Shown here in pieces: positions 1-64,000 of a stretch of 64,000 bases of DNA. Source of the DNA: Candidatus Peribacteraceae bacterium (lineage in GTDB: Bacteria; Patescibacteriota; Gracilibacteria; Peribacterales; Peribacteraceae); the NCBI GenBank assembly GCA_035547395.1, contig DASZVA010000014.1:6609-70608 (forward strand), read 5' to 3'. The translations under genes and the position numbers were made by a program. The notes under the pieces were generated by a model. It saw only the letters and a program-made list of their open reading frames with translations, made no database searches and was not told where the DNA came from. The stretch's first letter is position 1. Every line of letters begins with the position of its first letter.

Positions 1-1404
1 ACTGAAAAAGGATCGGCAAAGAAAGCGGGTAACCGTCCTGTGTTCGATAAGATGCTCTCTCTTATTCGCAAAGGAGAGATCGATGGAATCATTAGCTGGC
101 ATCCTGACCGTCTCTCGCGAAACATGCTCGAAGGCGGAATCATCATCGATCTCATCGATGAGGGGAAGATCAATGACCTAAAGTTCTGTACCCATCATTT
201 TGACAACACGGCAGCAGGAAAGATGATGCTCGGCATCCTGTTCGCCATCTCGAAGGAATACACAGATCGGTTGAGCGTGAACGTGTCGCGTGGTCTCGGG
301 ACGAATCTTGAAAAGGCTATTTCACAGGGTAGTTACAAGTGGGGATACATTCGCAATGAAGACGGCTATTACGATCAGCATCCAACGTTCTTCCCGATTG
401 TGCAGCGCTTGTGGCAGATGAGACTTCAAGGTGATTCGTTCGATGACATTCTAAAATGGCTGTCGAAGATGGACTGTAAGCGTACAGTAGAGAAGAAAGA
501 TGATGAAGGGCGCAAGATTATCAATACCTATACGATTTCGCGCTCGGGCCTCACTCGTATTTTCCGTGATCCACTCTATTACGGTGTCTTACGCCAAGCC
601 CAGAAAGGTAAGGTTTTTCTGAAAGCAATCGATGACTTCTATTCAGACTTCAAGCCAATGGTAACAGAGGCACAGTGGCAGGAAGTACAGAGTATGGGTC
701 GCAGTAAAGTGAAGTTGAAGACGAAGCAGCAATTCCCTTTTCGAGGTGATCTTATTCACTGCGAGTGTGGTGCATCGTGTTATCCAACAACGGGCAAGGA
801 CTATTTGTACATCGTATGTAGGGCAGGGGCTGCTCATCGTAAGAAGAAAGAACCATATCGTCTCCGCATGAAAATTGTTATGGAAGCTGTAGCAGAACTT
901 CTAAAGCAAGATTTCAAACCTTCTAAGGTCAATTATGAACGCTACGTAGCAGTTATGCGCCGCGCCATCGACAGTGACCTTACCGACGTTCGCAAACAAC
1001 GTAGCGCCCTTACAGCGCGAAAGGAGAAGACACAGAAGGCATTGGAAGATTTGATTCTTGCTGCGATGGGCTTCGTCAAAGGTGAAAAGCGGATGAGTGA
1101 GACGGAGGAACGGGTATATGAGCGACGGAAGTTCTCACTGGAATCCGAAATCAAACAATGCGACGACGATCTCGCGACACTTAAACATGATGGACTATTA
1201 CAGACGTTCGATTATGAAGAGTTTTCCAACTTCCTTCGAAGTGCTGATCTGTATTGGAAAAGAGCTGATGCTGATCAGAAACACGCGCTAGCGCGATTTC
1301 TCTTTTCCAACATCCAGATAGGAGGCGGAAAAGTGCTTACCATAGCTTACAAACCGCTCATCAAGGATTTGTTTGTTCTAGATGGTGGGTCAGGTGGGAC
1401 TTGA
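1..1404 (+). CDS. large serine recombinase, 5'-truncated by the window edge
   Basis: Frame 1 is open from nt 1, so the track's GTG at 40 is internal. It has the resolvase-core motif ...GEIDGIISWHPDRLSRN..., a recombinase domain, a Cys-rich zinc-ribbon-like stretch (HCECGASCYPTTGKDYLYIVCRAG) and a coiled-coil C-terminus. The stop TGA at 1402-1404 lies inside tRNA-Lys. Confidence 0.85.
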   Translation, partial: TEKGSAKKAGNRPVFDKMLSLIRKGEIDGIISWHPDRLSRNMLEGGIIIDLIDEGKINDLKFCTHHFDNTAAGKMMLGILFAISKEYTDRLSVNVSRGLGTNLEKAISQGSYKWGYIRNEDGYYDQHPTFFPIVQRLWQMRLQGDSFDDILKWLSKMDCKRTVEKKDDEGRKIINTYTISRSGLTRIFRDPLYYGVLRQAQKGKVFLKAIDDFYSDFKPMVTEAQWQEVQSMGRSKVKLKTKQQFPFRGDLIHCECGASCYPTTGKDYLYIVCRAGAAHRKKKEPYRLRMKIVMEAVAELLKQDFKPSKVNYERYVAVMRRAIDSDLTDVRKQRSALTARKEKTQKALEDLILAAMGFVKGEKRMSETEERVYERRKFSLESEIKQCDDDLATLKHDGLLQTFDYEEFSNFLRSADLYWKRADADQKHALARFLFSNIQIGGGKVLTIAYKPLIKDLFVLDGGSGGT

Positions 1405-1458
1405 ACCCACGACCAATTGCTTAAGAGGCAACTGCTCTACCAACTGAGCTACTGACCC
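1383..1458 (-). tRNA. tRNA-Lys (anticodon CTT), CCA encoded
   Basis: The reverse complement folds as a cloverleaf: GGGTCAG-TA-GCTC/AGTTGGTA/GAGC-A-GTTGC/CTCTTAA/GCAAT-TGGTC-GTGGG/TTCAAGT/CCCAC-CTGACCC-A-CCA. Confidence 0.93.
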
Positions 1459-1509
1459 ATGAAGTGAAGGATACGGATGTATCACTAACCCAATCGAGCG
1501 AATTTCATT

Positions 1510-1555
1510 CTCTACGGAACCGCAAACGGTTCCGAGGCGACTGAGCTACTGACCC
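1510..1555 (-). pseudogene. 5' fragment of tRNA-Lys with a hairpin replacing the D-loop
   Basis: A 16-nt ACTGAGCTACTGACCC (1540-1555) is identical to 1443-1458. In minus-strand sense it reads GGGTCAGTAGCTCAGT, then CGCCTC, then the perfect hairpin GGAACCG-TTTG-CGGTTCC (1516-1533), then GTAGAG. No anticodon arm or T-arm follows. Confidence 0.6.
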
Positions 1556-1650
1556 GTGAATCCAAAGAACAATCGACGAAAGGCCGTCGAAAGTAGAGAA
1601 AGAATACCAAACAATCCGCACATGGCAACTCTGCTTTTCCCATAATCAAA

Positions 1651-3513
1651 TCACATCTTCACCGCAATATACCCATCCGGCAGCTTGAGCGTCTTGCTGT
1701 CTTTATCCCAATAGAAATAAATGCCGAGGTCCGGCTGATACCAGATGTTTTCAGTGTGATAATCGGAGCAGGTGCGCGGGAGTCCGCGCGAATCGCGGTC
1801 GGGGTTGTTCTTGATAATCTGATACGGAATGTTGTTTGAGCGAACGCAGACGTTCCAGAGCGCATTGTGTGAGACCGGCCCCGTGTCATCAATCGGAAAC
1901 GCGATGACGGCATGATCGGATTTCTGTACTTGCACGGTGGGCTTGGGAGGATTGCACAGATGCGAGTCGTGCATCGCTGTTTCGATAACCGAGACATCGA
2001 CTCCCGTAATGCCCGCGATCTGCTGCGCGGTCCACTGCCACGTGCCAGTGTCGCTCTCGGCAGCAATACTGCGTTCCACGGAGCAGAGAAGATCTTTTGT
2101 CTGCGCATCAAGTGGCGCTTTCCCCGTACCTCCAAATCCCGCAGTTGCGATACCCGTCGGCTGATCTGTGGTTGCCGCCAGAAAATGCACGATGCCGCCG
2201 ATGACGTTGGTCTGATGCCCGCGTCTGCTTGCCTCGTTTCCAGTGTTCGTAGAGGAATCACTTGCTGAGGCCGATGCAACGGGTGCGCTCGGTTCCGGTC
2301 CGAACAACCAGAAGAGCAGTTGCTGCACCTCCGGACATACGCCCTGCCCGAGCGGACAGATGCCCATCGCGACCGTCTGCACGCCGATACGCGTGAGCCC
2401 GGTATCGAGCGCATGCGTATCCAGATTGCCGTTGTACGATCCGGACTCCGTCGTCGTGCCGTCCGTGAAAATGTAGGTCGGCTGCGTGTTGTTCTGGCGC
2501 TGAATGCAGAGCCCCTTCGAGACATCGCATACCTGTGACACGTTGATGTCACTGACCGGTTGAATGGCTTGAGCCGTATTCACGACCGTCGCCGCGCTGC
2601 CCGTGACTGCTGCATTCTGTACCGATCCTCCTGATTGATCGACAACGACGTTATTTGCCGCCTGCGCGCTCACCACCTGCTGCGCGAGCGTCTGCAAGAG
2701 GGGATACAGGTCCTGCAGACAAAGCCCCGTGCTGACGGAACATTTCTGCGCGATGGAGACAACTGTCGTCGGCGTCACCACCTGCGCGGCCGCGACATTT
2801 GTTTGCGCGTTCACATTGATGTTTGCATTTTGCACGGCACCGGATCCGGACGTTTGCCGGATACCGGTGTCGTTCTCCGAGTTAGCATTGATGATCTGCT
2901 GCGCGATGGTCGAGACGACCGGGATCGCGCTCTGCACGCATGCGCCGACGCCGGATGCGCAGTTTTGCGCGATGGCTAGTGCCACGGTTGGCGCGACGAT
3001 CTGTGCGGCATTCACGGTTGTGCTGCTGGTACCGCTCAGCGCCGCCGTCTGTGATCCGGATGCCGATGTCTGTGATACGACGAGAAGATTCGAGGAGCTG
3101 GCCGTGACTTGCTGCGTTGCGATGTTGGTGATTGTCGGTGATCCCTGCTGCACGCACACTTTTCCCGTACCGGCCGAGCAGTTTTGATCAACGCCGACAT
3201 TCGTATTCGTAGCGAAAACCTGATTGGAGTTCACGTTCGTCACCGCACTTCCACTCGCATCGGCATGTTGCGTCGCGCCGGATCCGGAAGTCTGATCGAT
3301 GACTGTCGTATTGCCGCTCTGTGCATCGATGGATGTTGTACTCGAATTGAGAATCGATCCGGTCATCGTATCTCCCGATGCGGCAATCGCGTCATTCAAA
3401 AACGGAGAACATGCGATGCTGAGAGCGCACACGGACGCACAGAGACGGCCAAAGCGATTCGCTGTCATGATGAATACGGTGAAGGAGGCAAAGGGGGACG
3501 GAACATCCGTCAT
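1651..3513 (-). CDS. secreted repeat protein (Q/N/S/T-rich ~55-60 aa repeats, each closed by a Cys-x5-6-Cys loop) plus a C-terminal globular domain
   Basis: 620-aa ORF. A signal-peptide-like N-terminus appears if translation starts at the internal ATG 3468 (MTANRFGRLCASVCALSIACSPF...). At least four repeats follow the pattern ..DQ(T)SGSG..Q.A......VN..Q......V...QNC..G.G.C.Q. No family was recognised for the C-terminal ~230 aa. Confidence 0.7.
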   Translation of the reverse strand: MTDVPSPFASFTVFIMTANRFGRLCASVCALSIACSPFLNDAIAASGDTMTGSILNSSTTSIDAQSGNTTVIDQTSGSGATQHADASGSAVTNVNSNQVFATNTNVGVDQNCSAGTGKVCVQQGSPTITNIATQQVTASSSNLLVVSQTSASGSQTAALSGTSSTTVNAAQIVAPTVALAIAQNCASGVGACVQSAIPVVSTIAQQIINANSENDTGIRQTSGSGAVQNANINVNAQTNVAAAQVVTPTTVVSIAQKCSVSTGLCLQDLYPLLQTLAQQVVSAQAANNVVVDQSGGSVQNAAVTGSAATVVNTAQAIQPVSDINVSQVCDVSKGLCIQRQNNTQPTYIFTDGTTTESGSYNGNLDTHALDTGLTRIGVQTVAMGICPLGQGVCPEVQQLLFWLFGPEPSAPVASASASDSSTNTGNEASRRGHQTNVIGGIVHFLAATTDQPTGIATAGFGGTGKAPLDAQTKDLLCSVERSIAAESDTGTWQWTAQQIAGITGVDVSVIETAMHDSHLCNPPKPTVQVQKSDHAVIAFPIDDTGPVSHNALWNVCVRSNNIPYQIIKNNPDRDSRGLPRTCSDYHTENIWYQPDLGIYFYWDKDSKTLKLPDGYIAVKM

Positions 3514-3555
3514 AACCGTAGACGGCGAACGCGGCCCGCTCTGTACGACGGCGAT

Positions 3556-4116
3556 TTATTTCACATACACATACACGCCGTTTTCGGCTTCTGCATAAGC
3601 AATATCCGGCATCTTAAAACAGTGAGACACGACGCGCGTGCCGGCTTTGAGCTGGGGCCAGATCTTCTCCTGAAATTCCTTCATCGTGTGCGTGAGCAGA
3701 TAGCAAAAGATCACGTCGGCGTCGTCGTAGGATTGTTTCCAGAAATTACCGAAACGCGGGACCGCATCGCGCATGTTGCGCGTTCTGAACCACGCGAGCA
3801 GATACGTCGGGTACGAAAACTCATATCCGATCGCATGCGCGCCTTTCTTTGCCGCTTCAATCAGAAGCCGCCCGTCTCCACACCCCAGATCATACACAGT
3901 CTGTCCTTCCTTCACTTTCGCCAGCTTCATCATCGTGTTCATGATTTTCTGCGGCGTCGGTACGAACGGCGGGCTGCGGCGGAAAATCAACCAGAGACCG
4001 GGCAGTGAAAACAGCTCGATGACGAGGAGCGCCGCCATCACCTTCACGTTCATGAGCGTCAGACCGCTGACAAAGAGAACGAGGAGGAATCCGAGCAGTA
4101 AAAAAACTTCCAGCAT
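3556..4116 (-). CDS. membrane-anchored class I SAM-dependent methyltransferase (FAM173/ATPSCKMT-like)
   Basis: N-terminal TM segments are followed by PFVPTPQKIM and motif I VYDLGCGDGRLLIEAAKKG. It is about 186 aa. Confidence 0.7.
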   Translation of the reverse strand: MLEVFLLLGFLLVLFVSGLTLMNVKVMAALLVIELFSLPGLWLIFRRSPPFVPTPQKIMNTMMKLAKVKEGQTVYDLGCGDGRLLIEAAKKGAHAIGYEFSYPTYLLAWFRTRNMRDAVPRFGNFWKQSYDDADVIFCYLLTHTMKEFQEKIWPQLKAGTRVVSHCFKMPDIAYAEAENGVYVYVK

Positions 4117-4844
4117 TACTGATCCTTGGCAGGCTTGATGGTCGCGAGCAGCTGTTTGGTACGCGCGTCTGCCGCGGTCTTCTCATCGGCGCTCAGCTTC
4201 GACTGCACTTGTGCAAGGACCGTCGGAGCCTGGGTATCACCCTCCTGCGCGGCGATCGAGAACCAGGCGTACGCATCAAGATTGTTGAGGGCCGTTCCCT
4301 GTGCTTTTGCGTACATGACTCCGAGATTGAATGCCGCTTCCGAGAATCCCTGCTCTGCGGACTGCTTGAAAAGCGTGAGTGCCTGCGCGTAATCCTGCTT
4401 CACGCCGTCCCCGCTGTAGTAGAGAACGCCAAGGTTGTATTGCGCACGTTCGTTGCCCGCAGCCGATGCCTTCTTGAACCAGGCGACCGCGCTGTCGACG
4501 TTCTTCGGGACATCGGTTCCCTGATAATACTCCGTCGCCAGATCGAACTGAGCCTTTGCATTGCCGGCCTCCGCGGACTTGGTCAGGTAATCCATTCCTT
4601 TGGAGACGTCTTTTTGAATGCCGTTTCCCTGCAGATAAATGATGCCGAGAGAAAATTCCGCATCACTGTCTCCCTTGGCGGCAGCGGCTTCGAGCTGGGT
4701 CATCGTCACCACGGAAGACGCCGACGAGCTGAGCCCGCCGGAACCCGACATGGTGGAACCGCTTCCCGACGGAGGCTGCGTCTGCTGCGAACAGGCGGCG
4801 AGAAGAACGGGCAGGACGAGTAAAAGAAAGGTGCGAGGCTTCAT
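4116..4844 (-). CDS. Sel1-like repeat (SLR/TPR-type) lipoprotein
   Basis: It has a signal peptide with lipobox LLAAC and at least four Sel1-type repeats (e.g. AEFSLGIIYLQGNGIQKDVSKGMDYLTKSAEAGNAKAQFDLATEYYQG). Confidence 0.8.
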   Translation of the reverse strand: MKPRTFLLLVLPVLLAACSQQTQPPSGSGSTMSGSGGLSSSASSVVTMTQLEAAAAKGDSDAEFSLGIIYLQGNGIQKDVSKGMDYLTKSAEAGNAKAQFDLATEYYQGTDVPKNVDSAVAWFKKASAAGNERAQYNLGVLYYSGDGVKQDYAQALTLFKQSAEQGFSEAAFNLGVMYAKAQGTALNNLDAYAWFSIAAQEGDTQAPTVLAQVQSKLSADEKTAADARTKQLLATIKPAKDQ

Positions 4845-4873
4845 AGTAAGGCGAAGTCTAGCACCACCCGGAC

Positions 4874-6226
4874 TCAGAGCGAAGCGATATCGCTGCCCGT
4901 TTCGTTGAGCGTTTCCAGCTCGGCTTTTCCGCGCGGGACCGGATACTGCGACGCGAGGGTACGGGGAAGCGCGTTATAGCGCGAGACAATATCGACATTC
5001 TGAACGCGCCCGTCGGCGTACTGCACGCTTTCTTTCCAGCCGATTTCGTTGATATGAAGCGCACTGCCGTCAAACAGAAGCGTCTGCGATGCGGTCTTTC
5101 CAAAATACGGTCCGTCGAGCGCGACGCGTCTGCCGTCCGGCACGCCGTAGAAATCCACGTACGCATCGTCGCCGTCGTTGCGGGCAAGTATCACGATGGG
5201 GTTGCCCGTGTCATCGGCAATCTTCAAATCCTGCGCGGGCGCCATTACGGTTGCATCTATTCCGACGCCGTAGTCCTGATAATGGGATACATACAGGCTG
5301 TGATTCGCGCGGACCGGGACCGGCAGACCCGCAAGCACCGCTGCGCGGAACGTCGTGGTCGCCGCCTGGCAAATGCCGCCGCCGGGAGCCTCAACCAGAT
5401 CGCCGCCGTTGACGATCACAAGAGAGTTGTACCAGCCGTCGCCGTCGGCGAGAGCGGCATTGAATGAAAAAACATGATCGGACCGCATCACGGCGCCGTT
5501 GAGCAGTGACAACGCTTTGACGACGTTCGCGCTGCGCCCCGGAGTGGAACCGGCAAAATTGGACCGGCCGGTCGAGAGTTTCGTCAGTTTTTGGATTCCG
5601 TTGTCCGTCTGCACGTACAGAAATCCGGGATCGTACGCGACGGGAACTGTAACGGAGACATTGCGTGCGTTGATCGCTTTCGCGATGCGCGACGCCGCAT
5701 CGATCGTATTGATGGTGAATCCCGCATGGGGCATTCCGCTGACGATCAGCCGGTTCGGATTATTGCCGCCCCGCAACGCAGACGCGTCCTCCGCGCGAGG
5801 GAAAGATGCCGGAAGCGCGGACTCGATGGCATTGGCAATTTGTTTTTCATCGAGAGCAAATGCGATCGATGAGCGGTCGACCTGCATGGCGATCCATTCC
5901 GGATGATCGGCTAATCGCAGCGTCCATGCGGCGGGCGCACCGGATGCATTCTGGTCGTCGCTTTGAAAGGAAACAGTGATCAACGTCCTGAGCAAACGGT
6001 CACGCAGGCGCATCGCGGACACGACGTTGTCGATGGGAATCGCAACGTGCATGTCCCGCTCGATGCGGGCTTGCAGCCGGACGGCAACGGCGCCAGGTGC
6101 TTCATTCGCCTGCACGAACGCAGGCAAAGAAGGACTCGGCAGCGTCGCGATGCCGAACGCGGACGTCAGCAAAAACGTGATGAAGGCGAGAAGGGGTGGC
6201 ACGCGTCTCATGGGGTATCGCATCAT
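4874..6226 (-). CDS. VanW-domain protein (secreted or membrane-anchored)
   Basis: An N-terminal hydrophobic anchor is followed by the VanW core GGGICQAATTTFRAAVLAGLPVPVRANHSLYVSHY. It is a paralog of the next gene. Confidence 0.75.
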   Translation of the reverse strand: MMRYPMRRVPPLLAFITFLLTSAFGIATLPSPSLPAFVQANEAPGAVAVRLQARIERDMHVAIPIDNVVSAMRLRDRLLRTLITVSFQSDDQNASGAPAAWTLRLADHPEWIAMQVDRSSIAFALDEKQIANAIESALPASFPRAEDASALRGGNNPNRLIVSGMPHAGFTINTIDAASRIAKAINARNVSVTVPVAYDPGFLYVQTDNGIQKLTKLSTGRSNFAGSTPGRSANVVKALSLLNGAVMRSDHVFSFNAALADGDGWYNSLVIVNGGDLVEAPGGGICQAATTTFRAAVLAGLPVPVRANHSLYVSHYQDYGVGIDATVMAPAQDLKIADDTGNPIVILARNDGDDAYVDFYGVPDGRRVALDGPYFGKTASQTLLFDGSALHINEIGWKESVQYADGRVQNVDIVSRYNALPRTLASQYPVPRGKAELETLNETGSDIASL

Positions 6227-6256
6227 AAGACGGAAACGGAAAAAAATCCCGACAGA

Positions 6257-7609
6257 TTATTGGTTGCCGGGACGCAGATCTGTTGGCGTGCCATCATGCA
6301 GGATCGCGATGCCCACCGGTTGCGCGTACTGATTTTTCACGCTGCGCGGGAATCCTTTGTAGTAGCTGCCGATGAACGCCTGCGTCTTTTGCGAACCGTC
6401 GCTGTGCTTCACCGTGTAGACCCAGCCGACTTCATCCCATGCTACCGGACGCAATGCAGCGGGACGAGGGCTTTTGGTCGTGTTGAAGTACGGCCCGTCG
6501 AGCGCCACCGTGCGCCCGTCCGGAACGCCGTACACGTTCACGATAACCGTGGTGCCGTTGATGTACGACTGGAAGACCAGATCGTCGGGCGTGTCGTTTT
6601 GGAACCGCAGATCGTGGAATCCCGGGAAGACCGTCGCATCCAATCCCGCGCCGTATACGGCGTAATGCGGCACCCATTCGCTGTGGTTGCGGCGTTCGAG
6701 AATGGGAAGTCCCGCAAGAAGCGCGGTGCGGAAGACCGTCGTCGCTGCCTGACAGATGCCGGCACCCGGCGTCATCGCGGCTCCCCCTCCAAACAGCCCC
6801 AGCTCCATCTTCCAGCCTTTGTCGAGCGTCACGGGCCCGCCCAGCGTCGAGACAAAGGAAAATTTTTCACCCGGCTTCACGACGACATTATTCACACGCT
6901 CGTCGATGGCCTTGTGCACGTTCCAGATGCGGTCGACGGGGGAATCCGAATCATCCGACACGCCCGCGCCGAGCAACTGCAGCGTATGCATCCTGCCGTC
7001 ATCCTCTTTGATTCGAATGGTCGCTTTTTCGTAGGCCGCCTTCACAGACACCTGATCGTTTCCATAGGCGAAGGCATTCGCGATATTCGTCGCAAGCGCG
7101 CCGGAGTCGTAGGCAAAACCGTCGCTGGCAAGCTCGCTCGTATCCGCGCGATTCACGTACCCGTCGTTGTGCGTCGACAGAATCACCGGTGATACGACTG
7201 CCTGGGATCCGCTGAACGCATTGTGCACGATCAATGATTGGAGCACTTTTTGATCGAGCACGTAGTTGGCAAACGTCTGCGAGTAGTTGAGCTTGAGAAG
7301 CTCCGGATGTTTCGAGAGATCGATCGTCCAGTGGAAGGGTGCAATGTCCGGCCTGTTCGTCGGCTTTACGTTCACGGTGATCGTGCGCTGGAGCATCTGA
7401 TCCTTCTGTTGCAGCGTGCTCAGTAAAATGCCGACTTCCGATGCATCGGCGCCCGTTCCCGCCGACATCGCCGCACTGAGACTCGGTGCCGCGCCATGCA
7501 GGGGCTGCAAGCGAGGGGTAATGAAAATTGACAAACTGAATATCGAAAGCGCAGTAGCAAACGCAGCAGGAAGTATCCAATGTTTGTATTTGAGTGTGTT
7601 TGTATTCAT
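6257..7609 (-). CDS. VanW-domain protein (tandem paralog)
   Basis: VanW core GAGICQAATTVFRTALLAGLPILERRNHSEWVPHY. It has the same 450-aa length and architecture as 4874-6226. Confidence 0.75.
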   Translation of the reverse strand: MNTNTLKYKHWILPAAFATALSIFSLSIFITPRLQPLHGAAPSLSAAMSAGTGADASEVGILLSTLQQKDQMLQRTITVNVKPTNRPDIAPFHWTIDLSKHPELLKLNYSQTFANYVLDQKVLQSLIVHNAFSGSQAVVSPVILSTHNDGYVNRADTSELASDGFAYDSGALATNIANAFAYGNDQVSVKAAYEKATIRIKEDDGRMHTLQLLGAGVSDDSDSPVDRIWNVHKAIDERVNNVVVKPGEKFSFVSTLGGPVTLDKGWKMELGLFGGGAAMTPGAGICQAATTVFRTALLAGLPILERRNHSEWVPHYAVYGAGLDATVFPGFHDLRFQNDTPDDLVFQSYINGTTVIVNVYGVPDGRTVALDGPYFNTTKSPRPAALRPVAWDEVGWVYTVKHSDGSQKTQAFIGSYYKGFPRSVKNQYAQPVGIAILHDGTPTDLRPGNQ

Positions 7610-7697
7610 AACGTTTTATTATAACATTTTTTTGTTATTTTTGCAATACTCAAATGGGAGGGCATCGACCTCCCGTCGTTCCAAGAATATGCGTCGA

Positions 7698-9152
7698 TTA
7701 ACCGCGAACTTTTCTCTGCAGCAATGCCATGCCGAGTGCTGCTGGCGCGATCAGTATCAGCGCAAGCAGATCATACGCCGCTCCGGTGGTGGGCAGCGTC
7801 CCGACAACGTTAGCCGTCGCAACGGTCACTTTTTCGTTCAGGGTCGCGGTCGCAACATCGGTGCCGTTCAGCGTCGCGACGTTGTTGATGGCCGTACCGT
7901 TCGCGATGCCCGGGTTCACCTTCATGGAGTACGTCGTCTTCCAGACCTGTCCGGGTTGCAGAGTGGGTAGCGTCCACTGTAGCTGTCCGGCCGCCGCGCT
8001 GCCGTTACCCGCATCGGCTACGGACATCAGGGACGGATCAAAGCGGTCGGTGATCACCGCATTGTGAATGACGTTGAGCAGAATGTTCTGAACGTAGAGC
8101 GTATACTTGATCGTGCCGCCGGGAACGACTTCAGACGAATCGGCAACCTTGCGGAAGAGCACGCTGCGGGAAGGATTCACGGAAGAAGATGACGCGGACG
8201 ACGCGCTTCGCACGGATGACCGGGACGATGAACTTGCCGCAGTGCCGTAGGGAACTACCGTCGTGGTGTCATTGGCTGTCGTACCGTCGACGTTCGCCTG
8301 CGCGGTAATAGAGGTGTAGGCCGTGACGCGCTTGTTGATCGTCGCGTCGATGGTAAACAGCTTCTGTTCATTGCCGGCAAACGACACGTTGCTCCACGTA
8401 ATGGACGGATACGATACGGTCGAGGGGGGATTGGTATCGTCGATCGCAACCTGTCCGGACAGCGATACTTTGACATCCGCGTGTTCCGTAAACGTATTCA
8501 TATTTTTGACCGCCACGATGTACGTCAGCTGATCGCCGGGATTGGCGGACGTTTTATTGTCCGTGATCGAGATCAGAAAAGGATGAGATCCCGTTGTGCC
8601 GCTCTGCACGATCGTCGTATCGGTCGCCTGATCATTGCCGGCCTGCGCCTTCGCGACGAGCTGGGTGTTCTGCGGAATGTTCGGCTGAAGGTTGATGCTC
8701 ACCGTCAGCACCTTGGCCGTGTTCTGCGTGAGCCCGACGTTATCCCACAAAATCAGGTTGCCCACCTGTTTGCCGCTGTCGCTGGGCGTCGCTGTATTCA
8801 CATAAGAAGGAAGCGTCAGCGAAACATCCACCGTCTTGGACGGACTCACGCTCTGCTGCACCGTTACCGCATAGGTGAGATAGGCACCCGGAGCCACATG
8901 ATCCTGACCGTCGGTCACGCCGACCGTCACGCCGTCTTGAACGGAACTGCTGCTTGAGCTGGAACTGCTCGATGCCGCCGAAGCGATGGGGGCCGCGAAA
9001 AGGGAGAAAACAACGGCAAGGCTGCCGATGCCGCGAATCGTGGAGACGGACACGTGCGTCACAAAGGGGGTGGGAAATTGAAAAAAGGAAGCAGTTATAC
9101 CATGCCGTACCCGCAATGTCAATAATTCATAACATACCGTGAATTTTGTCAA
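7698..9152 (-). CDS. sortase-anchored surface protein with DUF11-type repeat domains
   Basis: The C-terminus reads LPTTG, then a hydrophobic helix, then a basic tail (LQRKVRG). Three DUF11-like repeats are present (GAYLTYAVTVQ, GDQLTYIVAVKN, GGTIKYTLYVQN), joined by Ser-rich linkers. The true start is uncertain and may lie downstream of 9152. Confidence 0.75.
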   Translation of the reverse strand: MTKFTVCYELLTLRVRHGITASFFQFPTPFVTHVSVSTIRGIGSLAVVFSLFAAPIASAASSSSSSSSSSVQDGVTVGVTDGQDHVAPGAYLTYAVTVQQSVSPSKTVDVSLTLPSYVNTATPSDSGKQVGNLILWDNVGLTQNTAKVLTVSINLQPNIPQNTQLVAKAQAGNDQATDTTIVQSGTTGSHPFLISITDNKTSANPGDQLTYIVAVKNMNTFTEHADVKVSLSGQVAIDDTNPPSTVSYPSITWSNVSFAGNEQKLFTIDATINKRVTAYTSITAQANVDGTTANDTTTVVPYGTAASSSSRSSVRSASSASSSSVNPSRSVLFRKVADSSEVVPGGTIKYTLYVQNILLNVIHNAVITDRFDPSLMSVADAGNGSAAAGQLQWTLPTLQPGQVWKTTYSMKVNPGIANGTAINNVATLNGTDVATATLNEKVTVATANVVGTLPTTGAAYDLLALILIAPAALGMALLQRKVRG

Positions 9153-9280
9153 ATGGAGAAAAAGACGAGAATTCGTTCATCATGCCCCTCTCATTGCGTC
9201 TCTAGTTAGGAAGATGCGGGCATCCCGGGCCTCCTTCTTTCTCCTTATCCTTTCCTTTTATTTCTTTCCCCCTTCTTCCT

Positions 9281-11833
9281 ATGAGACTTGAGGCTACGAA
9301 GAAGCAACCGCCGGGGTTACTGCTCTCCGCCGCAGCGCTGCTGATCTGCGCGCTGGGCGCCTACCTGCTCGCGACAAATATCGCGAAGGCACTCGCTGCA
9401 ACCACGGTCATCACACCCACAACAATGGACGGCTGGACATTGCAGCCGTCCGGTAACGCATCCGGCAGCCTGGTTACGGGACCGGCGACGCCTCCGGCGG
9501 GATCCGGAAGCATGCGGCTCTCCGTGGGACCGAACGGAAACGACGGCATTCAGCTGCGCAACACGTCGTTCTCCGGCACGAAGCTGACCGACCTGACGCA
9601 GCTGTCGTATTCCACCTACGTGACGCACAACAGCGGTTGTCAGGCGCCGTACATCGTCCTGGACGTGGACACCAATCACAACGGCACGCCGGACGATCTT
9701 CTGTTCTTTGAACCCTGCTACCAGAATGGCAGCTACACGGGTGCGACTGTTCCCAACCAGGGAAACGTCACGCTCAACACCTGGCAGCAGTGGAACGCGC
9801 TCACCGGCGGTTGGTGGTCGCTGAACGCGGGCAACGGCGGTCCGCCGCTCGTCACGCTCGCGCAGTACGCCGCGTCGCATAGCGGGGCCACCATCGTCAA
9901 TAGCGGCACCGGATCGCTCGGCGGGCTTCGCGTCGACGCCGGATTCGGCGCCCCGCCGTGGAACAACTTCGTCGGCAACGTCGACAACGTCACGGTCGGC
10001 GTCCGCGGACTCACGACGACCTACAATTTTGAGCCGACGGGCGTCACGGGCGGATCCTCAAGTTCGAGTTCCGTCTCCAGCATGAGCAGTTCGTCACTGA
10101 GCAGCTCATCGAATTCCAGCTCATCCGTTTCATCTTCATCGTCGAGCAGCAGCTCCGTCTCGTCTTCATCGCTCTCGAGTTCATCCGTGAGTTCGAGTTC
10201 AGTGTCGTCTTCGCTCCCGAGTTCCAGCTCAAGCACGTCCAGCAACATGTGCACGCCGAACGTCAGCAATGCGAATCTGCTCGGCTACTGGAAGTTTGAC
10301 GAGGGAAGCGGCACGACAGCCGTGGATTCGTCGGGAAACAATCATCCCGGCACGCTCGAAAACGGCGTCGTCCGGACAGGCAGCGGCGCGCCGCAAATCT
10401 CCCCCAATCCGCACGCACTCAGCTTCGACGGTACCAATGATCAGGTGCGCGTGAGCGGATCAGGAGGAACATTCAACTTCGGCAGCGGCACGTCGTTCAC
10501 CGTCTCCGCATTCGTAAAAACAACGAGTGGCAATAGATCGGTGCTCGGCAATTTCAACGGCAGCAGTCCGTATCGCGGCTGGGGACTCTATCTGTATTCC
10601 AGCAACCGCGTCGACTTCTTCGCCTACGGCAATCTGGGCATCAACGACGTCTCAATGCCGTCGAGTGTGAACCTGCTCGATAACAACTGGCACAACATCA
10701 CGGGCGTCTTCACACGCAGCGGCAACAACATCACGATCCGGTCATACGTCGACGGAACGCTGATCGGCACGTCCACCGCGACGGTCGGCAACATAGCATC
10801 AAACAGCGACCTGCTCTTCGGTCATTATCTGGGCCAGCCGAATTTCAGCGGCAGTCTGGATGACATCCGCGTCTACGCGCGCGCATTGAGCGCGAACGAA
10901 GTGCAGAGTCTGGCAGGCGGATGCCCGTCTAGTTCGAGCAGTTCGTCATCGGTCAGCAGCACGTCTTCCTCGTCATCGAGTTCGCTGTCATCGAGTAGTT
11001 CCTCGGTGTCCAGCAGCTCCTCGACCTCCAGCATCAGCGGCGGCATTCCGACTTGCGGCGGCCTCAACGCGACGATCTACGTCAACGCACAGGGTAGAGT
11101 CGTGGGCGGTCCCGATAACGGCATGTATTACGGAGGACTGCTCCTTGGTTCCAACGGCAATGACGTAATCGTCGGCACCATCGGACCGGACATGATCCTG
11201 GGCGGAAACGGAGATGACGTCATCTGTGGCGGAGGAGGAAACGACTTCATCAACGGCGGCAACGGAAATGACCGCATCGCCGGCGAAGCGGGCAACGACT
11301 ATATCGTGGGCAGCAACGGTCAGGATAGCGTGTGCGCAGGTGCGGGCAACGATGTGGTCTTCGCGGAAAACGGCAATGATCGCATTGACGGCGGCGGGGG
11401 GCAGGACATGCTCTTCGGAGGATTCGGTCAGGACCTCTGTGCGCGCGGCACGACCAATCTCAGCTGTGAACAGACGCAATCGACCGCGCTTCCCGAATGC
11501 AGCAGTTTGGTCTCGGGGATGAGCGGTTCCAATACCTCGGCGCCGTCTTCCAGCAGTCAGTCGTCGCAGAGCAGCAGTTCGCTCTCGAGCCAATCGAGCG
11601 CGTCGTCGCTCAGCAGCTCACCGAGCAGCACATCATCGGTGGCAAGCTCGCTGTCATCCATAAGTTCGTCGTCGAACAGCAGCGTTTTGAATTCTAGTTC
11701 GTCTCTCTCCGCATCGAGCGTTTCGAGCGGATCGTCGAACTCCAGCTTCAGCAGCAATGCATCGCTCAGCTCATCGGTTGCGAGCACAAGCAGCGCCTCG
11801 TCCGTGAGCAGCAGTTCAAGCGTCAGCTCATAA
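9281..11833 (+). CDS. large secreted protein: N-terminal domain, LamG/ConA-like lectin domain, RTX-type Ca-binding nonapeptide repeats and long poly-Ser linkers
   Basis: A signal/anchor helix is followed by LamG signatures (LLGYWKFDEGSGTTAVDSSGNNHPGTL...LSFDGTNDQVRV...GSLDDIRVYARALSANEV). A run of GGxGxD repeats follows (GGNGDDVICGGGGNDFINGGNGNDRIAGEAGNDYIVGSNGQD...). Confidence 0.75.
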   Translation: MRLEATKKQPPGLLLSAAALLICALGAYLLATNIAKALAATTVITPTTMDGWTLQPSGNASGSLVTGPATPPAGSGSMRLSVGPNGNDGIQLRNTSFSGTKLTDLTQLSYSTYVTHNSGCQAPYIVLDVDTNHNGTPDDLLFFEPCYQNGSYTGATVPNQGNVTLNTWQQWNALTGGWWSLNAGNGGPPLVTLAQYAASHSGATIVNSGTGSLGGLRVDAGFGAPPWNNFVGNVDNVTVGVRGLTTTYNFEPTGVTGGSSSSSSVSSMSSSSLSSSSNSSSSVSSSSSSSSSVSSSSLSSSSVSSSSVSSSLPSSSSSTSSNMCTPNVSNANLLGYWKFDEGSGTTAVDSSGNNHPGTLENGVVRTGSGAPQISPNPHALSFDGTNDQVRVSGSGGTFNFGSGTSFTVSAFVKTTSGNRSVLGNFNGSSPYRGWGLYLYSSNRVDFFAYGNLGINDVSMPSSVNLLDNNWHNITGVFTRSGNNITIRSYVDGTLIGTSTATVGNIASNSDLLFGHYLGQPNFSGSLDDIRVYARALSANEVQSLAGGCPSSSSSSSSVSSTSSSSSSSLSSSSSSVSSSSSTSSISGGIPTCGGLNATIYVNAQGRVVGGPDNGMYYGGLLLGSNGNDVIVGTIGPDMILGGNGDDVICGGGGNDFINGGNGNDRIAGEAGNDYIVGSNGQDSVCAGAGNDVVFAENGNDRIDGGGGQDMLFGGFGQDLCARGTTNLSCEQTQSTALPECSSLVSGMSGSNTSAPSSSSQSSQSSSSLSSQSSASSLSSSPSSTSSVASSLSSISSSSNSSVLNSSSSLSASSVSSGSSNSSFSSNASLSSSVASTSSASSVSSSSSVSS

Positions 11834-11900
11834 ACAACCCATACAAACGTGGGCATGAAGGGGGGCTTCGGCCCCTCTTTTGTGATGATCAAACGGAAGC

Positions 11901-12416
11901 TCAAGCGCGGGGATCCGTGTGCCGGAATTTGTGAGCGATCATTCTCTTGAGGGACAGCCAGTACATGTTCACCCGCTCCGTCGACTTGATGCGTATTTGC
12001 TTCAGCGGAAGCCGGAACAATTGCCGCAGCTTACGCCGGAGCATTCTCGCAAAACGCTCGCGCACCTCGGGATGCTCCGCAGCAAACGCATGCGAGTCTC
12101 CTCTCAAAAGAAGCATGTCATCGATCACGTGCAGCGTGCCGCCTCCGACTATCGGCGCCGCGGGATCTGCATCCGGATAGCACCGAAGAATCGCTTCATC
12201 CGGCATCGTGCAATCGGGCGCAACGAAGAGGGAATAAGCGGCGACGTCCTGCAGCTGTTCTTGAGTGCCGCTTCGTATGTGTGACACTGCGTCGCGGGCA
12301 ATGACGTACTCATGACCTTTCTGCAGAGTGTTCGGATCGAGGATATTCATTCCGGCAATGCGGAATTGCATCGATCCAATATCAGGAAAATCGCGATCGG
12401 TCCTTTCCATGTGCAC
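11901..12416 (-). CDS. hypothetical protein
   Basis: 171-aa ORF filling the gap between neighbouring genes. No motif was recognised. Confidence 0.45.
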   Translation of the reverse strand: MHMERTDRDFPDIGSMQFRIAGMNILDPNTLQKGHEYVIARDAVSHIRSGTQEQLQDVAAYSLFVAPDCTMPDEAILRCYPDADPAAPIVGGGTLHVIDDMLLLRGDSHAFAAEHPEVRERFARMLRRKLRQLFRLPLKQIRIKSTERVNMYWLSLKRMIAHKFRHTDPRA

Positions 12417-12504
12417 ATGCTCTCACCGTAGTCCCGATTGTCAATCATTCACGAATGACGATTCCGGCGGATTCTGAGAGAGTGCAAAAAACGGCATTTT
12501 CCTG

Positions 12505-12510
12505 TATAAT
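12505..12510 (+). promoter_or_regulatory. extended -10 (TGTATAAT) upstream of mgtA
   Basis: The sequence cctgTATAATaaaaggaaaaacacATG places the -10 hexamer 14 nt before the ATG, with an AAGGAAAA RBS-like tract between them. Confidence 0.45.
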
Positions 12511-12524
12511 AAAAGGAAAAACAC

Positions 12525-15092
12525 ATGCCCTCCACACCCCTGTCCCACACGGCCGCACGCTGCGAGGAATATGAGTCGTTCGCCCGGGCTGCGGAGGCGG
12601 GTTTGTATCGATCACTGCAATCGAGTGCGGACGGGTTGAAGGATGCCGAGGCAAGCAAACGATTCGCCGCAGTCGGTCCGAACGTGCTCGTGCACAAACG
12701 CGAGAAAAATATCGTGATTCAGTTTTTACTCCGATTTGCAAATCCGCTCGTCGCGGTGCTGCTCATCATCGCCGCGTTCTCCGTTTTCCTCGGCGACATC
12801 GCGAGCGCGATTTTGGTCTCGATCATGGCGATCGTGAGCGTGCTGATTTCCTTCACGCAGGAATACAAGGCCGGCAAGGAAGCGCAGAAGTTGAGCGACA
12901 TGGTGCGGACGACCGCATCCGTAAGACGCAACGGTGCAGTAAAAGAATTGCAGATGAAATTGGTCGTGCCCGGCGACATCGTGGAACTGAAAGCCGGCGA
13001 CATGATTCCGGCGGACATGCGCATTCTGGAATCGAAAGACCTCTTCGTGAATCAGGCGTCGTTCACCGGCGAATCGTATCCGGTCGAAAAATTTCCGGAT
13101 TCCGTGCTGACGACGACGTGTGAGTTGAATGAAATGACAAACATCGCGTTCATGGGTTCCAGCGTCGTGAGCGGATCCGCGCGCGGCATCGTGCTCACGA
13201 CCGGAGCAAACACGCAGTTCGGTGAAATCAGCAAGAGACTCAGTGAAATCACCGAAGTCTCCGGGTTCGATCGGGGCATTTCACGCCTCACCTGGATGAT
13301 GATCCAGTTCATGATCGCGCTCGTGCTCATCATCTTCGCGATCAACTGGCTCTTCCGCGCGAACTGGGTGGATGCATTGCTTTTTTCGCTCGCGGTCGCG
13401 GTCGGTTTGACGCCGGAAATGCTCCCGATGGTCGTCGCGCTCAATCTCGCGAAAGGCGCGATCGGCATGTCGAAGAAAAGCGTGATCGTGAAGAAACTCA
13501 ACTCCATGCAGAACTTCGGATCGATGGACGTGCTGTGCACGGATAAAACCGGCACGCTCACGCTCGATAAAATCGTGCTGGAAAAATTCTGCGACGTCGC
13601 GGGCAAGCAGAACGAATCGGTCCTGCAGTATGCGTATCTCAACAGTTTCTATCAGACGGGGATGAAGGACCTTCTGGATCGCACGATTTTGGATCACGAA
13701 CACACGGCGATGCACGGCTACAAGAAGATCGACGAAATTCCGTTCGATTTCTCGCGCAGGGTGATGTCGGTGATCGTCGAGATCGATCGGAAAAACCTGC
13801 TGATCTGCAAAGGCGCGCCGGAGGAAATCTACAAGCGTTGCACCCACTACGAACTCGATGGAAAAATCTATGACATCGATGCCGCGAAGCTCACGTTCCT
13901 CAAGAAGGAATACGATGAATTGAGCGCGCAGGGATTCCGCGTGCTCGGCGTCGCTTATAAAGAAACTCCGCCGACGCAATCAGCATATTCAAAAGACGAC
14001 GAAGGCAAGCTGATCCTCAAGGGCTATCTCGCGTTCCTCGATCCGCCGAAGACGACCGCGCTCGAGACGATCAATGCGCTGAGGAAGCTCGGCATCAGCG
14101 TGAAGGTGCTCACCGGCGACAACGCGCTGGTGACGAAAAAAATCTGCACCGAGGTCGGCCTCAACGTCGACAATATCCTTACGGGCGACGATCTGGAAAC
14201 GATGTCCGATGACGCGCTGCAGCAGTCCGTCCAGACGGTCACGGTCTTCGCGCGCCTCTCGCCGCTGCAGAAGGAACGCGTGATTCAGGCGCTGCATGCG
14301 ACCAGGCACGTCGTCGGGTATCTCGGCGACGGCATCAATGACGCGCCCGCTCTCAAGGCGGCCGACGTCGGCATCTCGGTGAACAACGCCGTCGACATCG
14401 CGAAGGAATCCGCGGACATCATTCTGCTCAAGAAAAGTTTGATCGTGCTGCGCGACGGCGTCGTGGAAGGCAGAAAAACATTCAGCAACATTCTGAAATA
14501 CATCCGCATGGGCACGAGCTCGAACCTCGGCAACATGTTCTCCATGACCGGCGCAAGCTTGTTCCTGCCGTACCTTCCGATGACGCCGATCCAAATCCTG
14601 CTCAATAACTTCCTCTATGATCTGTCGCAGCTTGCGATTCCGACGGACGAGGTGGATGAAGAGGCGATCGCGAAGCCGCATCAGTGGGACATGCCATCGA
14701 TTCGCAGATTTATGATCGTCTTCGGATCGATCAGTTCACTCTTCGACTTCCTCACGTTCTGGCTGCTTGTCTCCGTGTTCCACGCGACGGCCGACATCTT
14801 CCACACCGCATGGTTCGTGGAATCACTCACCACGCAGACGCTCGTGATCTATGTCATCCGAACACGCAAGATACCGTTCTTCCAGAGCCGTCCGAGCACG
14901 CTGCTGTTCGTCTCCACGATTCTGCTCACGCTCATCGGATTGATTCTGCCGTACTCAAAACTCGCAGCGGCACTGCAATTCGTCGCGCTCGGTCTGCCGT
15001 ACGTCGCGATGATCACCGGCATTCTGATCGCGTATCTGCTCGTGACGCAGGTCTGCAAAAAATACTTCATCAAGAAGTTCGGGTATCAGTAA
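12525..15092 (+). CDS. mgtA: Mg2+-importing P-type ATPase
   Basis: It has DKTGTLT, TGDN and GDGINDAPALK motifs. The MgtA-type C-terminal signature is LNNFLYDLSQLAIPTDEVDEEAIAKPHQWD. The protein is 855 aa with about 10 TM segments. Confidence 0.88.
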   Translation: MPSTPLSHTAARCEEYESFARAAEAGLYRSLQSSADGLKDAEASKRFAAVGPNVLVHKREKNIVIQFLLRFANPLVAVLLIIAAFSVFLGDIASAILVSIMAIVSVLISFTQEYKAGKEAQKLSDMVRTTASVRRNGAVKELQMKLVVPGDIVELKAGDMIPADMRILESKDLFVNQASFTGESYPVEKFPDSVLTTTCELNEMTNIAFMGSSVVSGSARGIVLTTGANTQFGEISKRLSEITEVSGFDRGISRLTWMMIQFMIALVLIIFAINWLFRANWVDALLFSLAVAVGLTPEMLPMVVALNLAKGAIGMSKKSVIVKKLNSMQNFGSMDVLCTDKTGTLTLDKIVLEKFCDVAGKQNESVLQYAYLNSFYQTGMKDLLDRTILDHEHTAMHGYKKIDEIPFDFSRRVMSVIVEIDRKNLLICKGAPEEIYKRCTHYELDGKIYDIDAAKLTFLKKEYDELSAQGFRVLGVAYKETPPTQSAYSKDDEGKLILKGYLAFLDPPKTTALETINALRKLGISVKVLTGDNALVTKKICTEVGLNVDNILTGDDLETMSDDALQQSVQTVTVFARLSPLQKERVIQALHATRHVVGYLGDGINDAPALKAADVGISVNNAVDIAKESADIILLKKSLIVLRDGVVEGRKTFSNILKYIRMGTSSNLGNMFSMTGASLFLPYLPMTPIQILLNNFLYDLSQLAIPTDEVDEEAIAKPHQWDMPSIRRFMIVFGSISSLFDFLTFWLLVSVFHATADIFHTAWFVESLTTQTLVIYVIRTRKIPFFQSRPSTLLFVSTILLTLIGLILPYSKLAAALQFVALGLPYVAMITGILIAYLLVTQVCKKYFIKKFGYQ

Positions 15093-15105
15093 ATAAACGA
15101 AGAAT

Positions 15106-15201
15106 GTGAAGATGGTGGCCCAGGCCGGCCCTTCGGCAAGCTCAGGATGACATTTTTTTTGATAATGGAGAACCGGCGACACCTCGCTCTTCAGGCGAGT
15201 G
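15106..15201 (-). pseudogene. 3'-half pseudo-copy of tRNA-Phe interrupted in the T-loop by a 42-bp insert
   Basis: Segments 15106-15128 and 15171-15201 repeat 15204-15227 and 15231-15262 of the true tRNA-Phe. The 5 nt GATCG of the T-loop is replaced by cccttcggcaagctcaggatgacattttttttgataatggag. Confidence 0.7.
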
Positions 15202-15210
15202 ATGTGAAGA

Positions 15211-15286
15211 TGGTGGCCCAGGCCGGGATCGAACCGGCGACACCTCGCTCTTCAGGCGAGTGCTCTACCAGCTGAGCTACCGGGCC
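15211..15286 (-). tRNA. tRNA-Phe (anticodon GAA), CCA encoded
   Basis: Reverse complement: GGCCCGG-TA-GCTC/AGCTGGTA/GAGC-A-CTCGC/CTGAAGA/GCGAG-GTGTC-GCCGG/TTCGATC/CCGGC-CTGGGCC-A-CCA. Confidence 0.93.
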
Positions 15287-15331
15287 ACGAATACAAGTGT
15301 AACAGACGTGATGATGAAATGATCCAAATTT

Positions 15332-15407
15332 TGGTGGAGCTGAAGGGACTTAAACCCTCGACCTCCGCAATGCGAATGCGGCGCTCTATCAGCTGAGCTA
15401 CAGCCCC
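15332..15407 (-). tRNA. tRNA-Ala (anticodon CGC), CCA encoded
   Basis: Reverse complement: GGGGCTG-TA-GCTC...CCGCA/TTCGCAT/TGCGG...GAGGG/TTTAAGT/CCCTT-CAGCTCC-A-CCA. The G3:U70 Ala identity pair is present. Confidence 0.9.
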
Positions 15408-15609
15408 AAAGGTGAATTGCCGATGAACAAGGAACGAAGTGACGCAGTGAATCGCAAGATCCTTTGTCCGGCGTAGCTTCAGCGAAGACGGACATTTGCG
15501 CAAGTATTCATGGTCAGCTGATCCGCCTGAAGCGAACCCAAAGTATGCGTATTGTAATGACTTACGATGAAAAATCTACCATATGCATTTTATAAAATTT
15601 GTTGAAAGA

Positions 15610-15639
15610 GGGCCCGCGTCGCAGAAGCGAGCGGGCCCA
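15610..15639 (-). terminator. GC-rich hairpin downstream of small ORF 15695-15784
   Basis: GGGCCCGCGTCGC-AGAA-GCGAGCGGGCCC is followed on the minus strand by a T-rich stretch. A second hairpin TGCCAGG-TGA-CCTGGCA lies at about 15645-15661. Confidence 0.5.
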
Positions 15640-15694
15640 ATAGTGCCAGGTGACCTGGCAGGATTACAACGTGCAACCGTGCGCCATGCTTTGG

Positions 15695-15784
15695 CTAGGT
15701 TGCCTTCTTCGCAGCGTCCGTCGTTTGGATGGCCTTCTTAGTACTGCCGAGGAACGACGCGCTTCGTAGAGGGTGGTTCAACAT
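15695..15784 (-). CDS. small basic ORF (29 aa) MLNHPLRSASFLGSTKKAIQTTDAAKKAT; could instead be part of an sRNA
   Basis: It has the RBS AGGAGG, a 4-nt spacer and an ATG. It is preceded by a ~60-nt leader paralogous to the one at 16144-16200 and followed by a hairpin terminator. Confidence 0.4.
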   Translation of the reverse strand: MLNHPLRSASFLGSTKKAIQTTDAAKKAT

Positions 15785-15849
15785 AGAACCTCCTTAACTG
15801 TAATGGGCTCATACCCACGGGATCCTCCCCCGTTTCGTGAGCTTACCGC

Positions 15850-15878
15850 CATTTTGTCCCGCATTTTTGACAAGTCAA
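15850..15878 (-). promoter_or_regulatory. putative sigma-70 promoter of small unit 1
   Basis: On the minus strand there is TTGACT (15878-15873), a 16-17 nt spacer and CAAAAT/AAAATG. The same TTGACTTG -35 box occurs upstream of unit 2. Confidence 0.4.
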
Positions 15879-15915
15879 GAGATCCATGAATTCCGATGCA
15901 AAAAGTTTATTCATG

Positions 15916-15953
15916 AAAAAACCGCCTGCCCCCCACGGAGAGGGACAGGACGG
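15916..15953 (-). terminator. rho-independent terminator of small unit 2
   Basis: On the minus strand, CCGTCCTGTCCC-TCTCCGT-GGGGGGCAGGCGG is followed by TTTTTT. Confidence 0.6.
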
Positions 15954-16062
15954 CTAGAATGCCAGCCGATCATGTGGTGCTGGCGAGGAACGGACTCACT
16001 CACTTTGGAACGTCGGATCACGTATCCTGATCATTTCTGCCTCGGTGGTGGGAGCACGGTCT

Positions 16063-16143
16063 TCAGTTGTTGTGGGCGCGACCATGGCGCCCGGCGGTCT
16101 TCCGTAACTTGCAACCACTACCCCTGTAACCGATGTAGGACAT
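16063..16143 (-). CDS. small very basic ORF (26 aa) MSYIGYRGSGCKLRKTAGRHGRAHNN; could instead be part of a ~270-nt sRNA
   Basis: It has the RBS GGGAGGA, a 4-nt spacer and an ATG. About 110 nt of untranslated sequence lie between the stop and the terminator at 15916-15953. Confidence 0.35.
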   Translation of the reverse strand: MSYIGYRGSGCKLRKTAGRHGRAHNN

Positions 16144-16210
16144 GATGTCCTCCCAAAGTGTAGGTCCAAACCCACGGGAACTCCTGTTCTCGTATCGTGG
16201 ACTTGTTGTC

Positions 16211-16240
16211 ATTATTCGCCGATTTCGATGCGCAAGTCAA
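16211..16240 (-). promoter_or_regulatory. putative sigma-70 promoter of small unit 2
   Basis: On the minus strand there is TTGACT (16240-16235), an 18-nt spacer and AATAAT (16216-16211). Confidence 0.4.
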
Positions 16241-16454
16241 TAGTCTATTTGAAACATCCCTCTTTACGATAAAGAGGGAAGGCTCGGAATACATGGATTG
16301 GGGGACATCCTTTCATAACTGGAGACACTCCGAGCTGCATCCACTCTGCGCTCAATCGATCGAAAAGAAAAGCAATCACATAGTAAGTGCCAACATTCTC
16401 CGTCGTCAGCAATACCACGAAAGCATGCTCTTTTATTCATTTTCCCCCACTTGT

Positions 16455-16592
16455 ATGGTCAAGAAAGACGACGGACAATCAACCAGCCGCGAATCAAGCC
16501 GCGATGCCGATATAGACGCTGCCATGGATCCGGATATCATTCATCCCGAAACCTCCTCTGAGGAAACACAGGGAAACGAAAATCAAGGATGA
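16455..16592 (+). CDS. small acidic ORF (45 aa) MVKKDDGQSTSRESSRDADIDAAMDPDIIHPETSSEETQGNENQG
   Basis: This is the 3' part of the 131-aa track ORF (16197-16592). At 138 nt it is identical in length to the next acidic ORF. No clear SD sequence is present. Confidence 0.3.
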   Translation: MVKKDDGQSTSRESSRDADIDAAMDPDIIHPETSSEETQGNENQG

Positions 16593-16703
16593 GACTGCCC
16601 CTCTTTCCAAAGATCGCAAAAAAGTTTTGTAAGCGAACGACATCTTCGCCGTCACTAAAACCCGCACACCTTCAGTGTTGTTACCACATTCTCATTTTTT
16701 CTT

Positions 16704-16841
16704 ATGGCAAAAACGACGGACATTGAAACAATGATCATGACGGACGGAGGAGACGATGACGATGACGGAGCAGAACCGATGGATATCGAAGACCCGCGCG
16801 ATCTCGACGATGAAGAAGACGATACGGATGACGAGCAGTAA
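16704..16841 (+). CDS. small highly acidic ORF (45 aa) MAKTTDIETMIMTDGGDDDDDGAEPMDIEDPRDLDDEEDDTDDEQ
   Basis: It runs from an ATG to a TAA over 138 nt and is not in the track because it is shorter than 60 aa. It lies in an otherwise unassigned gap before obg. Confidence 0.35.
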   Translation: MAKTTDIETMIMTDGGDDDDDGAEPMDIEDPRDLDDEEDDTDDEQ

Positions 16842-16850
16842 TCCGAGACA

Positions 16851-18188
16851 TCACAGGTAACTGTCGACTCGGATGGATCCGATATACACGATCGAATCTT
16901 CCTTCATCTCGCGCCGGAGCACCTTCGCAAGACCGATGCGATCCACAACGTCGCGGAAGCGCTGCAACCCGCCGGGCGCATCGAAGTTCGTCATCTTGGT
17001 AAATTGTTCCAGACGTTTACCGGAAACAATGATCGTACCGTCCTGCTTCGTCTGCACTTTATAGGCGCCCATGCGCATTGATTCCTGCTGTGGACGCAGC
17101 ACCGGCAGCTCTTTGGCTTCGGCTTGTTCCACTTCTTCCTCCACTGTTTCACGCTTGGTGCGTTCTTCCAGAACAATCGGAAGAAGTTTCTGCACCAATT
17201 CATCCGTATGCAGTTTCGTTGCCGCGGAAATGCCGAGGAAGATCTCAATGCCGCGCTTCTTCAATTCTTTTTCAAGCGCGGAGGTATCACCGCCGATCAG
17301 ATCAATTTTGTTCAGAAGCACGAGCTCGCGCTTGGATCCCAGAAGAGGGGAGTGCTTGGTAAGTTCGGATCGGATCACGTTGTAATCCTCGACCAGCTTG
17401 TCGACGTTCACTTTGTTCTCTTCTTCGAGCGCGCGGCCGATGTCGAGCAGATGCAGCAGCACGCCGCAGCGTTCGATGTGGCGCAAAAATTGATGGCCGA
17501 GTCCTTTGCCTTCACTTGCGCCTTCGATCAGACCCGGAATGTCGCAGACGACGTAACTGCGCTCCCCCAGCTGCACGACGCCCAGATTCGGTACGAGCGT
17601 GGTGAACGGATAGTCGGCGATCTTCGGCCGCGCCGCGCTGATCACCGAGATCAATGTGGATTTGCCGACACTCGGATAGCCGATGATGCCGACGTCGGCG
17701 ATGAGCTTGAGTTCGAGCTTCAGCATTTTCCTTTCTCCCGGTTCACCGAGCTCCGCGAAGTCCGGACGCTGGCGCGTGGAGCTCGCGAAGTGCGCATTGC
17801 CGTATCCGCCGCGTCCGCCGAACGCCGCGATCACGCGGTCACCGGGTTCTTTCAGATCCGCGATCACGTGAAATGTTTTCGGATTTTTTTCATCCTGCTC
17901 GGAGATGGTTGTTCCGGGCGGCACTTTGAGCACCAAATCCTCCGCATCTTTTCCTGCTCTGTTCGATCCGCTGCCGAACCGCCCTTTCTCTCCTTCGAAT
18001 CTTTTGCGCGACGTAAAATCGGTCAGCGTGTCGGTGTTGGGATCGGCGATAAACACAATGTTCGCGCCTCTGCCGCCGTCTCCGCCGTCGGGTCCGCCTT
18101 TCGGAATATATTTTTCGCGCCGCCAGCTGACGCATCCGCGCCCGCCGTCGCCGCCGGCTACTTCGATAATGGCTTCATCGAGAAACAT
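16851..18188 (-). CDS. obg: GTPase Obg/CgtA
   Basis: The N-terminal Gly-rich Obg fold reads MFLDEAIIEVAGGDGGRGCVSWRREKYIPKGGPDGGDGGRG. G1-G4 motifs are present (GYPSVGKST, DIPGLIEGA, NKID), with a C-terminal OCT-like domain. Confidence 0.95.
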   Translation of the reverse strand: MFLDEAIIEVAGGDGGRGCVSWRREKYIPKGGPDGGDGGRGANIVFIADPNTDTLTDFTSRKRFEGEKGRFGSGSNRAGKDAEDLVLKVPPGTTISEQDEKNPKTFHVIADLKEPGDRVIAAFGGRGGYGNAHFASSTRQRPDFAELGEPGERKMLKLELKLIADVGIIGYPSVGKSTLISVISAARPKIADYPFTTLVPNLGVVQLGERSYVVCDIPGLIEGASEGKGLGHQFLRHIERCGVLLHLLDIGRALEEENKVNVDKLVEDYNVIRSELTKHSPLLGSKRELVLLNKIDLIGGDTSALEKELKKRGIEIFLGISAATKLHTDELVQKLLPIVLEERTKRETVEEEVEQAEAKELPVLRPQQESMRMGAYKVQTKQDGTIIVSGKRLEQFTKMTNFDAPGGLQRFRDVVDRIGLAKVLRREMKEDSIVYIGSIRVDSYL

Positions 18189-18195
18189 GAATGAA

Positions 18196-18226
18196 ATGTA
18201 AAGTGTAAAATGAAAAATGCAGAATG
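18196..18226. repeat. left array of 7-nt-periodic (A/G)TGNNNN repeats
   Basis: ATG/GTG recurs at 18196, 18203, 18210, 18217 and 18224. The array is an inverted copy of the one at 18719-18749. Confidence 0.8.
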
Positions 18227-18236
18227 TAAGGAAGGA

Positions 18237-18668
18237 TTAGTTGGATAATGATACACGAGAGCTTTTAATGATGCTTGTCAGAAGTGCAATGATTTCTATC
18301 GCATTACTCTGAAGTACTTGGAATTTCTGCTGTTTATCAGCTGCGAATTCTGAATCCATAATCAATTGAATCCAGTACTGACTTTCATGAATTTCCTTCA
18401 ATGCAATGGACATTTTGTATATAAAATCTTTTTTCGTTGGCGCATGAATGGCTTCACGCACGTTTGCACCGACACTTGTTCCCGATCGAACGAGCTGCTT
18501 GCTAAGAATGTATTCCTTCTTTTCATCTATAAGGTATCGACACAATCGAATCGTATTCAACGCAAAATCATACGTCTTTGATTCAATGATATTCGGCTTA
18601 TTCATGCGGAAATATTGGTCTCTATCCTCAACGATGTCAACGACCGTTTGCATGTGACACTTGACCAT
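18237..18668 (-). CDS. four-helix-bundle protein (TIGR02436 / '23S rRNA intervening-sequence protein' family)
   Basis: It carries the signature ...ILSKQLVRSGTSVGANVREA.. and is 143 aa. The gene is AT-rich relative to its neighbours. Confidence 0.85.
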   Translation of the reverse strand: MVKCHMQTVVDIVEDRDQYFRMNKPNIIESKTYDFALNTIRLCRYLIDEKKEYILSKQLVRSGTSVGANVREAIHAPTKKDFIYKMSIALKEIHESQYWIQLIMDSEFAADKQQKFQVLQSNAIEIIALLTSIIKSSRVSLSN

Positions 18669-18674
18669 CGTACT

Positions 18675-18701
18675 TTAGCACTCTAAATTATTGAGTGCTA
18701 A
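18675..18701 (+). promoter_or_regulatory. CIRCE operator (HrcA binding site) upstream of dnaK
   Basis: TTAGCACTC-taaattatt-GAGTGCTAA matches the TTAGCACTC-N9-GAGTGCTAA consensus perfectly. Confidence 0.9.
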
Positions 18702-18718
18702 TTATAGAATAATTCAAA

Positions 18719-18749
18719 CATTCAACATTTTACACTCTACATTTTACAT
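18719..18749. repeat. right array of 7-nt-periodic CA(T/C)NNNN repeats
   Basis: CAT/CAC recurs at 18719, 18726, 18733, 18740 and 18747. Its reverse complement contains GTGTAAAATG, identical to part of the left array. Confidence 0.8.
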
Positions 18750-18758
18750 TTCTCTCCT

Positions 18759-20663
18759 ATGTCCAAAATTATCGGTATCGACCTCGGTACCACGAACTCC
18801 TGCGTCGCCGTCATCGAAGGCGGAGAGCCGGTCGTGATCCCCAACTCTGAAGGCAACCGCACGACGCCGTCCATTGTTGCGTTCAAAGACAGTGAAGTTT
18901 TGGTCGGCGTCGCGGCCAAGCGCCAGGCGGTCACGAATCCCAAGAACACGATTTTTTCTGCGAAGCGATTCATCGGTCATCGCTACAGCGAAGTAAAAGA
19001 AGAAGCATCGCGCATGCCGTTTGAGGTGAAGGAAGGCAAAGAGGGGAGAGCGGTGATCGTCGTGAATGGAAAAGAAATGCTGCCGCAGGAAGTGAGCGCG
19101 AAAGTGCTGCAGAAACTGAAAGCGGACGCCGAGGCGTTCCTCGGCGGCAAAGTGGAGAAGGCGGTAATCACGGTACCCGCTTATTTTGACGACTCGCAGA
19201 GACAGGCAACCAAGGAAGCAGGTCAAATCGCTGGACTCGAAGTCGTGCGCATCATCAATGAACCGACCGCCGCCGCACTCGCATACGGACTCGACAAAGG
19301 AAAGGAGCAGAAGATCGCGGTGTACGACCTCGGCGGAGGTACGTTCGACATCTCGGTGCTCGACATGGGCGACGGCGTCTTCGAAGTGCTCGCGACCAAC
19401 GGCGACACGCACCTCGGCGGCGACGATTTCGATCAAGTGATCATTGAGTGGATTCTGGAGGAATTCAAGAAGGAAAGCGGCGTGGATCTGAGTCAGGACA
19501 AGATTGCGCTGCAGCGTCTCAAGGAAGCGGCCGAGAAAGCGAAGATCGAATTGTCATCCGCGACCGAAACCGAAATCAATCTGCCCTTCATCACGGCGGA
19601 TGCCAGCGGGCCTAAGCATCTGATGATGAAACTGTCGCGCGCGAAGCTGGAATCATTGGTCGCGCCGCTCATCGAAAAAACGATGGAGCCGTGCTTGAAG
19701 GCGATGAAGGATGCCAAAGTGAGCAAGAGCGACATTCAGGAAGTCGTGCTCGTCGGGGGTATGACGCGCATGCCGAAAGTGATCGAGAAGGTGAAGGAGA
19801 TTTTCGGACGCGAGCCGCATAAGGGCGTGAACCCCGACGAAGTCGTCGCGATCGGCGCCGCGGTGCAGGCGGGTGTCCTCGGCGGCGACATCAACAAGGA
19901 CATCGTGCTCGTGGACGTCACGCCGCTCTCACTCGGCATCGAAACGCTCGGCGGAGTCGCGACGAAAGTGATCGAGCGAAACACCAAGATCCCGACCACG
20001 CGCAGCCAGATTTTCTCGACCGCGGCCGACAATCAGCCATCGGTCGAAGTGCACATCGTGCAGGGCGAGCGCGAACTCGCGCGTGACAACAAGTCGCTCG
20101 GACGTTTCATTCTCGACGGCATACCGCCGGCTCCGCGCGGGATCCCTCAGGTCGAAGTGACGTTCGATCTCGACAGTAACGGAATCCTCAACGTGACCGC
20201 GAAGGACAAGGGCACCGGCAAGGTGCAGCACATCACCATTCAGGGATCGACGGGCTTAAGCAAAGATGAAGTCGAGAAGATGCGCCAAGATGCGGAGCTG
20301 CATGCTGAGGAAGACAAGAAGAAGCGAGAGCTTATCGACGCGCGCAATAACGCCGACGCGTTCCTCTTTAATCTCGACAAGCAGATGCGCGAACATGACG
20401 CCAAGATTCCCGACGCGACCAAGAAGACGGTCAACGAAAAAATGAACGCGCTTCGCGAGGTGCTCAAGAATGAAAATGCGACCGCGGAGGAAATCCAGAA
20501 ATCGATGGATGATCTCTCCGCATCCGCCCAGGAAATCGGCAAGATCGTCTACGAGGAAGCACAGAAAGAGCAGCAGGCGAAGTCTGAAGGCGGCGAAAAG
20601 AAGCCGGAAGACAACGTCGTCGATGCGGAAGTGGTGGATGAGAAGAAGGAAGAGGGGAAATAA
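18759..20663 (+). CDS. dnaK: molecular chaperone DnaK (Hsp70)
   Basis: The sequence begins [18 protein letters not shown] and contains DLGGGTFD and [12 protein letters not shown]. It is 634 aa. Confidence 0.98.
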
Positions 20664-20681
20664 ATCCGCACATCGTTGCAT

Positions 20682-20712
20682 GAAAAGGTGGACGCCATCG
20701 TTCACCTTTTTC
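20682..20712 (+). terminator. rho-independent terminator after dnaK
   Basis: GAAAAGGTG-gacgccatcgtt-CACCTTTTTC forms a stem followed by a T-run. Confidence 0.6.
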
Positions 20713-20746
20713 GAATAGATCGAATGATTTTTGCTACAATGCCTTC

Positions 20747-21220
20747 ATGGAAAAGGCAGACGAAAGTGCCGACATCGCCGTCCTGCGCGAGATGGTGAGG
20801 CTTGCGGAGAACAGGCGGGTAGAACAATTGCAAATGATGGAAAGAATCAACCAGTACAATCTTGGTATTATTGCTTTCTCCGGTTCATTTCTCTCTCTTT
20901 TGATTACGATCAAAGTTCCATCGCCGATTTTTTATGTTTCGGGATGTTTTGCACTGCTGGCAATAGGAACAGCCCTCTGGACAATCCGTCCGCAAACATT
21001 AAAAGGCGGCACATTGCTCATTGCAGATGATATCGCGTCCATCCGAAGGGGTGAAAAATTATCTTTATCCGACTTTTTACTTACAACATCCGAGCTGACT
21101 GAACATGCTGCAAATGCAGCCAGCAAAAGGGCTCATCTTAAGAAACAATGCACGATCATTGCCGTCTTCTTTCTTGCCATTTCTCTCCTCTTTGCGTACA
21201 GTTTATATGCATATGCCTAA
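20747..21220 (+). CDS. hypothetical membrane protein (N-terminal helix plus 3 TM segments)
   Basis: 157-aa ORF in an AT-rich insert. It loosely resembles small DUF5706/PycTM-type membrane proteins, but this is not verifiable by eye. Confidence 0.5.
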   Translation: MEKADESADIAVLREMVRLAENRRVEQLQMMERINQYNLGIIAFSGSFLSLLITIKVPSPIFYVSGCFALLAIGTALWTIRPQTLKGGTLLIADDIASIRRGEKLSLSDFLLTTSELTEHAANAASKRAHLKKQCTIIAVFFLAISLLFAYSLYAYA

Positions 21221-21263
21221 GCCAGGAGACATCACCACCGGGATCTGATCATGCCTAAGCCAG

Positions 21264-21998
21264 GTGACACTTCCATCGGCCTTTAAGAAACAGATCAAAT
21301 CATCAATAGATCACGAAGAAGATCTTTTTTGCGTATGGACATTCTGCAATACTGTGGCGCCTTTTATGATCCAGTCATATCAAGTCGCAGGCAGGGCTGT
21401 TGCGGAAAACATAGCGGCAGAGATTTTGAAAGATGATGAGTTACTGGCACAAATCTTTCGTGAACGCATACAAAAAAGAACTCAACAAGAAATCGCTGAG
21501 TTGTTTTTGAGAAGTCGTTACGAAAATTTGAGTATAAGTGTCGCGCAATCAGCTCTATCCATGGTCTTCAAAAGATTGCTTACAGAAAAAGAGAGACAAG
21601 AAATTTCGAATGCGACGAAGTACTCGCCTACAAAGGATGAACTCAGTCGCGGCGGCAAACATTCCAACAGTCATCAGCCGATTATCCGAGAAGAAGCAGG
21701 ATACGGTGCAAACGGAAAATATCTCTGGGATAAAAAATCTGATTCAGCATTATTATTGGTATTACTTGATCCCACGTGCTGGATAGAGAGCTCCAAGCGC
21801 GGTGAATATCAATGGAATATCGTTGCGATGATATTGAATGATATTCTTAAGCTCGAAAAACCATTATCGACCAAAGCTTGTCGCAACCGATATATTAAAA
21901 TAAGGAAGAAGACAAACGATTACTCTACTGTTTTAAAAATGGGCGATCAGATCTTCGATCCGACGAACGCGGCGAGTTCGACGAGCCTGGTCGAGTAA
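21264..21998 (+). CDS. hypothetical protein with a possible C-terminal Myb/SANT-like helix-turn-helix
   Basis: It has a GTG start. The C-terminus reads YLWDKKSDSALLLVLLD...EYQWNIVAMILNDILKLEKPLSTKACRNRYIKIRKK, which fits a W-x(n)-W-x(n)-CRNR(Y/W) pattern. Its 3' end overlaps the gap 3' end convergently by 52 nt. Confidence 0.45.
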   Translation: MTLPSAFKKQIKSSIDHEEDLFCVWTFCNTVAPFMIQSYQVAGRAVAENIAAEILKDDELLAQIFRERIQKRTQQEIAELFLRSRYENLSISVAQSALSMVFKRLLTEKERQEISNATKYSPTKDELSRGGKHSNSHQPIIREEAGYGANGKYLWDKKSDSALLLVLLDPTCWIESSKRGEYQWNIVAMILNDILKLEKPLSTKACRNRYIKIRKKTNDYSTVLKMGDQIFDPTNAASSTSLVE

Positions 21999-22954
21999 CC
22001 CCACTCGTTGTCGTACCAGCCGAAGACCTTGGCCATGTTCTTGCCCATGGTCTGCGTGAGGGCACTGTCGATGATGCAGCCGTGACTGTCGTGCACGATG
22101 TCGTGCGAGACGATCGGGCGCTTCTCGACTCGCAGGATTCCCTTGAGCGGTCCGTTTGCCGCGGCTTCGAATGCAGCATTGATCGCGTCGACGGACACTT
22201 CTTTCTCGGAGACAAACGTAAGGTCGGTGATGCTGCCGGTCGGCGTCGGCACGCGCATGGCCGTTCCGTTCATCTTGCCGGCAAGCTCCGGTATCACGAG
22301 GCCGATCGCCTTGGCGGCACCGGTCGAGGTCGGAACGATGTTTACGGCGGCAGCCCGCGCACGGCGCAAATCCTTGTGCGGCAGATCGAGCAGATTCTGG
22401 TCATTCGTGTAACTGTGGATCGTCGTCATGAGGCCGCTCACGATGCCGAAATTCTCATGCAGCACCTTGGACATCGGCGCGAGGCAGTTGGTCGTGCAGG
22501 ACGCGTTGCTGATCACGTGCATCGTCTGGGGATCATACTTGTCGTTATTCACTCCCATGCAGAATGTACCGTCAACATCGCCCTTTGCGGGCGCGGACAG
22601 AATCACTTTCTTGGCTCCTGCCTGCAGATGCAACGCCGCATCTTCGCGCTTGGTGAATCTGCCCGTGCATTCCAGCACCACGTCGACGCTCATCTCTTTA
22701 TGCGGCAGCTCTTTGGGATCCTTGATCGCAGTGATCTTGATCGTCTTGCCGTTCACGACGATGCCATCAGCGGTCGCGGACACGTTCCCATCGGCGTAGA
22801 TGCCGTAGCTGGAATCAAACTCAAACAAATGCGCGAGCGTCGCGGGATCGGTGAGATCGTTGATGAGCACGACATTGATGTCCGGATGTTTCTCGAAGAT
22901 GATGCGCAGTACCTGGCGTCCGATGCGTCCGAAACCGTTGATCGCTAGATTCAT
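21947..22954 (-). CDS. gap: type I glyceraldehyde-3-phosphate dehydrogenase
   Basis: The sequence begins MNLAINGFGRIGR and has the active site SNASCTTNCLAP. The start is placed at the internal ATG 22954 rather than the track start at 23002. Confidence 0.95.
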   Translation of the reverse strand: MNLAINGFGRIGRQVLRIIFEKHPDINVVLINDLTDPATLAHLFEFDSSYGIYADGNVSATADGIVVNGKTIKITAIKDPKELPHKEMSVDVVLECTGRFTKREDAALHLQAGAKKVILSAPAKGDVDGTFCMGVNNDKYDPQTMHVISNASCTTNCLAPMSKVLHENFGIVSGLMTTIHSYTNDQNLLDLPHKDLRRARAAAVNIVPTSTGAAKAIGLVIPELAGKMNGTAMRVPTPTGSITDLTFVSEKEVSVDAINAAFEAAANGPLKGILRVEKRPIVSHDIVHDSHGCIIDSALTQTMGKNMAKVFGWYDNEWGYSTRLVELAAFVGSKI

Positions 22955-23007
22955 GGGAGTGATGGGTAAATTCAAGTACGATTGTAACAAAAGAAATGAC
23001 AAAAGGT

Positions 23008-23072
23008 GAATATCGAATTTGGAATACTGAATTTTGGTTCCGATATTCGATATTCAAGATTCGATATTCGTA
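23008..23072. repeat. 7-nt-periodic inverted repeat (GAATNNN)x4 / (ATTCNNN)x4 forming a long imperfect hairpin
   Basis: GAAT recurs at 23008, 23015, 23022 and 23029, and ATTC at 23045, 23052, 23059 and 23066. By eye the arms are about 80% complementary. Confidence 0.8.
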
Positions 23073-23080
23073 TACTCCTT

Positions 23081-23198
23081 CTGCAAGAACAACGCGTCCT
23101 TCTCGAGCAGGGGAGACTCACTCACGAGAATTCCGCCGACCTTACGGTCCTTGAGCACCTTCAGAAAATCCTTCCAGTTCGCGTCGTTCTCGCGGATG
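23081..23198 (-). pseudogene. fragment copy of the 3' end (last ~40 codons) of the endonuclease IV-like gene at 24131-24955
   Basis: The 118 bp align colinearly with 24152-24268. The last ~55 nt are nearly identical (TTGAGCACCTTCAGAAAATCCTTCCAGTTCGCGTCG(T/C)TCTCGCGGATG). No upstream coding continuation exists. Confidence 0.8.
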
Positions 23199-23250
23199 TG
23201 AGGCTTTTGTATGCACGGAACGATATATTGTTAAATTGTTGATTTTGTGT

Positions 23251-23256
23251 TATAAT
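23251..23256 (+). promoter_or_regulatory. extended -10 (TGTTATAAT) placed 6 nt before the ATG, indicating a leaderless-type promoter
   Basis: The sequence is ttgtgTTATAATttatatATG. There is no room for an SD sequence. Confidence 0.5.
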
Positions 23257-23262
23257 TTATAT

Positions 23263-24111
23263 ATGCCAATTGAACAACCGGACTATGGCAAACAGTCTGA
23301 ACTTCCCACATCGCATGAGCGAGTTCATGAGCGGGATATTGATGCAGAGCTCCGCTCCATGATAGACAGTGCAAAAAAGCGAACTGGAAGGGTCCGGGGA
23401 CATGAGAGAGAGGAAGAAAATGAGAAACGGAACAAACTCACCTCTATCGAACGTAAGATCGATGAACCCGACTCGCCAAAGAATCCTTATGCAATTATCT
23501 CCAGGCTCAACAAACGCAAAGAAAGGGAGGGCAGTCGTTCACGCTATGATTACTCAACGGATGGAGTACACTTGTTGATTGATCCCCAGCAAAGAGAAGC
23601 GATCATCGATACCCTGCGCGCCATGGGGGTAACGAAGATCGTCGAAAAAGAGGGAGGCATTATCTTTCAACCAACAAAAGACTGGTGGAACCTCACAATT
23701 CGCCTGAACTACGAAGCAGATCATCCTGACGATCGGGAAGTGGACGGATCGGTTCTTATGGTTATGGGCAAAGACGGCTATTTACGTGACCCTCGAAGTT
23801 CTGCCAATAACTCGGCACCGGACAGGAAGCAATTCAATCCCCGGTTGGAAGACTTGAAACCCACAATAACAGATAAAGGATTTGACCTGCCGATCAACCT
23901 AGATGAATTGAAGCGGAGCGATAAAGGATTTAACCTGGACAAACCGAACAAACCGAAATCCAAACGAACAGGTAAATTGGGTAACGGGAGAGGCGAAGAA
24001 TTTTCTCCTAACATTTCGAGAAACAACGAAAAATACACTGGGCAGGATCAAATCAGACAATCCGCAGCGAGTCCTCTACAACGTCTGTGGAGAATGTTCC
24101 TCGGTCGTTAA
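23263..24111 (+). CDS. hypothetical protein (basic/acidic, low complexity; orphan)
   Basis: The ORF is taken from ATG 23263 (MPIEQPDYGK...); the track start at 23236 lies inside the promoter. It is AT-richer than its flanks and is bracketed by the duplicated 118-bp segment. Confidence 0.55.
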   Translation: MPIEQPDYGKQSELPTSHERVHERDIDAELRSMIDSAKKRTGRVRGHEREEENEKRNKLTSIERKIDEPDSPKNPYAIISRLNKRKEREGSRSRYDYSTDGVHLLIDPQQREAIIDTLRAMGVTKIVEKEGGIIFQPTKDWWNLTIRLNYEADHPDDREVDGSVLMVMGKDGYLRDPRSSANNSAPDRKQFNPRLEDLKPTITDKGFDLPINLDELKRSDKGFNLDKPNKPKSKRTGKLGNGRGEEFSPNISRNNEKYTGQDQIRQSAASPLQRLWRMFLGR

Positions 24112-24130
24112 TTTGTATTCACGGAACAAT

Positions 24131-24955
24131 TCACGCCTTCTCGTATTTCTTCTGCAGAAACAACGCATCCTCCTCCAGCAGCGGTGATTCGCTGACCAGA
24201 ATACCCCCGACCCTGCGCTTCTTGAGCACCTTCAGAAAATCCTTCCAGTTCGCGTCGCTCTCGCGGATGGGCAGGTGATTCTTTTCGCCCTTGGGCCCGT
24301 AGTTGATGCCGGAGAAATGCAGATGCATGTGCGCGAGAGATGTCTTCCCCAAATACTCCGCGTAGAGATCCAGCATCTCGTTCCACTCCTTTGCCGTATT
24401 GATTTTCCCATTGCTGCGGGCATGCATGTGTGCGGGGTCCACGCACGGGTAGATGCCGAATTCCTTGCTGAGCGTGAGCACTTCTTCCAATGTGCCGAAC
24501 TGGGTTGGCTTGCCCATGGTCTCAAACCCCAGATTCACGTGCGGGAACAGCTTGTCTTTCTTCTTCATGATGTCCACGGTCGCACGGCGGACGTTGTCGA
24601 ATGCCTTCGCGGGATCCATGCCCTGATAGAACGCCGGGTGCACGCAGACGGAGACGGCACCCGCGATCTCGGCCATGCTGAGTGCATCCAGAATGCGCTT
24701 CTTGCTGGCCGCGAGCTTCTCTTTGTCCTGTGCGTTCAGATTAATGAAATACGGCGCGTGGACCGTGAGCGCGACATCGAACGATTCCGATGCCTCTCGA
24801 ATTTTTTGCATGTGCTCGGCATTCAGAGGCACGCGCTGCACCCATTCCATTTCCATCGCGGTGATGCCGAGTTTGTGTGCATGTTCGATTCCTTTCAATG
24901 TGCCGCCGGGCTTGGGTGTGCTCAATGGAACGCCGGGGGTCGCGATGCGCAACAT
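24131..24955 (-). CDS. endonuclease IV-like AP endonuclease / xylose-isomerase-like TIM-barrel protein
   Basis: Its motifs are colinear with Nfo: VHAPYFINL, VCVHPAFY, GFETMG, CVDPAHMHA and HLHFSG...GEKNHLP. Confidence 0.6.
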   Translation of the reverse strand: MLRIATPGVPLSTPKPGGTLKGIEHAHKLGITAMEMEWVQRVPLNAEHMQKIREASESFDVALTVHAPYFINLNAQDKEKLAASKKRILDALSMAEIAGAVSVCVHPAFYQGMDPAKAFDNVRRATVDIMKKKDKLFPHVNLGFETMGKPTQFGTLEEVLTLSKEFGIYPCVDPAHMHARSNGKINTAKEWNEMLDLYAEYLGKTSLAHMHLHFSGINYGPKGEKNHLPIRESDANWKDFLKVLKKRRVGGILVSESPLLEEDALFLQKKYEKA

Positions 24956-24962
24956 GATGAAA

Positions 24963-25038
24963 ATGTAAAATGCAAAATGAAGAATGTATAATGAAAGAAG
25001 ACTCCATCATTTTTCATTCTACATTGTACATTCTACAT
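24963..25038. repeat. 7-nt-periodic inverted repeat (ATGNNNN)x5 / (CATNNNN)x5 with a 14-nt loop
   Basis: ATG recurs at 24963, 24970, 24977, 24984 and 24991, and CAT at 25008, 25015, 25022, 25029 and 25036. It belongs to the same AATG heptad family as 18196-18226 and 18719-18749. Confidence 0.8.
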
Positions 25039-25046
25039 TGATTCAC

Positions 25047-26405
25047 GTGCCCGTCGCCAAAGACATCATCGATCGCACGCTTGCGACCCCCTACGGCGAG
25101 AACGCCTACAAAATCGTCGAGATGCTGACGGACAAAGGATTTGACGCATGGTGGGTCGGGGGAGCGGCGCGTGACATGCTGCAGGGGAAAATCCCGACGG
25201 ACATCGACATCGCGACGAGCGCGACGCCGAGAGACATCCTCGCGGTCTTTCCAAAGGCGACCGTAACGCCGAAGGCGCTTGGAAGCACGCGGGTTCCGAT
25301 GAAGTCCGACGTGTTCGAAGTGACGACGTTCCGCGAAGACGACGAGAAATCGGACGGGAGATTTCCGGAGGCGGTCGTCTTCTCGACGCGCGAGAAGGAC
25401 GCCGCTCGCAGAGACTTCACGGTGAACGCGATGTACTTTCACCCGATCAGCCGGGCATTCTACGACCCTTTCGACGGCGAGGCGGATCTACGGGAAAAAC
25501 TCATCCGTTTCATCGGCGATCCGGCGATCCGCATTAAACACGATGCATTGCGGCTTCTGCGTGCCGTGCGATTCCGCGCGCAAATCGACGGTCAGTATCA
25601 TCCCGACACGTATCGCGCACTCGGCGAGCAGGCTGCGCTCGTCGAAACGCTCTCGGGTACGCGTCAGCTGGAGGAATTGGAAAAAATGCTGTTGACCGAG
25701 CATCCGAGTCTCGCGCTCGAGGATCTGTGGGAGCTGCACATTCTCGAACATTTCATCCCGGAGTTGCATGCCTGCAAAGGCGTGCCGCAGCCCGCACAGT
25801 ATCATCACGAAGGCGACGTCTGGAATCATCTGATGTCCTGTCTGCAGGCGTTTCGCGCGGAAGACGGCATCGACGTGCGCATCGCCGCGCTCTTCCATGA
25901 CATCGGCAAAGTCGAGACATTCTCGCTCGAGGAACGCATCCGGTTCGATCACCATGCGACGATGTCGTCGGAGATCACGACGGGCGTGCTCACGCGATTG
26001 CAGATGCCGAAGAAACGCATCGAAAAAATCGCGTGGCTCATCAAACATCACATGATGATGGGATCGTTCTTCGATATGCCGGACGAAAGAAAGACGCACT
26101 GGTACTACCATCCGTGGTTCCCGGAACTGCTGCAGCTTTTTTATCTCGATGCCGCAGGCACGACGCCGACGGATCTGAGTCTGTATGAAAAAATCATCGA
26201 CGACTATCAGCACTTCCTCGATAAACATCCGCGGCCCGAAAAACCGCTCCTGAGCGGAAATGACATCATGGCGATTCGGGGAGTCGGATCCGGCGAGGAC
26301 GTCGGCAAAATGATCGCGCGCCTGCAGGTGGAGCAGATCAACGGCAAAGTGACGACGAAAAAGGAGGCGGAGGAATTCATCAAGAGCCTGACGCTGGAAA
26401 ATTGA
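25047..26405 (+). CDS. cca: CCA-adding enzyme (tRNA nucleotidyltransferase, class II, with HD domain)
   Basis: It has GGAARDMLQGKIPTDIDIAT, RDFTVNAMY and the HD motif FHDIGK. The GTG start at 25047 is preferred because the track ATG at 24984 lies inside the heptad hairpin. Confidence 0.85.
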   Translation: MPVAKDIIDRTLATPYGENAYKIVEMLTDKGFDAWWVGGAARDMLQGKIPTDIDIATSATPRDILAVFPKATVTPKALGSTRVPMKSDVFEVTTFREDDEKSDGRFPEAVVFSTREKDAARRDFTVNAMYFHPISRAFYDPFDGEADLREKLIRFIGDPAIRIKHDALRLLRAVRFRAQIDGQYHPDTYRALGEQAALVETLSGTRQLEELEKMLLTEHPSLALEDLWELHILEHFIPELHACKGVPQPAQYHHEGDVWNHLMSCLQAFRAEDGIDVRIAALFHDIGKVETFSLEERIRFDHHATMSSEITTGVLTRLQMPKKRIEKIAWLIKHHMMMGSFFDMPDERKTHWYYHPWFPELLQLFYLDAAGTTPTDLSLYEKIIDDYQHFLDKHPRPEKPLLSGNDIMAIRGVGSGEDVGKMIARLQVEQINGKVTTKKEAEEFIKSLTLEN

Positions 26406-26501
26406 AGAGACCGAGGAGCACAAAGGTACCGAAGGGACCGACGTATAAAAAAACATGTTGGCTGCATCGGTCCCCCTGGTCCCATCGGCCACTTCTTGGA
26501 C

Positions 26502-28604
26502 TCAATTTCCGCCCGCGCACCCGCTCAATCGCACCACTTCCGCTTTGCCGTTCGTAAAAAAAGTCCGCGTGTGCAAAGGATCGATGAACGGCACGGTGCG
26601 ATACAGTGCAACCATATGCGTTCCGAGCAGATCATTGAGGAGTAGCTGTCTCTCGTAATCGATGTCCGGTTTGATGGAATGCAGCGGCGTCCATTTCGTA
26701 CGCGTGTCGAGCGTCACCGCCGCGACGAAAACGTTTCCCGCCTCCGTCTTATAGCTCGTTTGCCAGATGCGTGCATGATGCGCGGAATCCTCTCCTCCCG
26801 TCTTTGACTGCTTCTCAAAACCGAAATCCTGCGGATACGAATTGTAAAAAGAAAAGGATATCGGCGGCGCCTGAAATTCCTGATCCAGAAACGTCGCTTT
26901 TGCGAGCTTGAGCGTCGAATCGAACGAAAGCTGATCGGCTCTTCGCCAATGCGCTCGGTCGAATGCCTGCAGCATGCAGCGCACAGAGCCGATGATCACA
27001 AAGGACACCGGCTCTTGCCTCATTCCGAACAGCGACTCTGTGAAGCGCGGCAAAGATCCGTCCGAGAAGAGAGAAAGAAGATTTTTTTGCGTGACATAGC
27101 GCATGTCCGATGCGGACGTACCCGTCTTCCAATGGATCGGAACCGCGGCGATCATCCAGGCGACACACAGACATTCGGCGCAGGCGACCGCCGAAGCGGA
27201 CCAGCGGTTGAGCAGGGAACCGGTGCGTTGCGCGGATCGCCAGAGCAGCCATTCACACACGCTGATCGAAAAAAGCAGCGCCGCGAGACCCACGACGTTC
27301 CCGGCCAGAACATCGGAAAAATAATGCACGCCCAGGTATAACCGGCTGAAGTCGATGAGGAGCACCATGATCACTGCCGCAAAAACGTCGGATACTTTTC
27401 CCTTCCATTGCGCATCGTTGCGCAAAAAGAGATACGCCAAAAACCCGTAGAAGATGACCGAAACGGTCGCGTGCATGCTCGGGAACGAGTACGCGCTTTC
27501 ATGCAGAGCGGGCAGCAGTCCGCCTGGCCGCGGACGCTGAAAATACTGCTTGGCGGCAAACGTAATCAGCGATCCTGTCAGCAAACCCGTCCACAGCGCT
27601 CCCGCATACGAGCGATTCTTTTGAAGCAGCAGCACGAGCGTCAGAACCAGCGCCGCAATGTAGACGATGCGCCAGTCGCCAAACTCCGTGATCGTGTAAA
27701 AAAACGAGAGCAGCGCAGACGTCCGGAACGTGAAGAGGAGATGGTCGACTCTTGCATCGAGCGCGATGATGGGATCCTTGGCGACATAATCCTGCGCGAT
27801 CGCGGCAAAGAAACCGAGGCAGAGCAGTACCGCAACCGTCAGGCACGTGAGGGGCAACCCGCCGAACGCCGCTTTCTCAAATCGATTCCCGATAAATGAC
27901 ACGACGCGCGGATGCCGATTCATCCATGCCGATACCGCGGGAAGAGACGCAAAATACCGCCACCACGCGCGCACATGGCCGGCAGCGATCACCGCATATG
28001 TTTTTCCCCAATCAATCATCCAGCGCCAGAACCACGCGACGGCAGTAAAGAGAATGAAAGCGATGATGGCAAAAAGAAGCAGACGTGACGACCACAGAAG
28101 CGCGAGTTTCCATGCGGTGCCGAATACGTATCCGAGCCCGACGTAGAAAATCGACCACGAAATGCCGCTCACCATTTCAATCGCGTAAAACTGCGGCCGT
28201 TTCATGTCGGCGACGCCGGCCAGAAAAGGGATCACCGGGCGAATGGGACCGAAGAAGCGCCCGATGACAATGCTTTTTCGCTGGTGCCGTTTGAAGTACG
28301 GCTTTGCGCGCTCGATATGTTTTCGGAGAATCGCGCGCTTCTGCAGCCGCATCTGGCCTTTACGCCCGAGTTCAAAACTGAGGGAATCGCCGACGATCGC
28401 ACCGATCGTCGCAAACAAGACGAGCAGCCAGTACGAATAGTATCCGTGCGCAGCCAGTCCTCCCGCGATCACGATGACGACCGTGCCTGGCACGAACATT
28501 CCCGTAATCACCAGTGATTCCAGAAAAGCCAGCAGCAAAATCACGATATACACAAGCGGGCCCATGTGCTGCAGATCCGTCAAAGAATGGACAAGCGCAT
28601 CCAT
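26502..28604 (-). CDS. DedA-family / PAP2 phosphatase / LssY-C fusion membrane protein
   Basis: The N-terminal DedA (SNARE-associated) TM region is followed by PAP2 motifs (RPRP, SFPSMHAT, LGVHYFSDVLAG) and a ~220-aa soluble C-terminal domain. Confidence 0.8.
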   Translation of the reverse strand: MDALVHSLTDLQHMGPLVYIVILLLAFLESLVITGMFVPGTVVIVIAGGLAAHGYYSYWLLVLFATIGAIVGDSLSFELGRKGQMRLQKRAILRKHIERAKPYFKRHQRKSIVIGRFFGPIRPVIPFLAGVADMKRPQFYAIEMVSGISWSIFYVGLGYVFGTAWKLALLWSSRLLLFAIIAFILFTAVAWFWRWMIDWGKTYAVIAAGHVRAWWRYFASLPAVSAWMNRHPRVVSFIGNRFEKAAFGGLPLTCLTVAVLLCLGFFAAIAQDYVAKDPIIALDARVDHLLFTFRTSALLSFFYTITEFGDWRIVYIAALVLTLVLLLQKNRSYAGALWTGLLTGSLITFAAKQYFQRPRPGGLLPALHESAYSFPSMHATVSVIFYGFLAYLFLRNDAQWKGKVSDVFAAVIMVLLIDFSRLYLGVHYFSDVLAGNVVGLAALLFSISVCEWLLWRSAQRTGSLLNRWSASAVACAECLCVAWMIAAVPIHWKTGTSASDMRYVTQKNLLSLFSDGSLPRFTESLFGMRQEPVSFVIIGSVRCMLQAFDRAHWRRADQLSFDSTLKLAKATFLDQEFQAPPISFSFYNSYPQDFGFEKQSKTGGEDSAHHARIWQTSYKTEAGNVFVAAVTLDTRTKWTPLHSIKPDIDYERQLLLNDLLGTHMVALYRTVPFIDPLHTRTFFTNGKAEVVRLSGCAGGN

Positions 28605-28805
28605 GGATTGCAGTGTAGCAAAGACGATCGCGCACGGCGTATCCGGGCGGTCATGACAAATGGAAGAAGACGATGATCTTGCCGGATTTTGTCATTTGCG
28701 CCAAAAAACGAATTGATTTCTGTCATGAATATGGCGGCATGCCGTCCTCAAATGCGGATGGGTTCTCCTCATCATCATTTCTAATTCTTTACCCCTTTTT
28801 ATCGT

Positions 28806-29405
28806 ATGGCACATTCACTTACGACCAGGCTGAAAGCAGCGGTTATCGCGGCTGCGTCCGTCTCCACGCTCGGTCTCGGACTGGCCACAACGGGCATCGC
28901 GTCCGCACAGGATTTCGGCGGAGGCGTATTGAGCAATACGAACAGTTCATTTCCATGTTGGATGAATAACTGGATGGGAAACGTCGGATCGATGTTCGGC
29001 GGCAATCTCAACTGGATGTTCGGCAACAACTGCTGCAGTTGCAATTGCACGGGCGTCGGCTCGGGATCTGGCGGTAATTCCGGCGGCGGTTCGCAGAATG
29101 CAAACGTAAACTCCAACTCGAACACGAGCGTGAACAGCAACATCAATGCGACATCCGGTAACTCGACGACGGTGAATCAGTCGGGCAGCGCCAACGGCGC
29201 ACAGAACGCCAACGTCGGCTCGACCGCGGGAACGAACGTGAACTCGTTCATCAATGCAGCGTCTGGTAACTCCACGTCCGTCACTCAGAACGGCGGCGGC
29301 AACGGCGGGGCGCAGAACGCGGGAGTCACGAGTAACTCAACGACCGGCGTCACGAGCACGATCAACGCAACGTCGGGAAACACGACAAGCGTGAATCAGT
29401 ACTGA
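28806..29405 (+). CDS. secreted Gly/Asn/Ser/Gln-rich protein with three curlin-like repeats
   Basis: A signal peptide (..ATTGIASAQD) precedes three ~36-aa units of the form G.GNG(G)AQNA.V.S....T.V.S.INA.SGN.T.V.Q. One reads SVTQNGGGNGGAQNAGV and the protein ends in ..SVNQY. Compare the CsgA repeat S-x5-Q-x-G-x-G-N-x-A-x3-Q and its C-terminal ..HQY. Confidence 0.6.
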   Translation: MAHSLTTRLKAAVIAAASVSTLGLGLATTGIASAQDFGGGVLSNTNSSFPCWMNNWMGNVGSMFGGNLNWMFGNNCCSCNCTGVGSGSGGNSGGGSQNANVNSNSNTSVNSNINATSGNSTTVNQSGSANGAQNANVGSTAGTNVNSFINAASGNSTSVTQNGGGNGGAQNAGVTSNSTTGVTSTINATSGNTTSVNQY

Positions 29406-29460
29406 ACACAGACTGATCGCCGGAGGGGCAGAGGGGGCTCACGCCTCCTCTTTTAAAACA

Positions 29461-29580
29461 GTGTCATGGTGAGGACGCCCCGCCCGGATGAACATCCGTT
29501 CGGACGGGTCGAACCATGGCACGCGGTGCCGCACGGAGCCTGTCCTGAGCCTGACGAAGGAAGTGACCTCAGTGTGACAC
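29461..29580 (+). repeat. MITE/REP-like element with GTGTCA...TGACAC termini (copy 1)
   Basis: It reads gtgtcatggtgaggacgccccgcccggatgaacatccgttcggacggg...cctgagcctgacgaagg...cctcagtgtgacac. It is a direct repeat of 32949-33080 and contains the internal hairpins CGGATG/CATCCG and CCGT/ACGG. Confidence 0.8.
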
Positions 29581-29624
29581 CGCTTTCCTTCTATTTTTCT
29601 GCAAAAATTGTAGTTATTAAAAAC

Positions 29625-31277
29625 TCACTCTTCCTTCGCGTGCATCTCCGATTGTTTCACGTTCGGTATCAAGAGCGTGAGCAAAAGCGCGATCACAATC
29701 ATCAGCGCAGTGCAGATCAGGCTGATGCGTGCGCCGTCGACGATGGCCTGGTGCGATACCGAAACAACCGCCTGCACGATCTGCTGCGGCGCCGACTGGA
29801 ACATCTGCGCCGGGTTGCCGAATTCGAGAGCGGAAACGTTGCCGCCCAGTTTTTGCGCCAGCATCTGTTTCATATCGGCAGGAATGCCCGCATTCGACCG
29901 GATGCCGTTGGTGAGCGCATTGCCGACGGTCGACAGGAAAATGGACCCGATGAGCGCGGTGCCGAGCGTCGATCCCAATTGGCGCATCGTCGCGTTGATG
30001 CCCGATGCCTCGCCGGTCTGGGACACGTGCACGGCCGAGAGCGTCAGATTGCTTGCCTGCGAGACCATCATTCCCATGCCGAATCCGTAGAGGAACAGCC
30101 CCGGCAGCAGCGTCCACATCGTCGCGTTCACAGAGAGCACGTACCAAAGAATCACGAGAGACACGACGTTGACGATGAGTCCCCACTGAATGAGCCGTTT
30201 CGGTGAAATTTTGTGCGACAGAAAACCGGAACCGGGCGACGCGATCAGAAGCCCCACCGAGAGCGGCAGCAGCGCCACACCCGTATCGAACGCGTCCAGA
30301 TCGCGCACCGCCTGCAGAAATACGGGTATCGCAAAGAAGAGACCCGACATGCCGAGCGCGCTCATGGCCGTGGCTGTCGCGCCGGAGAAAAACTGCCTGT
30401 TTTTGAAAATCGTAATGGACACCAGCGGATCGCGATCCCGCTTCTCGCGCCGGTCTTCCATCAGCAGAAAGATCCACATGATCAGCAATCCTGCGGCGAG
30501 CAAAAACGGAACGGGGGAGAGATAGCCGAGCGGAACCGTCCAGCCAGCGATCGTGAGAGGCTGGGTTGCTTTCCACCAGCCGTAATCCGACGCCTCCACG
30601 AGACCGAACACGAAAATGATCATGCCGATAGCCGACACGATAACGCCGGGAATATCGAGCTTGATTTTTCCCGTCGTGTCGCGCGAATCTTTCACCAGAA
30701 ACGACCCGAGCAGAAGCAATACGACGACGCCGACGTTGATACGAAACCCCCAGCGCCAGCTGAAGTGCGTCGTAAGAAATCCGCCAAACAGCGGTCCGAT
30801 CGCCGCGGACACGCCCGCGACCGCGCCCCATACACCGAAGGCGATCGCGCGATCCCGTCCCTCGAAGTTACTGACGATGAGCGACGTCGTCGCGGGGATC
30901 ATCAATGCCGCACCAATGCCCTCGATGATCGATTCCCCGCCGAGCAGTGACCAGAAATTCCAGCTGATGGACGCAACGAAGGATCCCACGGCAAACAGAA
31001 TCGCGCCGAACATGAATCCCTCCTTGCGACCGTAAATATCGCCGAGCCGTCCTCCTGTAATCGTCAAAGCAGAGAGTACGAGCGTGTAGGCGGAAATCAC
31101 CCACTGAATGCTGTGCAGATCGGTATGCAGATCATTGATGATCGTCTTGAGCGAAACGTTCAGCAGCGTCGTGTCGATCACGACGATCGCAAGAGCGAGG
31201 CTGAGGACGAAGAGCGACGCCCACTTGCGGATGAAAGACCGGTGCGCTGCTGATGAGGAATCGTTCGTCTGAGTCAT
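29625..31277 (-). CDS. MFS transporter, DHA2 (EmrB/QacA, 14-TMS) drug:H+ antiporter family
   Basis: It has about 14 TM segments and motif A (GGRLGDIYGRK). It is 550 aa. Confidence 0.85.
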   Translation of the reverse strand: MTQTNDSSSAAHRSFIRKWASLFVLSLALAIVVIDTTLLNVSLKTIINDLHTDLHSIQWVISAYTLVLSALTITGGRLGDIYGRKEGFMFGAILFAVGSFVASISWNFWSLLGGESIIEGIGAALMIPATTSLIVSNFEGRDRAIAFGVWGAVAGVSAAIGPLFGGFLTTHFSWRWGFRINVGVVVLLLLGSFLVKDSRDTTGKIKLDIPGVIVSAIGMIIFVFGLVEASDYGWWKATQPLTIAGWTVPLGYLSPVPFLLAAGLLIMWIFLLMEDRREKRDRDPLVSITIFKNRQFFSGATATAMSALGMSGLFFAIPVFLQAVRDLDAFDTGVALLPLSVGLLIASPGSGFLSHKISPKRLIQWGLIVNVVSLVILWYVLSVNATMWTLLPGLFLYGFGMGMMVSQASNLTLSAVHVSQTGEASGINATMRQLGSTLGTALIGSIFLSTVGNALTNGIRSNAGIPADMKQMLAQKLGGNVSALEFGNPAQMFQSAPQQIVQAVVSVSHQAIVDGARISLICTALMIVIALLLTLLIPNVKQSEMHAKEE

Positions 31278-31349
31278 AAAGAAATGAGTATACCGTAAAA
31301 CGGCTTACAGAGGACGAAATTCTAGTGATTGTTGCGCAAAATTCAATTC

Positions 31350-31820
31350 TTAAAACTTCACTGGAATATCGATTTCCTTGGACATCGACGGATCACCAGA
31401 GGGATTGTCATTCTGCAGAATGAGCGTTCCCGTCGCCGTCGTCGGCGTCGAAAAGGGGAGCGTCGCTGCAAAGGGGACGAAGCCCGTCGTCATCCAGTTG
31501 CCGATGGCCTGCGCCGGCCCTTGTCCCAGCACAACCCCGTGTGCATCTTTGATCGTGATCGGAAACGACGCTTCAAAATACCAATTCCCCACCGCCTCGC
31601 CCTGCACGCCGAGCGGACTTACGACGGTGGCACCGGGCAGCGGCGACGTCACATGAATCATGTCCGCGTACGGTTGCGATGACCAGCTCATCGCGCTGCT
31701 CACGCTCGTTTGTGAACTACTGGAAGACGAGCTGCTATTTTGCTGGCCGCCGCCGTTTCCGGTGCAGGCCGCAAGCGTGAGGAGCGCGATGGATGCGAAC
31801 GCGAGTGAGCGTGCGGTCAT
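31350..31820 (-). CDS. lipoprotein with Gmad2 immunoglobulin-like domain
   Basis: Lipobox LTLAAC and a Ser-rich linker precede VTSPLPGATVVSPLGVQGEAVGNWYFEASFPITIKDAHGVVLG...GTLILQNDNPSG. Confidence 0.6.
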   Translation of the reverse strand: MTARSLAFASIALLTLAACTGNGGGQQNSSSSSSSSQTSVSSAMSWSSQPYADMIHVTSPLPGATVVSPLGVQGEAVGNWYFEASFPITIKDAHGVVLGQGPAQAIGNWMTTGFVPFAATLPFSTPTTATGTLILQNDNPSGDPSMSKEIDIPVKF

Positions 31821-31854
31821 ATGAAGGAAAGAATCGGGCAGGACGCCATCACTG

Positions 31855-32862
31855 TCAATGGACAGAAGATGATGAAGGATTTGAGATGCTGCTGCAGTTT
31901 TGTCCCTGTTTCACGCCTGCGGCAGCACCCAGGCAGCTGTTGCCGTATACCTTGCCGTCGCAGCCGCACCATCCGCCGAGCACGTAGTACATCGGGCACA
32001 TCAATCCGTTATCCGCGATGCAGGTTTTGCGCGTCGCATCCCACGCCTGCCCAGCCGGGCATGTGCAGCTGTCACCGACGACGGAGCTGACGGAAGATGA
32101 AGAGCTGCTTGAAGAGACTGATCCGCCCAACAGCCAAAATCCTTTGACGTTGCTCAGGCCGCCATTTGTCACCACGCGCACGCGATAGACGCCGGGCTTG
32201 AGCATGTATGTTGCAATCTTGCAGTAGGGAGGATGCTGCAGACAGGGGATCGTGAACGTCGCGGGCACCGTAAATGTAATATGCGTTCCATCAGTCGAAG
32301 ACGCATCCAATTTGCTGTTTCCAAAGTATACGATGTCATTCGTATCCGTGAAATTCTTTCCCGTGATCGTCACTTGCGTTCCGGCGGGACCGGAGATCGG
32401 ATTGAGAGAGGTGATCGACGGACGCTGTCTGGTTTGATTCGGCACGCATGTCCAATGCCCATTGGAACACTGCGGCGTGGTGTTTCGCATGCACAGCAAA
32501 TTGAGCGCGCCGCAGGGGAGCGACGATGCTGAATTGCTGGAACTGGAACTCGATGACGGCGTCACGCAACTCCACTTTCCGTCACTGCACTGCGGCACCT
32601 TGCCGATGATGCAGAGCATTGTGAGCGGTCCGCAGGGAAGATCCTGTGACGAGCTGGAAGAAACCGACGGCTGGCATGTCCAGTGTCCGCTGACGCATTC
32701 GGGCGTACTGCCGAGCCGGCACAAAAACATGTTCGGCCCGCACGTGTCGCTCGACACGGATGACGACACGGACAAAGACGAACTCATGGCGGATGCCATC
32801 TGCACCATGGCGATAGCGCCGATCATCAGACCGGCAATGACGAGCTTGGACGGGATGTTCAT
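31855..32862 (-). CDS. secreted Cys-rich protein: 3 Cys-knot-like repeats, an IPT/TIG domain and a C-terminal Kazal-like module
   Basis: The three Cys repeats follow (T/P)CG(P/A)..(F/L)LC......P(E/Q)C..G.W(T/S)C. The IPT stretch is PSITSLNPISGPAGTQVTITGKNF. The C-terminal CGCDGKVYGNSCLGAAAGV resembles the Kazal CG.DG.TY.N.C motif. Confidence 0.6.
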   Translation of the reverse strand: MNIPSKLVIAGLMIGAIAMVQMASAMSSSLSVSSSVSSDTCGPNMFLCRLGSTPECVSGHWTCQPSVSSSSSQDLPCGPLTMLCIIGKVPQCSDGKWSCVTPSSSSSSSNSASSLPCGALNLLCMRNTTPQCSNGHWTCVPNQTRQRPSITSLNPISGPAGTQVTITGKNFTDTNDIVYFGNSKLDASSTDGTHITFTVPATFTIPCLQHPPYCKIATYMLKPGVYRVRVVTNGGLSNVKGFWLLGGSVSSSSSSSSVSSVVGDSCTCPAGQAWDATRKTCIADNGLMCPMYYVLGGWCGCDGKVYGNSCLGAAAGVKQGQNCSSISNPSSSSVH

Positions 32863-32948
32863 AAGGAGAAGGGGAATGTCGACGTATATGACACGAAATT
32901 CAAATGATTCTTACAGCATAGCACAAAACATATGTGATCATGCTCCGC

Positions 32949-33080
32949 GTGTTATGGTGAGGACGCCCCGCCCGGATGAACATCCGTTCGGACGGGTCGA
33001 ACCATGAACACGCGGTGTCGCACGCAGCCTGTCCTGAGCCTGACGAAGGATGGCCCCTTCGGGGCACCTCAGTGTGACAC
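32949..33080 (+). repeat. MITE/REP-like element with GTGT(C/T)A...TGACAC termini (copy 2)
   Basis: It is colinear with 29461-29580 but carries an extra hairpin, tggccccttcggggca. Confidence 0.8.
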
Positions 33081-33110
33081 AAACATCAAAATCGGTGTAT
33101 CCTCCAGCTC

Positions 33111-33569
33111 ATGACTCCAACTGACAAACTCCTGCGACAGGCCCTCACGTTCCAGGGAATCTTCTATCTGCTCACCGGACTCTGGGCACTGGTCGCGACA
33201 CCGCATTTTCTGTCGTTCACCAATCCCGCCGGCGATCTGTTCCAAGCACAGAGCTTCGCCGCGCTCATCATCGTCATCGCGATCTTTTTCCTGGTCGGCG
33301 CATGGAGAGCCGATCTGCTGCGCCCGGCGTCGTTTCTCGGATTTGGCATCGCGCTCGCGATCGTCCTCGTCGAACTTTTTCATCTGCCCGCGATCGGGTG
33401 GACGCTGCTGTGGTTTGATTTCGCCGTGGAGATTGCGCTCAGCCTCGTCTACATCGTGACGTTCTTCTTCAACCAGAAAGAAGAGTCGCCCGCACCGACG
33501 TCGCCGGTCACAGTGGAATCATCATCTCCGGATACAGAGGAAAAGGAAAAGGAAATTCCAACTCCCTAA
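33111..33569 (+). CDS. hypothetical membrane protein (4 TM) with an acidic/Pro-rich tail
   Basis: 152-aa ORF with clear hydrophobic helices. No motif was recognised. Confidence 0.55.
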   Translation: MTPTDKLLRQALTFQGIFYLLTGLWALVATPHFLSFTNPAGDLFQAQSFAALIIVIAIFFLVGAWRADLLRPASFLGFGIALAIVLVELFHLPAIGWTLLWFDFAVEIALSLVYIVTFFFNQKEESPAPTSPVTVESSSPDTEEKEKEIPTP

Positions 33570-33583
33570 CCCTAACCCTACTC

Positions 33584-34549
33584 CTAGTCGTCCATCTCAT
33601 CCTCAATCTCTCCGACGAGTTCCTCCAGCACGTCTTCCAGCGTCACAATGCCGACGATTTTTCCGTTCTGCTGCACGGCTGCGAGGTGGATTTGTTTTCT
33701 GCGAAAGACGCCAAGCAGATCGTCGCAACGGATGGTGGACGGCACGAAGACAATCTCACGCAACAGATCGCTCAATGGTTTTTTGTCTTCGTCATCGGCC
33801 AACGCCTGCAGCACATCACTGCTCAGAACCATGCCTTTCATGTCATCAGGGGATTCGCCGTAGACGGGATAGCGCGAAAACTGATGGCGGAAAATTTTCT
33901 TTGCCGCCTGTTTCATCGTCGCGGTGAGCGGCAGCATGATGACGTCCTCGATCGGCGTCATCACGTCCTTGGCCTTGCGGTCGTTTAAGATGAACGCGCG
34001 GTGGATCAATTCTTTTTCATCGTAATCGATGTGACCTGCTCTGCCGCCGATATCCACGAGTGCGCGGATCTGATCCTCGGTGCCGATGTTTCGCTTGCCG
34101 CTCTTAAACACGCGCACGAACCGTTCGAGCACCCACACCACGGGCAGAAAGATAAAGGTAAACACCCGAAGCACCGGCGCGATCATGCGGCTGATCAATG
34201 GACTATAGTGCGCGCCGATCGCCTTCGGGATGATTTCGCTGAAGATGATCGTCACGACGGTGAGACCCGCGGTGATGAACCCGATGATGTGATCCTCGAA
34301 CAAATGCGCGGACACGGCGCCGATGAGCACGGGGCCGATGATATTGGTCAGGTTCGTGAGGATTGCGATCACCACGATCGCGCGCGTCAGATCTTTGATG
34401 AGAAACTTCAACTGAGTGGATCCCCACAGTTTCTTCTTGCGCATCTCTTCCACTTCCGCGATGGACACGCTCAGGATGGCGGCATCGATCATCGCCCAGA
34501 ATCCCGAGAGCAGAACGAATCCTATGATCAGCGCAATGAGTTCGGACAT
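33584..34549 (-). CDS. CNNM/DUF21 plus CBS-pair transporter (hemolysin-like / CorB-type)
   Basis: The start is placed at the internal ATG 34549 (MSELIALIIGFVLL...). DUF21 TM helices (FSEIIPK) are followed by two CBS motifs. No CorC_HlyC domain is present. Confidence 0.8.
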   Translation of the reverse strand: MSELIALIIGFVLLSGFWAMIDAAILSVSIAEVEEMRKKKLWGSTQLKFLIKDLTRAIVVIAILTNLTNIIGPVLIGAVSAHLFEDHIIGFITAGLTVVTIIFSEIIPKAIGAHYSPLISRMIAPVLRVFTFIFLPVVWVLERFVRVFKSGKRNIGTEDQIRALVDIGGRAGHIDYDEKELIHRAFILNDRKAKDVMTPIEDVIMLPLTATMKQAAKKIFRHQFSRYPVYGESPDDMKGMVLSSDVLQALADDEDKKPLSDLLREIVFVPSTIRCDDLLGVFRRKQIHLAAVQQNGKIVGIVTLEDVLEELVGEIEDEMDD

Positions 34550-34606
34550 TGAAGGCGAGTATAGCAGACGGCTGATCCCGCAAACGAAAAAGGGGAAACC
34601 GAACAA

Positions 34607-34972
34607 GTGGAATCGCTTTTTAGGCAAGCGCATATCGGTCAGGACCAAAGGATGAAAGCGTCAGAAGATATGCATCCGTGCGATGCCCCCATTTCTTTCC
34701 CATCTATTTCCATGAATACGACTGAGCAGACATGCGATTCGTATGTCATCGATACGTATAAATCCGTCGAGACCGGTACCTACATCCCCGGCGCAATCAC
34801 GTACTGCGGGAAAAAGAAACTCGAAGTCCTGCACTGGAAAGACCAGGAATGCGAAAGCCAGGATGAAGCCGACGCATTCGTCCACAGGCATTTCCATGCA
34901 TTGGACATCGCTGAGGCCGAAATTGCAGCCCAACCCGCCCTATACAGGACGCTTACGTCGCTGCGTACGTAA
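34607..34972 (+). CDS. hypothetical protein (start uncertain)
   Basis: The ORF occupies the gap between genes. No motif was recognised, and later in-frame ATGs are possible starts. Confidence 0.3.
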   Translation: MESLFRQAHIGQDQRMKASEDMHPCDAPISFPSISMNTTEQTCDSYVIDTYKSVETGTYIPGAITYCGKKKLEVLHWKDQECESQDEADAFVHRHFHALDIAEAEIAAQPALYRTLTSLRT

Positions 34973-34981
34973 GTGAGATTT

Positions 34982-35023
34982 ATGCTTGACTATTGTTTGA
35001 TTAATCAAGTATTATTCAAGCAT
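34982..35023 (+). promoter_or_regulatory. MarR promoter/operator: nested palindromes between -35 and -10, with a leaderless start
   Basis: The outer palindrome ATGCTTGA...TCAAGCAT (34982-34989 / 35016-35023) encloses the perfect 12-bp palindrome TTGATTAATCAA (34997-35008). The -35 is TTGACT (34986-34991) and the -10 is TATTAT (35010-35015). The ATG is at 35022. Confidence 0.6.
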
Positions 35024-35441
35024 GATCACTCTTTCACCACGTCTCAGTTTCTTTCTCGCTCTGACCAAGTCGGAATCCACTGCCACGCGCCTATTCGATG
35101 CGCGCTTGGGCGGCCTCAGCTTCAATGAATTCATCATGCTGTATCACCTCAGCCAATCGAAGAATGAAAAAATGCGGCGCATCGACCTGGCAGAGCGTGT
35201 CGGCCTCACCGCATCCGGCATCACGCGATTGATCGCGCCGATGGAGAAGATCGGTCTCGTGAAGAGGGAAGCGAGCGAGCATGATGCGCGCGTGAGCAAC
35301 GTCGCGCTCGCGCCGGGCGGCAAGCGCAAGCTTACAGAAGCGATGGAAGACGCCGAGCTCCTCGCCAAAGACCTCACGCAGTCCATACCGCAGAAGAAAA
35401 TAAGCGACGCAGCGGCATTGCTGGAGCAATTGGGGAAATAG
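35022..35441 (+). CDS. MarR-family transcriptional regulator
   Basis: 139 aa with a winged HTH (MRRIDLAERVGLTASGITRLIAPMEKIGLVKRE....DARV..V.L...G). Confidence 0.85.
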   Translation: MITLSPRLSFFLALTKSESTATRLFDARLGGLSFNEFIMLYHLSQSKNEKMRRIDLAERVGLTASGITRLIAPMEKIGLVKREASEHDARVSNVALAPGGKRKLTEAMEDAELLAKDLTQSIPQKKISDAAALLEQLGK

Positions 35442-35472
35442 CAAGTGTGCAGATATTAAGTAATCCAAAATT

Positions 35473-37104
35473 TCAGTTCACTTTTGGCATACTCATTTGC
35501 ACCAGTGAATCATTATCAATTGCACCGTATATCAAGCTCTTTTTCAGAAATCTAGGTTGCCATATTCTTTTGAATGCATTTTTACTGATCGCACTGTTGA
35601 GCACAGTATGATAGCCATCCAATTGTTGACCAACATATGCGATATTCGAAGCAGCGCTATCGAATGTTAAATCATCAATCGTTGAAAAGCTTGTCTCGTA
35701 CTGTTTGGTACATGGATCGATATTATTGATGGGTAATGTCGTACTATCCAATTCCGGTTCAATTGATAAATGGTATTGTGCAGACAATATGGAAGATATC
35801 GTTGGCAATGGTCCTATTGGAACCGCATTAAATACAAAATACCAACCTTTATTTACTACAAAGCAGGAATACACATCTGTTACTCGGTACATACTCTCAT
35901 CTTGATATGGCTTGCCATTCGCATTCCATTCCAACGACACAATTTTCCCATCCGATTTTCTTTTTGCAAGTTGCGCGAAAACGTCATTCTGAGGAACAAA
36001 GATAAAATTACTAAAGTATGAAAAATAATCCGAAACATCCGTCTCGGCATCATCGATAATTACATGACCGTTTGAAGAACGAAGATTATCGGGCATGTAT
36101 GCCATATCTTTACCGTCATCGCTAAATGCAATATCCATTGCATCAAAGTATTGCTGTTTTGTGGGATTTCCATTTAAAACAAACGGACCTTGCAACATTT
36201 TATAATCTATTCCAACCGCATAGTTTGAACCGTTTTGATCAAATGATATTGAAGATGGAATGTCACTATAAGATACTTTTTGTAAGACTATTCTCTTTTG
36301 CATTGTATTCGTTGCTACATCATGAATTTCAAAAATTACCTCATTATCATGCGATAAGGCAGTATAAAGGAGATATTTGGAATCGGGGCTAAAGCTCATA
36401 GAAAAAACCTTTAAAAACGTTTCACTGACTGTTGCATTATATCCGTCTAATCTGATCGTATCCGCATTCCCATCCGCATTTAGGTCGGCTTGGTTCGCAA
36501 TATACGCGTAGTGCTTCAGGTCATTACTGATGATTGGCATTCTTGCTGTCCCATATAAGTCATATCCATCTTTTGATACAACATTTCCACCTGTTCCGTA
36601 AAATGTAACCTCACCTTTGCTGACATGAATAACTGCAACTTTTGAATAGTCATTTGAATACTGAACTTCCCAGCAATCTACTATGGGAAATTCCGAATTG
36701 CATTTTGGAGAATTAGCGATGAATGAAGCGGTGAATAAAACTTTTTCTGTTTCTCCCTGCACTTTTCTAACTATACCAATTTTTGGATTACTGTCGGCCT
36801 TCATTACCACAGAAGATTGAGAGGAAGAATTTTGATCAGGTAGATTGGAATTGTGATATTGCGTGATCAAGAAACGATCTCTCAAAGAATGATAAAATCC
36901 ACCCTCAAAAAAATATGAATATGTGGATTGATATTTATTGCTGATAGCAGAATAAATATTCCAATAATTTTTGGAGAGATAGGTTGAAGAAAATTGATAA
37001 ACTCCAAATCCCACTATGATAAATATCAATAGTGCTGTAGTTATCGCCCAAATGTTTTTTAAAGGAATTAAGCGCATAAATAATACCAATAGTCTGCATG
37101 ACAT
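35473..37104 (-). CDS. membrane-anchored hypothetical protein, possibly a PD40/WD40-like beta-propeller
   Basis: The gene is strongly AT-rich. An N-terminal TM helix is followed by recurring ..S.D(G/S)K..AY.. strand motifs (DSKYLLYTA, DGKDMAYMP, DLKHYAYIA, ASNIAYVG). Confidence 0.5.
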   Translation of the reverse strand: MSCRLLVLFMRLIPLKNIWAITTALLIFIIVGFGVYQFSSTYLSKNYWNIYSAISNKYQSTYSYFFEGGFYHSLRDRFLITQYHNSNLPDQNSSSQSSVVMKADSNPKIGIVRKVQGETEKVLFTASFIANSPKCNSEFPIVDCWEVQYSNDYSKVAVIHVSKGEVTFYGTGGNVVSKDGYDLYGTARMPIISNDLKHYAYIANQADLNADGNADTIRLDGYNATVSETFLKVFSMSFSPDSKYLLYTALSHDNEVIFEIHDVATNTMQKRIVLQKVSYSDIPSSISFDQNGSNYAVGIDYKMLQGPFVLNGNPTKQQYFDAMDIAFSDDGKDMAYMPDNLRSSNGHVIIDDAETDVSDYFSYFSNFIFVPQNDVFAQLAKRKSDGKIVSLEWNANGKPYQDESMYRVTDVYSCFVVNKGWYFVFNAVPIGPLPTISSILSAQYHLSIEPELDSTTLPINNIDPCTKQYETSFSTIDDLTFDSAASNIAYVGQQLDGYHTVLNSAISKNAFKRIWQPRFLKKSLIYGAIDNDSLVQMSMPKVN

Positions 37105-37221
37105 ATGCTACGAAGACAAGAATGGTTTGCACATGTCGATTTTATTGAGATGAAGGTCAATATGCTCACATAGAAAAATTAGCCTATTCTGTGTACGCTA
37201 TTTGCGGATCTTTCCTCCAAA

Positions 37222-37298
37222 GGGCCAGTAGCTCAGTTGGTTAGAGCTCAGGACTTATAAACCTGCGGTCGATGGTTCAAATCCATCCTGGCCCACCA
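37222..37298 (+). tRNA. tRNA-Ile (anticodon TAT), CCA encoded
   Basis: GGGCCAG-TA-GCTC/AGTTGGTTA/GAGC-T-CAGGA/CTTATAA/ACCTG-CGGTC-GATGG/TTCAAAT/CCATC-CTGGCCC-A-CCA. The 31:39 pair is an A-A mismatch. Confidence 0.8.
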
Positions 37299-37397
37299 TT
37301 CTGTTTTTAAGAAGAAAGCCAATTTACGTTCATAGAAACACGAGTATCACAAAATATTGCTTTTCTGTAAAAAAAGCATTGAATACTCGTAACCTCT

Positions 37398-40130
37398 ATG
37401 CGACCGAGCGAGCATGTGAATGGAAACGGCAGTATCACCATACCCGCATCACGTGCCGAACGTTCGGAATCCGTCAGCGCACAAATAAGACAATTGGCGG
37501 GTGAGTTCAAGGTGAGGATGAATCATGATTCTCTGACTCCTGAATTTGTCGGTGAAGTGATTGCAGATTATCAAAACAGAGGTGTGCTTCATGATGCTTT
37601 TTCAATAGAGGCAATCCAGGCACTGAGCGAAATCGAAGGAATGCAAATGGATATCAGGGAAGCCGTAACACGACATGTGTCCGCTTTGCAGACAGTCGAA
37701 GATGTAATTGGCCAGGCACTCACACGCACGAGGGCAATCGATAGAGAGAAGTTTGAATATCGAAAACAATACTGTGATCCGAGAAAAAATTATCTGCTTC
37801 CTCAACGGGTCAAATCCGGAATTGTGGAAGTATATGATCTGCTGGCATCCACACCGGGAGCCCGGGAAAAATTTTTACTGGACTATCACTTTACGGAAGA
37901 AGAGATAATGGAGTGGAAGCAAAAAAAGGAAAGACGCTCAAATGGAGAAGGGGATAACGCGAGTCAAAAAACCGCACAACGCTCGATAGCAATGCCACCC
38001 GCTGTTCAAGCAAAAGCGGAGCAGAGAAATCCCATCGAACAAGCAATCTATGATGCGTTGCAGAACGTTGCCATTGACCATGCGTTATTCTGGAGACGTC
38101 GGAAAATGAATAATCTGATCAATGCCAAGCTCCCGAAATTCGTCAAAATAGGCGTGGTTCAGATTTTCGACGCCGTTGCCGGAACTCTCGGCTCACAGGA
38201 GTATTTGTTGGAACATTTCAAATTCAGACGTGAAGAGATCGAGATGTGGCGTCAGCTGTCGGAGCAATCTTCAGCAACACCCGTATCAGAAAAACAAATG
38301 AATACTGCGACACCATCGGAGACCGCACTCACTCTTCCACACGCCCAAGAGACATCGGTTGCAGCCGATGAAAAACCACGCCCGACAAATGTCTGCAAGC
38401 AGGCAATTTATGATGCACTGCAAACAATCGATATTCAGAATAAGCAGCGTTTCTGGAGACGCAGATATGGCGTCAGCTTTCCCAATGCCCGGCTGCATGA
38501 CGATATCAAAATAGGAATGGTTCAGCTCTTCGATGCCATCGAACAGACCCCCGGCGCACAAGAATATCTGCTGACAGTGTACAAATTCACACGAGAGGAG
38601 ATTGAACTTTGGCGCGGGTTGGCAGAAGAACCGTTGGCTGCGGCATCGTCAGAGCAGCTCGAAACCGTCGACGCACCAATAGACATTGCAGCGACGCAAG
38701 AAACGGATGAAGAGAACCCCGCATTCACTCAACCACAATCGCCGGTTACTATCGATGCAGCGAATGGCAATGTAGAGCCGGCGGAAGAGGCGCATGGTTC
38801 GGACAGCGACACGACGGCGATCATGGATATGCAGACGCCTGTCGATCCATCGTCGGAAGCGCCCGCGAGTGAACCCGAAAAATCACCGGGGAATGAAGGC
38901 AAGCCAGTCAGGACCCCCTACATCACGCGGCAACGTCTTCCATCTTTCATCTCCGCATCATCACCCGCACGAAGACCAAGCATCAAATCTCGCGACATAC
39001 TGAACAAGGACGTATTGCAGCGTGTCCACATGGTCGTCGAAGGGGACGAGCAGATGGAAGAGGCATGGCATCTCACGCAGCTGTACGCCAGGGGAAATAT
39101 GGTAATGCTCTATCGTGGCGAGCGCGGAACGGGCAAGGAACTGTTTCCCCGCGCGGTGCATCAACTCACAAAAAATGGAAATAAGTTTCTGGCCGTTAAC
39201 TGCGCCGGCTTCAATGATGGTGTCGTGGAGAGCGAGCTCTTTGGCCACGAAAAGGGCGCATATACCGATGCGAGAGTGGAGCGCGACGGAGCATTCGGCC
39301 ATGTGGCGGACGGAGGCACGCTGCTGCTCGACGAAGTCGGGGACATGCCGCTCAATCAACAGGCAAAGCTCCTGCGCGTTCTGCAGAACCGACAATTCAA
39401 TCGCGTCGGCAGCAACAAAATGATCGATATCTCTCCGCAGACCAAAATCATTGCGGCGACAAATCGCGATCTGGAACAATTGGTCGAGGATGGAAAGTTC
39501 CGCAGCGACCTCTACGACCGCCTGCGCGGCTGTCAGATTTTCATCCCGCCGCTTAGGGAAAGAGACGAATCTCATCGCCAAGCACTGGTGAAGCATTTTC
39601 TGAACACGATGCATAAAGCAGACTGCATCTTTAAGCTGAGCGACGATGCACTGCAGTATATGTTGCAACACGACTACCCGGGAAACGTCCGCGAGCTCAA
39701 GGACCACATCGAGCGTTCGTGCCTCATTGCACAATCAGATGTTTCCTTGAATGAACAATCGGTCACGCTCTCACTGGAACATGTCCGCATGGCGGAGGAC
39801 ATGTCGTCCGTGCAGATGCTGCGGCACGTTGCGCTCGGCAATAGAGAAGACTGGGCATCTTACTTTAATGGCGCATTGCAGATCTCCGAATCCTGTGATC
39901 CGTCAGACCCTGATCCCACCATCAACTTCACCGTGCGTTTGAGAGGAGTGGATCAAAATATCAAAGGAATTATGGAAGCAATGATGGTAAAAGTTTGCAG
40001 CGGTTTATTGGGTATTTGTGGAAACAATCAATCAGTGACAGCGGAAATTCTCGGCATCACCCGAGGAAGCTTGCGCAACAAACTAAGGATGAAGGATGTG
40101 TTTGAGGAAGAAGATCGGAAGGGGAAGTGA
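37398..40130 (+). CDS. bEBP-like AAA+ (sigma-54-interaction-domain family) protein with a triplicated N-terminal module, degenerate GAFTGA loop and C-terminal Fis-type HTH
   Basis: Walker A is GERGTGKE (aa 574-581) and Walker B is LLLDEVGDM. The stretch ESELFGHEKGAYTDA (GAYTDA at 39255-39272) replaces GAFTGA, and the R-finger region is IIAATNRDL...FRSDLYDRL. The HTH is NQSVTAEILGITRGSLRNKLR. Three ~73-aa repeats lie at about aa 104-176, 214-286 and 334-406. Confidence 0.8.
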   Translation: MRPSEHVNGNGSITIPASRAERSESVSAQIRQLAGEFKVRMNHDSLTPEFVGEVIADYQNRGVLHDAFSIEAIQALSEIEGMQMDIREAVTRHVSALQTVEDVIGQALTRTRAIDREKFEYRKQYCDPRKNYLLPQRVKSGIVEVYDLLASTPGAREKFLLDYHFTEEEIMEWKQKKERRSNGEGDNASQKTAQRSIAMPPAVQAKAEQRNPIEQAIYDALQNVAIDHALFWRRRKMNNLINAKLPKFVKIGVVQIFDAVAGTLGSQEYLLEHFKFRREEIEMWRQLSEQSSATPVSEKQMNTATPSETALTLPHAQETSVAADEKPRPTNVCKQAIYDALQTIDIQNKQRFWRRRYGVSFPNARLHDDIKIGMVQLFDAIEQTPGAQEYLLTVYKFTREEIELWRGLAEEPLAAASSEQLETVDAPIDIAATQETDEENPAFTQPQSPVTIDAANGNVEPAEEAHGSDSDTTAIMDMQTPVDPSSEAPASEPEKSPGNEGKPVRTPYITRQRLPSFISASSPARRPSIKSRDILNKDVLQRVHMVVEGDEQMEEAWHLTQLYARGNMVMLYRGERGTGKELFPRAVHQLTKNGNKFLAVNCAGFNDGVVESELFGHEKGAYTDARVERDGAFGHVADGGTLLLDEVGDMPLNQQAKLLRVLQNRQFNRVGSNKMIDISPQTKIIAATNRDLEQLVEDGKFRSDLYDRLRGCQIFIPPLRERDESHRQALVKHFLNTMHKADCIFKLSDDALQYMLQHDYPGNVRELKDHIERSCLIAQSDVSLNEQSVTLSLEHVRMAEDMSSVQMLRHVALGNREDWASYFNGALQISESCDPSDPDPTINFTVRLRGVDQNIKGIMEAMMVKVCSGLLGICGNNQSVTAEILGITRGSLRNKLRMKDVFEEEDRKGK

Positions 40131-40186
40131 GATAAGCGGTTTTAATACATCCAAATTCACAACTATCTAGAATTAATAATATATGT

Positions 40187-40192
40187 TATAAT
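40187..40192 (+). promoter_or_regulatory. extended -10 (TGTTATAAT) placed 6 nt before the GTG start, indicating a leaderless-type promoter
   Basis: The sequence is atatgTTATAATtatattGTG. Its architecture matches the promoter at 23251-23256. Confidence 0.5.
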
Positions 40193-40198
40193 TATATT

Positions 40199-40882
40199 GT
40201 GTTCAAGCGCACAGATTTGGCTGGGCTAACAAGTTACGATTCATTTTTTAACTATGATGACAGACAGTTCGAATATGCTTGCAAATACCTATTGGAGGAA
40301 ACCGCACAAGCGAAGTCCGTTTTTGTTACAAGCAAAGGTCCTAAGGGCGGGGATGGAGGTATTGATTTAAAAATACATCTAAAAGATGGACCCATTATCT
40401 ATGGGCAATGCAAACTTTGGAGGTCTCGCTACAGAGGACTTATTGCTACTATCAATCAATTGTCGGGTTGTTTGCGTCGCGACAAGATTGACAGAGGCAT
40501 ACTTATGATCACCGTCCCAGCAACCGACTACGAGAAAAGAGAAGCAGCCAAATGCGACATCGAGATTATTGATGCTCCCGCATTAGACGCACTGATCGCA
40601 CAATTACGAACTAGTAATCAGCCCGTTCTTTCCAAAGTATCCGCCGTTCAAAAGGTTTGCATAATTTTAAAATTCATTTTAATAGTCATTACATTTTTGC
40701 TCATCTGCATTGTTGCAGCACCATTGCTCTTGTTAATGCTACTACTTGCAGCCCTGGCATTTTCAGGAAACATATCCTCGGGTGGAGGCTCTAAATATTA
40801 TCGTAGGAATAGGCGACATAAGCGAAGGAGTTACAGAAAATATAGAGGAAAACGAACAACAAACGGATGGGGAGTGGCTTGA
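40199..40882 (+). CDS. Mrr-like restriction endonuclease catalytic domain (PD-(D/E)xK) fused to C-terminal TM helices and a poly-basic tail
   Basis: It has FEYACKYLLEE...GGDGGIDLKI....IYGQCKLW...GILMITVPATDYEKREAAKCDIEIIDAPALDALI. A ~45-aa hydrophobic stretch follows, then YYRRNRRHKRRSYRKYRGKR. Confidence 0.7.
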   Translation: MFKRTDLAGLTSYDSFFNYDDRQFEYACKYLLEETAQAKSVFVTSKGPKGGDGGIDLKIHLKDGPIIYGQCKLWRSRYRGLIATINQLSGCLRRDKIDRGILMITVPATDYEKREAAKCDIEIIDAPALDALIAQLRTSNQPVLSKVSAVQKVCIILKFILIVITFLLICIVAAPLLLLMLLLAALAFSGNISSGGGSKYYRRNRRHKRRSYRKYRGKRTTNGWGVA

Positions 40883-40970
40883 TGATAAGCATCAAATATA
40901 TTTCCACACACCTTTGACGATATTTTGTAGAACCGATGCGTAGGGTTGCGGCATACCCCCACACGGACCC

Positions 40971-41264
40971 ATGAGATTCTCACTCGCAGCCGTCACGGCC
41001 ACGTCGTTCCTCGTTGTAGCTCTCCCGATTGTCTCCCCGCTGGCAGAAGCCGCACCACCCACCCGGCCACTCGCTCCGCACGCGCACATGCTGGCACCCG
41101 TCACCGGGAATGATGATGCCCTGGACGACATCGACCTCCGCGAGGTGGATGATCGTGATGTGGAGGATGATACCACTGGTGATGTGCGGTTGAGGGAGGA
41201 GAGGGATGTGCGGGAGGATGGGGTTGGGGAGGGGGAGAGGAGAGGTGGGGTGGTAGGGAAGTAA
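40971..41264 (+). CDS. hypothetical small secreted acidic protein (doubtful)
   Basis: 97-aa ORF with a signal-like N-terminus (MRFSLAAVTATSFLVVALPIVSPLAEA). It sits in a GC-rich patch inside an AT-rich island. There is no RBS check and no recognised motif. Confidence 0.3.
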   Translation: MRFSLAAVTATSFLVVALPIVSPLAEAAPPTRPLAPHAHMLAPVTGNDDALDDIDLREVDDRDVEDDTTGDVRLREERDVREDGVGEGERRGGVVGK

Positions 41265-41363
41265 GATAAAATCGGTTATTCTCTTAACAATTGCCATTAT
41301 AAAAAGATGTGGCATTATTTATTTATATTTGTAAATTAATATTATCATTTATTCCGACAATTC

Positions 41364-42800
41364 ATGCGTGTTTTGTTAGACACAAACGTCATTATTCAAT
41401 CCGAGGATGACGTCGAGCTCTCGGAGCATGTGCAGGAACTCCATCAGCTCGCGCAGAAGCATGGCATTCAGCTGTGTGTCCATCAACAAAACAGGGCTGA
41501 CTTAATGAATGATCGAGATGAACGGAGACGACGAATCACAATTGGCAAGCTGGGTAAATACCCACAGTTAGAATTTAATCAGCAGCCCACCCCAGAATTT
41601 TTTGCAGAGATTGGAGCAGTGTCCACGCCCGGCACCAACGACTTCATCGATGATTGTCTATTGTTCGCATTAAAAAGCCACGCCACCAGCTACTTAATTT
41701 CTGAAGACAATGGCATCCATGCGAAGGCGCGAAGGATCGCCGGAATGGAAGATCGCGTGTTTTTCATAGAGGAATTCATTGAAATGGTAAGGGAGCAGTT
41801 TGAACAGGTTACGCCAATGCTGCCCACGATTGAAGAGGTTGAGATTAATACACTGAACGTCGATGATCCTATTTTTGATTCTCTCAAGGAAGATTATGAC
41901 GGATTCACAGATTGGTTTCATAGAAAGGCTGAAGAGGGCAGAAGGGCTTGGGTTATGAGACAGGGAACTGCATTAGCCGCAGTTTGCATCTTCGATCCTA
42001 GAAACAGGGACTGCGATGATGGCATGAAGCTATGCACCTTTAAAGCTTCTGATTTACTAAAAGGTCTGAGAGCGGGTGAGCATCTGCTCAAGCAGGCATT
42101 TTTTTTCGCCACCGAGCACGGCATTACCATGATGCGTGTCGAAGTATTCTCCGATAAAGAATACCTGATAGGCTGGTTTGAAGATTTTGGCTTCTATCAA
42201 ATTGCATCGAAGATGAAGAATGGCCGTACTGAATTGGTCTTCCAAAAAGACATGACGCCCATTACCACAAATGACGGAGCGCCACTGGCCTTAGCAAGAA
42301 AACATTTCCCCTTCCTTCCGGAACCACCATTTGTACGTGCATTTGTCATCCCGATACAGCCCGAATTCAGCAGTATGTTATTTCCGGAGCTCGCAGTACA
42401 AGGATCATTGTGGCTTTCGCCATGCGGTCATGCCATTACGAAAGTATACGTGTGTAATGCGAATACCACGGCTATCCGAAATGGCGACTTGCTGCTGTTC
42501 TACGAAAGTCAGACGAGGAGGGCGATCTTCGCTCGTGGAGTCGTGGATGATGTATTAAGAAGTTCGGATTCAGAGGAAATACTGACATTCATTGCAAAGC
42601 GATCCGTCTATACACAAGAGCACATACAGGAAAAGGCGTCTCGCGGCGGCGTGCTGGCCATCAAGTTTTATCAATCTTGTCTTCCAATCACCGACATCGC
42701 GTATCAATCTCTGGAAAGTATGCAAATCTTGAATGGCCCACCGCAGTCAATAGTTCAATTGAGCGACATGGAATACAGTAAGCTTCGACAACTACTATGA
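41364..42800 (+). CDS. three-domain fusion: PIN-like nuclease, GNAT-like acetyltransferase and ASCH/PUA-like domain
   Basis: The PIN-like region covers aa 1-145 (MRVLLDTNVII..., DDCLLFAL, ISEDNG). The GNAT-like core covers about aa 150-300 (DPIFDSLKEDYDGFTDWFHRKAEEGRRAWV...LLKQAFFFATEHGITMMRVEVF...WFEDFGFY). The C-terminal region resembles the downstream ASCH protein (FVIPIQPEFSSMLF...NGDLLLFYESQTRRAIFARGVVDDV). Confidence 0.65.
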   Translation: MRVLLDTNVIIQSEDDVELSEHVQELHQLAQKHGIQLCVHQQNRADLMNDRDERRRRITIGKLGKYPQLEFNQQPTPEFFAEIGAVSTPGTNDFIDDCLLFALKSHATSYLISEDNGIHAKARRIAGMEDRVFFIEEFIEMVREQFEQVTPMLPTIEEVEINTLNVDDPIFDSLKEDYDGFTDWFHRKAEEGRRAWVMRQGTALAAVCIFDPRNRDCDDGMKLCTFKASDLLKGLRAGEHLLKQAFFFATEHGITMMRVEVFSDKEYLIGWFEDFGFYQIASKMKNGRTELVFQKDMTPITTNDGAPLALARKHFPFLPEPPFVRAFVIPIQPEFSSMLFPELAVQGSLWLSPCGHAITKVYVCNANTTAIRNGDLLLFYESQTRRAIFARGVVDDVLRSSDSEEILTFIAKRSVYTQEHIQEKASRGGVLAIKFYQSCLPITDIAYQSLESMQILNGPPQSIVQLSDMEYSKLRQLL

Positions 42801-43207
42801 TCTTCCTCCCGATTAAACCAAAGTACGCACTCCAAATTCACCAACTGAACAAGCTCGTCGAATTCCGCAAGGTAGGATTCAAACGAAACAGTGACATTTG
42901 CATTGTTTATGCGAGCAGTCCCGTGAAGAAAATAATTGGCTATTTTGTGATTGAGGAAGTCGCAATGGGTACACCGAACACCATCTGGCGAAAATACGGG
43001 CGGCATGGTTGCATTAGCAGGGCGGAGTTTTACGAATACTTCGGTTCTTCAGAAAAAGCATTCGCAATAAAAATTAAAAGTTATCATGCGCTCGATCAAG
43101 AAGTCGATCCTCAAGAGCGCATTCGTAATTTTCACATACCACAATCCTTCCGCTATTTGTCCGATTCTGAGCAGAGACATTTAATGCCAGAACTTGCACT
43201 CGCCTAA
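42797..43207 (+). CDS. ASCH-domain protein
   Basis: MIFLPIKPKYALQIHQLNKLVEFRKVGFKRNSDICIVYASSPVKKIIGYFVIEEV...IWRKYGRHGCISRAEFYEYF shows the typical ASCH pattern. Its ATG overlaps the upstream stop (ATGA). Confidence 0.75.
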   Translation: MIFLPIKPKYALQIHQLNKLVEFRKVGFKRNSDICIVYASSPVKKIIGYFVIEEVAMGTPNTIWRKYGRHGCISRAEFYEYFGSSEKAFAIKIKSYHALDQEVDPQERIRNFHIPQSFRYLSDSEQRHLMPELALA

Positions 43208-44331
43208 ATAGCTCCAACGAATGCCTTCTGCATGAGAGCATTAAATTGATTATCAATTTCTAGTGATTGTGAAAACATCTTTTCCTTTATTTCCTCCACT
43301 TGAAGAACAATTTTTTGGAATTCATTTTGCAAATTTACAGGAGGAACTATCAAATCCAAATCTCTAAGAATGCGAAGGTTTATGTTTTTTTGTGCAACTT
43401 GTGGTGCATTTTTTTCGATTATCTCTTTTAGAAAAGAAAGCCAATAAAGAACAAAAAGGTTGTTGGTTTTTTCTGGATCGGGAACAAAACCTACAACGCT
43501 GTCTGGAAAGCATGCATCAAAAGTAAGAATTCCTGCATCCGCAATGTTTGCAGCAATCGTAATGCACAGGGTGCCTGTAGGCCATTTTTTGCTTTGCTTC
43601 AGGCCAAAATCAGAATAGGTACTTTTGTAATTTCTTATAAGAATGTTTGATTGGGCGACATCCCCCGTTTGAATTAATGGATGGCTACCCCCAAGGAGCT
43701 CAGGTGCATTACGCGGTCTATGTTTAGATTTGCCTCTGTCCAATGTCCCAAGCTTTCCAAATTTTTCTTTTGGCCAATTTTTAGGATTCGTCACCGGATC
43801 ACCAAACATCTCCATAAACACCGCCTGCACGTACCCATCCAGCAGCTTCATTGACTCCCTACGCTTGCGGCGCAGCGCATCGGCTTGGTTGAGGTAGGAG
43901 ACAATGCGCTTTTGGTCTTCGAGTGGAATCACTGGAATTCGCAAACTCATCAAAGTTTTTTTGTCGATGTGGGGAATTGTTGCGCCTGTAGCTCTGTCAC
44001 GTAGATACTTTGATTTACTCTGTAGAAATCTGCCAAAAAAGCCCACATCAAAGTAGTGGGTGTCGATTTCTAGTCGCGCCAAAGTGCTGCCAATGACTCC
44101 TGATAAGCCGTAGCCGACCGTTCCCGCGTTAGCTCCATCCCATGCAATGATCACATGCTTAGGATGAACCTCCACTCCGCGTGAAGCCGTATACTTTATG
44201 CCATTATCATTCCTCAAATCGCCAATCTGGATGTACCTCACAAATCCATCTGCCGGATTGTGTTGGTAACTTTCGACTTTTTTGCCCTTCCGAATTTTCA
44301 CTATGCCTGCGAGAGCGGCAGAATCAGTCAT
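43204..44331 (-). CDS. hsdS: type I restriction-modification system specificity subunit
   Basis: It has two target-recognition domains separated by the conserved helices (PLEDQKRIVSYLNQADALRRKRRESMKLLDGYVQAVFMEMFGDP; ..PVNLQNEFQKIVLQVEEIKEKM). Its start overlaps the hsdM stop by 8 nt. Confidence 0.9.
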   Translation of the reverse strand: MTDSAALAGIVKIRKGKKVESYQHNPADGFVRYIQIGDLRNDNGIKYTASRGVEVHPKHVIIAWDGANAGTVGYGLSGVIGSTLARLEIDTHYFDVGFFGRFLQSKSKYLRDRATGATIPHIDKKTLMSLRIPVIPLEDQKRIVSYLNQADALRRKRRESMKLLDGYVQAVFMEMFGDPVTNPKNWPKEKFGKLGTLDRGKSKHRPRNAPELLGGSHPLIQTGDVAQSNILIRNYKSTYSDFGLKQSKKWPTGTLCITIAANIADAGILTFDACFPDSVVGFVPDPEKTNNLFVLYWLSFLKEIIEKNAPQVAQKNINLRILRDLDLIVPPVNLQNEFQKIVLQVEEIKEKMFSQSLEIDNQFNALMQKAFVGAI

Positions 44332-45841
44332 GATACGATTTGAGTGAATTGATTCCTGCCATTATTTCACTCTCCAACTTCTCAATCTTCCCCAAAATCA
44401 CCTTTGGCTCCTCATACTGCACCGCCTCGTACGTCACCTCCTTGTAGCGGTTCACACTGAGGTCATATTCGTTGTCTTCGATCTCTTTGCGCGGCACGAG
44501 GAAGCATTTACCGCTGCGGTCGCTCTTGGTTTCCCCGCGCTTCTTCCACTGAGCCACGATGTCGGGGATGTCATTCTGAGCGATGCGCTCTCGCTTGTCG
44601 TCCAGGCTGAAGCCATCTGCTTCCATGTCGTAAAACCAGACGTTCTCCGTCTCGCCGCCCTTCACGAAGACGAGGACAGCGGTACTAACTCCGGCGTACG
44701 GCCTGAAGACGCCGCTCGGCATCGAGATGACTCCTTGCAGCTCGCACTGCTCGATGAGCATCTTGCGGGCCAGCTTGTGCGCATTGCTGGAGCCAAAGAG
44801 CACACCATCGGGCACGATCATCGACGCACGACCGCCAACGCGCAGGGCATTGATGATCCGGTTGATGAACAGCAGTTCCGTCTTCGTCGTCGGAAGCATG
44901 AGCGATTCATTGATGTCACCCTTGTCGATGCTACCCTTGAACGGCGGGTTGGCCATGATCACGTCGTACACGCCTTCCTCCACGTAGTTTTTGGAGAGCG
45001 TATCGCGCTGTTCAATGTTCGGGTGGCTGATCCCGTGCATCATGAGGTTCATGAGGCCGATGCGTACCATCGCCTCGTCCGCGTCGAATCCGTAAAAGGT
45101 CTTCTCCTTCAGATGCTGCCATTGCCGCTCGTCGGTGAGCAGATCACCCACCAAACCACGCGGGAGGCCGTTTGCGTCCGTCACGCGGTGCTTCTCGCTC
45201 GTGTGCTGAGTGAGGATGTGCTGATACGCGCCGAGCAGGAAGCCGCCCGTACCGCAGGCGGGATCGCAGATCGTATCGCCAAGCTGCGGATTCACCAGCT
45301 CACACATCATCTGAATGACGTGGCGCGGCGTGCGGAACTGGCCCAGCTTGCCCGCGCTCGTGATCTCGGACAGCAAATGTTCGTACAGGTCGCCTTGGGT
45401 GTCCTGAAATTCCTGCCCCTCTCTTTGCTCTCGGGAGATTTCTTCGTAGATTTCGTCGATGATGTTCACGGCCTCGACGAGGAGTGATGGCTTGCTGATG
45501 ATGAAAACCGCATTGCCCATGTGCTTTGCATACGGGCTATCGGTGCTGCCGAGGCTCTTGAGGAAGGGAAACACCTTCTTCTGCACGTGGTCGAGCATCG
45601 CGCCGCCTTCCATCTGCTTGAAGTGGCTCCAGCGCAGGTCGTCCTGTCCGGCAAAAAACGATTGGTAGTTTTCGCCCGTGAACTCCGCATCCTGCTTCTT
45701 CGTGAGGTCGAGTTCGTCGAGCCGCTTCATGAATAGCAGGTACGAAATCTGCTCAATCGCCGTGAGCGGGTTAGCGATGCCGCCGCTCCAGAAATTAGTC
45801 CAGAGGCGATCGACAGCGGAGCGGAGTGTGCTATTGAGCAT
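44324..45841 (-). CDS. hsdM: type I restriction-modification system DNA methylase subunit (N6-adenine)
   Basis: The HsdM N-terminal domain is followed by motif I DPACGTGGFL and motif IV MANPPFKG. The start is placed at the internal ATG 45841 (MLNSTLRSAVDRLW...), which overlaps the hsdR end by 11 nt. Confidence 0.92.
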   Translation of the reverse strand: MLNSTLRSAVDRLWTNFWSGGIANPLTAIEQISYLLFMKRLDELDLTKKQDAEFTGENYQSFFAGQDDLRWSHFKQMEGGAMLDHVQKKVFPFLKSLGSTDSPYAKHMGNAVFIISKPSLLVEAVNIIDEIYEEISREQREGQEFQDTQGDLYEHLLSEITSAGKLGQFRTPRHVIQMMCELVNPQLGDTICDPACGTGGFLLGAYQHILTQHTSEKHRVTDANGLPRGLVGDLLTDERQWQHLKEKTFYGFDADEAMVRIGLMNLMMHGISHPNIEQRDTLSKNYVEEGVYDVIMANPPFKGSIDKGDINESLMLPTTKTELLFINRIINALRVGGRASMIVPDGVLFGSSNAHKLARKMLIEQCELQGVISMPSGVFRPYAGVSTAVLVFVKGGETENVWFYDMEADGFSLDDKRERIAQNDIPDIVAQWKKRGETKSDRSGKCFLVPRKEIEDNEYDLSVNRYKEVTYEAVQYEEPKVILGKIEKLESEIMAGINSLKSYHD

Positions 45842-48635
45842 GAGCGAGCAGTGCGTGAGTAAAATCGAGGATTTCCGCGCGCTCCTTTGGCTTGAACAAG
45901 CCAAGGAAGCCCTTCTCGTGGAAGCGCGTGAACGGCTCGCGGGTGAGGTCTTTCTTGTCGAGCCTGCCGTTTTCGATAATGAATGTCTCAAGCGTACGCA
46001 AAAACTGAATCTGCTTCGCGGTCAGCGTGTTGTGATGGACGATGAACTCCGCGAATGCTTCCGACACCTTGTCAGGGAAGGTCTTGAGTTCCCCGATCCC
46101 CATAATGTACCTGATCAAATCGAGAAATTGAACCCTTCTCGCGTTGTACGCCTTCTGCAAGTTCTGCTCGTTGGGATACGGATCGTACTGCTCCAGCGTG
46201 TCGGCAAGCTGCTCCAACTCGTCCTTCGACAGGCTCGCGCCCTTCTTCACTTTCTTGAGGATGGGATTCTCGTCTTCCAGCTTCTTGATGAGCGCTTCCA
46301 CTTTCTCGCGGTACTTCTGCACGGAGACGCGCTCATTGGCAGGGCCGAACTCGATCATCTGCTTTTCAGCGGTGAGGTCGCGCAGGTTCAACTTCTCTTG
46401 GTCGATCTTGAACCCTTCCTCGCGGAACCGCATGAGCGGCGCGAGGCTGTGCACGATCTCTTGCAACTGCGCTTCATCGGCCTTGGGCACAAAGCCCTCA
46501 TTCAGCACTGCCTCGATCAGCTCTTTGTGCTTAGCGACGGTGTTCACGGAAAGCGGCAGATCGGAAATTTTCTCGATGATGACCTGCTCCAGCGTCTCGA
46601 TCTTCTTGGCGTCCGCATTGAGACGGGCGATAGAGAGCTGCAAGACGTTGATTTCGAGGCTCATGGCCTTGAAGTCCTCGTTGCTGCGCGTGCGCATGAG
46701 CGGGGCGATCTCCTTTTGCAAATAGAGCTGCTTCTCGTCATTGAGGTTCTTCCAGAACGCATCGTCCAGCCGTTCGATCTTCGATTTCGCGTCGAGCACC
46801 ACCACGTTGTTATGCGGCAGCTTCTTGATGTCCTCGCGCATGGACGCGATCGTCTCCTCCGCGATCTTCTCCTCCTGCGCCTTCACCGCCGCCGCGTATT
46901 TCTGAAGACGTGTCTCGAAGAGGCGTACGGGCAGGGGCTTCGTGGGGCGTTCCTCTTTGCCCTTCGGATTCATCTGGAAATACTCGAAGTTGCCCCAGCA
47001 GTCGATAATGAGGAAGTGGTCTTTCTTCGTGCACCACGGCTTCATGGCTTTTGGCTCCAGTAGGCGTGTCCCGCGTCCGATCATCTGCCAGAATTTCGTG
47101 TATGAGAACACTGGCTTGGCGAAGACGAGGTTCACGATCTCGCGCACGTCGATGCCGGTATCGAGCATGTCCACGCTGATAGCGATGCGCGGCATGTCGT
47201 TATTCTTGAACTGATCGAGCAGACCGCCCTTGCCGTGGACGCGGCTATCTTCGGACACGAGCACCTTGGCGATCTTGCCCTTCTGCTCCGGGTAGAGATT
47301 GTCGAACATTTCCTGCAACCGCCATGCGTGCTCTTTGGTCATGGCGAAGAAGATCGTCTTGCCCGGCAGCACGCCACTGTCATCCTTGATGCACTCTTCC
47401 ATGAATTCCTCAACGATGAGCGCGTTCGTGCCCTTGTTCGTCACCTTCTTCTCCAAATCCGTGCCCTCGTAGTTGATGTCCTCCAGCTCCTTACCCTCGG
47501 CCAGCAGCTTTTTCTGGTCTTCCAGCGACAGTTTGTCGTGATGGATGCCCTCGGCTTGGAACTTCGTTTGCAATGACATGACCTCAAAGTCACAGAGATA
47601 TGGTGGTTTATTGTTCACGGCTTCCTCATAGGTGTAAGCATAGGTAGGTTCTCCATCGTCACACGAGAACAGATCAAATGTATTGTGGTCGATGGCATCT
47701 GTAGGTGTAGCAGTGAGACCAAGCTGAAGAGAATCGAAGTAATCAAAAATATTCCGGTAGGCGTTATAGATTGAACGATGGCTCTCATCAGCCACGATGA
47801 GGTCAAAGAAATGCGGGGAGAGTGGGCAATCCACCTGCTCGATAATATTGAGCAACATCGGATAGGTCATAGTATAAACTCGGCGATCGGTAGTAATTTC
47901 TTGCTCTCCCTGTTTCGGCCAGAGTGGTGCATTTGGCAAAAATTCACGAAATGCTTCTATCGCCTGATCGCGGAGTGCTATGCGATCGACTAGGAAGAGA
48001 ACTCGTTGTACGCGATTACTGCGCATGAGGACATCGAGTAGAGACACACATGTGCGTGTCTTACCCGTCCCTGTCGCCATAACGAGAAGAAACTTACGTC
48101 GTCCTTTGTCGACACCTTCAAGCACTGAACGGATTGCCTGAATTTGGTAAGGACGATTGGAGATGTCGCGATTGATCAGTTCCTGTGACATTGGCTTAGT
48201 GCTCTCACGCAGGTACAGCATCCTTTCTAAATCTTTACGTGTTGGGAAGCCATAGACCTTGCGAGGTGCATATCGCTCTGTATCCCAGAAAAAAATATCA
48301 TGGCCATTTGTATAAAAGACAAAAGGCATTTCACGACCCGTATTTTTGACAATGTTTTCCGCATATTGCTTCGCTTGTTCCTGCCCAACGCGCGCATCAC
48401 GAGATGTTTTCTTTGCTTCCACGACTGCCAGTGGATAACCATCTTCGCCTAGCAGCGCATAATCAGAAAATTGATGCCCTTGGAATTCATGCATTGGTAC
48501 TTCAATCCCTTCTGGTAAGCCAACCCAGATATCCATCTCAGTCAGGACCTTTGTTGGATCATTGATATCCCATCCAGCTTTTAGCAAGCGCTTGTCAATT
48601 ATCTCACGACGAGTCTTTGCTTCGGATTCGTTCAT
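45831..48635 (-). CDS. hsdR: type I restriction enzyme R subunit (nuclease plus SF2 helicase)
   Basis: The N-terminal PD-(D/E)xK region is followed by helicase motifs MATGTGKT and DESHRS and a C-terminal helical domain. It is 934 aa. Confidence 0.92.
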   Translation of the reverse strand: MNESEAKTRREIIDKRLLKAGWDINDPTKVLTEMDIWVGLPEGIEVPMHEFQGHQFSDYALLGEDGYPLAVVEAKKTSRDARVGQEQAKQYAENIVKNTGREMPFVFYTNGHDIFFWDTERYAPRKVYGFPTRKDLERMLYLRESTKPMSQELINRDISNRPYQIQAIRSVLEGVDKGRRKFLLVMATGTGKTRTCVSLLDVLMRSNRVQRVLFLVDRIALRDQAIEAFREFLPNAPLWPKQGEQEITTDRRVYTMTYPMLLNIIEQVDCPLSPHFFDLIVADESHRSIYNAYRNIFDYFDSLQLGLTATPTDAIDHNTFDLFSCDDGEPTYAYTYEEAVNNKPPYLCDFEVMSLQTKFQAEGIHHDKLSLEDQKKLLAEGKELEDINYEGTDLEKKVTNKGTNALIVEEFMEECIKDDSGVLPGKTIFFAMTKEHAWRLQEMFDNLYPEQKGKIAKVLVSEDSRVHGKGGLLDQFKNNDMPRIAISVDMLDTGIDVREIVNLVFAKPVFSYTKFWQMIGRGTRLLEPKAMKPWCTKKDHFLIIDCWGNFEYFQMNPKGKEERPTKPLPVRLFETRLQKYAAAVKAQEEKIAEETIASMREDIKKLPHNNVVVLDAKSKIERLDDAFWKNLNDEKQLYLQKEIAPLMRTRSNEDFKAMSLEINVLQLSIARLNADAKKIETLEQVIIEKISDLPLSVNTVAKHKELIEAVLNEGFVPKADEAQLQEIVHSLAPLMRFREEGFKIDQEKLNLRDLTAEKQMIEFGPANERVSVQKYREKVEALIKKLEDENPILKKVKKGASLSKDELEQLADTLEQYDPYPNEQNLQKAYNARRVQFLDLIRYIMGIGELKTFPDKVSEAFAEFIVHHNTLTAKQIQFLRTLETFIIENGRLDKKDLTREPFTRFHEKGFLGLFKPKERAEILDFTHALLAHAQ

Positions 48636-48780
48636 CAGAGAAGGGAATTACTGATATTTTAGCGCGCGAATCAGCAAATCGTAATGCCTTTTTGCTATTA
48701 AGAAAAGCCAGAGTCTTTGCACGAATGCCTACTATGGAATGCTCTTTTTCTTTATTATAAATTACTATTTAATCTAATCG

Positions 48781-50484
48781 ATGCCTAAAACCGACATCAA
48801 GGTGAGTGAACTGGTTGAAAAGGTACAGCGGGGAGAACTGCGTCTTCCGGAAATGCAGCGGCGCTATGTATGGTCTGCGACGATGGTTCGTGATCTTCTT
48901 GACTCTCTCTATCGCGGATACCCGTCCGGAACCATTCTTGTATGGGAAACAGATGAAGACATAGAGACTCGCGATTTGGCCGTGGCCCCCACGCGCACGC
49001 CAACGACGACAGGGAAGCTGCTGCTATTGGATGGTCAGCAACGCACCACATCGCTGACATCGATTCTATCGGGAGAACCGGTATGGGTTCGCAACAGACG
49101 TAAGCCCATTGAGATTCTCTTCAATCTTGACCATCCGGCCGGGCCACCGGCAGATGCTCAGGAATTCGGTGAGCCGGATTATTCTGAGGATATCGAAGAT
49201 ATGGAAGACGAAGAGAGTGCAGAGCGGGATATTCAAGAAGAGCTTAAGCAAAAAACATTTGTCGTTGCCAATAAAGCACTGAAAAATAATCCAATTTGGG
49301 TGTCGGTATCGGATATTTTCAAGATGACGGACAGCCAGATTTTACGGGGGCTTGGCATCAACTCAGATAATCCGAAATGGGACATGTACGCGGAGCGTCT
49401 TCAGCAGGTGCGAAAAATAGAAGACTATTCCTACGTCATGCATGTACTTGAGAAAAACATGTCCTACGCGGAAGTGACGGATATTTTCGTCCGCGTGAAC
49501 TCGCAAGGAATCAAATTGCGTGGATCAGATTTAGCCATTGCGCAGATAACATCGAAATGGAAGGGATTCATGCAGACCATAGAAGACTTTGCTAAGGAGT
49601 TTGGCGATGAAGAAAACAGCATACTGGAAGCAGGGTTACCGATTCGCGCATTGGTCGTATTTGCAACACATCAGAGTCGATACAAGACCGTGGGAAAGTT
49701 GAGTCTCGACCAGATGAAAAAAGCATGGGTACAGGCCAAGGAAGCGCTGGAGTTTGCGATTAACTTTGCGCACAGCAACGCCGGCATAGACAGTATCGAT
49801 TATTTATCTGCACCAACGCTGCTGGTTACAATCGGTGTCTATGCGGTACTGAGACAGGGGAAACTGACTGCTGAAGAAACAAAAATGCTCCTTCGTTGGT
49901 TGTACATCGCTCATATGCGCGCTCATTATACGGTCGCATCTTCGGAATCCGTTTTGGATAGTGATCTTTCACTTCTCTTCAAAGGCGGTGATTTGCCTGC
50001 CCTGCTGGAGCAATTACAGCTGCACGTTCGTAAGTTTGAACTGGATCCGGAGGAGGTGAGAGGGAAGGGGATTCGCAGTCCGATTTTCTCAATGCTCTAC
50101 ATCGTCTTAAAGCATCAAGGAGCAAAAGACTGGCTGTCCGGTTTGGACCTTGACCACCACATCGGAAAGGCACATGCCATTCAGTATCATCACATTTTTC
50201 CCAAGGCACTGCTAAAAAAATCCCACTATGAGCCAAAAGAAATCAATCAGATCGCCAACATGGCATTCATTGGCGGCAAAACAAATCGTCATATCATGGA
50301 TAAAGAACCGATCGTCTATATGGAAAATATGGTTCTACCGAAGCAAGGCGAAGGCGCTTTGCATTCGCAATTGATTCCTAGTGATCGATCGCTTTGGAGA
50401 TTAGAAAATTATCCGCAGTTCCTCGAATATCGGACAAAAGCAATTGCTACATGTATCAATGAATTTTTGAGGAAATTCAATTAA
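48781..50484 (+). CDS. GmrSD-like DUF262 (ParB-like NTPase) plus DUF1524 (His-Me finger nuclease) protein; putative type IV modification-dependent restriction enzyme
   Basis: The N-terminus has LRLPEMQRRYVW......LLDSLYRGYPSGTILVW and DGQQRTTSL. The C-terminus has HHIFPKALL....NMAFIGGKTNRHI. Confidence 0.8.
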   Translation: MPKTDIKVSELVEKVQRGELRLPEMQRRYVWSATMVRDLLDSLYRGYPSGTILVWETDEDIETRDLAVAPTRTPTTTGKLLLLDGQQRTTSLTSILSGEPVWVRNRRKPIEILFNLDHPAGPPADAQEFGEPDYSEDIEDMEDEESAERDIQEELKQKTFVVANKALKNNPIWVSVSDIFKMTDSQILRGLGINSDNPKWDMYAERLQQVRKIEDYSYVMHVLEKNMSYAEVTDIFVRVNSQGIKLRGSDLAIAQITSKWKGFMQTIEDFAKEFGDEENSILEAGLPIRALVVFATHQSRYKTVGKLSLDQMKKAWVQAKEALEFAINFAHSNAGIDSIDYLSAPTLLVTIGVYAVLRQGKLTAEETKMLLRWLYIAHMRAHYTVASSESVLDSDLSLLFKGGDLPALLEQLQLHVRKFELDPEEVRGKGIRSPIFSMLYIVLKHQGAKDWLSGLDLDHHIGKAHAIQYHHIFPKALLKKSHYEPKEINQIANMAFIGGKTNRHIMDKEPIVYMENMVLPKQGEGALHSQLIPSDRSLWRLENYPQFLEYRTKAIATCINEFLRKFN

Positions 50485-50567
50485 CACCCCTTTGCACCGA
50501 TCTAATATGACATTGCACAAAACCCGAAGCTTCCGCCCCGGGTTTAGATTCATATGTAGAAAAATGA

Positions 50568-51029
50568 TTAGTCTTTCTTCTCCACCTTCTCTGCCTCGAC
50601 CACCACCGAGAGGGGAACGCTTTGATCGTTCAGCTTGAGCTGCACGGTGTGCGTGCCGGTCGACTTGATGGGTTCGTCAAGGAGGACGGACTGCTCCGGC
50701 AGATCCAGCGAGAGCTGTTCCTTGAGAGCTTCCACGATCGCGCCCTTGTTGATGGCGGCGTAAAGCTTGCCGGTCTTGGTCACCTTGCGGGTGAAGCTGA
50801 GCTGCTGGCCCGTTAGCGCCTTGGCGGTCGATGCCTGCGCGGACTTTTCCTTCTCACGCTCTTCTGCTCTGCGGCGGATGAGATCCGCGTAGCGCTTGCG
50901 CACGAGCGGTGTTGCAACCAACGCGGCGCGGCGGGGGAGGAGGAAGTTCAGAGCGTAACCGTCTCCGACGACCAGTAAATCATTCTTCTTTCCGATGCCT
51001 GCGATGTCTTGGAGGAGTAATACTTCCAT
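50568..51029 (-). CDS. rplI: 50S ribosomal protein L9
   Basis: MEVLLLQDIAGIGKKNDLLVVGDGYALNFLLPRRAALVATP... 153 aa. Confidence 0.9.
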   Translation of the reverse strand: MEVLLLQDIAGIGKKNDLLVVGDGYALNFLLPRRAALVATPLVRKRYADLIRRRAEEREKEKSAQASTAKALTGQQLSFTRKVTKTGKLYAAINKGAIVEALKEQLSLDLPEQSVLLDEPIKSTGTHTVQLKLNDQSVPLSVVVEAEKVEKKD

Positions 51030-51144
51030 TGGTGCTACGTAAGTGAAATGAGCTAAAAGATCCTACGGCAAGTAGGACGATGCGTCAATGGTAGCGGGGG
51101 TATGGTGCATCAACTGATGAGACGCTTTTTTCGCCTTTCTCTTG

Positions 51145-53364
51145 CTAAATGAGGCTTGACACCCAGGGCAAAAAATCGAGCCATCCTTTGCCGGGTTTGA
51201 AGACGCGATCTTGCTTGACGTACCAGTCACTTAATGTCAAAAACCTATCTGAGTGCAGCGAAAGATGACCCAGGTCGATACCGAGAATGCTGCTCTTGTG
51301 GGCGAAGGTGTAAACGGGGGAGTAGAGGAAGATGGCCGGAACATCCTTGGCAAGGACGGATTTCAGCTTCTGCAGCGCGTTCTGGCGCTCGGTTTCATCG
51401 CCGGTGCTGCGGATGGTCTCGAGCAGCGTGTCGGCCTGAAATGATTCGTACTGGGACAGATTGTAGGCATCCAGACGAAGATCGGATTTGTTACCGGTGA
51501 CCTTCTGCACGCCGCTACTGTGCCAATACGGATAGCTGTCGAGGTTATCGAGCAGGGATTCGCCAAAGAGCAGCGCGTCGTAATCGCGCGCGAGCATCTT
51601 GGCCTGGAAGTCGTCGGTCGTGGCGGGAATATCGATCGTTACATTGACGCCCAGCTTCGCCCACTGCTTCTTCACGTCCTCGGCGACGGCTTTGTACGAC
51701 GGGGGAGAGGGGCTGGTGAGCAACGTGAGCTTAAGCTGCTTGCCCTGATCGTTGATGCGCGTGCCGATGGGATCCCCCGGCTGTCGCAGGCGCAGATAGC
51801 CGTCCTGAACCACCAGATTATTGACCGAGATGCGCTGCGATTCCGGAATGGAACCCGCCTTGGACGCCAGGAACAGATCGACAAGGTGCTGTTCATTGAG
51901 TGCCTTGGCGTAATCGTCAGCCGTGACCGTGCGATGCACGTAGCACGAATCGAGGATCTTGCCTTTGTCGTCGGTCAATTTAATCAGGTTGTAGCCGACG
52001 TGCAGCGCGTTCGCGCCGGTGGTCGGCAGCTGCACGATCCACGATCCCGATTGCGTGGGATTGGCCCTGAGCGGAATGCCGTTGATGCTGTCCTTGCCGC
52101 TCAAATCATGCCCCGATCCCGTGACGGACAGCAGGGCGCCGGTATCCAGGAACACGACAGGCGCAATCTTCAGAATGCCGTTCTGGTTGGCATCACGCTG
52201 CTCGAGCAAATGCTGCAGATGGAGTTTTTCGGGGAAGTACCAGGACGAATCGACGAGCGCCCCCTGCGCCGCTGCCGGATCGAATTTGTACCGCCAGTCG
52301 GAGTTGTCGAGCTCGAGCAGGGGAGTGTCGACGATGGCGGATTCGCCCGCGGTTTCCGCGATTTCCTGCTTGTTGGTCCCCAGCTGCAGACCCAGTCGCA
52401 GTTTCTGATCCTTCACAACAGTGCGATCGAGGTTGAAGAAGAGCGCCGTGTACTGCGGCAATGTGTAATTGCTCGCAGAGAACTGATTCGGAACGGCCGG
52501 CGTGCCGTTGGCCGTGTGCGGCACGAGGCGGATGCCGTCGAGATTGTGGAGATCCGACAGCAGCGTCTGGTAGCTCGGGAAAATGCGGAAGACCAGGCGA
52601 TCGATGCGTTCGACCGGCGGAATCGTACGATCGAACCGCTCGAGCGTCACTTCGGTACTCAGCTCCGTCTGCGAGATGCTTTTGATCTTGTAGGGACCCG
52701 CGCCGACGGGATGGAACCCGAAGTCGAGCGTCTGATCGATCATCTTGACGGGCACGCCCTCGAAAGATTTTTTCGGCAGCAGCCCGAGTGTTAAGTTGCT
52801 CGGGAAAAAACTGTAGGGCTCGTCGAGGACGAACTGCACCGTGCGGTCGTTGACTTTTTTGATGGTGACGCCGCGGAAGTTTTGCGCCAGCAGGGTGTTT
52901 GGGAAATCCGGGTCCTGAATCGTCTGGAACGTGAACAGCACGTCGTCCGCCGTGACCGGATGCGGATCCTTGGTTGTGGAATCCTGCCAATAGATGTTTT
53001 TCTTGAGGGTGACCGTATAGGTCTTGCCGTCCTTGGACACATCGTACGTCGCCAGGTCATCGACGATCTTCTTGCTCTGCGGATCGTACTTGAGAAGCCC
53101 CGCGAAGATGAGCGAAACGATGTCGCGGTTCACGTCGTTTTGGACGGTGAACCAGGGATTCAGCGGCTGCAAGGTGCCGACGGACCCCTCGATGTAGGTG
53201 CCGCCGCTGGCCGGAATCAAGACGGTGTTATCGATGTAAAACCGATAGACAAGCATGCTGAAACTGCCCACGAAAAGCAGGATCAGTCCGATCACGACCC
53301 AGCGTTCCCATCGCACATACGAGCGCAGCAAACCCTGAAAGGTGGAGCGAAACAATCGGGGCAT
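51145..53364 (-). CDS. ABC-transporter substrate-binding protein, family 5 (peptide/nickel type), membrane-anchored
   Basis: An N-terminal TM helix is followed by SBP_bac_5 signatures (LFAGLLKYDPQSKKIVDDLATYDVSKDGKTYTVTLKKNIYWQD...DDVLFTF). It is 739 aa. Confidence 0.75.
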   Translation of the reverse strand: MPRLFRSTFQGLLRSYVRWERWVVIGLILLFVGSFSMLVYRFYIDNTVLIPASGGTYIEGSVGTLQPLNPWFTVQNDVNRDIVSLIFAGLLKYDPQSKKIVDDLATYDVSKDGKTYTVTLKKNIYWQDSTTKDPHPVTADDVLFTFQTIQDPDFPNTLLAQNFRGVTIKKVNDRTVQFVLDEPYSFFPSNLTLGLLPKKSFEGVPVKMIDQTLDFGFHPVGAGPYKIKSISQTELSTEVTLERFDRTIPPVERIDRLVFRIFPSYQTLLSDLHNLDGIRLVPHTANGTPAVPNQFSASNYTLPQYTALFFNLDRTVVKDQKLRLGLQLGTNKQEIAETAGESAIVDTPLLELDNSDWRYKFDPAAAQGALVDSSWYFPEKLHLQHLLEQRDANQNGILKIAPVVFLDTGALLSVTGSGHDLSGKDSINGIPLRANPTQSGSWIVQLPTTGANALHVGYNLIKLTDDKGKILDSCYVHRTVTADDYAKALNEQHLVDLFLASKAGSIPESQRISVNNLVVQDGYLRLRQPGDPIGTRINDQGKQLKLTLLTSPSPPSYKAVAEDVKKQWAKLGVNVTIDIPATTDDFQAKMLARDYDALLFGESLLDNLDSYPYWHSSGVQKVTGNKSDLRLDAYNLSQYESFQADTLLETIRSTGDETERQNALQKLKSVLAKDVPAIFLYSPVYTFAHKSSILGIDLGHLSLHSDRFLTLSDWYVKQDRVFKPGKGWLDFLPWVSSLI

Positions 53365-53368
53365 TGAA

Positions 53369-53584
53369 TCAGCGGATGAACCAACCGGCGATGGTCAGCA
53401 CGAAGAAAATGATTCCGAGGATGGCGGAACCCTGATAGAGCACGCGCTCCGCGCCTCTGCGCTGCACGTACGTAACTCCCGTGCCGCCGAGCGCGGACGA
53501 CAGGCCGCTAGAGCGATGCTGCAGCAGAATGCTGAAGATGATGAGAATGGCGAGAACCGCCTGAATCGTAGTAATCAAACTCAT
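53369..53584 (-). CDS. secG: preprotein translocase subunit SecG
   Basis: 71 aa with 2 TM helices and the central motif LLQHRSSGLSSALGG. Confidence 0.8.
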   Translation of the reverse strand: MSLITTIQAVLAILIIFSILLQHRSSGLSSALGGTGVTYVQRRGAERVLYQGSAILGIIFFVLTIAGWFIR

Positions 53585-53706
53585 GCAGACAGTGTAGAGG
53601 TTTACGCCCGCCGATCAAGGGTGATTTGGGCTTTGGAAAGGCGCAAAATGGGAAAATTGAAAAATGAAAATGGAAAATTAATTTTCTGTATACTTTCGTC
53701 ACATCA

Positions 53707-53783
53707 GGGCGCCTAGCTCAGTTGGTTAGAGCATCTCGTTTACACCGAGAGGGTCAGGGGTTCGAATCCTCTGGCGCCCACCA
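53707..53783 (+). tRNA. tRNA-Val (anticodon TAC), CCA encoded
   Basis: GGGCGCC-TA-GCTC/AGTTGGTTA/GAGC-A-TCTCG/TTTACAC/CGAGA-GGGTC-AGGGG/TTCGAAT/CCTCT-GGCGCCC-A-CCA. Confidence 0.93.
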
Positions 53784-53786
53784 CCC

Positions 53787-53950
53787 CGTCACCCTAACCC
53801 TCTCCCGCAAGGGGGAGAGGGAATATTTCCGTGTCATGCACCGTTTTTTTGCGTTCTCAAAAACTATTTCATTACGTAAAAATGTACCGTGGCACGCGCT
53901 GATGGTGTACCCGCCCGAACGTACCGTTCGGTACGGGCAGGCCGAGGCGT
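53787..53950. repeat. cluster of REP-like palindromic units downstream of tRNA-Val
   Basis: GTCACCCTAACCCTCTCCC-gcaag-GGGGAGAGGG lies at about 53790-53822. The hairpin CCCGCCCGAACGTACCG-TTCGGTACGGGC lies at about 53910-53938 and is related to the core of the GTGTCA elements. Confidence 0.65.
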
Positions 53951-54025
53951 CAAAAAAATGTGCCACCCACATGAAGTACAGGATGACACATGCTGATCGC
54001 TAACCGCTAATCGCTCTTCGCAATT

Positions 54026-54361
54026 TTACTGTCCCGTCGCAGTACTGCCGAGCGACTGGAAGATGCTCTGCATGAGGCCGACGATCGTCGAGAAGTTCAG
54101 ATCGAACGGAATGTCGAGGAGCTTACTGATCCACGCCACCGCGAAGAACGCGACGAAGGTGACGATGAGACCGATGATCGCGTAGCGGATCGTATGCACC
54201 GCCTTGCGGATTTTTTCTTCATTACCGGCGGAGAGAATGAAACTGATGCCGCCGATGATGATGTAAACGAGACAGAGAATCGACGCGACGATGAGCGCCA
54301 GCGCGATGAAGGTTGCGACGATATCAATGACGCTGCCCGTCGCGAGAAGGTTCTGCAGCAT
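54026..54361 (-). CDS. small 3-TM membrane protein, possibly a TrbC/VirB2-type 'T4SS pilin-like' family common in CPR genomes
   Basis: 111 aa. It has ..IIGGISFILSAGNEEKIRKAVHTIRYAIIGLIV.. between hydrophobic helices. The family assignment is tentative. Confidence 0.45.
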   Translation of the reverse strand: MLQNLLATGSVIDIVATFIALALIVASILCLVYIIIGGISFILSAGNEEKIRKAVHTIRYAIIGLIVTFVAFFAVAWISKLLDIPFDLNFSTIVGLMQSIFQSLGSTATGQ

Positions 54362-54382
54362 GGAAGGGTGGGGGAGGAGGGG

Positions 54383-54682
54383 TTAATGAGACGGAGGTTC
54401 CAGGATTTTAAGATTGATGCGCTGCTGTGCGTTGCCTCCGAGAATACGAAGCAGCGTGCGAAGGGCTTTGACGGTCTGACCGCCTTTGCCGATCAATTTG
54501 CCCATGTCAGCGTCGCCGACCTGGACAGTAAGAAGAACGCCGAGCTCGTCGATCTTGGAATCGATGACGAGAGCGTCTTTGTCTTCAACGATGGATTCGA
54601 GAACGTACCGCAGAAAATCCAAACCGGGTACATCCGACGATGTTTGTGGAGAACTCATACCGGGTGATCCTACTCCCTCCAT
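54383..54682 (-). CDS. KH-domain RNA-binding protein (YlqC/UPF0109 family)
   Basis: It has MGKLIGKGGQTVKALRTLL (GxxG loop). Its ATG overlaps the rpsP stop (TAATG), matching the conserved rpsP-KH gene order. Confidence 0.8.
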   Translation of the reverse strand: MEGVGSPGMSSPQTSSDVPGLDFLRYVLESIVEDKDALVIDSKIDELGVLLTVQVGDADMGKLIGKGGQTVKALRTLLRILGGNAQQRINLKILEPPSH

Positions 54683-55098
54683 TATGCGTTGTCACCAGCT
54701 GGTGCTGCCTCCTCTGCGGGAGCGGCTTCCGCCTTCGCTGAAGCTTCGGCGGACAGGTCGGCTACCGGAGCGGCGGCCGCGGCGGCAGGAGCAGCGGATT
54801 CCTCGGGCGGAGCCTTCTTGGAACGCTGCTTGGTGTAACGCTGAATGAACTTTTCCATATCCTTCACGCCGTTTTTCTTCAGAAGGCGGGCGACCGTGTC
54901 GCTCGGGATCGCACCCTTGGACACCCAATAGGTGACGCGCTCCTGATTCACCTGCCACACCGGATCTTTGCGGGCGGGGAGGTAGTGACCGAGGATCTCG
55001 AGGAACTTGCCCTTCACCGGACGCGCCTTGTCGGCCGCGACGATACGATACGTCGCGAGGTTCTTTCGGCCGGTGCGCTGCAGTCTGATGACGAGCAT
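54682..55098 (-). CDS. rpsP: 30S ribosomal protein S16 with an Ala/Glu-rich C-terminal extension
   Basis: MLVIRLQRTGRKNLATYRIVAADKARPVKGKFLEILGHYLP, starting at the internal ATG 55098. Confidence 0.9.
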   Translation of the reverse strand: MLVIRLQRTGRKNLATYRIVAADKARPVKGKFLEILGHYLPARKDPVWQVNQERVTYWVSKGAIPSDTVARLLKKNGVKDMEKFIQRYTKQRSKKAPPEESAAPAAAAAAPVADLSAEASAKAEAAPAEEAAPAGDNA

Positions 55099-55144
55099 GT
55101 GGGCGCTCAGTGTAGGGAGAGGGCTCGATTCATGCAAGTCTTTG

Positions 55145-55507
55145 TCAGTCCCGCGCGATCCGGATATCTGAAATATGCGCAAAACCGCATTCGGATGCGA
55201 TGTATGCTTTTAAATCGGGAATCAGAGCCCGGCATTCCTGGAGCGCGACCGAGTGGGAGCAGGTGAGAAACACGACGCCGTCCTGCACTTTTTTCACGTG
55301 CACGCATGCAGACAGATCAACCAGGCGATGCGCGATCCATTTCTCCAGGCGATGCACGACCAAAGCCCCCTCGGCATGCTGTTGCAGCCCCCGCTTGTGG
55401 AGCACTTTGGGGAGAACCGAGAAGACGCGATCCATGAACGGGCGGGGAAGACACCTCATTGTCGTTGACGGATGAGACGAACGCAATTGACACATCAACG
55501 CAAACAA
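55145..55507 (-). CDS. DUF721 (DciA-like) domain protein (tentative)
   Basis: The size and the pattern ...EKWIAHRLVDLSACVHVKKVQDGVVFLTCSHSVALQECRALIPDLKAYI... resemble DUF721. The start is uncertain. Confidence 0.4.
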   Translation of the reverse strand: MFALMCQLRSSHPSTTMRCLPRPFMDRVFSVLPKVLHKRGLQQHAEGALVVHRLEKWIAHRLVDLSACVHVKKVQDGVVFLTCSHSVALQECRALIPDLKAYIASECGFAHISDIRIARD

Positions 55508-55591
55508 TGATCGCCGTCCTGTCCACGGCTTTCATTTGCATTGCAGAGCGGACTCAGCAGACTGTGATGGTTCATTTTCCCTCTCCTTTCT

Positions 55592-57040
55592 ATGTTGTTT
55601 CACTCACGCACATCCCGCTTCGTCGCGAGCGCCTTCGCGGCCGGGATTCTGCTCGGAGTCGTGGGAACGACGATGGCAGCGTCCGTTCGCGGCTCCTCGG
55701 TTTTTCCGGATATCCCCAGTGGATCGTACTTCGACTCCGCCGTCGGGCAGATGTATTCCATGGGTATCATCAAGGGATACCAGAACGGCAATTTCGGTCC
55801 CAATGATCCCGTGACGCGCGCCGACGTCGCCGTCATGCTGCAGCGCTTCTATAATGAAGAGCACGGCATTTCGAATGACTCGTCATCCAGCACGACGACC
55901 CGTTCGAGCTCCAGCCGGTCGAGTGCCGCCTCGAGCACGAGTTCCAGTTCCTCGAAAGTGCTCTACGGCACGGTCCGTTTCACGACCAATAATTTCGTGG
56001 TCGGCTATGCGACCGGCACGGCAAAGATCTCGGTCGTCCGCATCGGCGGCGCGACGGGTCAGTTGAACGTCGATTACGCGACGGGCAGCGGATCGGCGGT
56101 CGCCGGCACGGACTATGATCCGACCAGCGGCACGTTGAACTTCGCCAACGGCGAAACGAGCAAGACGTTCACGGTGAACATCAAAAACAATCCGTTCGGC
56201 GGAAACAAGACGATTCCCATCATCCTGAAGAATATCAGCGCGGGCGCGGCTCTCGGCGATCCCTCCACCGCGACGATCACGATTTCAAGCGGACAGAGCG
56301 ATTCGTCCACGTCGTCAACCGCGTCGGCTGCGTCCAGCAGCTCGGTGAATTCGATGGGCACGCTGTCTCTGAGCGCGACGTCCTACATGGTGAATGAAAA
56401 GGATGGCACCCTCACCGTCACCGTGAACCGAAGCGGCGGCACGAACGGGACAGTCGGCGTGTCATACGCGACGACGGACGGCACGGCGCATGCGGGCGCG
56501 GCCTACACCAATGTGAACGGCACGCTTACCTTCAATGCAGGAGAAACGACCAAGACGTTCTCGATTCCGATCAGCTACAACTCGAACGTAACGGGCAACC
56601 GTTCGTTCACGGTGGCGCTTGGTAACCCCACCGGCGGCGCGAACCTGGATGCACTCGGTACGTCCGCGACCGTGACGATCTTCGATTATGAAAGCGGCGT
56701 CTACGGGTCGGGCGGATTGAAATTCGCGAAATCGGAATATGACGTCAGCCACAACGACGGTAATGTCGTGATCACGGTGCAGCGCGTGGGAGGCGCTGAC
56801 GGAATCGTGACGGTGAATTACGACACCGAAAACGTCACCGCATCGTCCGGCAATGATTACACGACGGAAAACGGAACACTCACGTTCCAGCCCGGCGAAA
56901 CGAGCAAGACGATCGTCATTCCGATTTTGAACAGCGGCACGCTGAGTAACACTCGTTCGTTCAACGTGGCGCTGACATCGCCGACGGCGCCGGCGACACT
57001 CGTGTCTCCGTATGTCACAAGCGTCATGATCAGTAACTAA
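55592..57040 (+). CDS. surface protein: signal peptide, SLH domain and four Calx-beta domains
   Basis: The SLH stretch is FPDIPSGSYFDSAVGQMYSMGIIKGYQNGNFGPNDPVTRADVAVMLQRF. The Calx-beta pattern V.Y.T..GTA.AG.DY....GTL.F..GET.KT(F/I).I occurs four times. Confidence 0.8.
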   Translation: MLFHSRTSRFVASAFAAGILLGVVGTTMAASVRGSSVFPDIPSGSYFDSAVGQMYSMGIIKGYQNGNFGPNDPVTRADVAVMLQRFYNEEHGISNDSSSSTTTRSSSSRSSAASSTSSSSSKVLYGTVRFTTNNFVVGYATGTAKISVVRIGGATGQLNVDYATGSGSAVAGTDYDPTSGTLNFANGETSKTFTVNIKNNPFGGNKTIPIILKNISAGAALGDPSTATITISSGQSDSSTSSTASAASSSSVNSMGTLSLSATSYMVNEKDGTLTVTVNRSGGTNGTVGVSYATTDGTAHAGAAYTNVNGTLTFNAGETTKTFSIPISYNSNVTGNRSFTVALGNPTGGANLDALGTSATVTIFDYESGVYGSGGLKFAKSEYDVSHNDGNVVITVQRVGGADGIVTVNYDTENVTASSGNDYTTENGTLTFQPGETSKTIVIPILNSGTLSNTRSFNVALTSPTAPATLVSPYVTSVMISN

Positions 57041-57163
57041 ATCCCTCATCCCCAACCCCTTCTCCCGCTTGCGCCACCAGCCAGCCGGGAGAAGGGGTAT
57101 TTTTAAAAATTCCCCCCTCTCCTGGTAAGCAAGCGGGTGGGCAGGAGAGGGGGCGGGGGTGAG
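57041..57163. repeat. pair of REP-like GC-rich hairpins between convergent genes
   Basis: The two hairpins are CCCCTTCTCCCG-(18 nt)-CGGGAGAAGGGG and CCCCTCTCCTG-(17 nt)-CAGGAGAGGGG. They are followed by GGGGGTGAGGTCAC. Confidence 0.65.
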
Positions 57164-57164
57164 G

Positions 57165-58208
57165 TCACATCGCTTCCTGCAACACAGCCGCTGTTTCCTC
57201 CGCCGTGTTCTCCCACGTGCCGATGACAGATGCATTGCGCTCATGCGGCGGATGTTTGAATGCAGCGGCGAATGCATCGACGGTCGGTTCGAGAAGCAAT
57301 GCTTTCCCTGTCGCGATGTCTCTGATCGCGGATCCGTCGGTTGCGATCACCGGGCACGCGCAGGCAAGCGCTTCCGCGACGGGCAGGCAGAATCCTTCGT
57401 AGAGCGATGCCGTCACAAGAGCGTTCGCTGCGCTGTAGAGCGCGGGCAGATCGCTGTCCGGCACGTCCTTCAGTTGCCGAACGTGATCGGGCAGCGGCCG
57501 GAGCGCCTCGCTCTCCTTGCCGCCCGTAACGAGAATCAGATCAGCATCCATCTGCCGTCCGGATGCAAGAAACGCCTGTATGAGCAGCGGAACGTTTTTG
57601 TGCTGCTTGGCATTGCCGACGTAGAGAAAATACGGACGTTTCAAAGCGTACTTGTCACGGATGCGTTCGAGAGCCGGCTGCGGCGACGGATGAAAGGCGG
57701 GATCGACGCCCTCAAGCACCACGCGCGTTTTCGACTCCGCGGACGTGCCGAAGACCGACGCGATCTCGCTTTTCACAAACGGACTGATCGTGATGATGCG
57801 CGTCGCCTTCTTGATCGCATTGGAAAAAAGAGAGCGATAGGCTCTGCGTTTGAAAAACGACGCCTGATTGGGATAGCGGTGCAAAATGAGATCGTGGATC
57901 GTGACGAGAAACGGCACGGGACACGAAAACGGCACGTTGAAGTGCGGGGAGAAAAACAGATCCGCGGGAAAATCCCTGAGAAGCCCAGGCAGTACGACCT
58001 GCTCCGCAATCGAATAATGGGGGACATCCGCGGTGACGACCGTGAAATGCGATGAACGCGACGGAATCCAGTTTTCCTCCGGCGACCGCACGAAGAGCAC
58101 ATACCGAAAACCGTCGCGCGACAACAAATGGGTTGTCAGCTCGCGCGTATAGCGTCCGAGGCCCGAATTGGTCGCCGCAAATCTGCAATCGATCGCGATC
58201 GTCTTCAT
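57165..58208 (-). CDS. glycosyltransferase family 1 (GT4)
   Basis: The start is placed at the internal ATG 58208 (MKTIAIDCRF...). The C-terminal region has the GT1 signature ...ALVTASLYEGFCLPVAEALACACPVIATD. Confidence 0.8.
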   Translation of the reverse strand: MKTIAIDCRFAATNSGLGRYTRELTTHLLSRDGFRYVLFVRSPEENWIPSRSSHFTVVTADVPHYSIAEQVVLPGLLRDFPADLFFSPHFNVPFSCPVPFLVTIHDLILHRYPNQASFFKRRAYRSLFSNAIKKATRIITISPFVKSEIASVFGTSAESKTRVVLEGVDPAFHPSPQPALERIRDKYALKRPYFLYVGNAKQHKNVPLLIQAFLASGRQMDADLILVTGGKESEALRPLPDHVRQLKDVPDSDLPALYSAANALVTASLYEGFCLPVAEALACACPVIATDGSAIRDIATGKALLLEPTVDAFAAAFKHPPHERNASVIGTWENTAEETAAVLQEAM

Positions 58209-58227
58209 ACGGTGGCATGATACTACC

Positions 58228-59022
58228 GTGACCGTACACGATGCACTCTCATCTGGCATTGAGCGCACGGACGCCGAGATCCTGCTTGCGTTCGCGCTCG
58301 ACAGAGACCGAACGTGGATTCTGGCGCATCCGGAACATTCCCTCTCTCCGGCAGAAGAAGCCACCGTCAAAAAGTTCATCGACCGCAGGCGGGCTGGGGA
58401 GCCGGTCGCCTACATCACGGGAATGAAGGATTTTTACGGACGTTCGTTCATCGTGAACCGTCATGCGCTCATTCCGCGTCCGGCGACGGAAGCGTTGATC
58501 GACATCGCGAAAGATCTGTTCACCAGAAAAAAAGTGCAGCCTGTCAGGGAGATCGATAGCCGCATCGTCGCGTGGACGCATGTCTGGGGACCGCTCGACG
58601 ACGTGCGGACCATCGTCGATATCGGCACGGGCAGCGGCTGCATCGCGGTCACGCTCGCGTGCGAGCTGCCGCAGATTAAGATCATCGCGACGGACGTCAG
58701 CGGCGATGCATTGAGCGTCGCGCGGGAGAATGCAAAAAAACATGCTGTCACCAACCGCATTCTATTTCTGCAGGGCAGGGGACTGGACCCTGTCGCCGAC
58801 ATCGATGAACCGTTTTTGATCGTGAGCAATCCTCCGTACATTCCAAAAGACGTAGCACTTTCCAAAGACGTCGCGGACTACGAGCCGCACGAGGCGCTGT
58901 TTGCAGGCGAGAGGGGAGCGGACGTTATCGAGAGGATCGTGCGGGAGTCGCAAAAAAATCCGTACTGCAGAGGATTTCTCATGGAATGCAGGGAAGAGCA
59001 GGCAAGGACAGATCTTGCATAG
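58228..59022 (+). CDS. prmC: peptide-chain-release-factor N5-glutamine methyltransferase
   Basis: It has EPVAYITGMKDFYGRSF, motif I DIGTGSGCIAV and motif IV VSNPPYIP. The GTG start at 58228 is preferred because the track start overlaps the divergent GT gene. Confidence 0.85.
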   Translation: MTVHDALSSGIERTDAEILLAFALDRDRTWILAHPEHSLSPAEEATVKKFIDRRRAGEPVAYITGMKDFYGRSFIVNRHALIPRPATEALIDIAKDLFTRKKVQPVREIDSRIVAWTHVWGPLDDVRTIVDIGTGSGCIAVTLACELPQIKIIATDVSGDALSVARENAKKHAVTNRILFLQGRGLDPVADIDEPFLIVSNPPYIPKDVALSKDVADYEPHEALFAGERGADVIERIVRESQKNPYCRGFLMECREEQARTDLA

Positions 59023-59049
59023 TATGCATTAAAGTATTACAACAGACGC

Positions 59050-59658
59050 ATGCTTGATGCTACAGGCAATCGTACCGTGACAATCTTGCGTCCTCGGGGA
59101 CTGTCTGTCATCGGTTTATATCAGGATGCACTTGATGATTACGAGGCGGAGACAAATCAACAGAATGACGATCCCGTTCTCGCATCTCTGGAAAGAGATA
59201 AACGTGAGAAGCTCGATGAAAGTCTGGATGTTATTAAAAATCTCATCACAGAAACAGCGGATGTGCTGAAGTTGCACGTCAACATCTATGAATACGATTT
59301 CCCGTCGGCATTGCCCTCACCGAAAGCAAGAAGATGGATTGGAAAAACCAATCTGCTCACGACGATTGAACCGAATGATACGCAACTTGCATACGTCTCG
59401 GCCTGCTTGCGTCACAATCCCGTCATGAGCGCTTTACTGGCATACGATAGCCCGGACTACCTGGAAGAAGGAAACCGGTTGCATATCATCGATGCACGAT
59501 CTGTACCGATCATCAACATATCTTCACCGGAATCCGAAAAACAACAACGCATCTTTGCATCCTGCACGCATTGGGATATCGAGAAGATAAAGCCCGTGAT
59601 TACTAAAGCTCTGTCGTATCCATTTCCGGTCACTCCTCCAATCTCTCTCCCCACTTGA
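59050..59658 (+). CDS. hypothetical protein
   Basis: 202-aa ORF, AT-richer than its neighbours. Its 3' end overlaps the nadK 3' end convergently by 29 nt. No motif was recognised. Confidence 0.45.
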   Translation: MLDATGNRTVTILRPRGLSVIGLYQDALDDYEAETNQQNDDPVLASLERDKREKLDESLDVIKNLITETADVLKLHVNIYEYDFPSALPSPKARRWIGKTNLLTTIEPNDTQLAYVSACLRHNPVMSALLAYDSPDYLEEGNRLHIIDARSVPIINISSPESEKQQRIFASCTHWDIEKIKPVITKALSYPFPVTPPISLPT

Positions 59659-60523
59659 GCTTGGTGCGCAGCGTATGGAAGAACGTGTCTTCCTTGCGGC
59701 GGATGAATTTCACCGTTTCGCCGTGGATGCGCGTGACGATGCGGTCGAATTTTCGCAGTTCGTGATAAACCTGTCCGTCGAGCGTGAGACCGACGGTGCT
59801 TTCGAGAAATGAGTCGTTGCACTTGCTCACTTCCGTTTCGATATCCGTCGTTCCGGGAATCACGATCGGGCGCTGATTCAGACTGTGCGGATTGATCGGC
59901 GTCAAGATCACCGCGGCGAGGCGCGGGTGCACGACCGGACCGCCCGCCGCGAGAGAGTACGCGGTGGAACCGGTGGGCGTGGCGATGATGAGCCCGTCGG
60001 CGTGAAACGTGGAGAGAAGCTCTCCACCGACGCTCGTGCGCAGATCAAGCAGACGCGAAATCGTGCCCTGTGATATCACGACTTCATTCATGGCGAGACA
60101 TGCAAAAATATCTTTGCCGTCGCGTTCCACGTGCACATGCAGAATGCTGCGCTCTTCGATCATTCCTTTGCCCTGCAAAAGCTGCGGCAGCAGATCGTCC
60201 GCTTCGTCGATGTTGATCTCGGCCAGAAAACCGACGGCGCCCTTGTTCACGCTTAAAATCGGAATCGACAAATCGTTCAACTCTCGGACCGAACGCAGAA
60301 TCGTTCCGTCTCCCCCGATCACAAGCAGCGCGTCGATGTCTTTCGTGTCTTTGATTTCATGAAAATCTTTGACGATATCCAGCTCGCCGACGTTCGGCCG
60401 ATCGACGAACACCTCGATCTTTTCCTTTTTGAGAATCGACAGAATATGAGCGACGGTTTCGTCTTTTTCGGTAAGGTGCGGCTTTACCGTGAGCCCGATG
60501 CGACGGTACTGCGTCATCCGCAC
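59630..60523 (-). CDS. nadK: NAD+ kinase
   Basis: It has GGDGTILR, ..NEVVI.. and TPTGSTAYSLAAGGP. Confidence 0.92.
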   Translation of the reverse strand: MRMTQYRRIGLTVKPHLTEKDETVAHILSILKKEKIEVFVDRPNVGELDIVKDFHEIKDTKDIDALLVIGGDGTILRSVRELNDLSIPILSVNKGAVGFLAEINIDEADDLLPQLLQGKGMIEERSILHVHVERDGKDIFACLAMNEVVISQGTISRLLDLRTSVGGELLSTFHADGLIIATPTGSTAYSLAAGGPVVHPRLAAVILTPINPHSLNQRPIVIPGTTDIETEVSKCNDSFLESTVGLTLDGQVYHELRKFDRIVTRIHGETVKFIRRKEDTFFHTLRTKLKWGERLEE

Positions 60524-60532
60524 TACGTTCGG

Positions 60533-61615
60533 CTATCTGCCGCTTTTTGTCAATGATTCCGCGCCCTCCAGGAATCGATCGACGGTCTTCTTCCAGGAAA
60601 ATTCCGGCGCGCGCATGCGCCCGTTTTCGATGAGCGCACTGCGCACCGGCGCATCGGTGAGAAGCGTTTCCAGTCCGCGCGCGATTGCGCCGGTATCAGA
60701 CGGATCGACAAGCAGCGCCGCATCGCCGGCGATTTCCTTCATGCTGCCGACAGCGGACGTGAGGACGGGAATCCCGCGCAGAAACGCATCGAGGACCGGC
60801 ATACCGAATCCCTCATACAGAGAGGGGAATGCGAAGACGGCAGCCGCGCGCATCAATTCCTCTACCTCGTGATCCGGAAGATAATCGCGCCATTCGACGC
60901 CCGGAGTCGCCTGCGCACGCGAGACAATGTCCGAGTCGTGCCATCCGCGCTTGCCGACGAGCACGAGCCGAAACCGGTCCCGCAGATCCTGCGGCAGCAA
61001 CGAGTACGCATCGATCAGCCGCAGTTGATTCTTGCGCGGGCAGAGCGTGCCGATGCAGAGAACGATATTTTCATGCGTGCGTTTTTCATGCGGAAGAGGA
61101 TGCGCCATCGGTCCGGCGAAAATCGGAATGACTTTCGACGCGTCCAGACGAGGATAACGCACGAGCAGATCCCGTTTCGTCGTCTCGCTCACGGTGCAGA
61201 TCATCGCGGCGTGCTCGGCCGCTCTCTTGAGCGTAAGCTTTTCTATGAAGACGGCCATGCGATCGTGCGGCTCATGTCGAAAGGCGATCAAATCATGCAC
61301 TATCGGAATCATCGGTTTTGTCCGTTGCAACAGCGCCGGCACGATGTAGCTCACCGTGCTGACGTACGCGTCGACCGACGATGACGCGATCATGCGCGCT
61401 GCGGTGATATGCCATTGAACTCCTTTGCGCTCGATTTGTTCGAGATGATGACACGACGTGATGCGCGACGACCATTCGCGGGGAAGAGGGGCATCGCTGT
61501 AGAGCGTCAGATCGATGTCGCGCGAGAGAAGTTCCGATACGAAACCGTACGTCCACTGACCTTTGCCGGTACGTTTTTCGGCGCATGCTTCGCGTACGTC
61601 AATGCCCAGATGCAT
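60533..61615 (-). CDS. glycosyltransferase family 1 (GT4)
   Basis: It has the GT1 C-terminal signature AAAVFAFPSLYEGFGMPVLDAFLRGIPVLTS and is 360 aa. Confidence 0.8.
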   Translation of the reverse strand: MHLGIDVREACAEKRTGKGQWTYGFVSELLSRDIDLTLYSDAPLPREWSSRITSCHHLEQIERKGVQWHITAARMIASSSVDAYVSTVSYIVPALLQRTKPMIPIVHDLIAFRHEPHDRMAVFIEKLTLKRAAEHAAMICTVSETTKRDLLVRYPRLDASKVIPIFAGPMAHPLPHEKRTHENIVLCIGTLCPRKNQLRLIDAYSLLPQDLRDRFRLVLVGKRGWHDSDIVSRAQATPGVEWRDYLPDHEVEELMRAAAVFAFPSLYEGFGMPVLDAFLRGIPVLTSAVGSMKEIAGDAALLVDPSDTGAIARGLETLLTDAPVRSALIENGRMRAPEFSWKKTVDRFLEGAESLTKSGR

Positions 61616-61625
61616 GGGGGAAGTG

Positions 61626-61661
61626 TAGGGCTAGGGATAGGGCTAGGGCTAGGGCTAGGGA
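61626..61661 (+). repeat. six tandem hexamers TAGGG(C/A)
   Basis: The tract reads tagggc taggga tagggc tagggc tagggc taggga. It lies in the divergent intergenic region between the GT gene and 61732-62370. Confidence 0.9.
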
Positions 61662-61731
61662 TTCGCAATGAGTTATTGGTTATGAGTGATTGGTTTTTCG
61701 TTTCGTGTAATACAACCAGTAACCAATAACC

Positions 61732-62370
61732 GTGTCGACACCCCTGCTTCGACACCTGTCCTTCTCCCTGCTACCATCGCTTGGTATGGCATCACGCTTT
61801 ACGAGATCGCTCGCATCATTGGACTTGGAGGAACGCATTTTGAATATCGCCATCATCGTCGCGCTCTTCGCTTCATTCCTGCCATGGCTCTCCGGCAACT
61901 GGCTGGGTGGAGACGCGGTGAGCTACAACTCGTTCGGCTTTTATACGTCGTACATCGGCATCGCCGTTTTTATCATGATGCTGGCGTCGCTTCTGATCAC
62001 GCTCGTCCCCCTCTTTGGCGGTCCGATTATTTTGAAGCGTCAGCAAAAAGAAATCGTACGACTGTTTCTCGCGCTCCTCACCACCGTTCTCTTGCTTGCG
62101 GCTTTGTCCGTTCTCATGCAGGTGACGTATGAATTCGCGCGCATGGAAATCCGGTTCGGCATTTACATCGAGATCATCGCCAGCATCGTGGTACTCATCT
62201 ACACCTTCATGCGCTGGCAGGAATTCAGACACGCGGGCAATCCCGATCAATTCCATCATCCCGAAGCTCCGGTCATGCACAGCGAACGGCCCGAATCCAT
62301 CATTCCGCCTCCGCCACCCCCTCCTCCGCCCCCGCCGCTCAGCCCGGAGGAGCATCGTCATTTACGGTAA
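61732..62370 (+). CDS. hypothetical membrane protein (4-5 TM) with a poly-Pro C-terminal tail
   Basis: The track start is a GTG, and an internal ATG (MASRF...) is an alternative. The C-terminus reads IIPPPPPPPPPPPLSPEEH. Confidence 0.55.
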   Translation: MSTPLLRHLSFSLLPSLGMASRFTRSLASLDLEERILNIAIIVALFASFLPWLSGNWLGGDAVSYNSFGFYTSYIGIAVFIMMLASLLITLVPLFGGPIILKRQQKEIVRLFLALLTTVLLLAALSVLMQVTYEFARMEIRFGIYIEIIASIVVLIYTFMRWQEFRHAGNPDQFHHPEAPVMHSERPESIIPPPPPPPPPPPLSPEEHRHLR

Positions 62371-62372
62371 TT

Positions 62373-62439
62373 GTGTCACCCTGAGCTCGACGAAGGGGGC
62401 ACTGCAAATATGATGGTTCGTCGGAGCTCACCATGACAC
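62373..62439. repeat. short palindromic member of the GTGTCA...TGACAC element family
   Basis: gtgtcaCCCTGAGCTCGACGAAgggggcactgcaaatatgatggTTCGTCGGAGCTCAccatgacac. Its termini and CTGAGC..GACGAAGG core match those of 29461-29580. Confidence 0.7.
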
Positions 62440-62458
62440 ATTTGCAATAGATACTGAC

Positions 62459-62830
62459 TTGAAGCCATTTTTGCTGTACGATCGCATCGTGGACTCACCT
62501 GTCGAAACACCCGCCGGCCTCTACAAAGACGACGATCTCGTGTACGTCGATCCCCTGAAAAGGATCGTCGTCGGGCGCGTCGAATTTTTGCAGAGCGGCA
62601 AACCAAAAGCGCTTCCGATGAAAACCGAGGAGGACGTGGAGGATGATGCGGGCGACGAAAAACCGGTCAAAGGCAAAAAGCGTCCGCGCCGCCAGCGCTA
62701 CTATCCGTGGGGAACCTATCGCTCGATGAAACGGATCTACAAACTGGAAGGAAAAATTCCGAAAGTGGAATCGCAAAAAACACTCGACGAAGTGATCGAG
62801 AAAGCACTGCAGGAACCGTTCTGGGATTGA
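62459..62830 (+). CDS. hypothetical basic protein
   Basis: It has a TTG start and is 123 aa, with a Lys/Arg-rich centre (KPVKGKKRPRRQRYYPWG). No motif was recognised. Confidence 0.35.
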   Translation: MKPFLLYDRIVDSPVETPAGLYKDDDLVYVDPLKRIVVGRVEFLQSGKPKALPMKTEEDVEDDAGDEKPVKGKKRPRRQRYYPWGTYRSMKRIYKLEGKIPKVESQKTLDEVIEKALQEPFWD

Positions 62831-62954
62831 TGAAATAAAAAGAAATAAAAAAAAATGGAGTTGGAATCCGCATGCCACGGGGGGTGAAGGGGAAGCTCTG
62901 CTTCATGCCGCTGCAAGCGGCATATGACGAAGCGATGCGGATGCATCGCGAGGA

Positions 62955-63010
62955 AATCACAGAGCGCCCGCCCGAACGTACCGCGTTCGGTACGGGCGGG
63001 GGCGGTGAGG
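62955..63010. repeat. REP-like hairpin CCCGCCCGAACGTACCG-C-GTTCGGTACGGGCGGG
   Basis: It has the same core as 53910-53938 and is related to 29480-29510 and 32968-32998. Confidence 0.65.
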
Positions 63011-63087
63011 CTTTGGCGTGCGGCAGCGTTTTCTTCTCCATTTCTTTGTCGCTGCAGACAAAGAAATGGAAAAAGATTCATCCGAGT

Positions 63088-64000
63088 TTACTCTTTCAAG
63101 ATGGAACATGACCTCTCGACTTCATTTTTCGAACCGATGATGAGCGGCGTGCGCTGATCGATGGTGTCGATTTTCTTGTCGAGGATATCGATATGCCCGT
63201 CACTCGCGATGCCGCCCGCCTGATCCATCAGGTAGGAAAACGGCCCGCATTCGAAGACAAGTCTGAGTTTTCCTTCCGGATATTTCTTGCCGCCGACGTT
63301 GGTGAAGACGCCCTGACCTTTGCTCAGGATGTGATGCACGTCGGACGCCATGCAGCCGGAATAACGCAGCGTGAGTTCTTCGTCGAGCCACAGCTGGAGC
63401 AGGTGTTTGTAAGCGACGTTGTCGGTGAGCGCACGCAGGTTGCCGGGGCTGTAATTCTTCGCCGTGTCGCCGACGCCGAGAAATTCCCGGAGCAATACGA
63501 ACTCGCCGACGTCGTTGATGAGGAATTCATGCACGCCGTTACCGGTGGAATACACGAGCACCGTGCGCGGACCGTAGATCACGTAGAGCGCCGCCACCTG
63601 TTCGCGCGGCTTGCGGCCGATCAATTCTTTCCCTTCGTAGATGCCGAAGATCGAGCCGACCGCGAAGTTCACGTCGACGAGCGACGATCCGTCGAGCGGA
63701 TCGAACACGACGGAGTAGGGCGCTTTGTCATGCAGCTGAATGATCTCCGACTGTTCCTCGGATATGTAGCTGGACACCAGGCGGCTCTCGCGCAGGTGCT
63801 GCTGAATGATGTCGTCGCTCAGCACGTCGAGCTTGACCTGTTCCTCTCCAAACTGATTTTTGGTCCCGGCCAGACCGGCCTGCGTCGTACGAATGGCGTG
63901 CTGAATGTATTTGGCGGCGCGTGCGATATCCAGAATCAAATGACGCAAATCATCCGGCGCCTTGCTGACATGATAGAGATGATAGTTCAGGGAAATGGTG
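63088..64000 (-). CDS. fbp: fructose-1,6-bisphosphatase class I, 5' end beyond the window
   Basis: It has ...VKLDVLSDDII...VVFDPLDGSSLVDVNFAVGSIFGIY...YSGCMASDVHHIL. The reading frame stays open through nt 64000. Confidence 0.88.
   Translation of the reverse strand, partial: TISLNYHLYHVSKAPDDLRHLILDIARAAKYIQHAIRTTQAGLAGTKNQFGEEQVKLDVLSDDIIQQHLRESRLVSSYISEEQSEIIQLHDKAPYSVVFDPLDGSSLVDVNFAVGSIFGIYEGKELIGRKPREQVAALYVIYGPRTVLVYSTGNGVHEFLINDVGEFVLLREFLGVGDTAKNYSPGNLRALTDNVAYKHLLQLWLDEELTLRYSGCMASDVHHILSKGQGVFTNVGGKKYPEGKLRLVFECGPFSYLMDQAGGIASDGHIDILDKKIDTIDQRTPLIIGSKNEVERSCSILKE

Follow-up and report, generated by a model that had tools for sequence, protein, structure and literature searches.

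The window, a stretch of 64,000 nucleotides from the genome of a Candidatus Peribacteraceae bacterium (contig DASZVA010000014.1), contains two adjacent genes on the forward strand, here termed A and B, whose products are a three-domain fusion protein and a stand-alone ASCH domain protein (Table 1). The two are translationally coupled through a 4-nt ATGA overlap, and an identical 4-nt overlap joins the corresponding genes of a 70%-identical relative (L081). B is convergent with an hsdS-hsdM-hsdR operon, and its TAA stop codon (43205-43207) shares 2 nt with the complement of the hsdS TAG stop (43204-43206). The pair has a GC content of 41-48%, against 56-59% for the backbone, and lies in a low-GC island with Mrr-like and GmrSD-like genes flanking the region; the Mrr_cat gene is a neighbor in this island and forms a separate ORF upstream of A. 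The original prediction had described just such an operon, AT-rich and placed between an Mrr-like nuclease and a type I R-M system with overlapping ASCH and hsdS stops, and the Pfam matches to Mrr_cat and to all three hsd products, along with the overlaps themselves, bear out this layout. As the HsdM_N match begins only at residue 55, the 5' end given for the hsdM ORF probably lies too far upstream. A scan for promoters and terminators around the pair returned counts no higher than those from shuffled sequence, and the TTGCCA-16-CATTAT site at 41291-41318 is no more than a candidate.

Table 1. Coordinates of the A/B pair, its domains and the neighboring genes in the window.
Feature	Coordinates	Strand	Basis
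Gene A (PIN-GNAT-EVE/PUA-like fusion, 478 aa)	41364..42800	+	ORF with ATG start; PDC-M11A match
PIN-like nuclease domain (predicted), aa 1-150 of A	41364..41813	+	Pfam matches in the family; D6, E14, D96, D115 conserved
GNAT acyltransferase domain, aa 151-300 of A	41814..42263	+	Foldseek, family profile against PDB, conservation
C-terminal PUA-like domain, aa 319-478 of A	42318..42797	+	Pfam EVE in the family; Foldseek match to ZmASCH
ATGA overlap of A stop and B start	42797..42800	+	Read directly off the sequence
Gene B (ZmASCH-type ASCH protein, 136 aa)	42797..43207	+	PDC-M11B match; ZmASCH match
hsdS, type I R-M specificity subunit (outside the pair proper)	43204..44331	-	Methylase_S, E 1e-26, two stretches
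hsdM, type I methyltransferase	44324..45991	-	Pfam N6_Mtase, E 3e-62; HsdM_N, E 5e-16
hsdR, type I restriction subunit	45831..48635	-	Pfam ResIII, E 4e-40; EcoEI_R_C, E 1.5e-26; HSDR_N
Mrr_cat-family nuclease, upstream of A	40199..40882	+	Mrr_cat, E 3.7e-8; hydrophobic C-terminal segment

Protein A is a full-length match to the PADLOC profile PDC-M11A (PDLC04421; E 4.1e-130), with residues 1-476 aligned to positions 1-482 of the 486 in the profile, and its AlphaFold model has a pLDDT of 92.2 and a pTM of 0.85. Scanned by itself, the window protein gives a weak, sub-threshold Pfam match to PIN_12 (E 0.011) in its N-terminal region. When 32 members of the family were scanned singly, 20 of them matched PIN-clan models in this region, namely PIN_3 in 13 (best E 2.5e-6), PIN_12 in five, and PIN_4 and PIN in one each, while a single unrelated family turned up. 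Profile searches of the PDB with this domain yielded weak matches to 1o4w (E 0.05-0.6), and the best 50 matches listed by Foldseek for the whole model of A were all ASCH or GNAT structures; hence, the assignment rests on the Pfam matches across the members and on residue conservation. With regard to the latter, each of the acidic residues D6, E14, D96 and D115 is retained in 98-102 of 102 A-family sequences. Thus, as judged from sequence, A begins with a PIN domain whose acidic tetrad is intact and which is predicted to be a nuclease. It is also the sole nuclease domain of A, with Pfam detecting no DNase family domain in the protein. We accordingly rejected the idea that A is a type IV modification-dependent restriction enzyme: its PUA-like reader is not fused to a DNase, and the Mrr_cat domain belongs to another ORF.

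The central domain of A falls just under the Pfam threshold for Acetyltransf_1 (19.9 bits against 20.7); a profile built from the family, on the other hand, finds the PDB entries of NAA50 and PaiA (E 3e-7 to 1e-4), and Foldseek aligns the model of A with dozens of GNAT structures, including PaiA and HP0935 (E 1e-6 to 1e-5; TM-scores on the target of 0.6-0.73). It displays the GNAT loop G234-x-(K/R)-x-G238-E239, with K227, E239 and G276 being invariant in the family. Position 272 is occupied by L, I or F, without the catalytic tyrosine that is conserved in many GNATs. The C-terminal domain of A is an EVE domain by sequence: the Pfam EVE model matches 13 of 27 members and the ASCH model none of the 27, the copy in the window lying a shade below the EVE cutoff (22.7 bits against 23). 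The best Foldseek match of the whole A model is the Zymomonas mobilis ASCH protein ZmASCH (E 4e-8; TM-score on the target 0.76-0.78), and hhalign aligns the C-terminal domain with the B family at E 1.7e-4, with Y380 and S462 of A corresponding to Y47 and S128 of ZmASCH. The fold of this region is therefore PUA-like, EVE by sequence profile and with ZmASCH as its nearest solved structure. Positions 336 and 356 are S and H in the clade of the window protein but H and N in most members of the family. The profile and structure searches thus agree with the initial reading of PIN, GNAT, PUA-like and stand-alone ASCH domains, the PIN by sequence.

Protein B matches PADLOC PDC-M11B (PDLC04425; E 4.3e-40) along its entire length, and the Pfam ASCH model recognizes 75 of 100 B-family members. 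It resembles ZmASCH (ZMO0922; 5GUQ and 5GUS), to which it is about 30% identical (phmmer E 7e-17) and on which its model (pLDDT 95.5) superimposes with a TM-score of 0.88 and an rmsd of 1.6 A (Foldseek E 2e-12). ZmASCH is a single-stranded-RNA-specific, Mg-dependent ribonuclease that binds single-stranded nucleic acids, with roles in binding and ssRNA cleavage for Y47, K53 and S128 (PMC5615036). These residues correspond to Y38, K44 and S117 of B, of which Y38 and S117 are invariant, while position 44 alternates between K and Q among the family members, the window protein having K. B thus keeps the residues in question; the ssRNase activity itself is reported for ZmASCH, a protein studied as a stand-alone entity. 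We considered whether ZmASCH is an orthologue drawn from a Zymomonas PIN-GNAT-EVE operon; its identity to the B proteins is 30-38% throughout, with none especially close, and the ZmASCH paper describes no gene neighborhood.

All 100 B-family sequences have K19, E22 and R24, in a K19-x-x-E22-x-R24 motif of the GKER type. Following published clade definitions (bioRxiv 10.64898/2026.02.27.708502), B is a member of the GKER/ZmASCH clade (family 2) rather than of the GK[T/S]R clade of YqfB. The YqfB structure (9kyf) matches the B model weakly (E 5e-3; TM-score on the query 0.54; 11% identity), and for this reason, along with the lack of a GK[T/S]R octapeptide, we rejected B as a YqfB-type N4-acylcytidine amidohydrolase. 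The structure of B also resembles the N-terminal reader domain of McrB and the DNA-bound ASCH domain of TRIP4. B is basic (pI 9.4), and this charge, taken with its complete set of invariant cleft residues, makes it look more like an enzyme or a nucleic-acid binder than a simple protein-binding antitoxin. Reported biochemical data on ASCH proteins point in two directions: ZmASCH was inactive on the ac4C nucleoside and did not lower tRNA ac4C in vivo, yet every ASCH protein tested removed ac4C from tRNA in vitro (bioRxiv 10.64898/2026.02.27.708502).

On the basis of these matches we place the window pair in the known (PIN)-GNAT-EVE + ASCH family, the PADLOC candidate PDC-M11. This overturns the part of the original prediction that took the combination to be undescribed and unnamed, and with it the expectation that PADLOC would make no call. 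In 2020, Bell, Wolf and Koonin (BMC Biol 18:159; PMC7641849) reported both the PIN-GNAT-EVE and ASCH operon and its tie to type I R-M, giving credit to Iyer et al. 2013 (NAR 41:7635). PDC-M11 stems from the Payne et al. 2024 preprint, whose PDC catalogue of candidate defence systems was compiled from genes lying within type I R-M, BREX and DISARM loci. It shares with the window pair the three-domain fusion, the adjacent ASCH gene and the type I R-M link, and nothing essential differs. Hence, with the domain architecture, the ASCH partner and the tie to R-M on record since 2013 and 2020, the locus is no discovery. The family is nonetheless worth experiments for being widespread and for combining an acyltransferase and two PUA-like domains with a nuclease; we found no published experiment on any PIN-bearing member.

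A PIN-less homologous pair is annotated in phage PhiR47_2 as GevT toxin and GevA antitoxin, labels that the GenBank record of this E. coli lambdoid phage (PV340567.1) carries as annotation only, and for which we found no underlying paper in the literature. By hhalign, GevT is a homologue of the GNAT-EVE portion of A (probability 100% against the A family) and GevA one of B (99.9% against the B family, with 33% identity); the two themselves score as PDC-M11A and PDC-M11B, and their genes overlap and are ordered as in the window. GevT differs in lacking the PIN domain (357 aa against 478 aa for A; identity ~22-25%), and the pair, found in 275 of 5,426 complete E. coli genomes (5%), is prophage-borne and lies directly after cI without an R-M link, whereas that in the window occupies a chromosomal R-M island. 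PhiR47 phages appear in the 2026 Nature paper on SNIPE solely as test phages. With the type II toxin-antitoxin systems AtaT, TacT and ItaT the present family has in common two overlapping genes, a GNAT domain as the toxin (a putative one here) and a partner that sometimes has a DNA-binding HTH; however, these systems pair a DUF1778/RHH antitoxin with a small stand-alone GNAT, in contrast to the ASCH partner and 478-aa three-domain protein seen here.

We surveyed homologous loci in 80 genomes. A B homologue adjoins A on the same strand in 79 of the 80 loci, a degree of conservation that chance would not produce. The gene order varies among the loci, which argues for a functional pairing over mere synteny. 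The family amounts to about 500 clusters at 50% identity (E<=1e-30) and is patchy, with homologues in about 467 of 185,579 species representatives in a search with a 23-sequence alignment; it spans bacteria and archaea and extends to prophages, phages and plasmids (33 plasmid records, many of them large rhizobial replicons). Integrases and recombinases are found near its loci, and the pair is horizontally mobile. Several architectures bear on the function of B: in alphaproteobacteria, a B that precedes A carries an XRE-type HTH, whereas the Methanolobus protein is joined to a second GNAT and that of one locus (L062) to HsdS. Such gene fusions are commonly taken as a sign of physical or functional interaction. 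Neighbors with a role in defence include TIR/caspase, GmrSD, YhcG and Fic genes. With its AAA_17 and COG2865 neighbors and its HTH-ASCH and ASCH-HsdS fusions, our census matches the published picture; the window itself has no AAA_17 gene. The co-conservation of the two genes and the defence-related or mobile, rather than housekeeping, nature of their surroundings support the general idea, already put forward from the sequence alone, of a defence-type module.

The association with type I R-M is facultative: of 39 loci with long flanks, 12 (~31%) have hsd genes no more than 10 kb away, and a role in guarding type I R-M can thus not be general. Most R-M-linked relatives have the pair embedded among, and co-oriented with, the hsd genes (inside the operon in L009, L012, L036, L062 and L070), as against the convergent arrangement with overlapping stops in the clade of the window, in which the 70%-identical relative has the same A -> B <- hsdS-hsdM-hsdR block. 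By analogy, the family might be compared with PrrC/EcoprrI, an anticodon nuclease whose gene lies inside a type Ic R-M operon, in that a potentially RNA-targeting effector is tied to hsdRMS, within the operon in several relatives. The parallel would be functional only, with PrrC as a second-line suicide module freed on R-M inhibition: its domains (ABC-ATPase and nuclease) are unrelated to those of A, it has no separate antitoxin-like partner, and the R-M linkage seen here is facultative.

With moderate confidence, we favor the view that the pair is a toxin-antitoxin-like module for abortive infection, one that accompanies type I R-M on its travels and maybe backs it up. In such a module A would be the effector or toxin, with its PUA-like domain docking on RNA, most plausibly tRNA or another modified RNA, which the GNAT would acylate and/or the PIN would cleave, bringing translation to a halt. 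B has antitoxin-like features, to judge from its small size, its place in the same operon and its fusions to an HTH and to a second GNAT, and could keep A silent by binding it; alternatively, it might use its paralogous PUA-like fold to compete for the same nucleic-acid site, or act as an enzyme that reverses or degrades the product of A. Where fused to an HTH it may also autoregulate the operon in some lineages. Interference by a phage, which might for instance inhibit the linked type I R-M complex or shut off the expression of host genes, would then free A, in a manner analogous to the release of PrrC held latent by EcoprrI. RNA or aminoacyl-tRNA is the substrate both of PIN domains and of the GNAT toxins found in toxin-antitoxin systems, and together with the ssRNA activity of ZmASCH this suggests that RNA is the likely target of A; as a counter-point, PUA-like readers fused to nucleases are classically directed at DNA. 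The case for such an action of PIN and GNAT toxins has also been made by Bell et al. (PMC7641849). Two features of the window pair sit less easily with a toxin-antitoxin-like module, namely the GNAT without the usual catalytic tyrosine and the convergent, rather than embedded, position relative to the hsd operon.

The toxin-antitoxin-like architecture, the HTH-ASCH fusions that resemble autoregulating antitoxins, the nearby recombinases and the carriage on plasmids and in prophages would also suit a plain addiction module, which by post-segregational killing would stabilize the R-M system or defence island, plasmids or prophages without a direct anti-phage role. We regard this as unlikely, given the recurrent defence contexts, both inside hsd operons and beside the defence genes listed above, and given that the lambdoid-phage pair sits directly after cI, the position at which lambda has its exclusion genes rexAB. 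Many toxin-antitoxin systems found in defence contexts have proved to act by abortive infection. An unlikely alternative of comparable standing is a base-acylation system, in which the GNAT would write an acyl mark (e.g., N4-acetylcytosine) on DNA or RNA, the PUA-like domain would read it, the ASCH protein would erase or read it and the PIN would cleave nucleic acid with or without the mark, thereby adding a self/non-self layer beside type I R-M. The presence of two PUA-like domains with a GNAT is in line with this, as are the likeness of B to the McrB reader and the TRIP4 ASCH domain and the ASCH-HsdS fusion, which suggests a role in reading DNA. DNA base acetylation had indeed been proposed by Iyer et al., as recounted by Bell et al. 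(PMC7641849), and some ASCH proteins are ac4C amidohydrolases (PMC6972931), many ASCH proteins stripping ac4C from tRNA in vitro (bioRxiv 10.64898/2026.02.27.708502). On the other hand, PIN domains are typically RNases rather than DNA restriction nucleases, no acetylated DNA base is reported for these hosts, and the phage homologue carries toxin-antitoxin labels in its annotation. Of the acyl-cytosine writing, reading and erasing that the original prediction built on an analogy with YqfB, the eraser part is weakened by the GKER type of B and the inactivity of ZmASCH, though it keeps some support from the in-vitro removal of ac4C from tRNA. A more specific form, slightly less likely again, would have the GNAT acylate an RNA or DNA nucleobase under the guidance of its fused PUA-like reader, with the ASCH protein reversing or policing the mark, as an immune writer/eraser switch coupled to type I R-M. 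Its logic would be that of DarT/DarG, with a different chemistry, and, if true, it would mark the first case of a defence system based on the acetylation of bases. The identity of the substrate would tell whether acylation of nucleic acids or of aminoacyl-tRNA serves immunity, and would also explain the attachment of ASCH to type I specificity subunits.

Bell et al. contrasted PIN-bearing, R-M-linked forms with PIN-less, prophage-borne ones (PMC7641849), and the same split recurs here between the window with its 80 homologous loci and the E. coli lambdoid phages. In their scheme the PIN-less GNAT-EVE of the phage acetylates modified aminoacyl-tRNAs, the PIN-GNAT-EVE of the host recognizes and degrades these as a counter-measure and the ASCH protein regulates expression. 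We consider this distinctly improbable: the ASCH partner and the conserved GNAT residues are common to the two forms, which makes them look like variants of one system rather than antagonists, and a GNAT that served only to recognize a substrate would not need conserved glycines in its CoA loop. Least probable of all, to the point that we rejected it, is a housekeeping role in RNA modification or turnover, such as tRNA acetylation with a proofreading nuclease. Translation-related RNA modification commonly involves PUA, ASCH and GNAT (TmcA-like) domains, and some Methanoperedens loci have metabolic neighbors (CitG, DUF447 and PurP-like genes). Nevertheless, the patchy and mobile distribution, the composition of the island and the variable, defence-rich neighborhoods all speak against it, and the metabolic neighbors recur solely among Methanoperedens genomes that are close relatives, as would be expected of a shared insertion site.

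The 478-aa PIN-GNAT-EVE/PUA-like fusion (A) and the adjoining 136-aa ASCH protein (B) fall within a family that already stands in the catalogues. In PADLOC-DB, A is matched by PDC-M11A over its full length (E 4e-130) and B by PDC-M11B (E 4e-40). Hence, the original prediction, which saw here a candidate undescribed modified-base-sensing defence module and expected no PADLOC call, fails as to novelty. Its YqfB analogy is not borne out either, while its domains and defence-type context stand. PDC denotes a set of 145 untested "phage defence candidates" that were selected by guilt-by-embedding, their genes sitting within BREX, DISARM or type I R-M loci (Payne et al., preprint 10.1101/2024.01.29.577857). 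The class of the module was explicitly described by Bell, Wolf and Koonin in 2020, who give credit for it to Iyer et al. and who noted that none of these modules had been experimentally characterised at that time (PMC7641849). The A-B pair is a previously unlisted member of this catalogued, experimentally open family, and the family makes a reasonable experimental target.

Among phage records, tblastn picked up a homologue without the PIN domain, carried by lambdoid phages of E. coli: in PV340567.1 a "GevT toxin" and then a "GevA antitoxin" are annotated directly after cI. Comparisons with hhalign establish the homology of GevT to A (probability 100%) and of GevA to B (99.9%), and the two score as PDC-M11A and PDC-M11B, respectively. 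Of 5,426 complete E. coli genomes, 275 carry this phage-type pair with an identity of at least 99%; no paper behind the Gev names was found in the accessible literature.

Taken alone, A shows only sub-threshold Pfam matches (EVE, 19.8 bits; Acetyltransf_1, 19.9 bits; PIN_12, E 0.011), and therefore each domain was tested family-wide, on alignments drawn from 114 clusters of A homologues and over 200 of B homologues, and with predicted structures of A and B. The GNAT, C-terminal PUA-like and ASCH domains first read from motifs are supported by these family profiles and by structure matches (A model: pLDDT 92.2, pTM 0.85), and the PIN domain by Pfam matches across the family and by residue conservation. 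For the PIN domain (aa 1-150), 13 of 32 N-terminal segments match Pfam PIN_3 (best E 2.5e-6), with further matches to PIN_12 (five), PIN_4 (one) and PIN (one) and to one unrelated family; the acidic residues D6, E14, D96 and D115 are each kept in 98-102 of 102 sequences. The GNAT domain (aa 151-300) recovers PaiA, HP0935, Ard1 and dozens of other GNATs in Foldseek searches (E ~1e-6, TM on target 0.6-0.73), and the A family profile matches NAA50 (E 3e-7). K227, E239 and G276 are invariant across the 102 sequences; in the putative CoA loop, 97 of them keep G234 and 99 keep G238.

The C-terminal domain (aa 319-478) is an EVE domain by its sequence profile, with Pfam EVE matching 13 of 27 members and Pfam ASCH none of the 27; the best structural match of the whole A model is ZmASCH, the structurally solved ASCH protein of Zymomonas mobilis (Foldseek E 4e-8, TM on target 0.76-0.78). 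The earlier wording "ASCH/PUA-like" was fair. Profile-profile comparison of this domain with the B family gives E 1.7e-4 at a probability of only 50%, and an alignment of that same low probability sets Y380 and S462 of A against Y38 and S117 of B. In the window clade, two near-invariant PUA-domain positions of A carry S336 and H356 (codons at 42369-42371 and 42429-42431), where the family elsewhere has H (94 of 102 sequences) and N (96 of 102), respectively; on account of these replacements, the ligand specificity of this clade may be altered.

B is a clear ZmASCH-type ASCH domain: it matches ZmASCH with a phmmer E of 7e-17, and its model (pLDDT 95.5) superimposes with a TM of 0.88 and an rmsd of 1.6 A. 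Pfam ASCH is matched by 75 of 100 family members, and K19, E22, F23, R24, Y38, W64, Y81, P115, Q116, S117 and Y120 are invariant in all 100. The protein is basic (pI 9.4; family median 9.3), and its motif is of the GKER type, not the GK[T/S]R type of the E. coli amidohydrolase YqfB to which it had been likened. ZmASCH, the nearest experimentally characterised protein, binds single-stranded DNA and RNA and displays Mg-dependent ssRNA cleavage, with contributions from Y47, K53 and S128 (PMC5615036); these residues correspond to Y38, K44 and S117 of B.

When one genome per GTDB species was scanned, 467 species proved to encode an A relative; 80 loci (L-numbers below) were retrieved, covering CPR bacteria, Bdellovibrionota, Bacteroidales, Proteobacteria, Methanoperedens, Halobacteria, Asgard archaea and DPANN archaea. 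In a full HMMER search of 1.84 billion representatives, 497 clusters pass E<=1e-30 and 978 pass E<=1e-10; of the 150 best, nearly all are 480-515 aa long. By our own ORF calls and HMMs, a B homologue directly adjoins A on the same strand in 79 of the 80 loci, mostly downstream and overlapping; it lies upstream in alphaproteobacteria and Bdellovibrionota. Among the upstream copies, the three longest that were tested (L051, L073, L076) are XRE-HTH-ASCH fusions. In Methanolobus, the gene following the PIN-GNAT-EVE gene codes for a 565-aa ASCH protein fused to a second GNAT (L046:11505-13199), and in Methanoperedens the pair is followed by an extra 419-aa GNAT protein (L012:5676-6932) that weakly matches the B ASCH profile (E 2e-12). 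These tandem and fused variants hint that the ASCH and GNAT-EVE modules might physically interact.

Iteratively built profiles placed hsd genes within 10 kb in 12 of the 39 loci whose two flanks each extend for 5 kb or more, with at least two hsd subunits in 11 of the 12; the chance linkage of a random gene, roughly estimated and not computed, would be ~1-2%. Along with the Mrr-like and GmrSD-like neighbours in the window, this bears out the defence-type context. The pair sits within the hsd operon itself in L009, L012, L036, L062 and L070, and the closest long-contig relative (L081, 70% identity) has the layout A -> B <- hsdS-hsdM-hsdR exactly as in the window, surrounded by TIR, caspase-like, DUF4062, LexA-like and serine-recombinase genes. 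Other recurrent neighbours are AAA_17 ATPases (eight loci), YhcG/DUF1016 nucleases (five), COG2865-like proteins with SLFN_AlbA_2 and HATPase_c_4 domains (four), integrases (four) and Fic proteins (four). Homologues are also found on 33 plasmids and in the Methanothermobacter phage psiM100. Across the family, the domain set retains its catalytic and binding residues, A and B are tightly paired, and the pair is mobile and set in defence contexts.

Both PIN and GNAT domains are known from toxins that act on RNA or aminoacyl-tRNA. This precedent, the GenBank toxin/antitoxin label and the antitoxin-like character of B (small, co-transcribed, in some lineages fused to an HTH, in Methanolobus to a second GNAT) make a toxin-antitoxin-like abortive-infection module the most economical reading of the pair, and one we favour by a modest measure. 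Here A would be an RNA-directed effector and B a restraint on it. The recurrent embedding of the pair in hsd operons, together with an ASCH-HsdS fusion, suggests a back-up role like that of PrrC/EcoprrI, the anticodon nuclease tied to type I R-M, at least in the R-M-linked subset. Any single step is much less secure than the reading as a whole. That the pair serves a purely addiction role appears unlikely to us. Equally, we consider it improbable that the module writes and erases a base acylation, as proposed in the original prediction and, as cited by Bell et al., by Iyer et al. In one preprint (bioRxiv 10.64898/2026.02.27.708502), ZmASCH neither hydrolysed the ac4C nucleoside nor reduced tRNA ac4C in vivo, and all the ASCH proteins examined there are reported to take ac4C34 off tRNA in vitro.

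The ORF list, raw sequence and Pfam confirmed the predicted layout of two ORFs between an Mrr-like gene and a type I R-M operon: A and B share the ATGA at 42797-42800, and the B stop TAA (43205-43207) overlaps the opposite-strand hsdS stop TAG (43204-43206) by two bases. The pair is AT-rich, as had been noted (41-48% GC against 56-59% in the backbone), and lies inside a mosaic low-GC island of ~35.0 to 50.5 kb (window 35000-50500) with 35-48% GC, except for hsdM and hsdR near 56%. The island brings together genes of the Mrr-like, PDC-M11, type I R-M and GmrSD-like kinds, and the ORFs examined within it included no integrase.

Features of the island and its edges (window coordinates)
Feature	Position	Strand	Basis or remark
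CNNM/CBS gene	33584-34648		island edge
543-aa ORF	35473-37104	-	~36% GC
tRNA-Ile gene	37222-37298		anticodon UAU
sigma-54-type AAA+ activator	37398-40130	+	910 aa, Fis-type HTH
Mrr_cat nuclease	40199-40882	+	upstream of A; Mrr_cat E 3.7e-8
97-aa ORF	40971-41264	+	GC-rich
gene A	41364-42800	+	478 aa; ORF list, raw sequence
gene B	42797-43207	+	136 aa; ORF list, raw sequence
hsdS	downstream of B	opposite to A-B	Methylase_S E 1e-26
hsdM	44324-45991	-	N6_Mtase E 3e-62
hsdR	downstream of B	opposite to A-B	ResIII E 4e-40, EcoEI_R_C
GmrSD-like gene	48781-50484	+	beyond hsd genes; GmrSD_N E 5e-31
ribosomal protein L9	50568-51029		island edge

In the left part of the island, the tRNA-Ile gene is flanked by the activator and by the 543-aa ORF, which has the lowest GC of the region, an N-terminal hydrophobic segment, no Pfam match and no assigned function. 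The N-terminal 530 residues of the activator hold three ~130-aa repeats (AIYDALQ..FWRRR..IGxVQxFDA..EYLL..F..EEIExW); its AAA+ part matches the PADLOC RtcR_PspF2 model (E 2e-78), and a CARF domain is absent from the protein. At its C-terminus, the Mrr_cat protein combines an extended hydrophobic segment of transmembrane-like character with a very basic tail, which suggests a membrane-anchored restriction-type nuclease. The 97-aa ORF, whose C-terminal half is acidic, lies just 5' of the AT-rich leader of gene A, and its end is formed by a G-rich tract with GGGG/GGAGG runs (about 41170-41262); the ORF is also called on a second contig with an identical A protein (L086). The GmrSD-like protein matches PADLOC HEC-05 (E 2e-46), a "Hma-embedded candidate" family from the same preprint as the PDC systems (10.1101/2024.01.29.577857). 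As listed, the hsdM ORF opens at TTG, with its 5' part running ~160 nt into the end of hsdR; HsdM_N is matched only from residue 55 onwards, and hence the true start is probably an internal Met near 45841.
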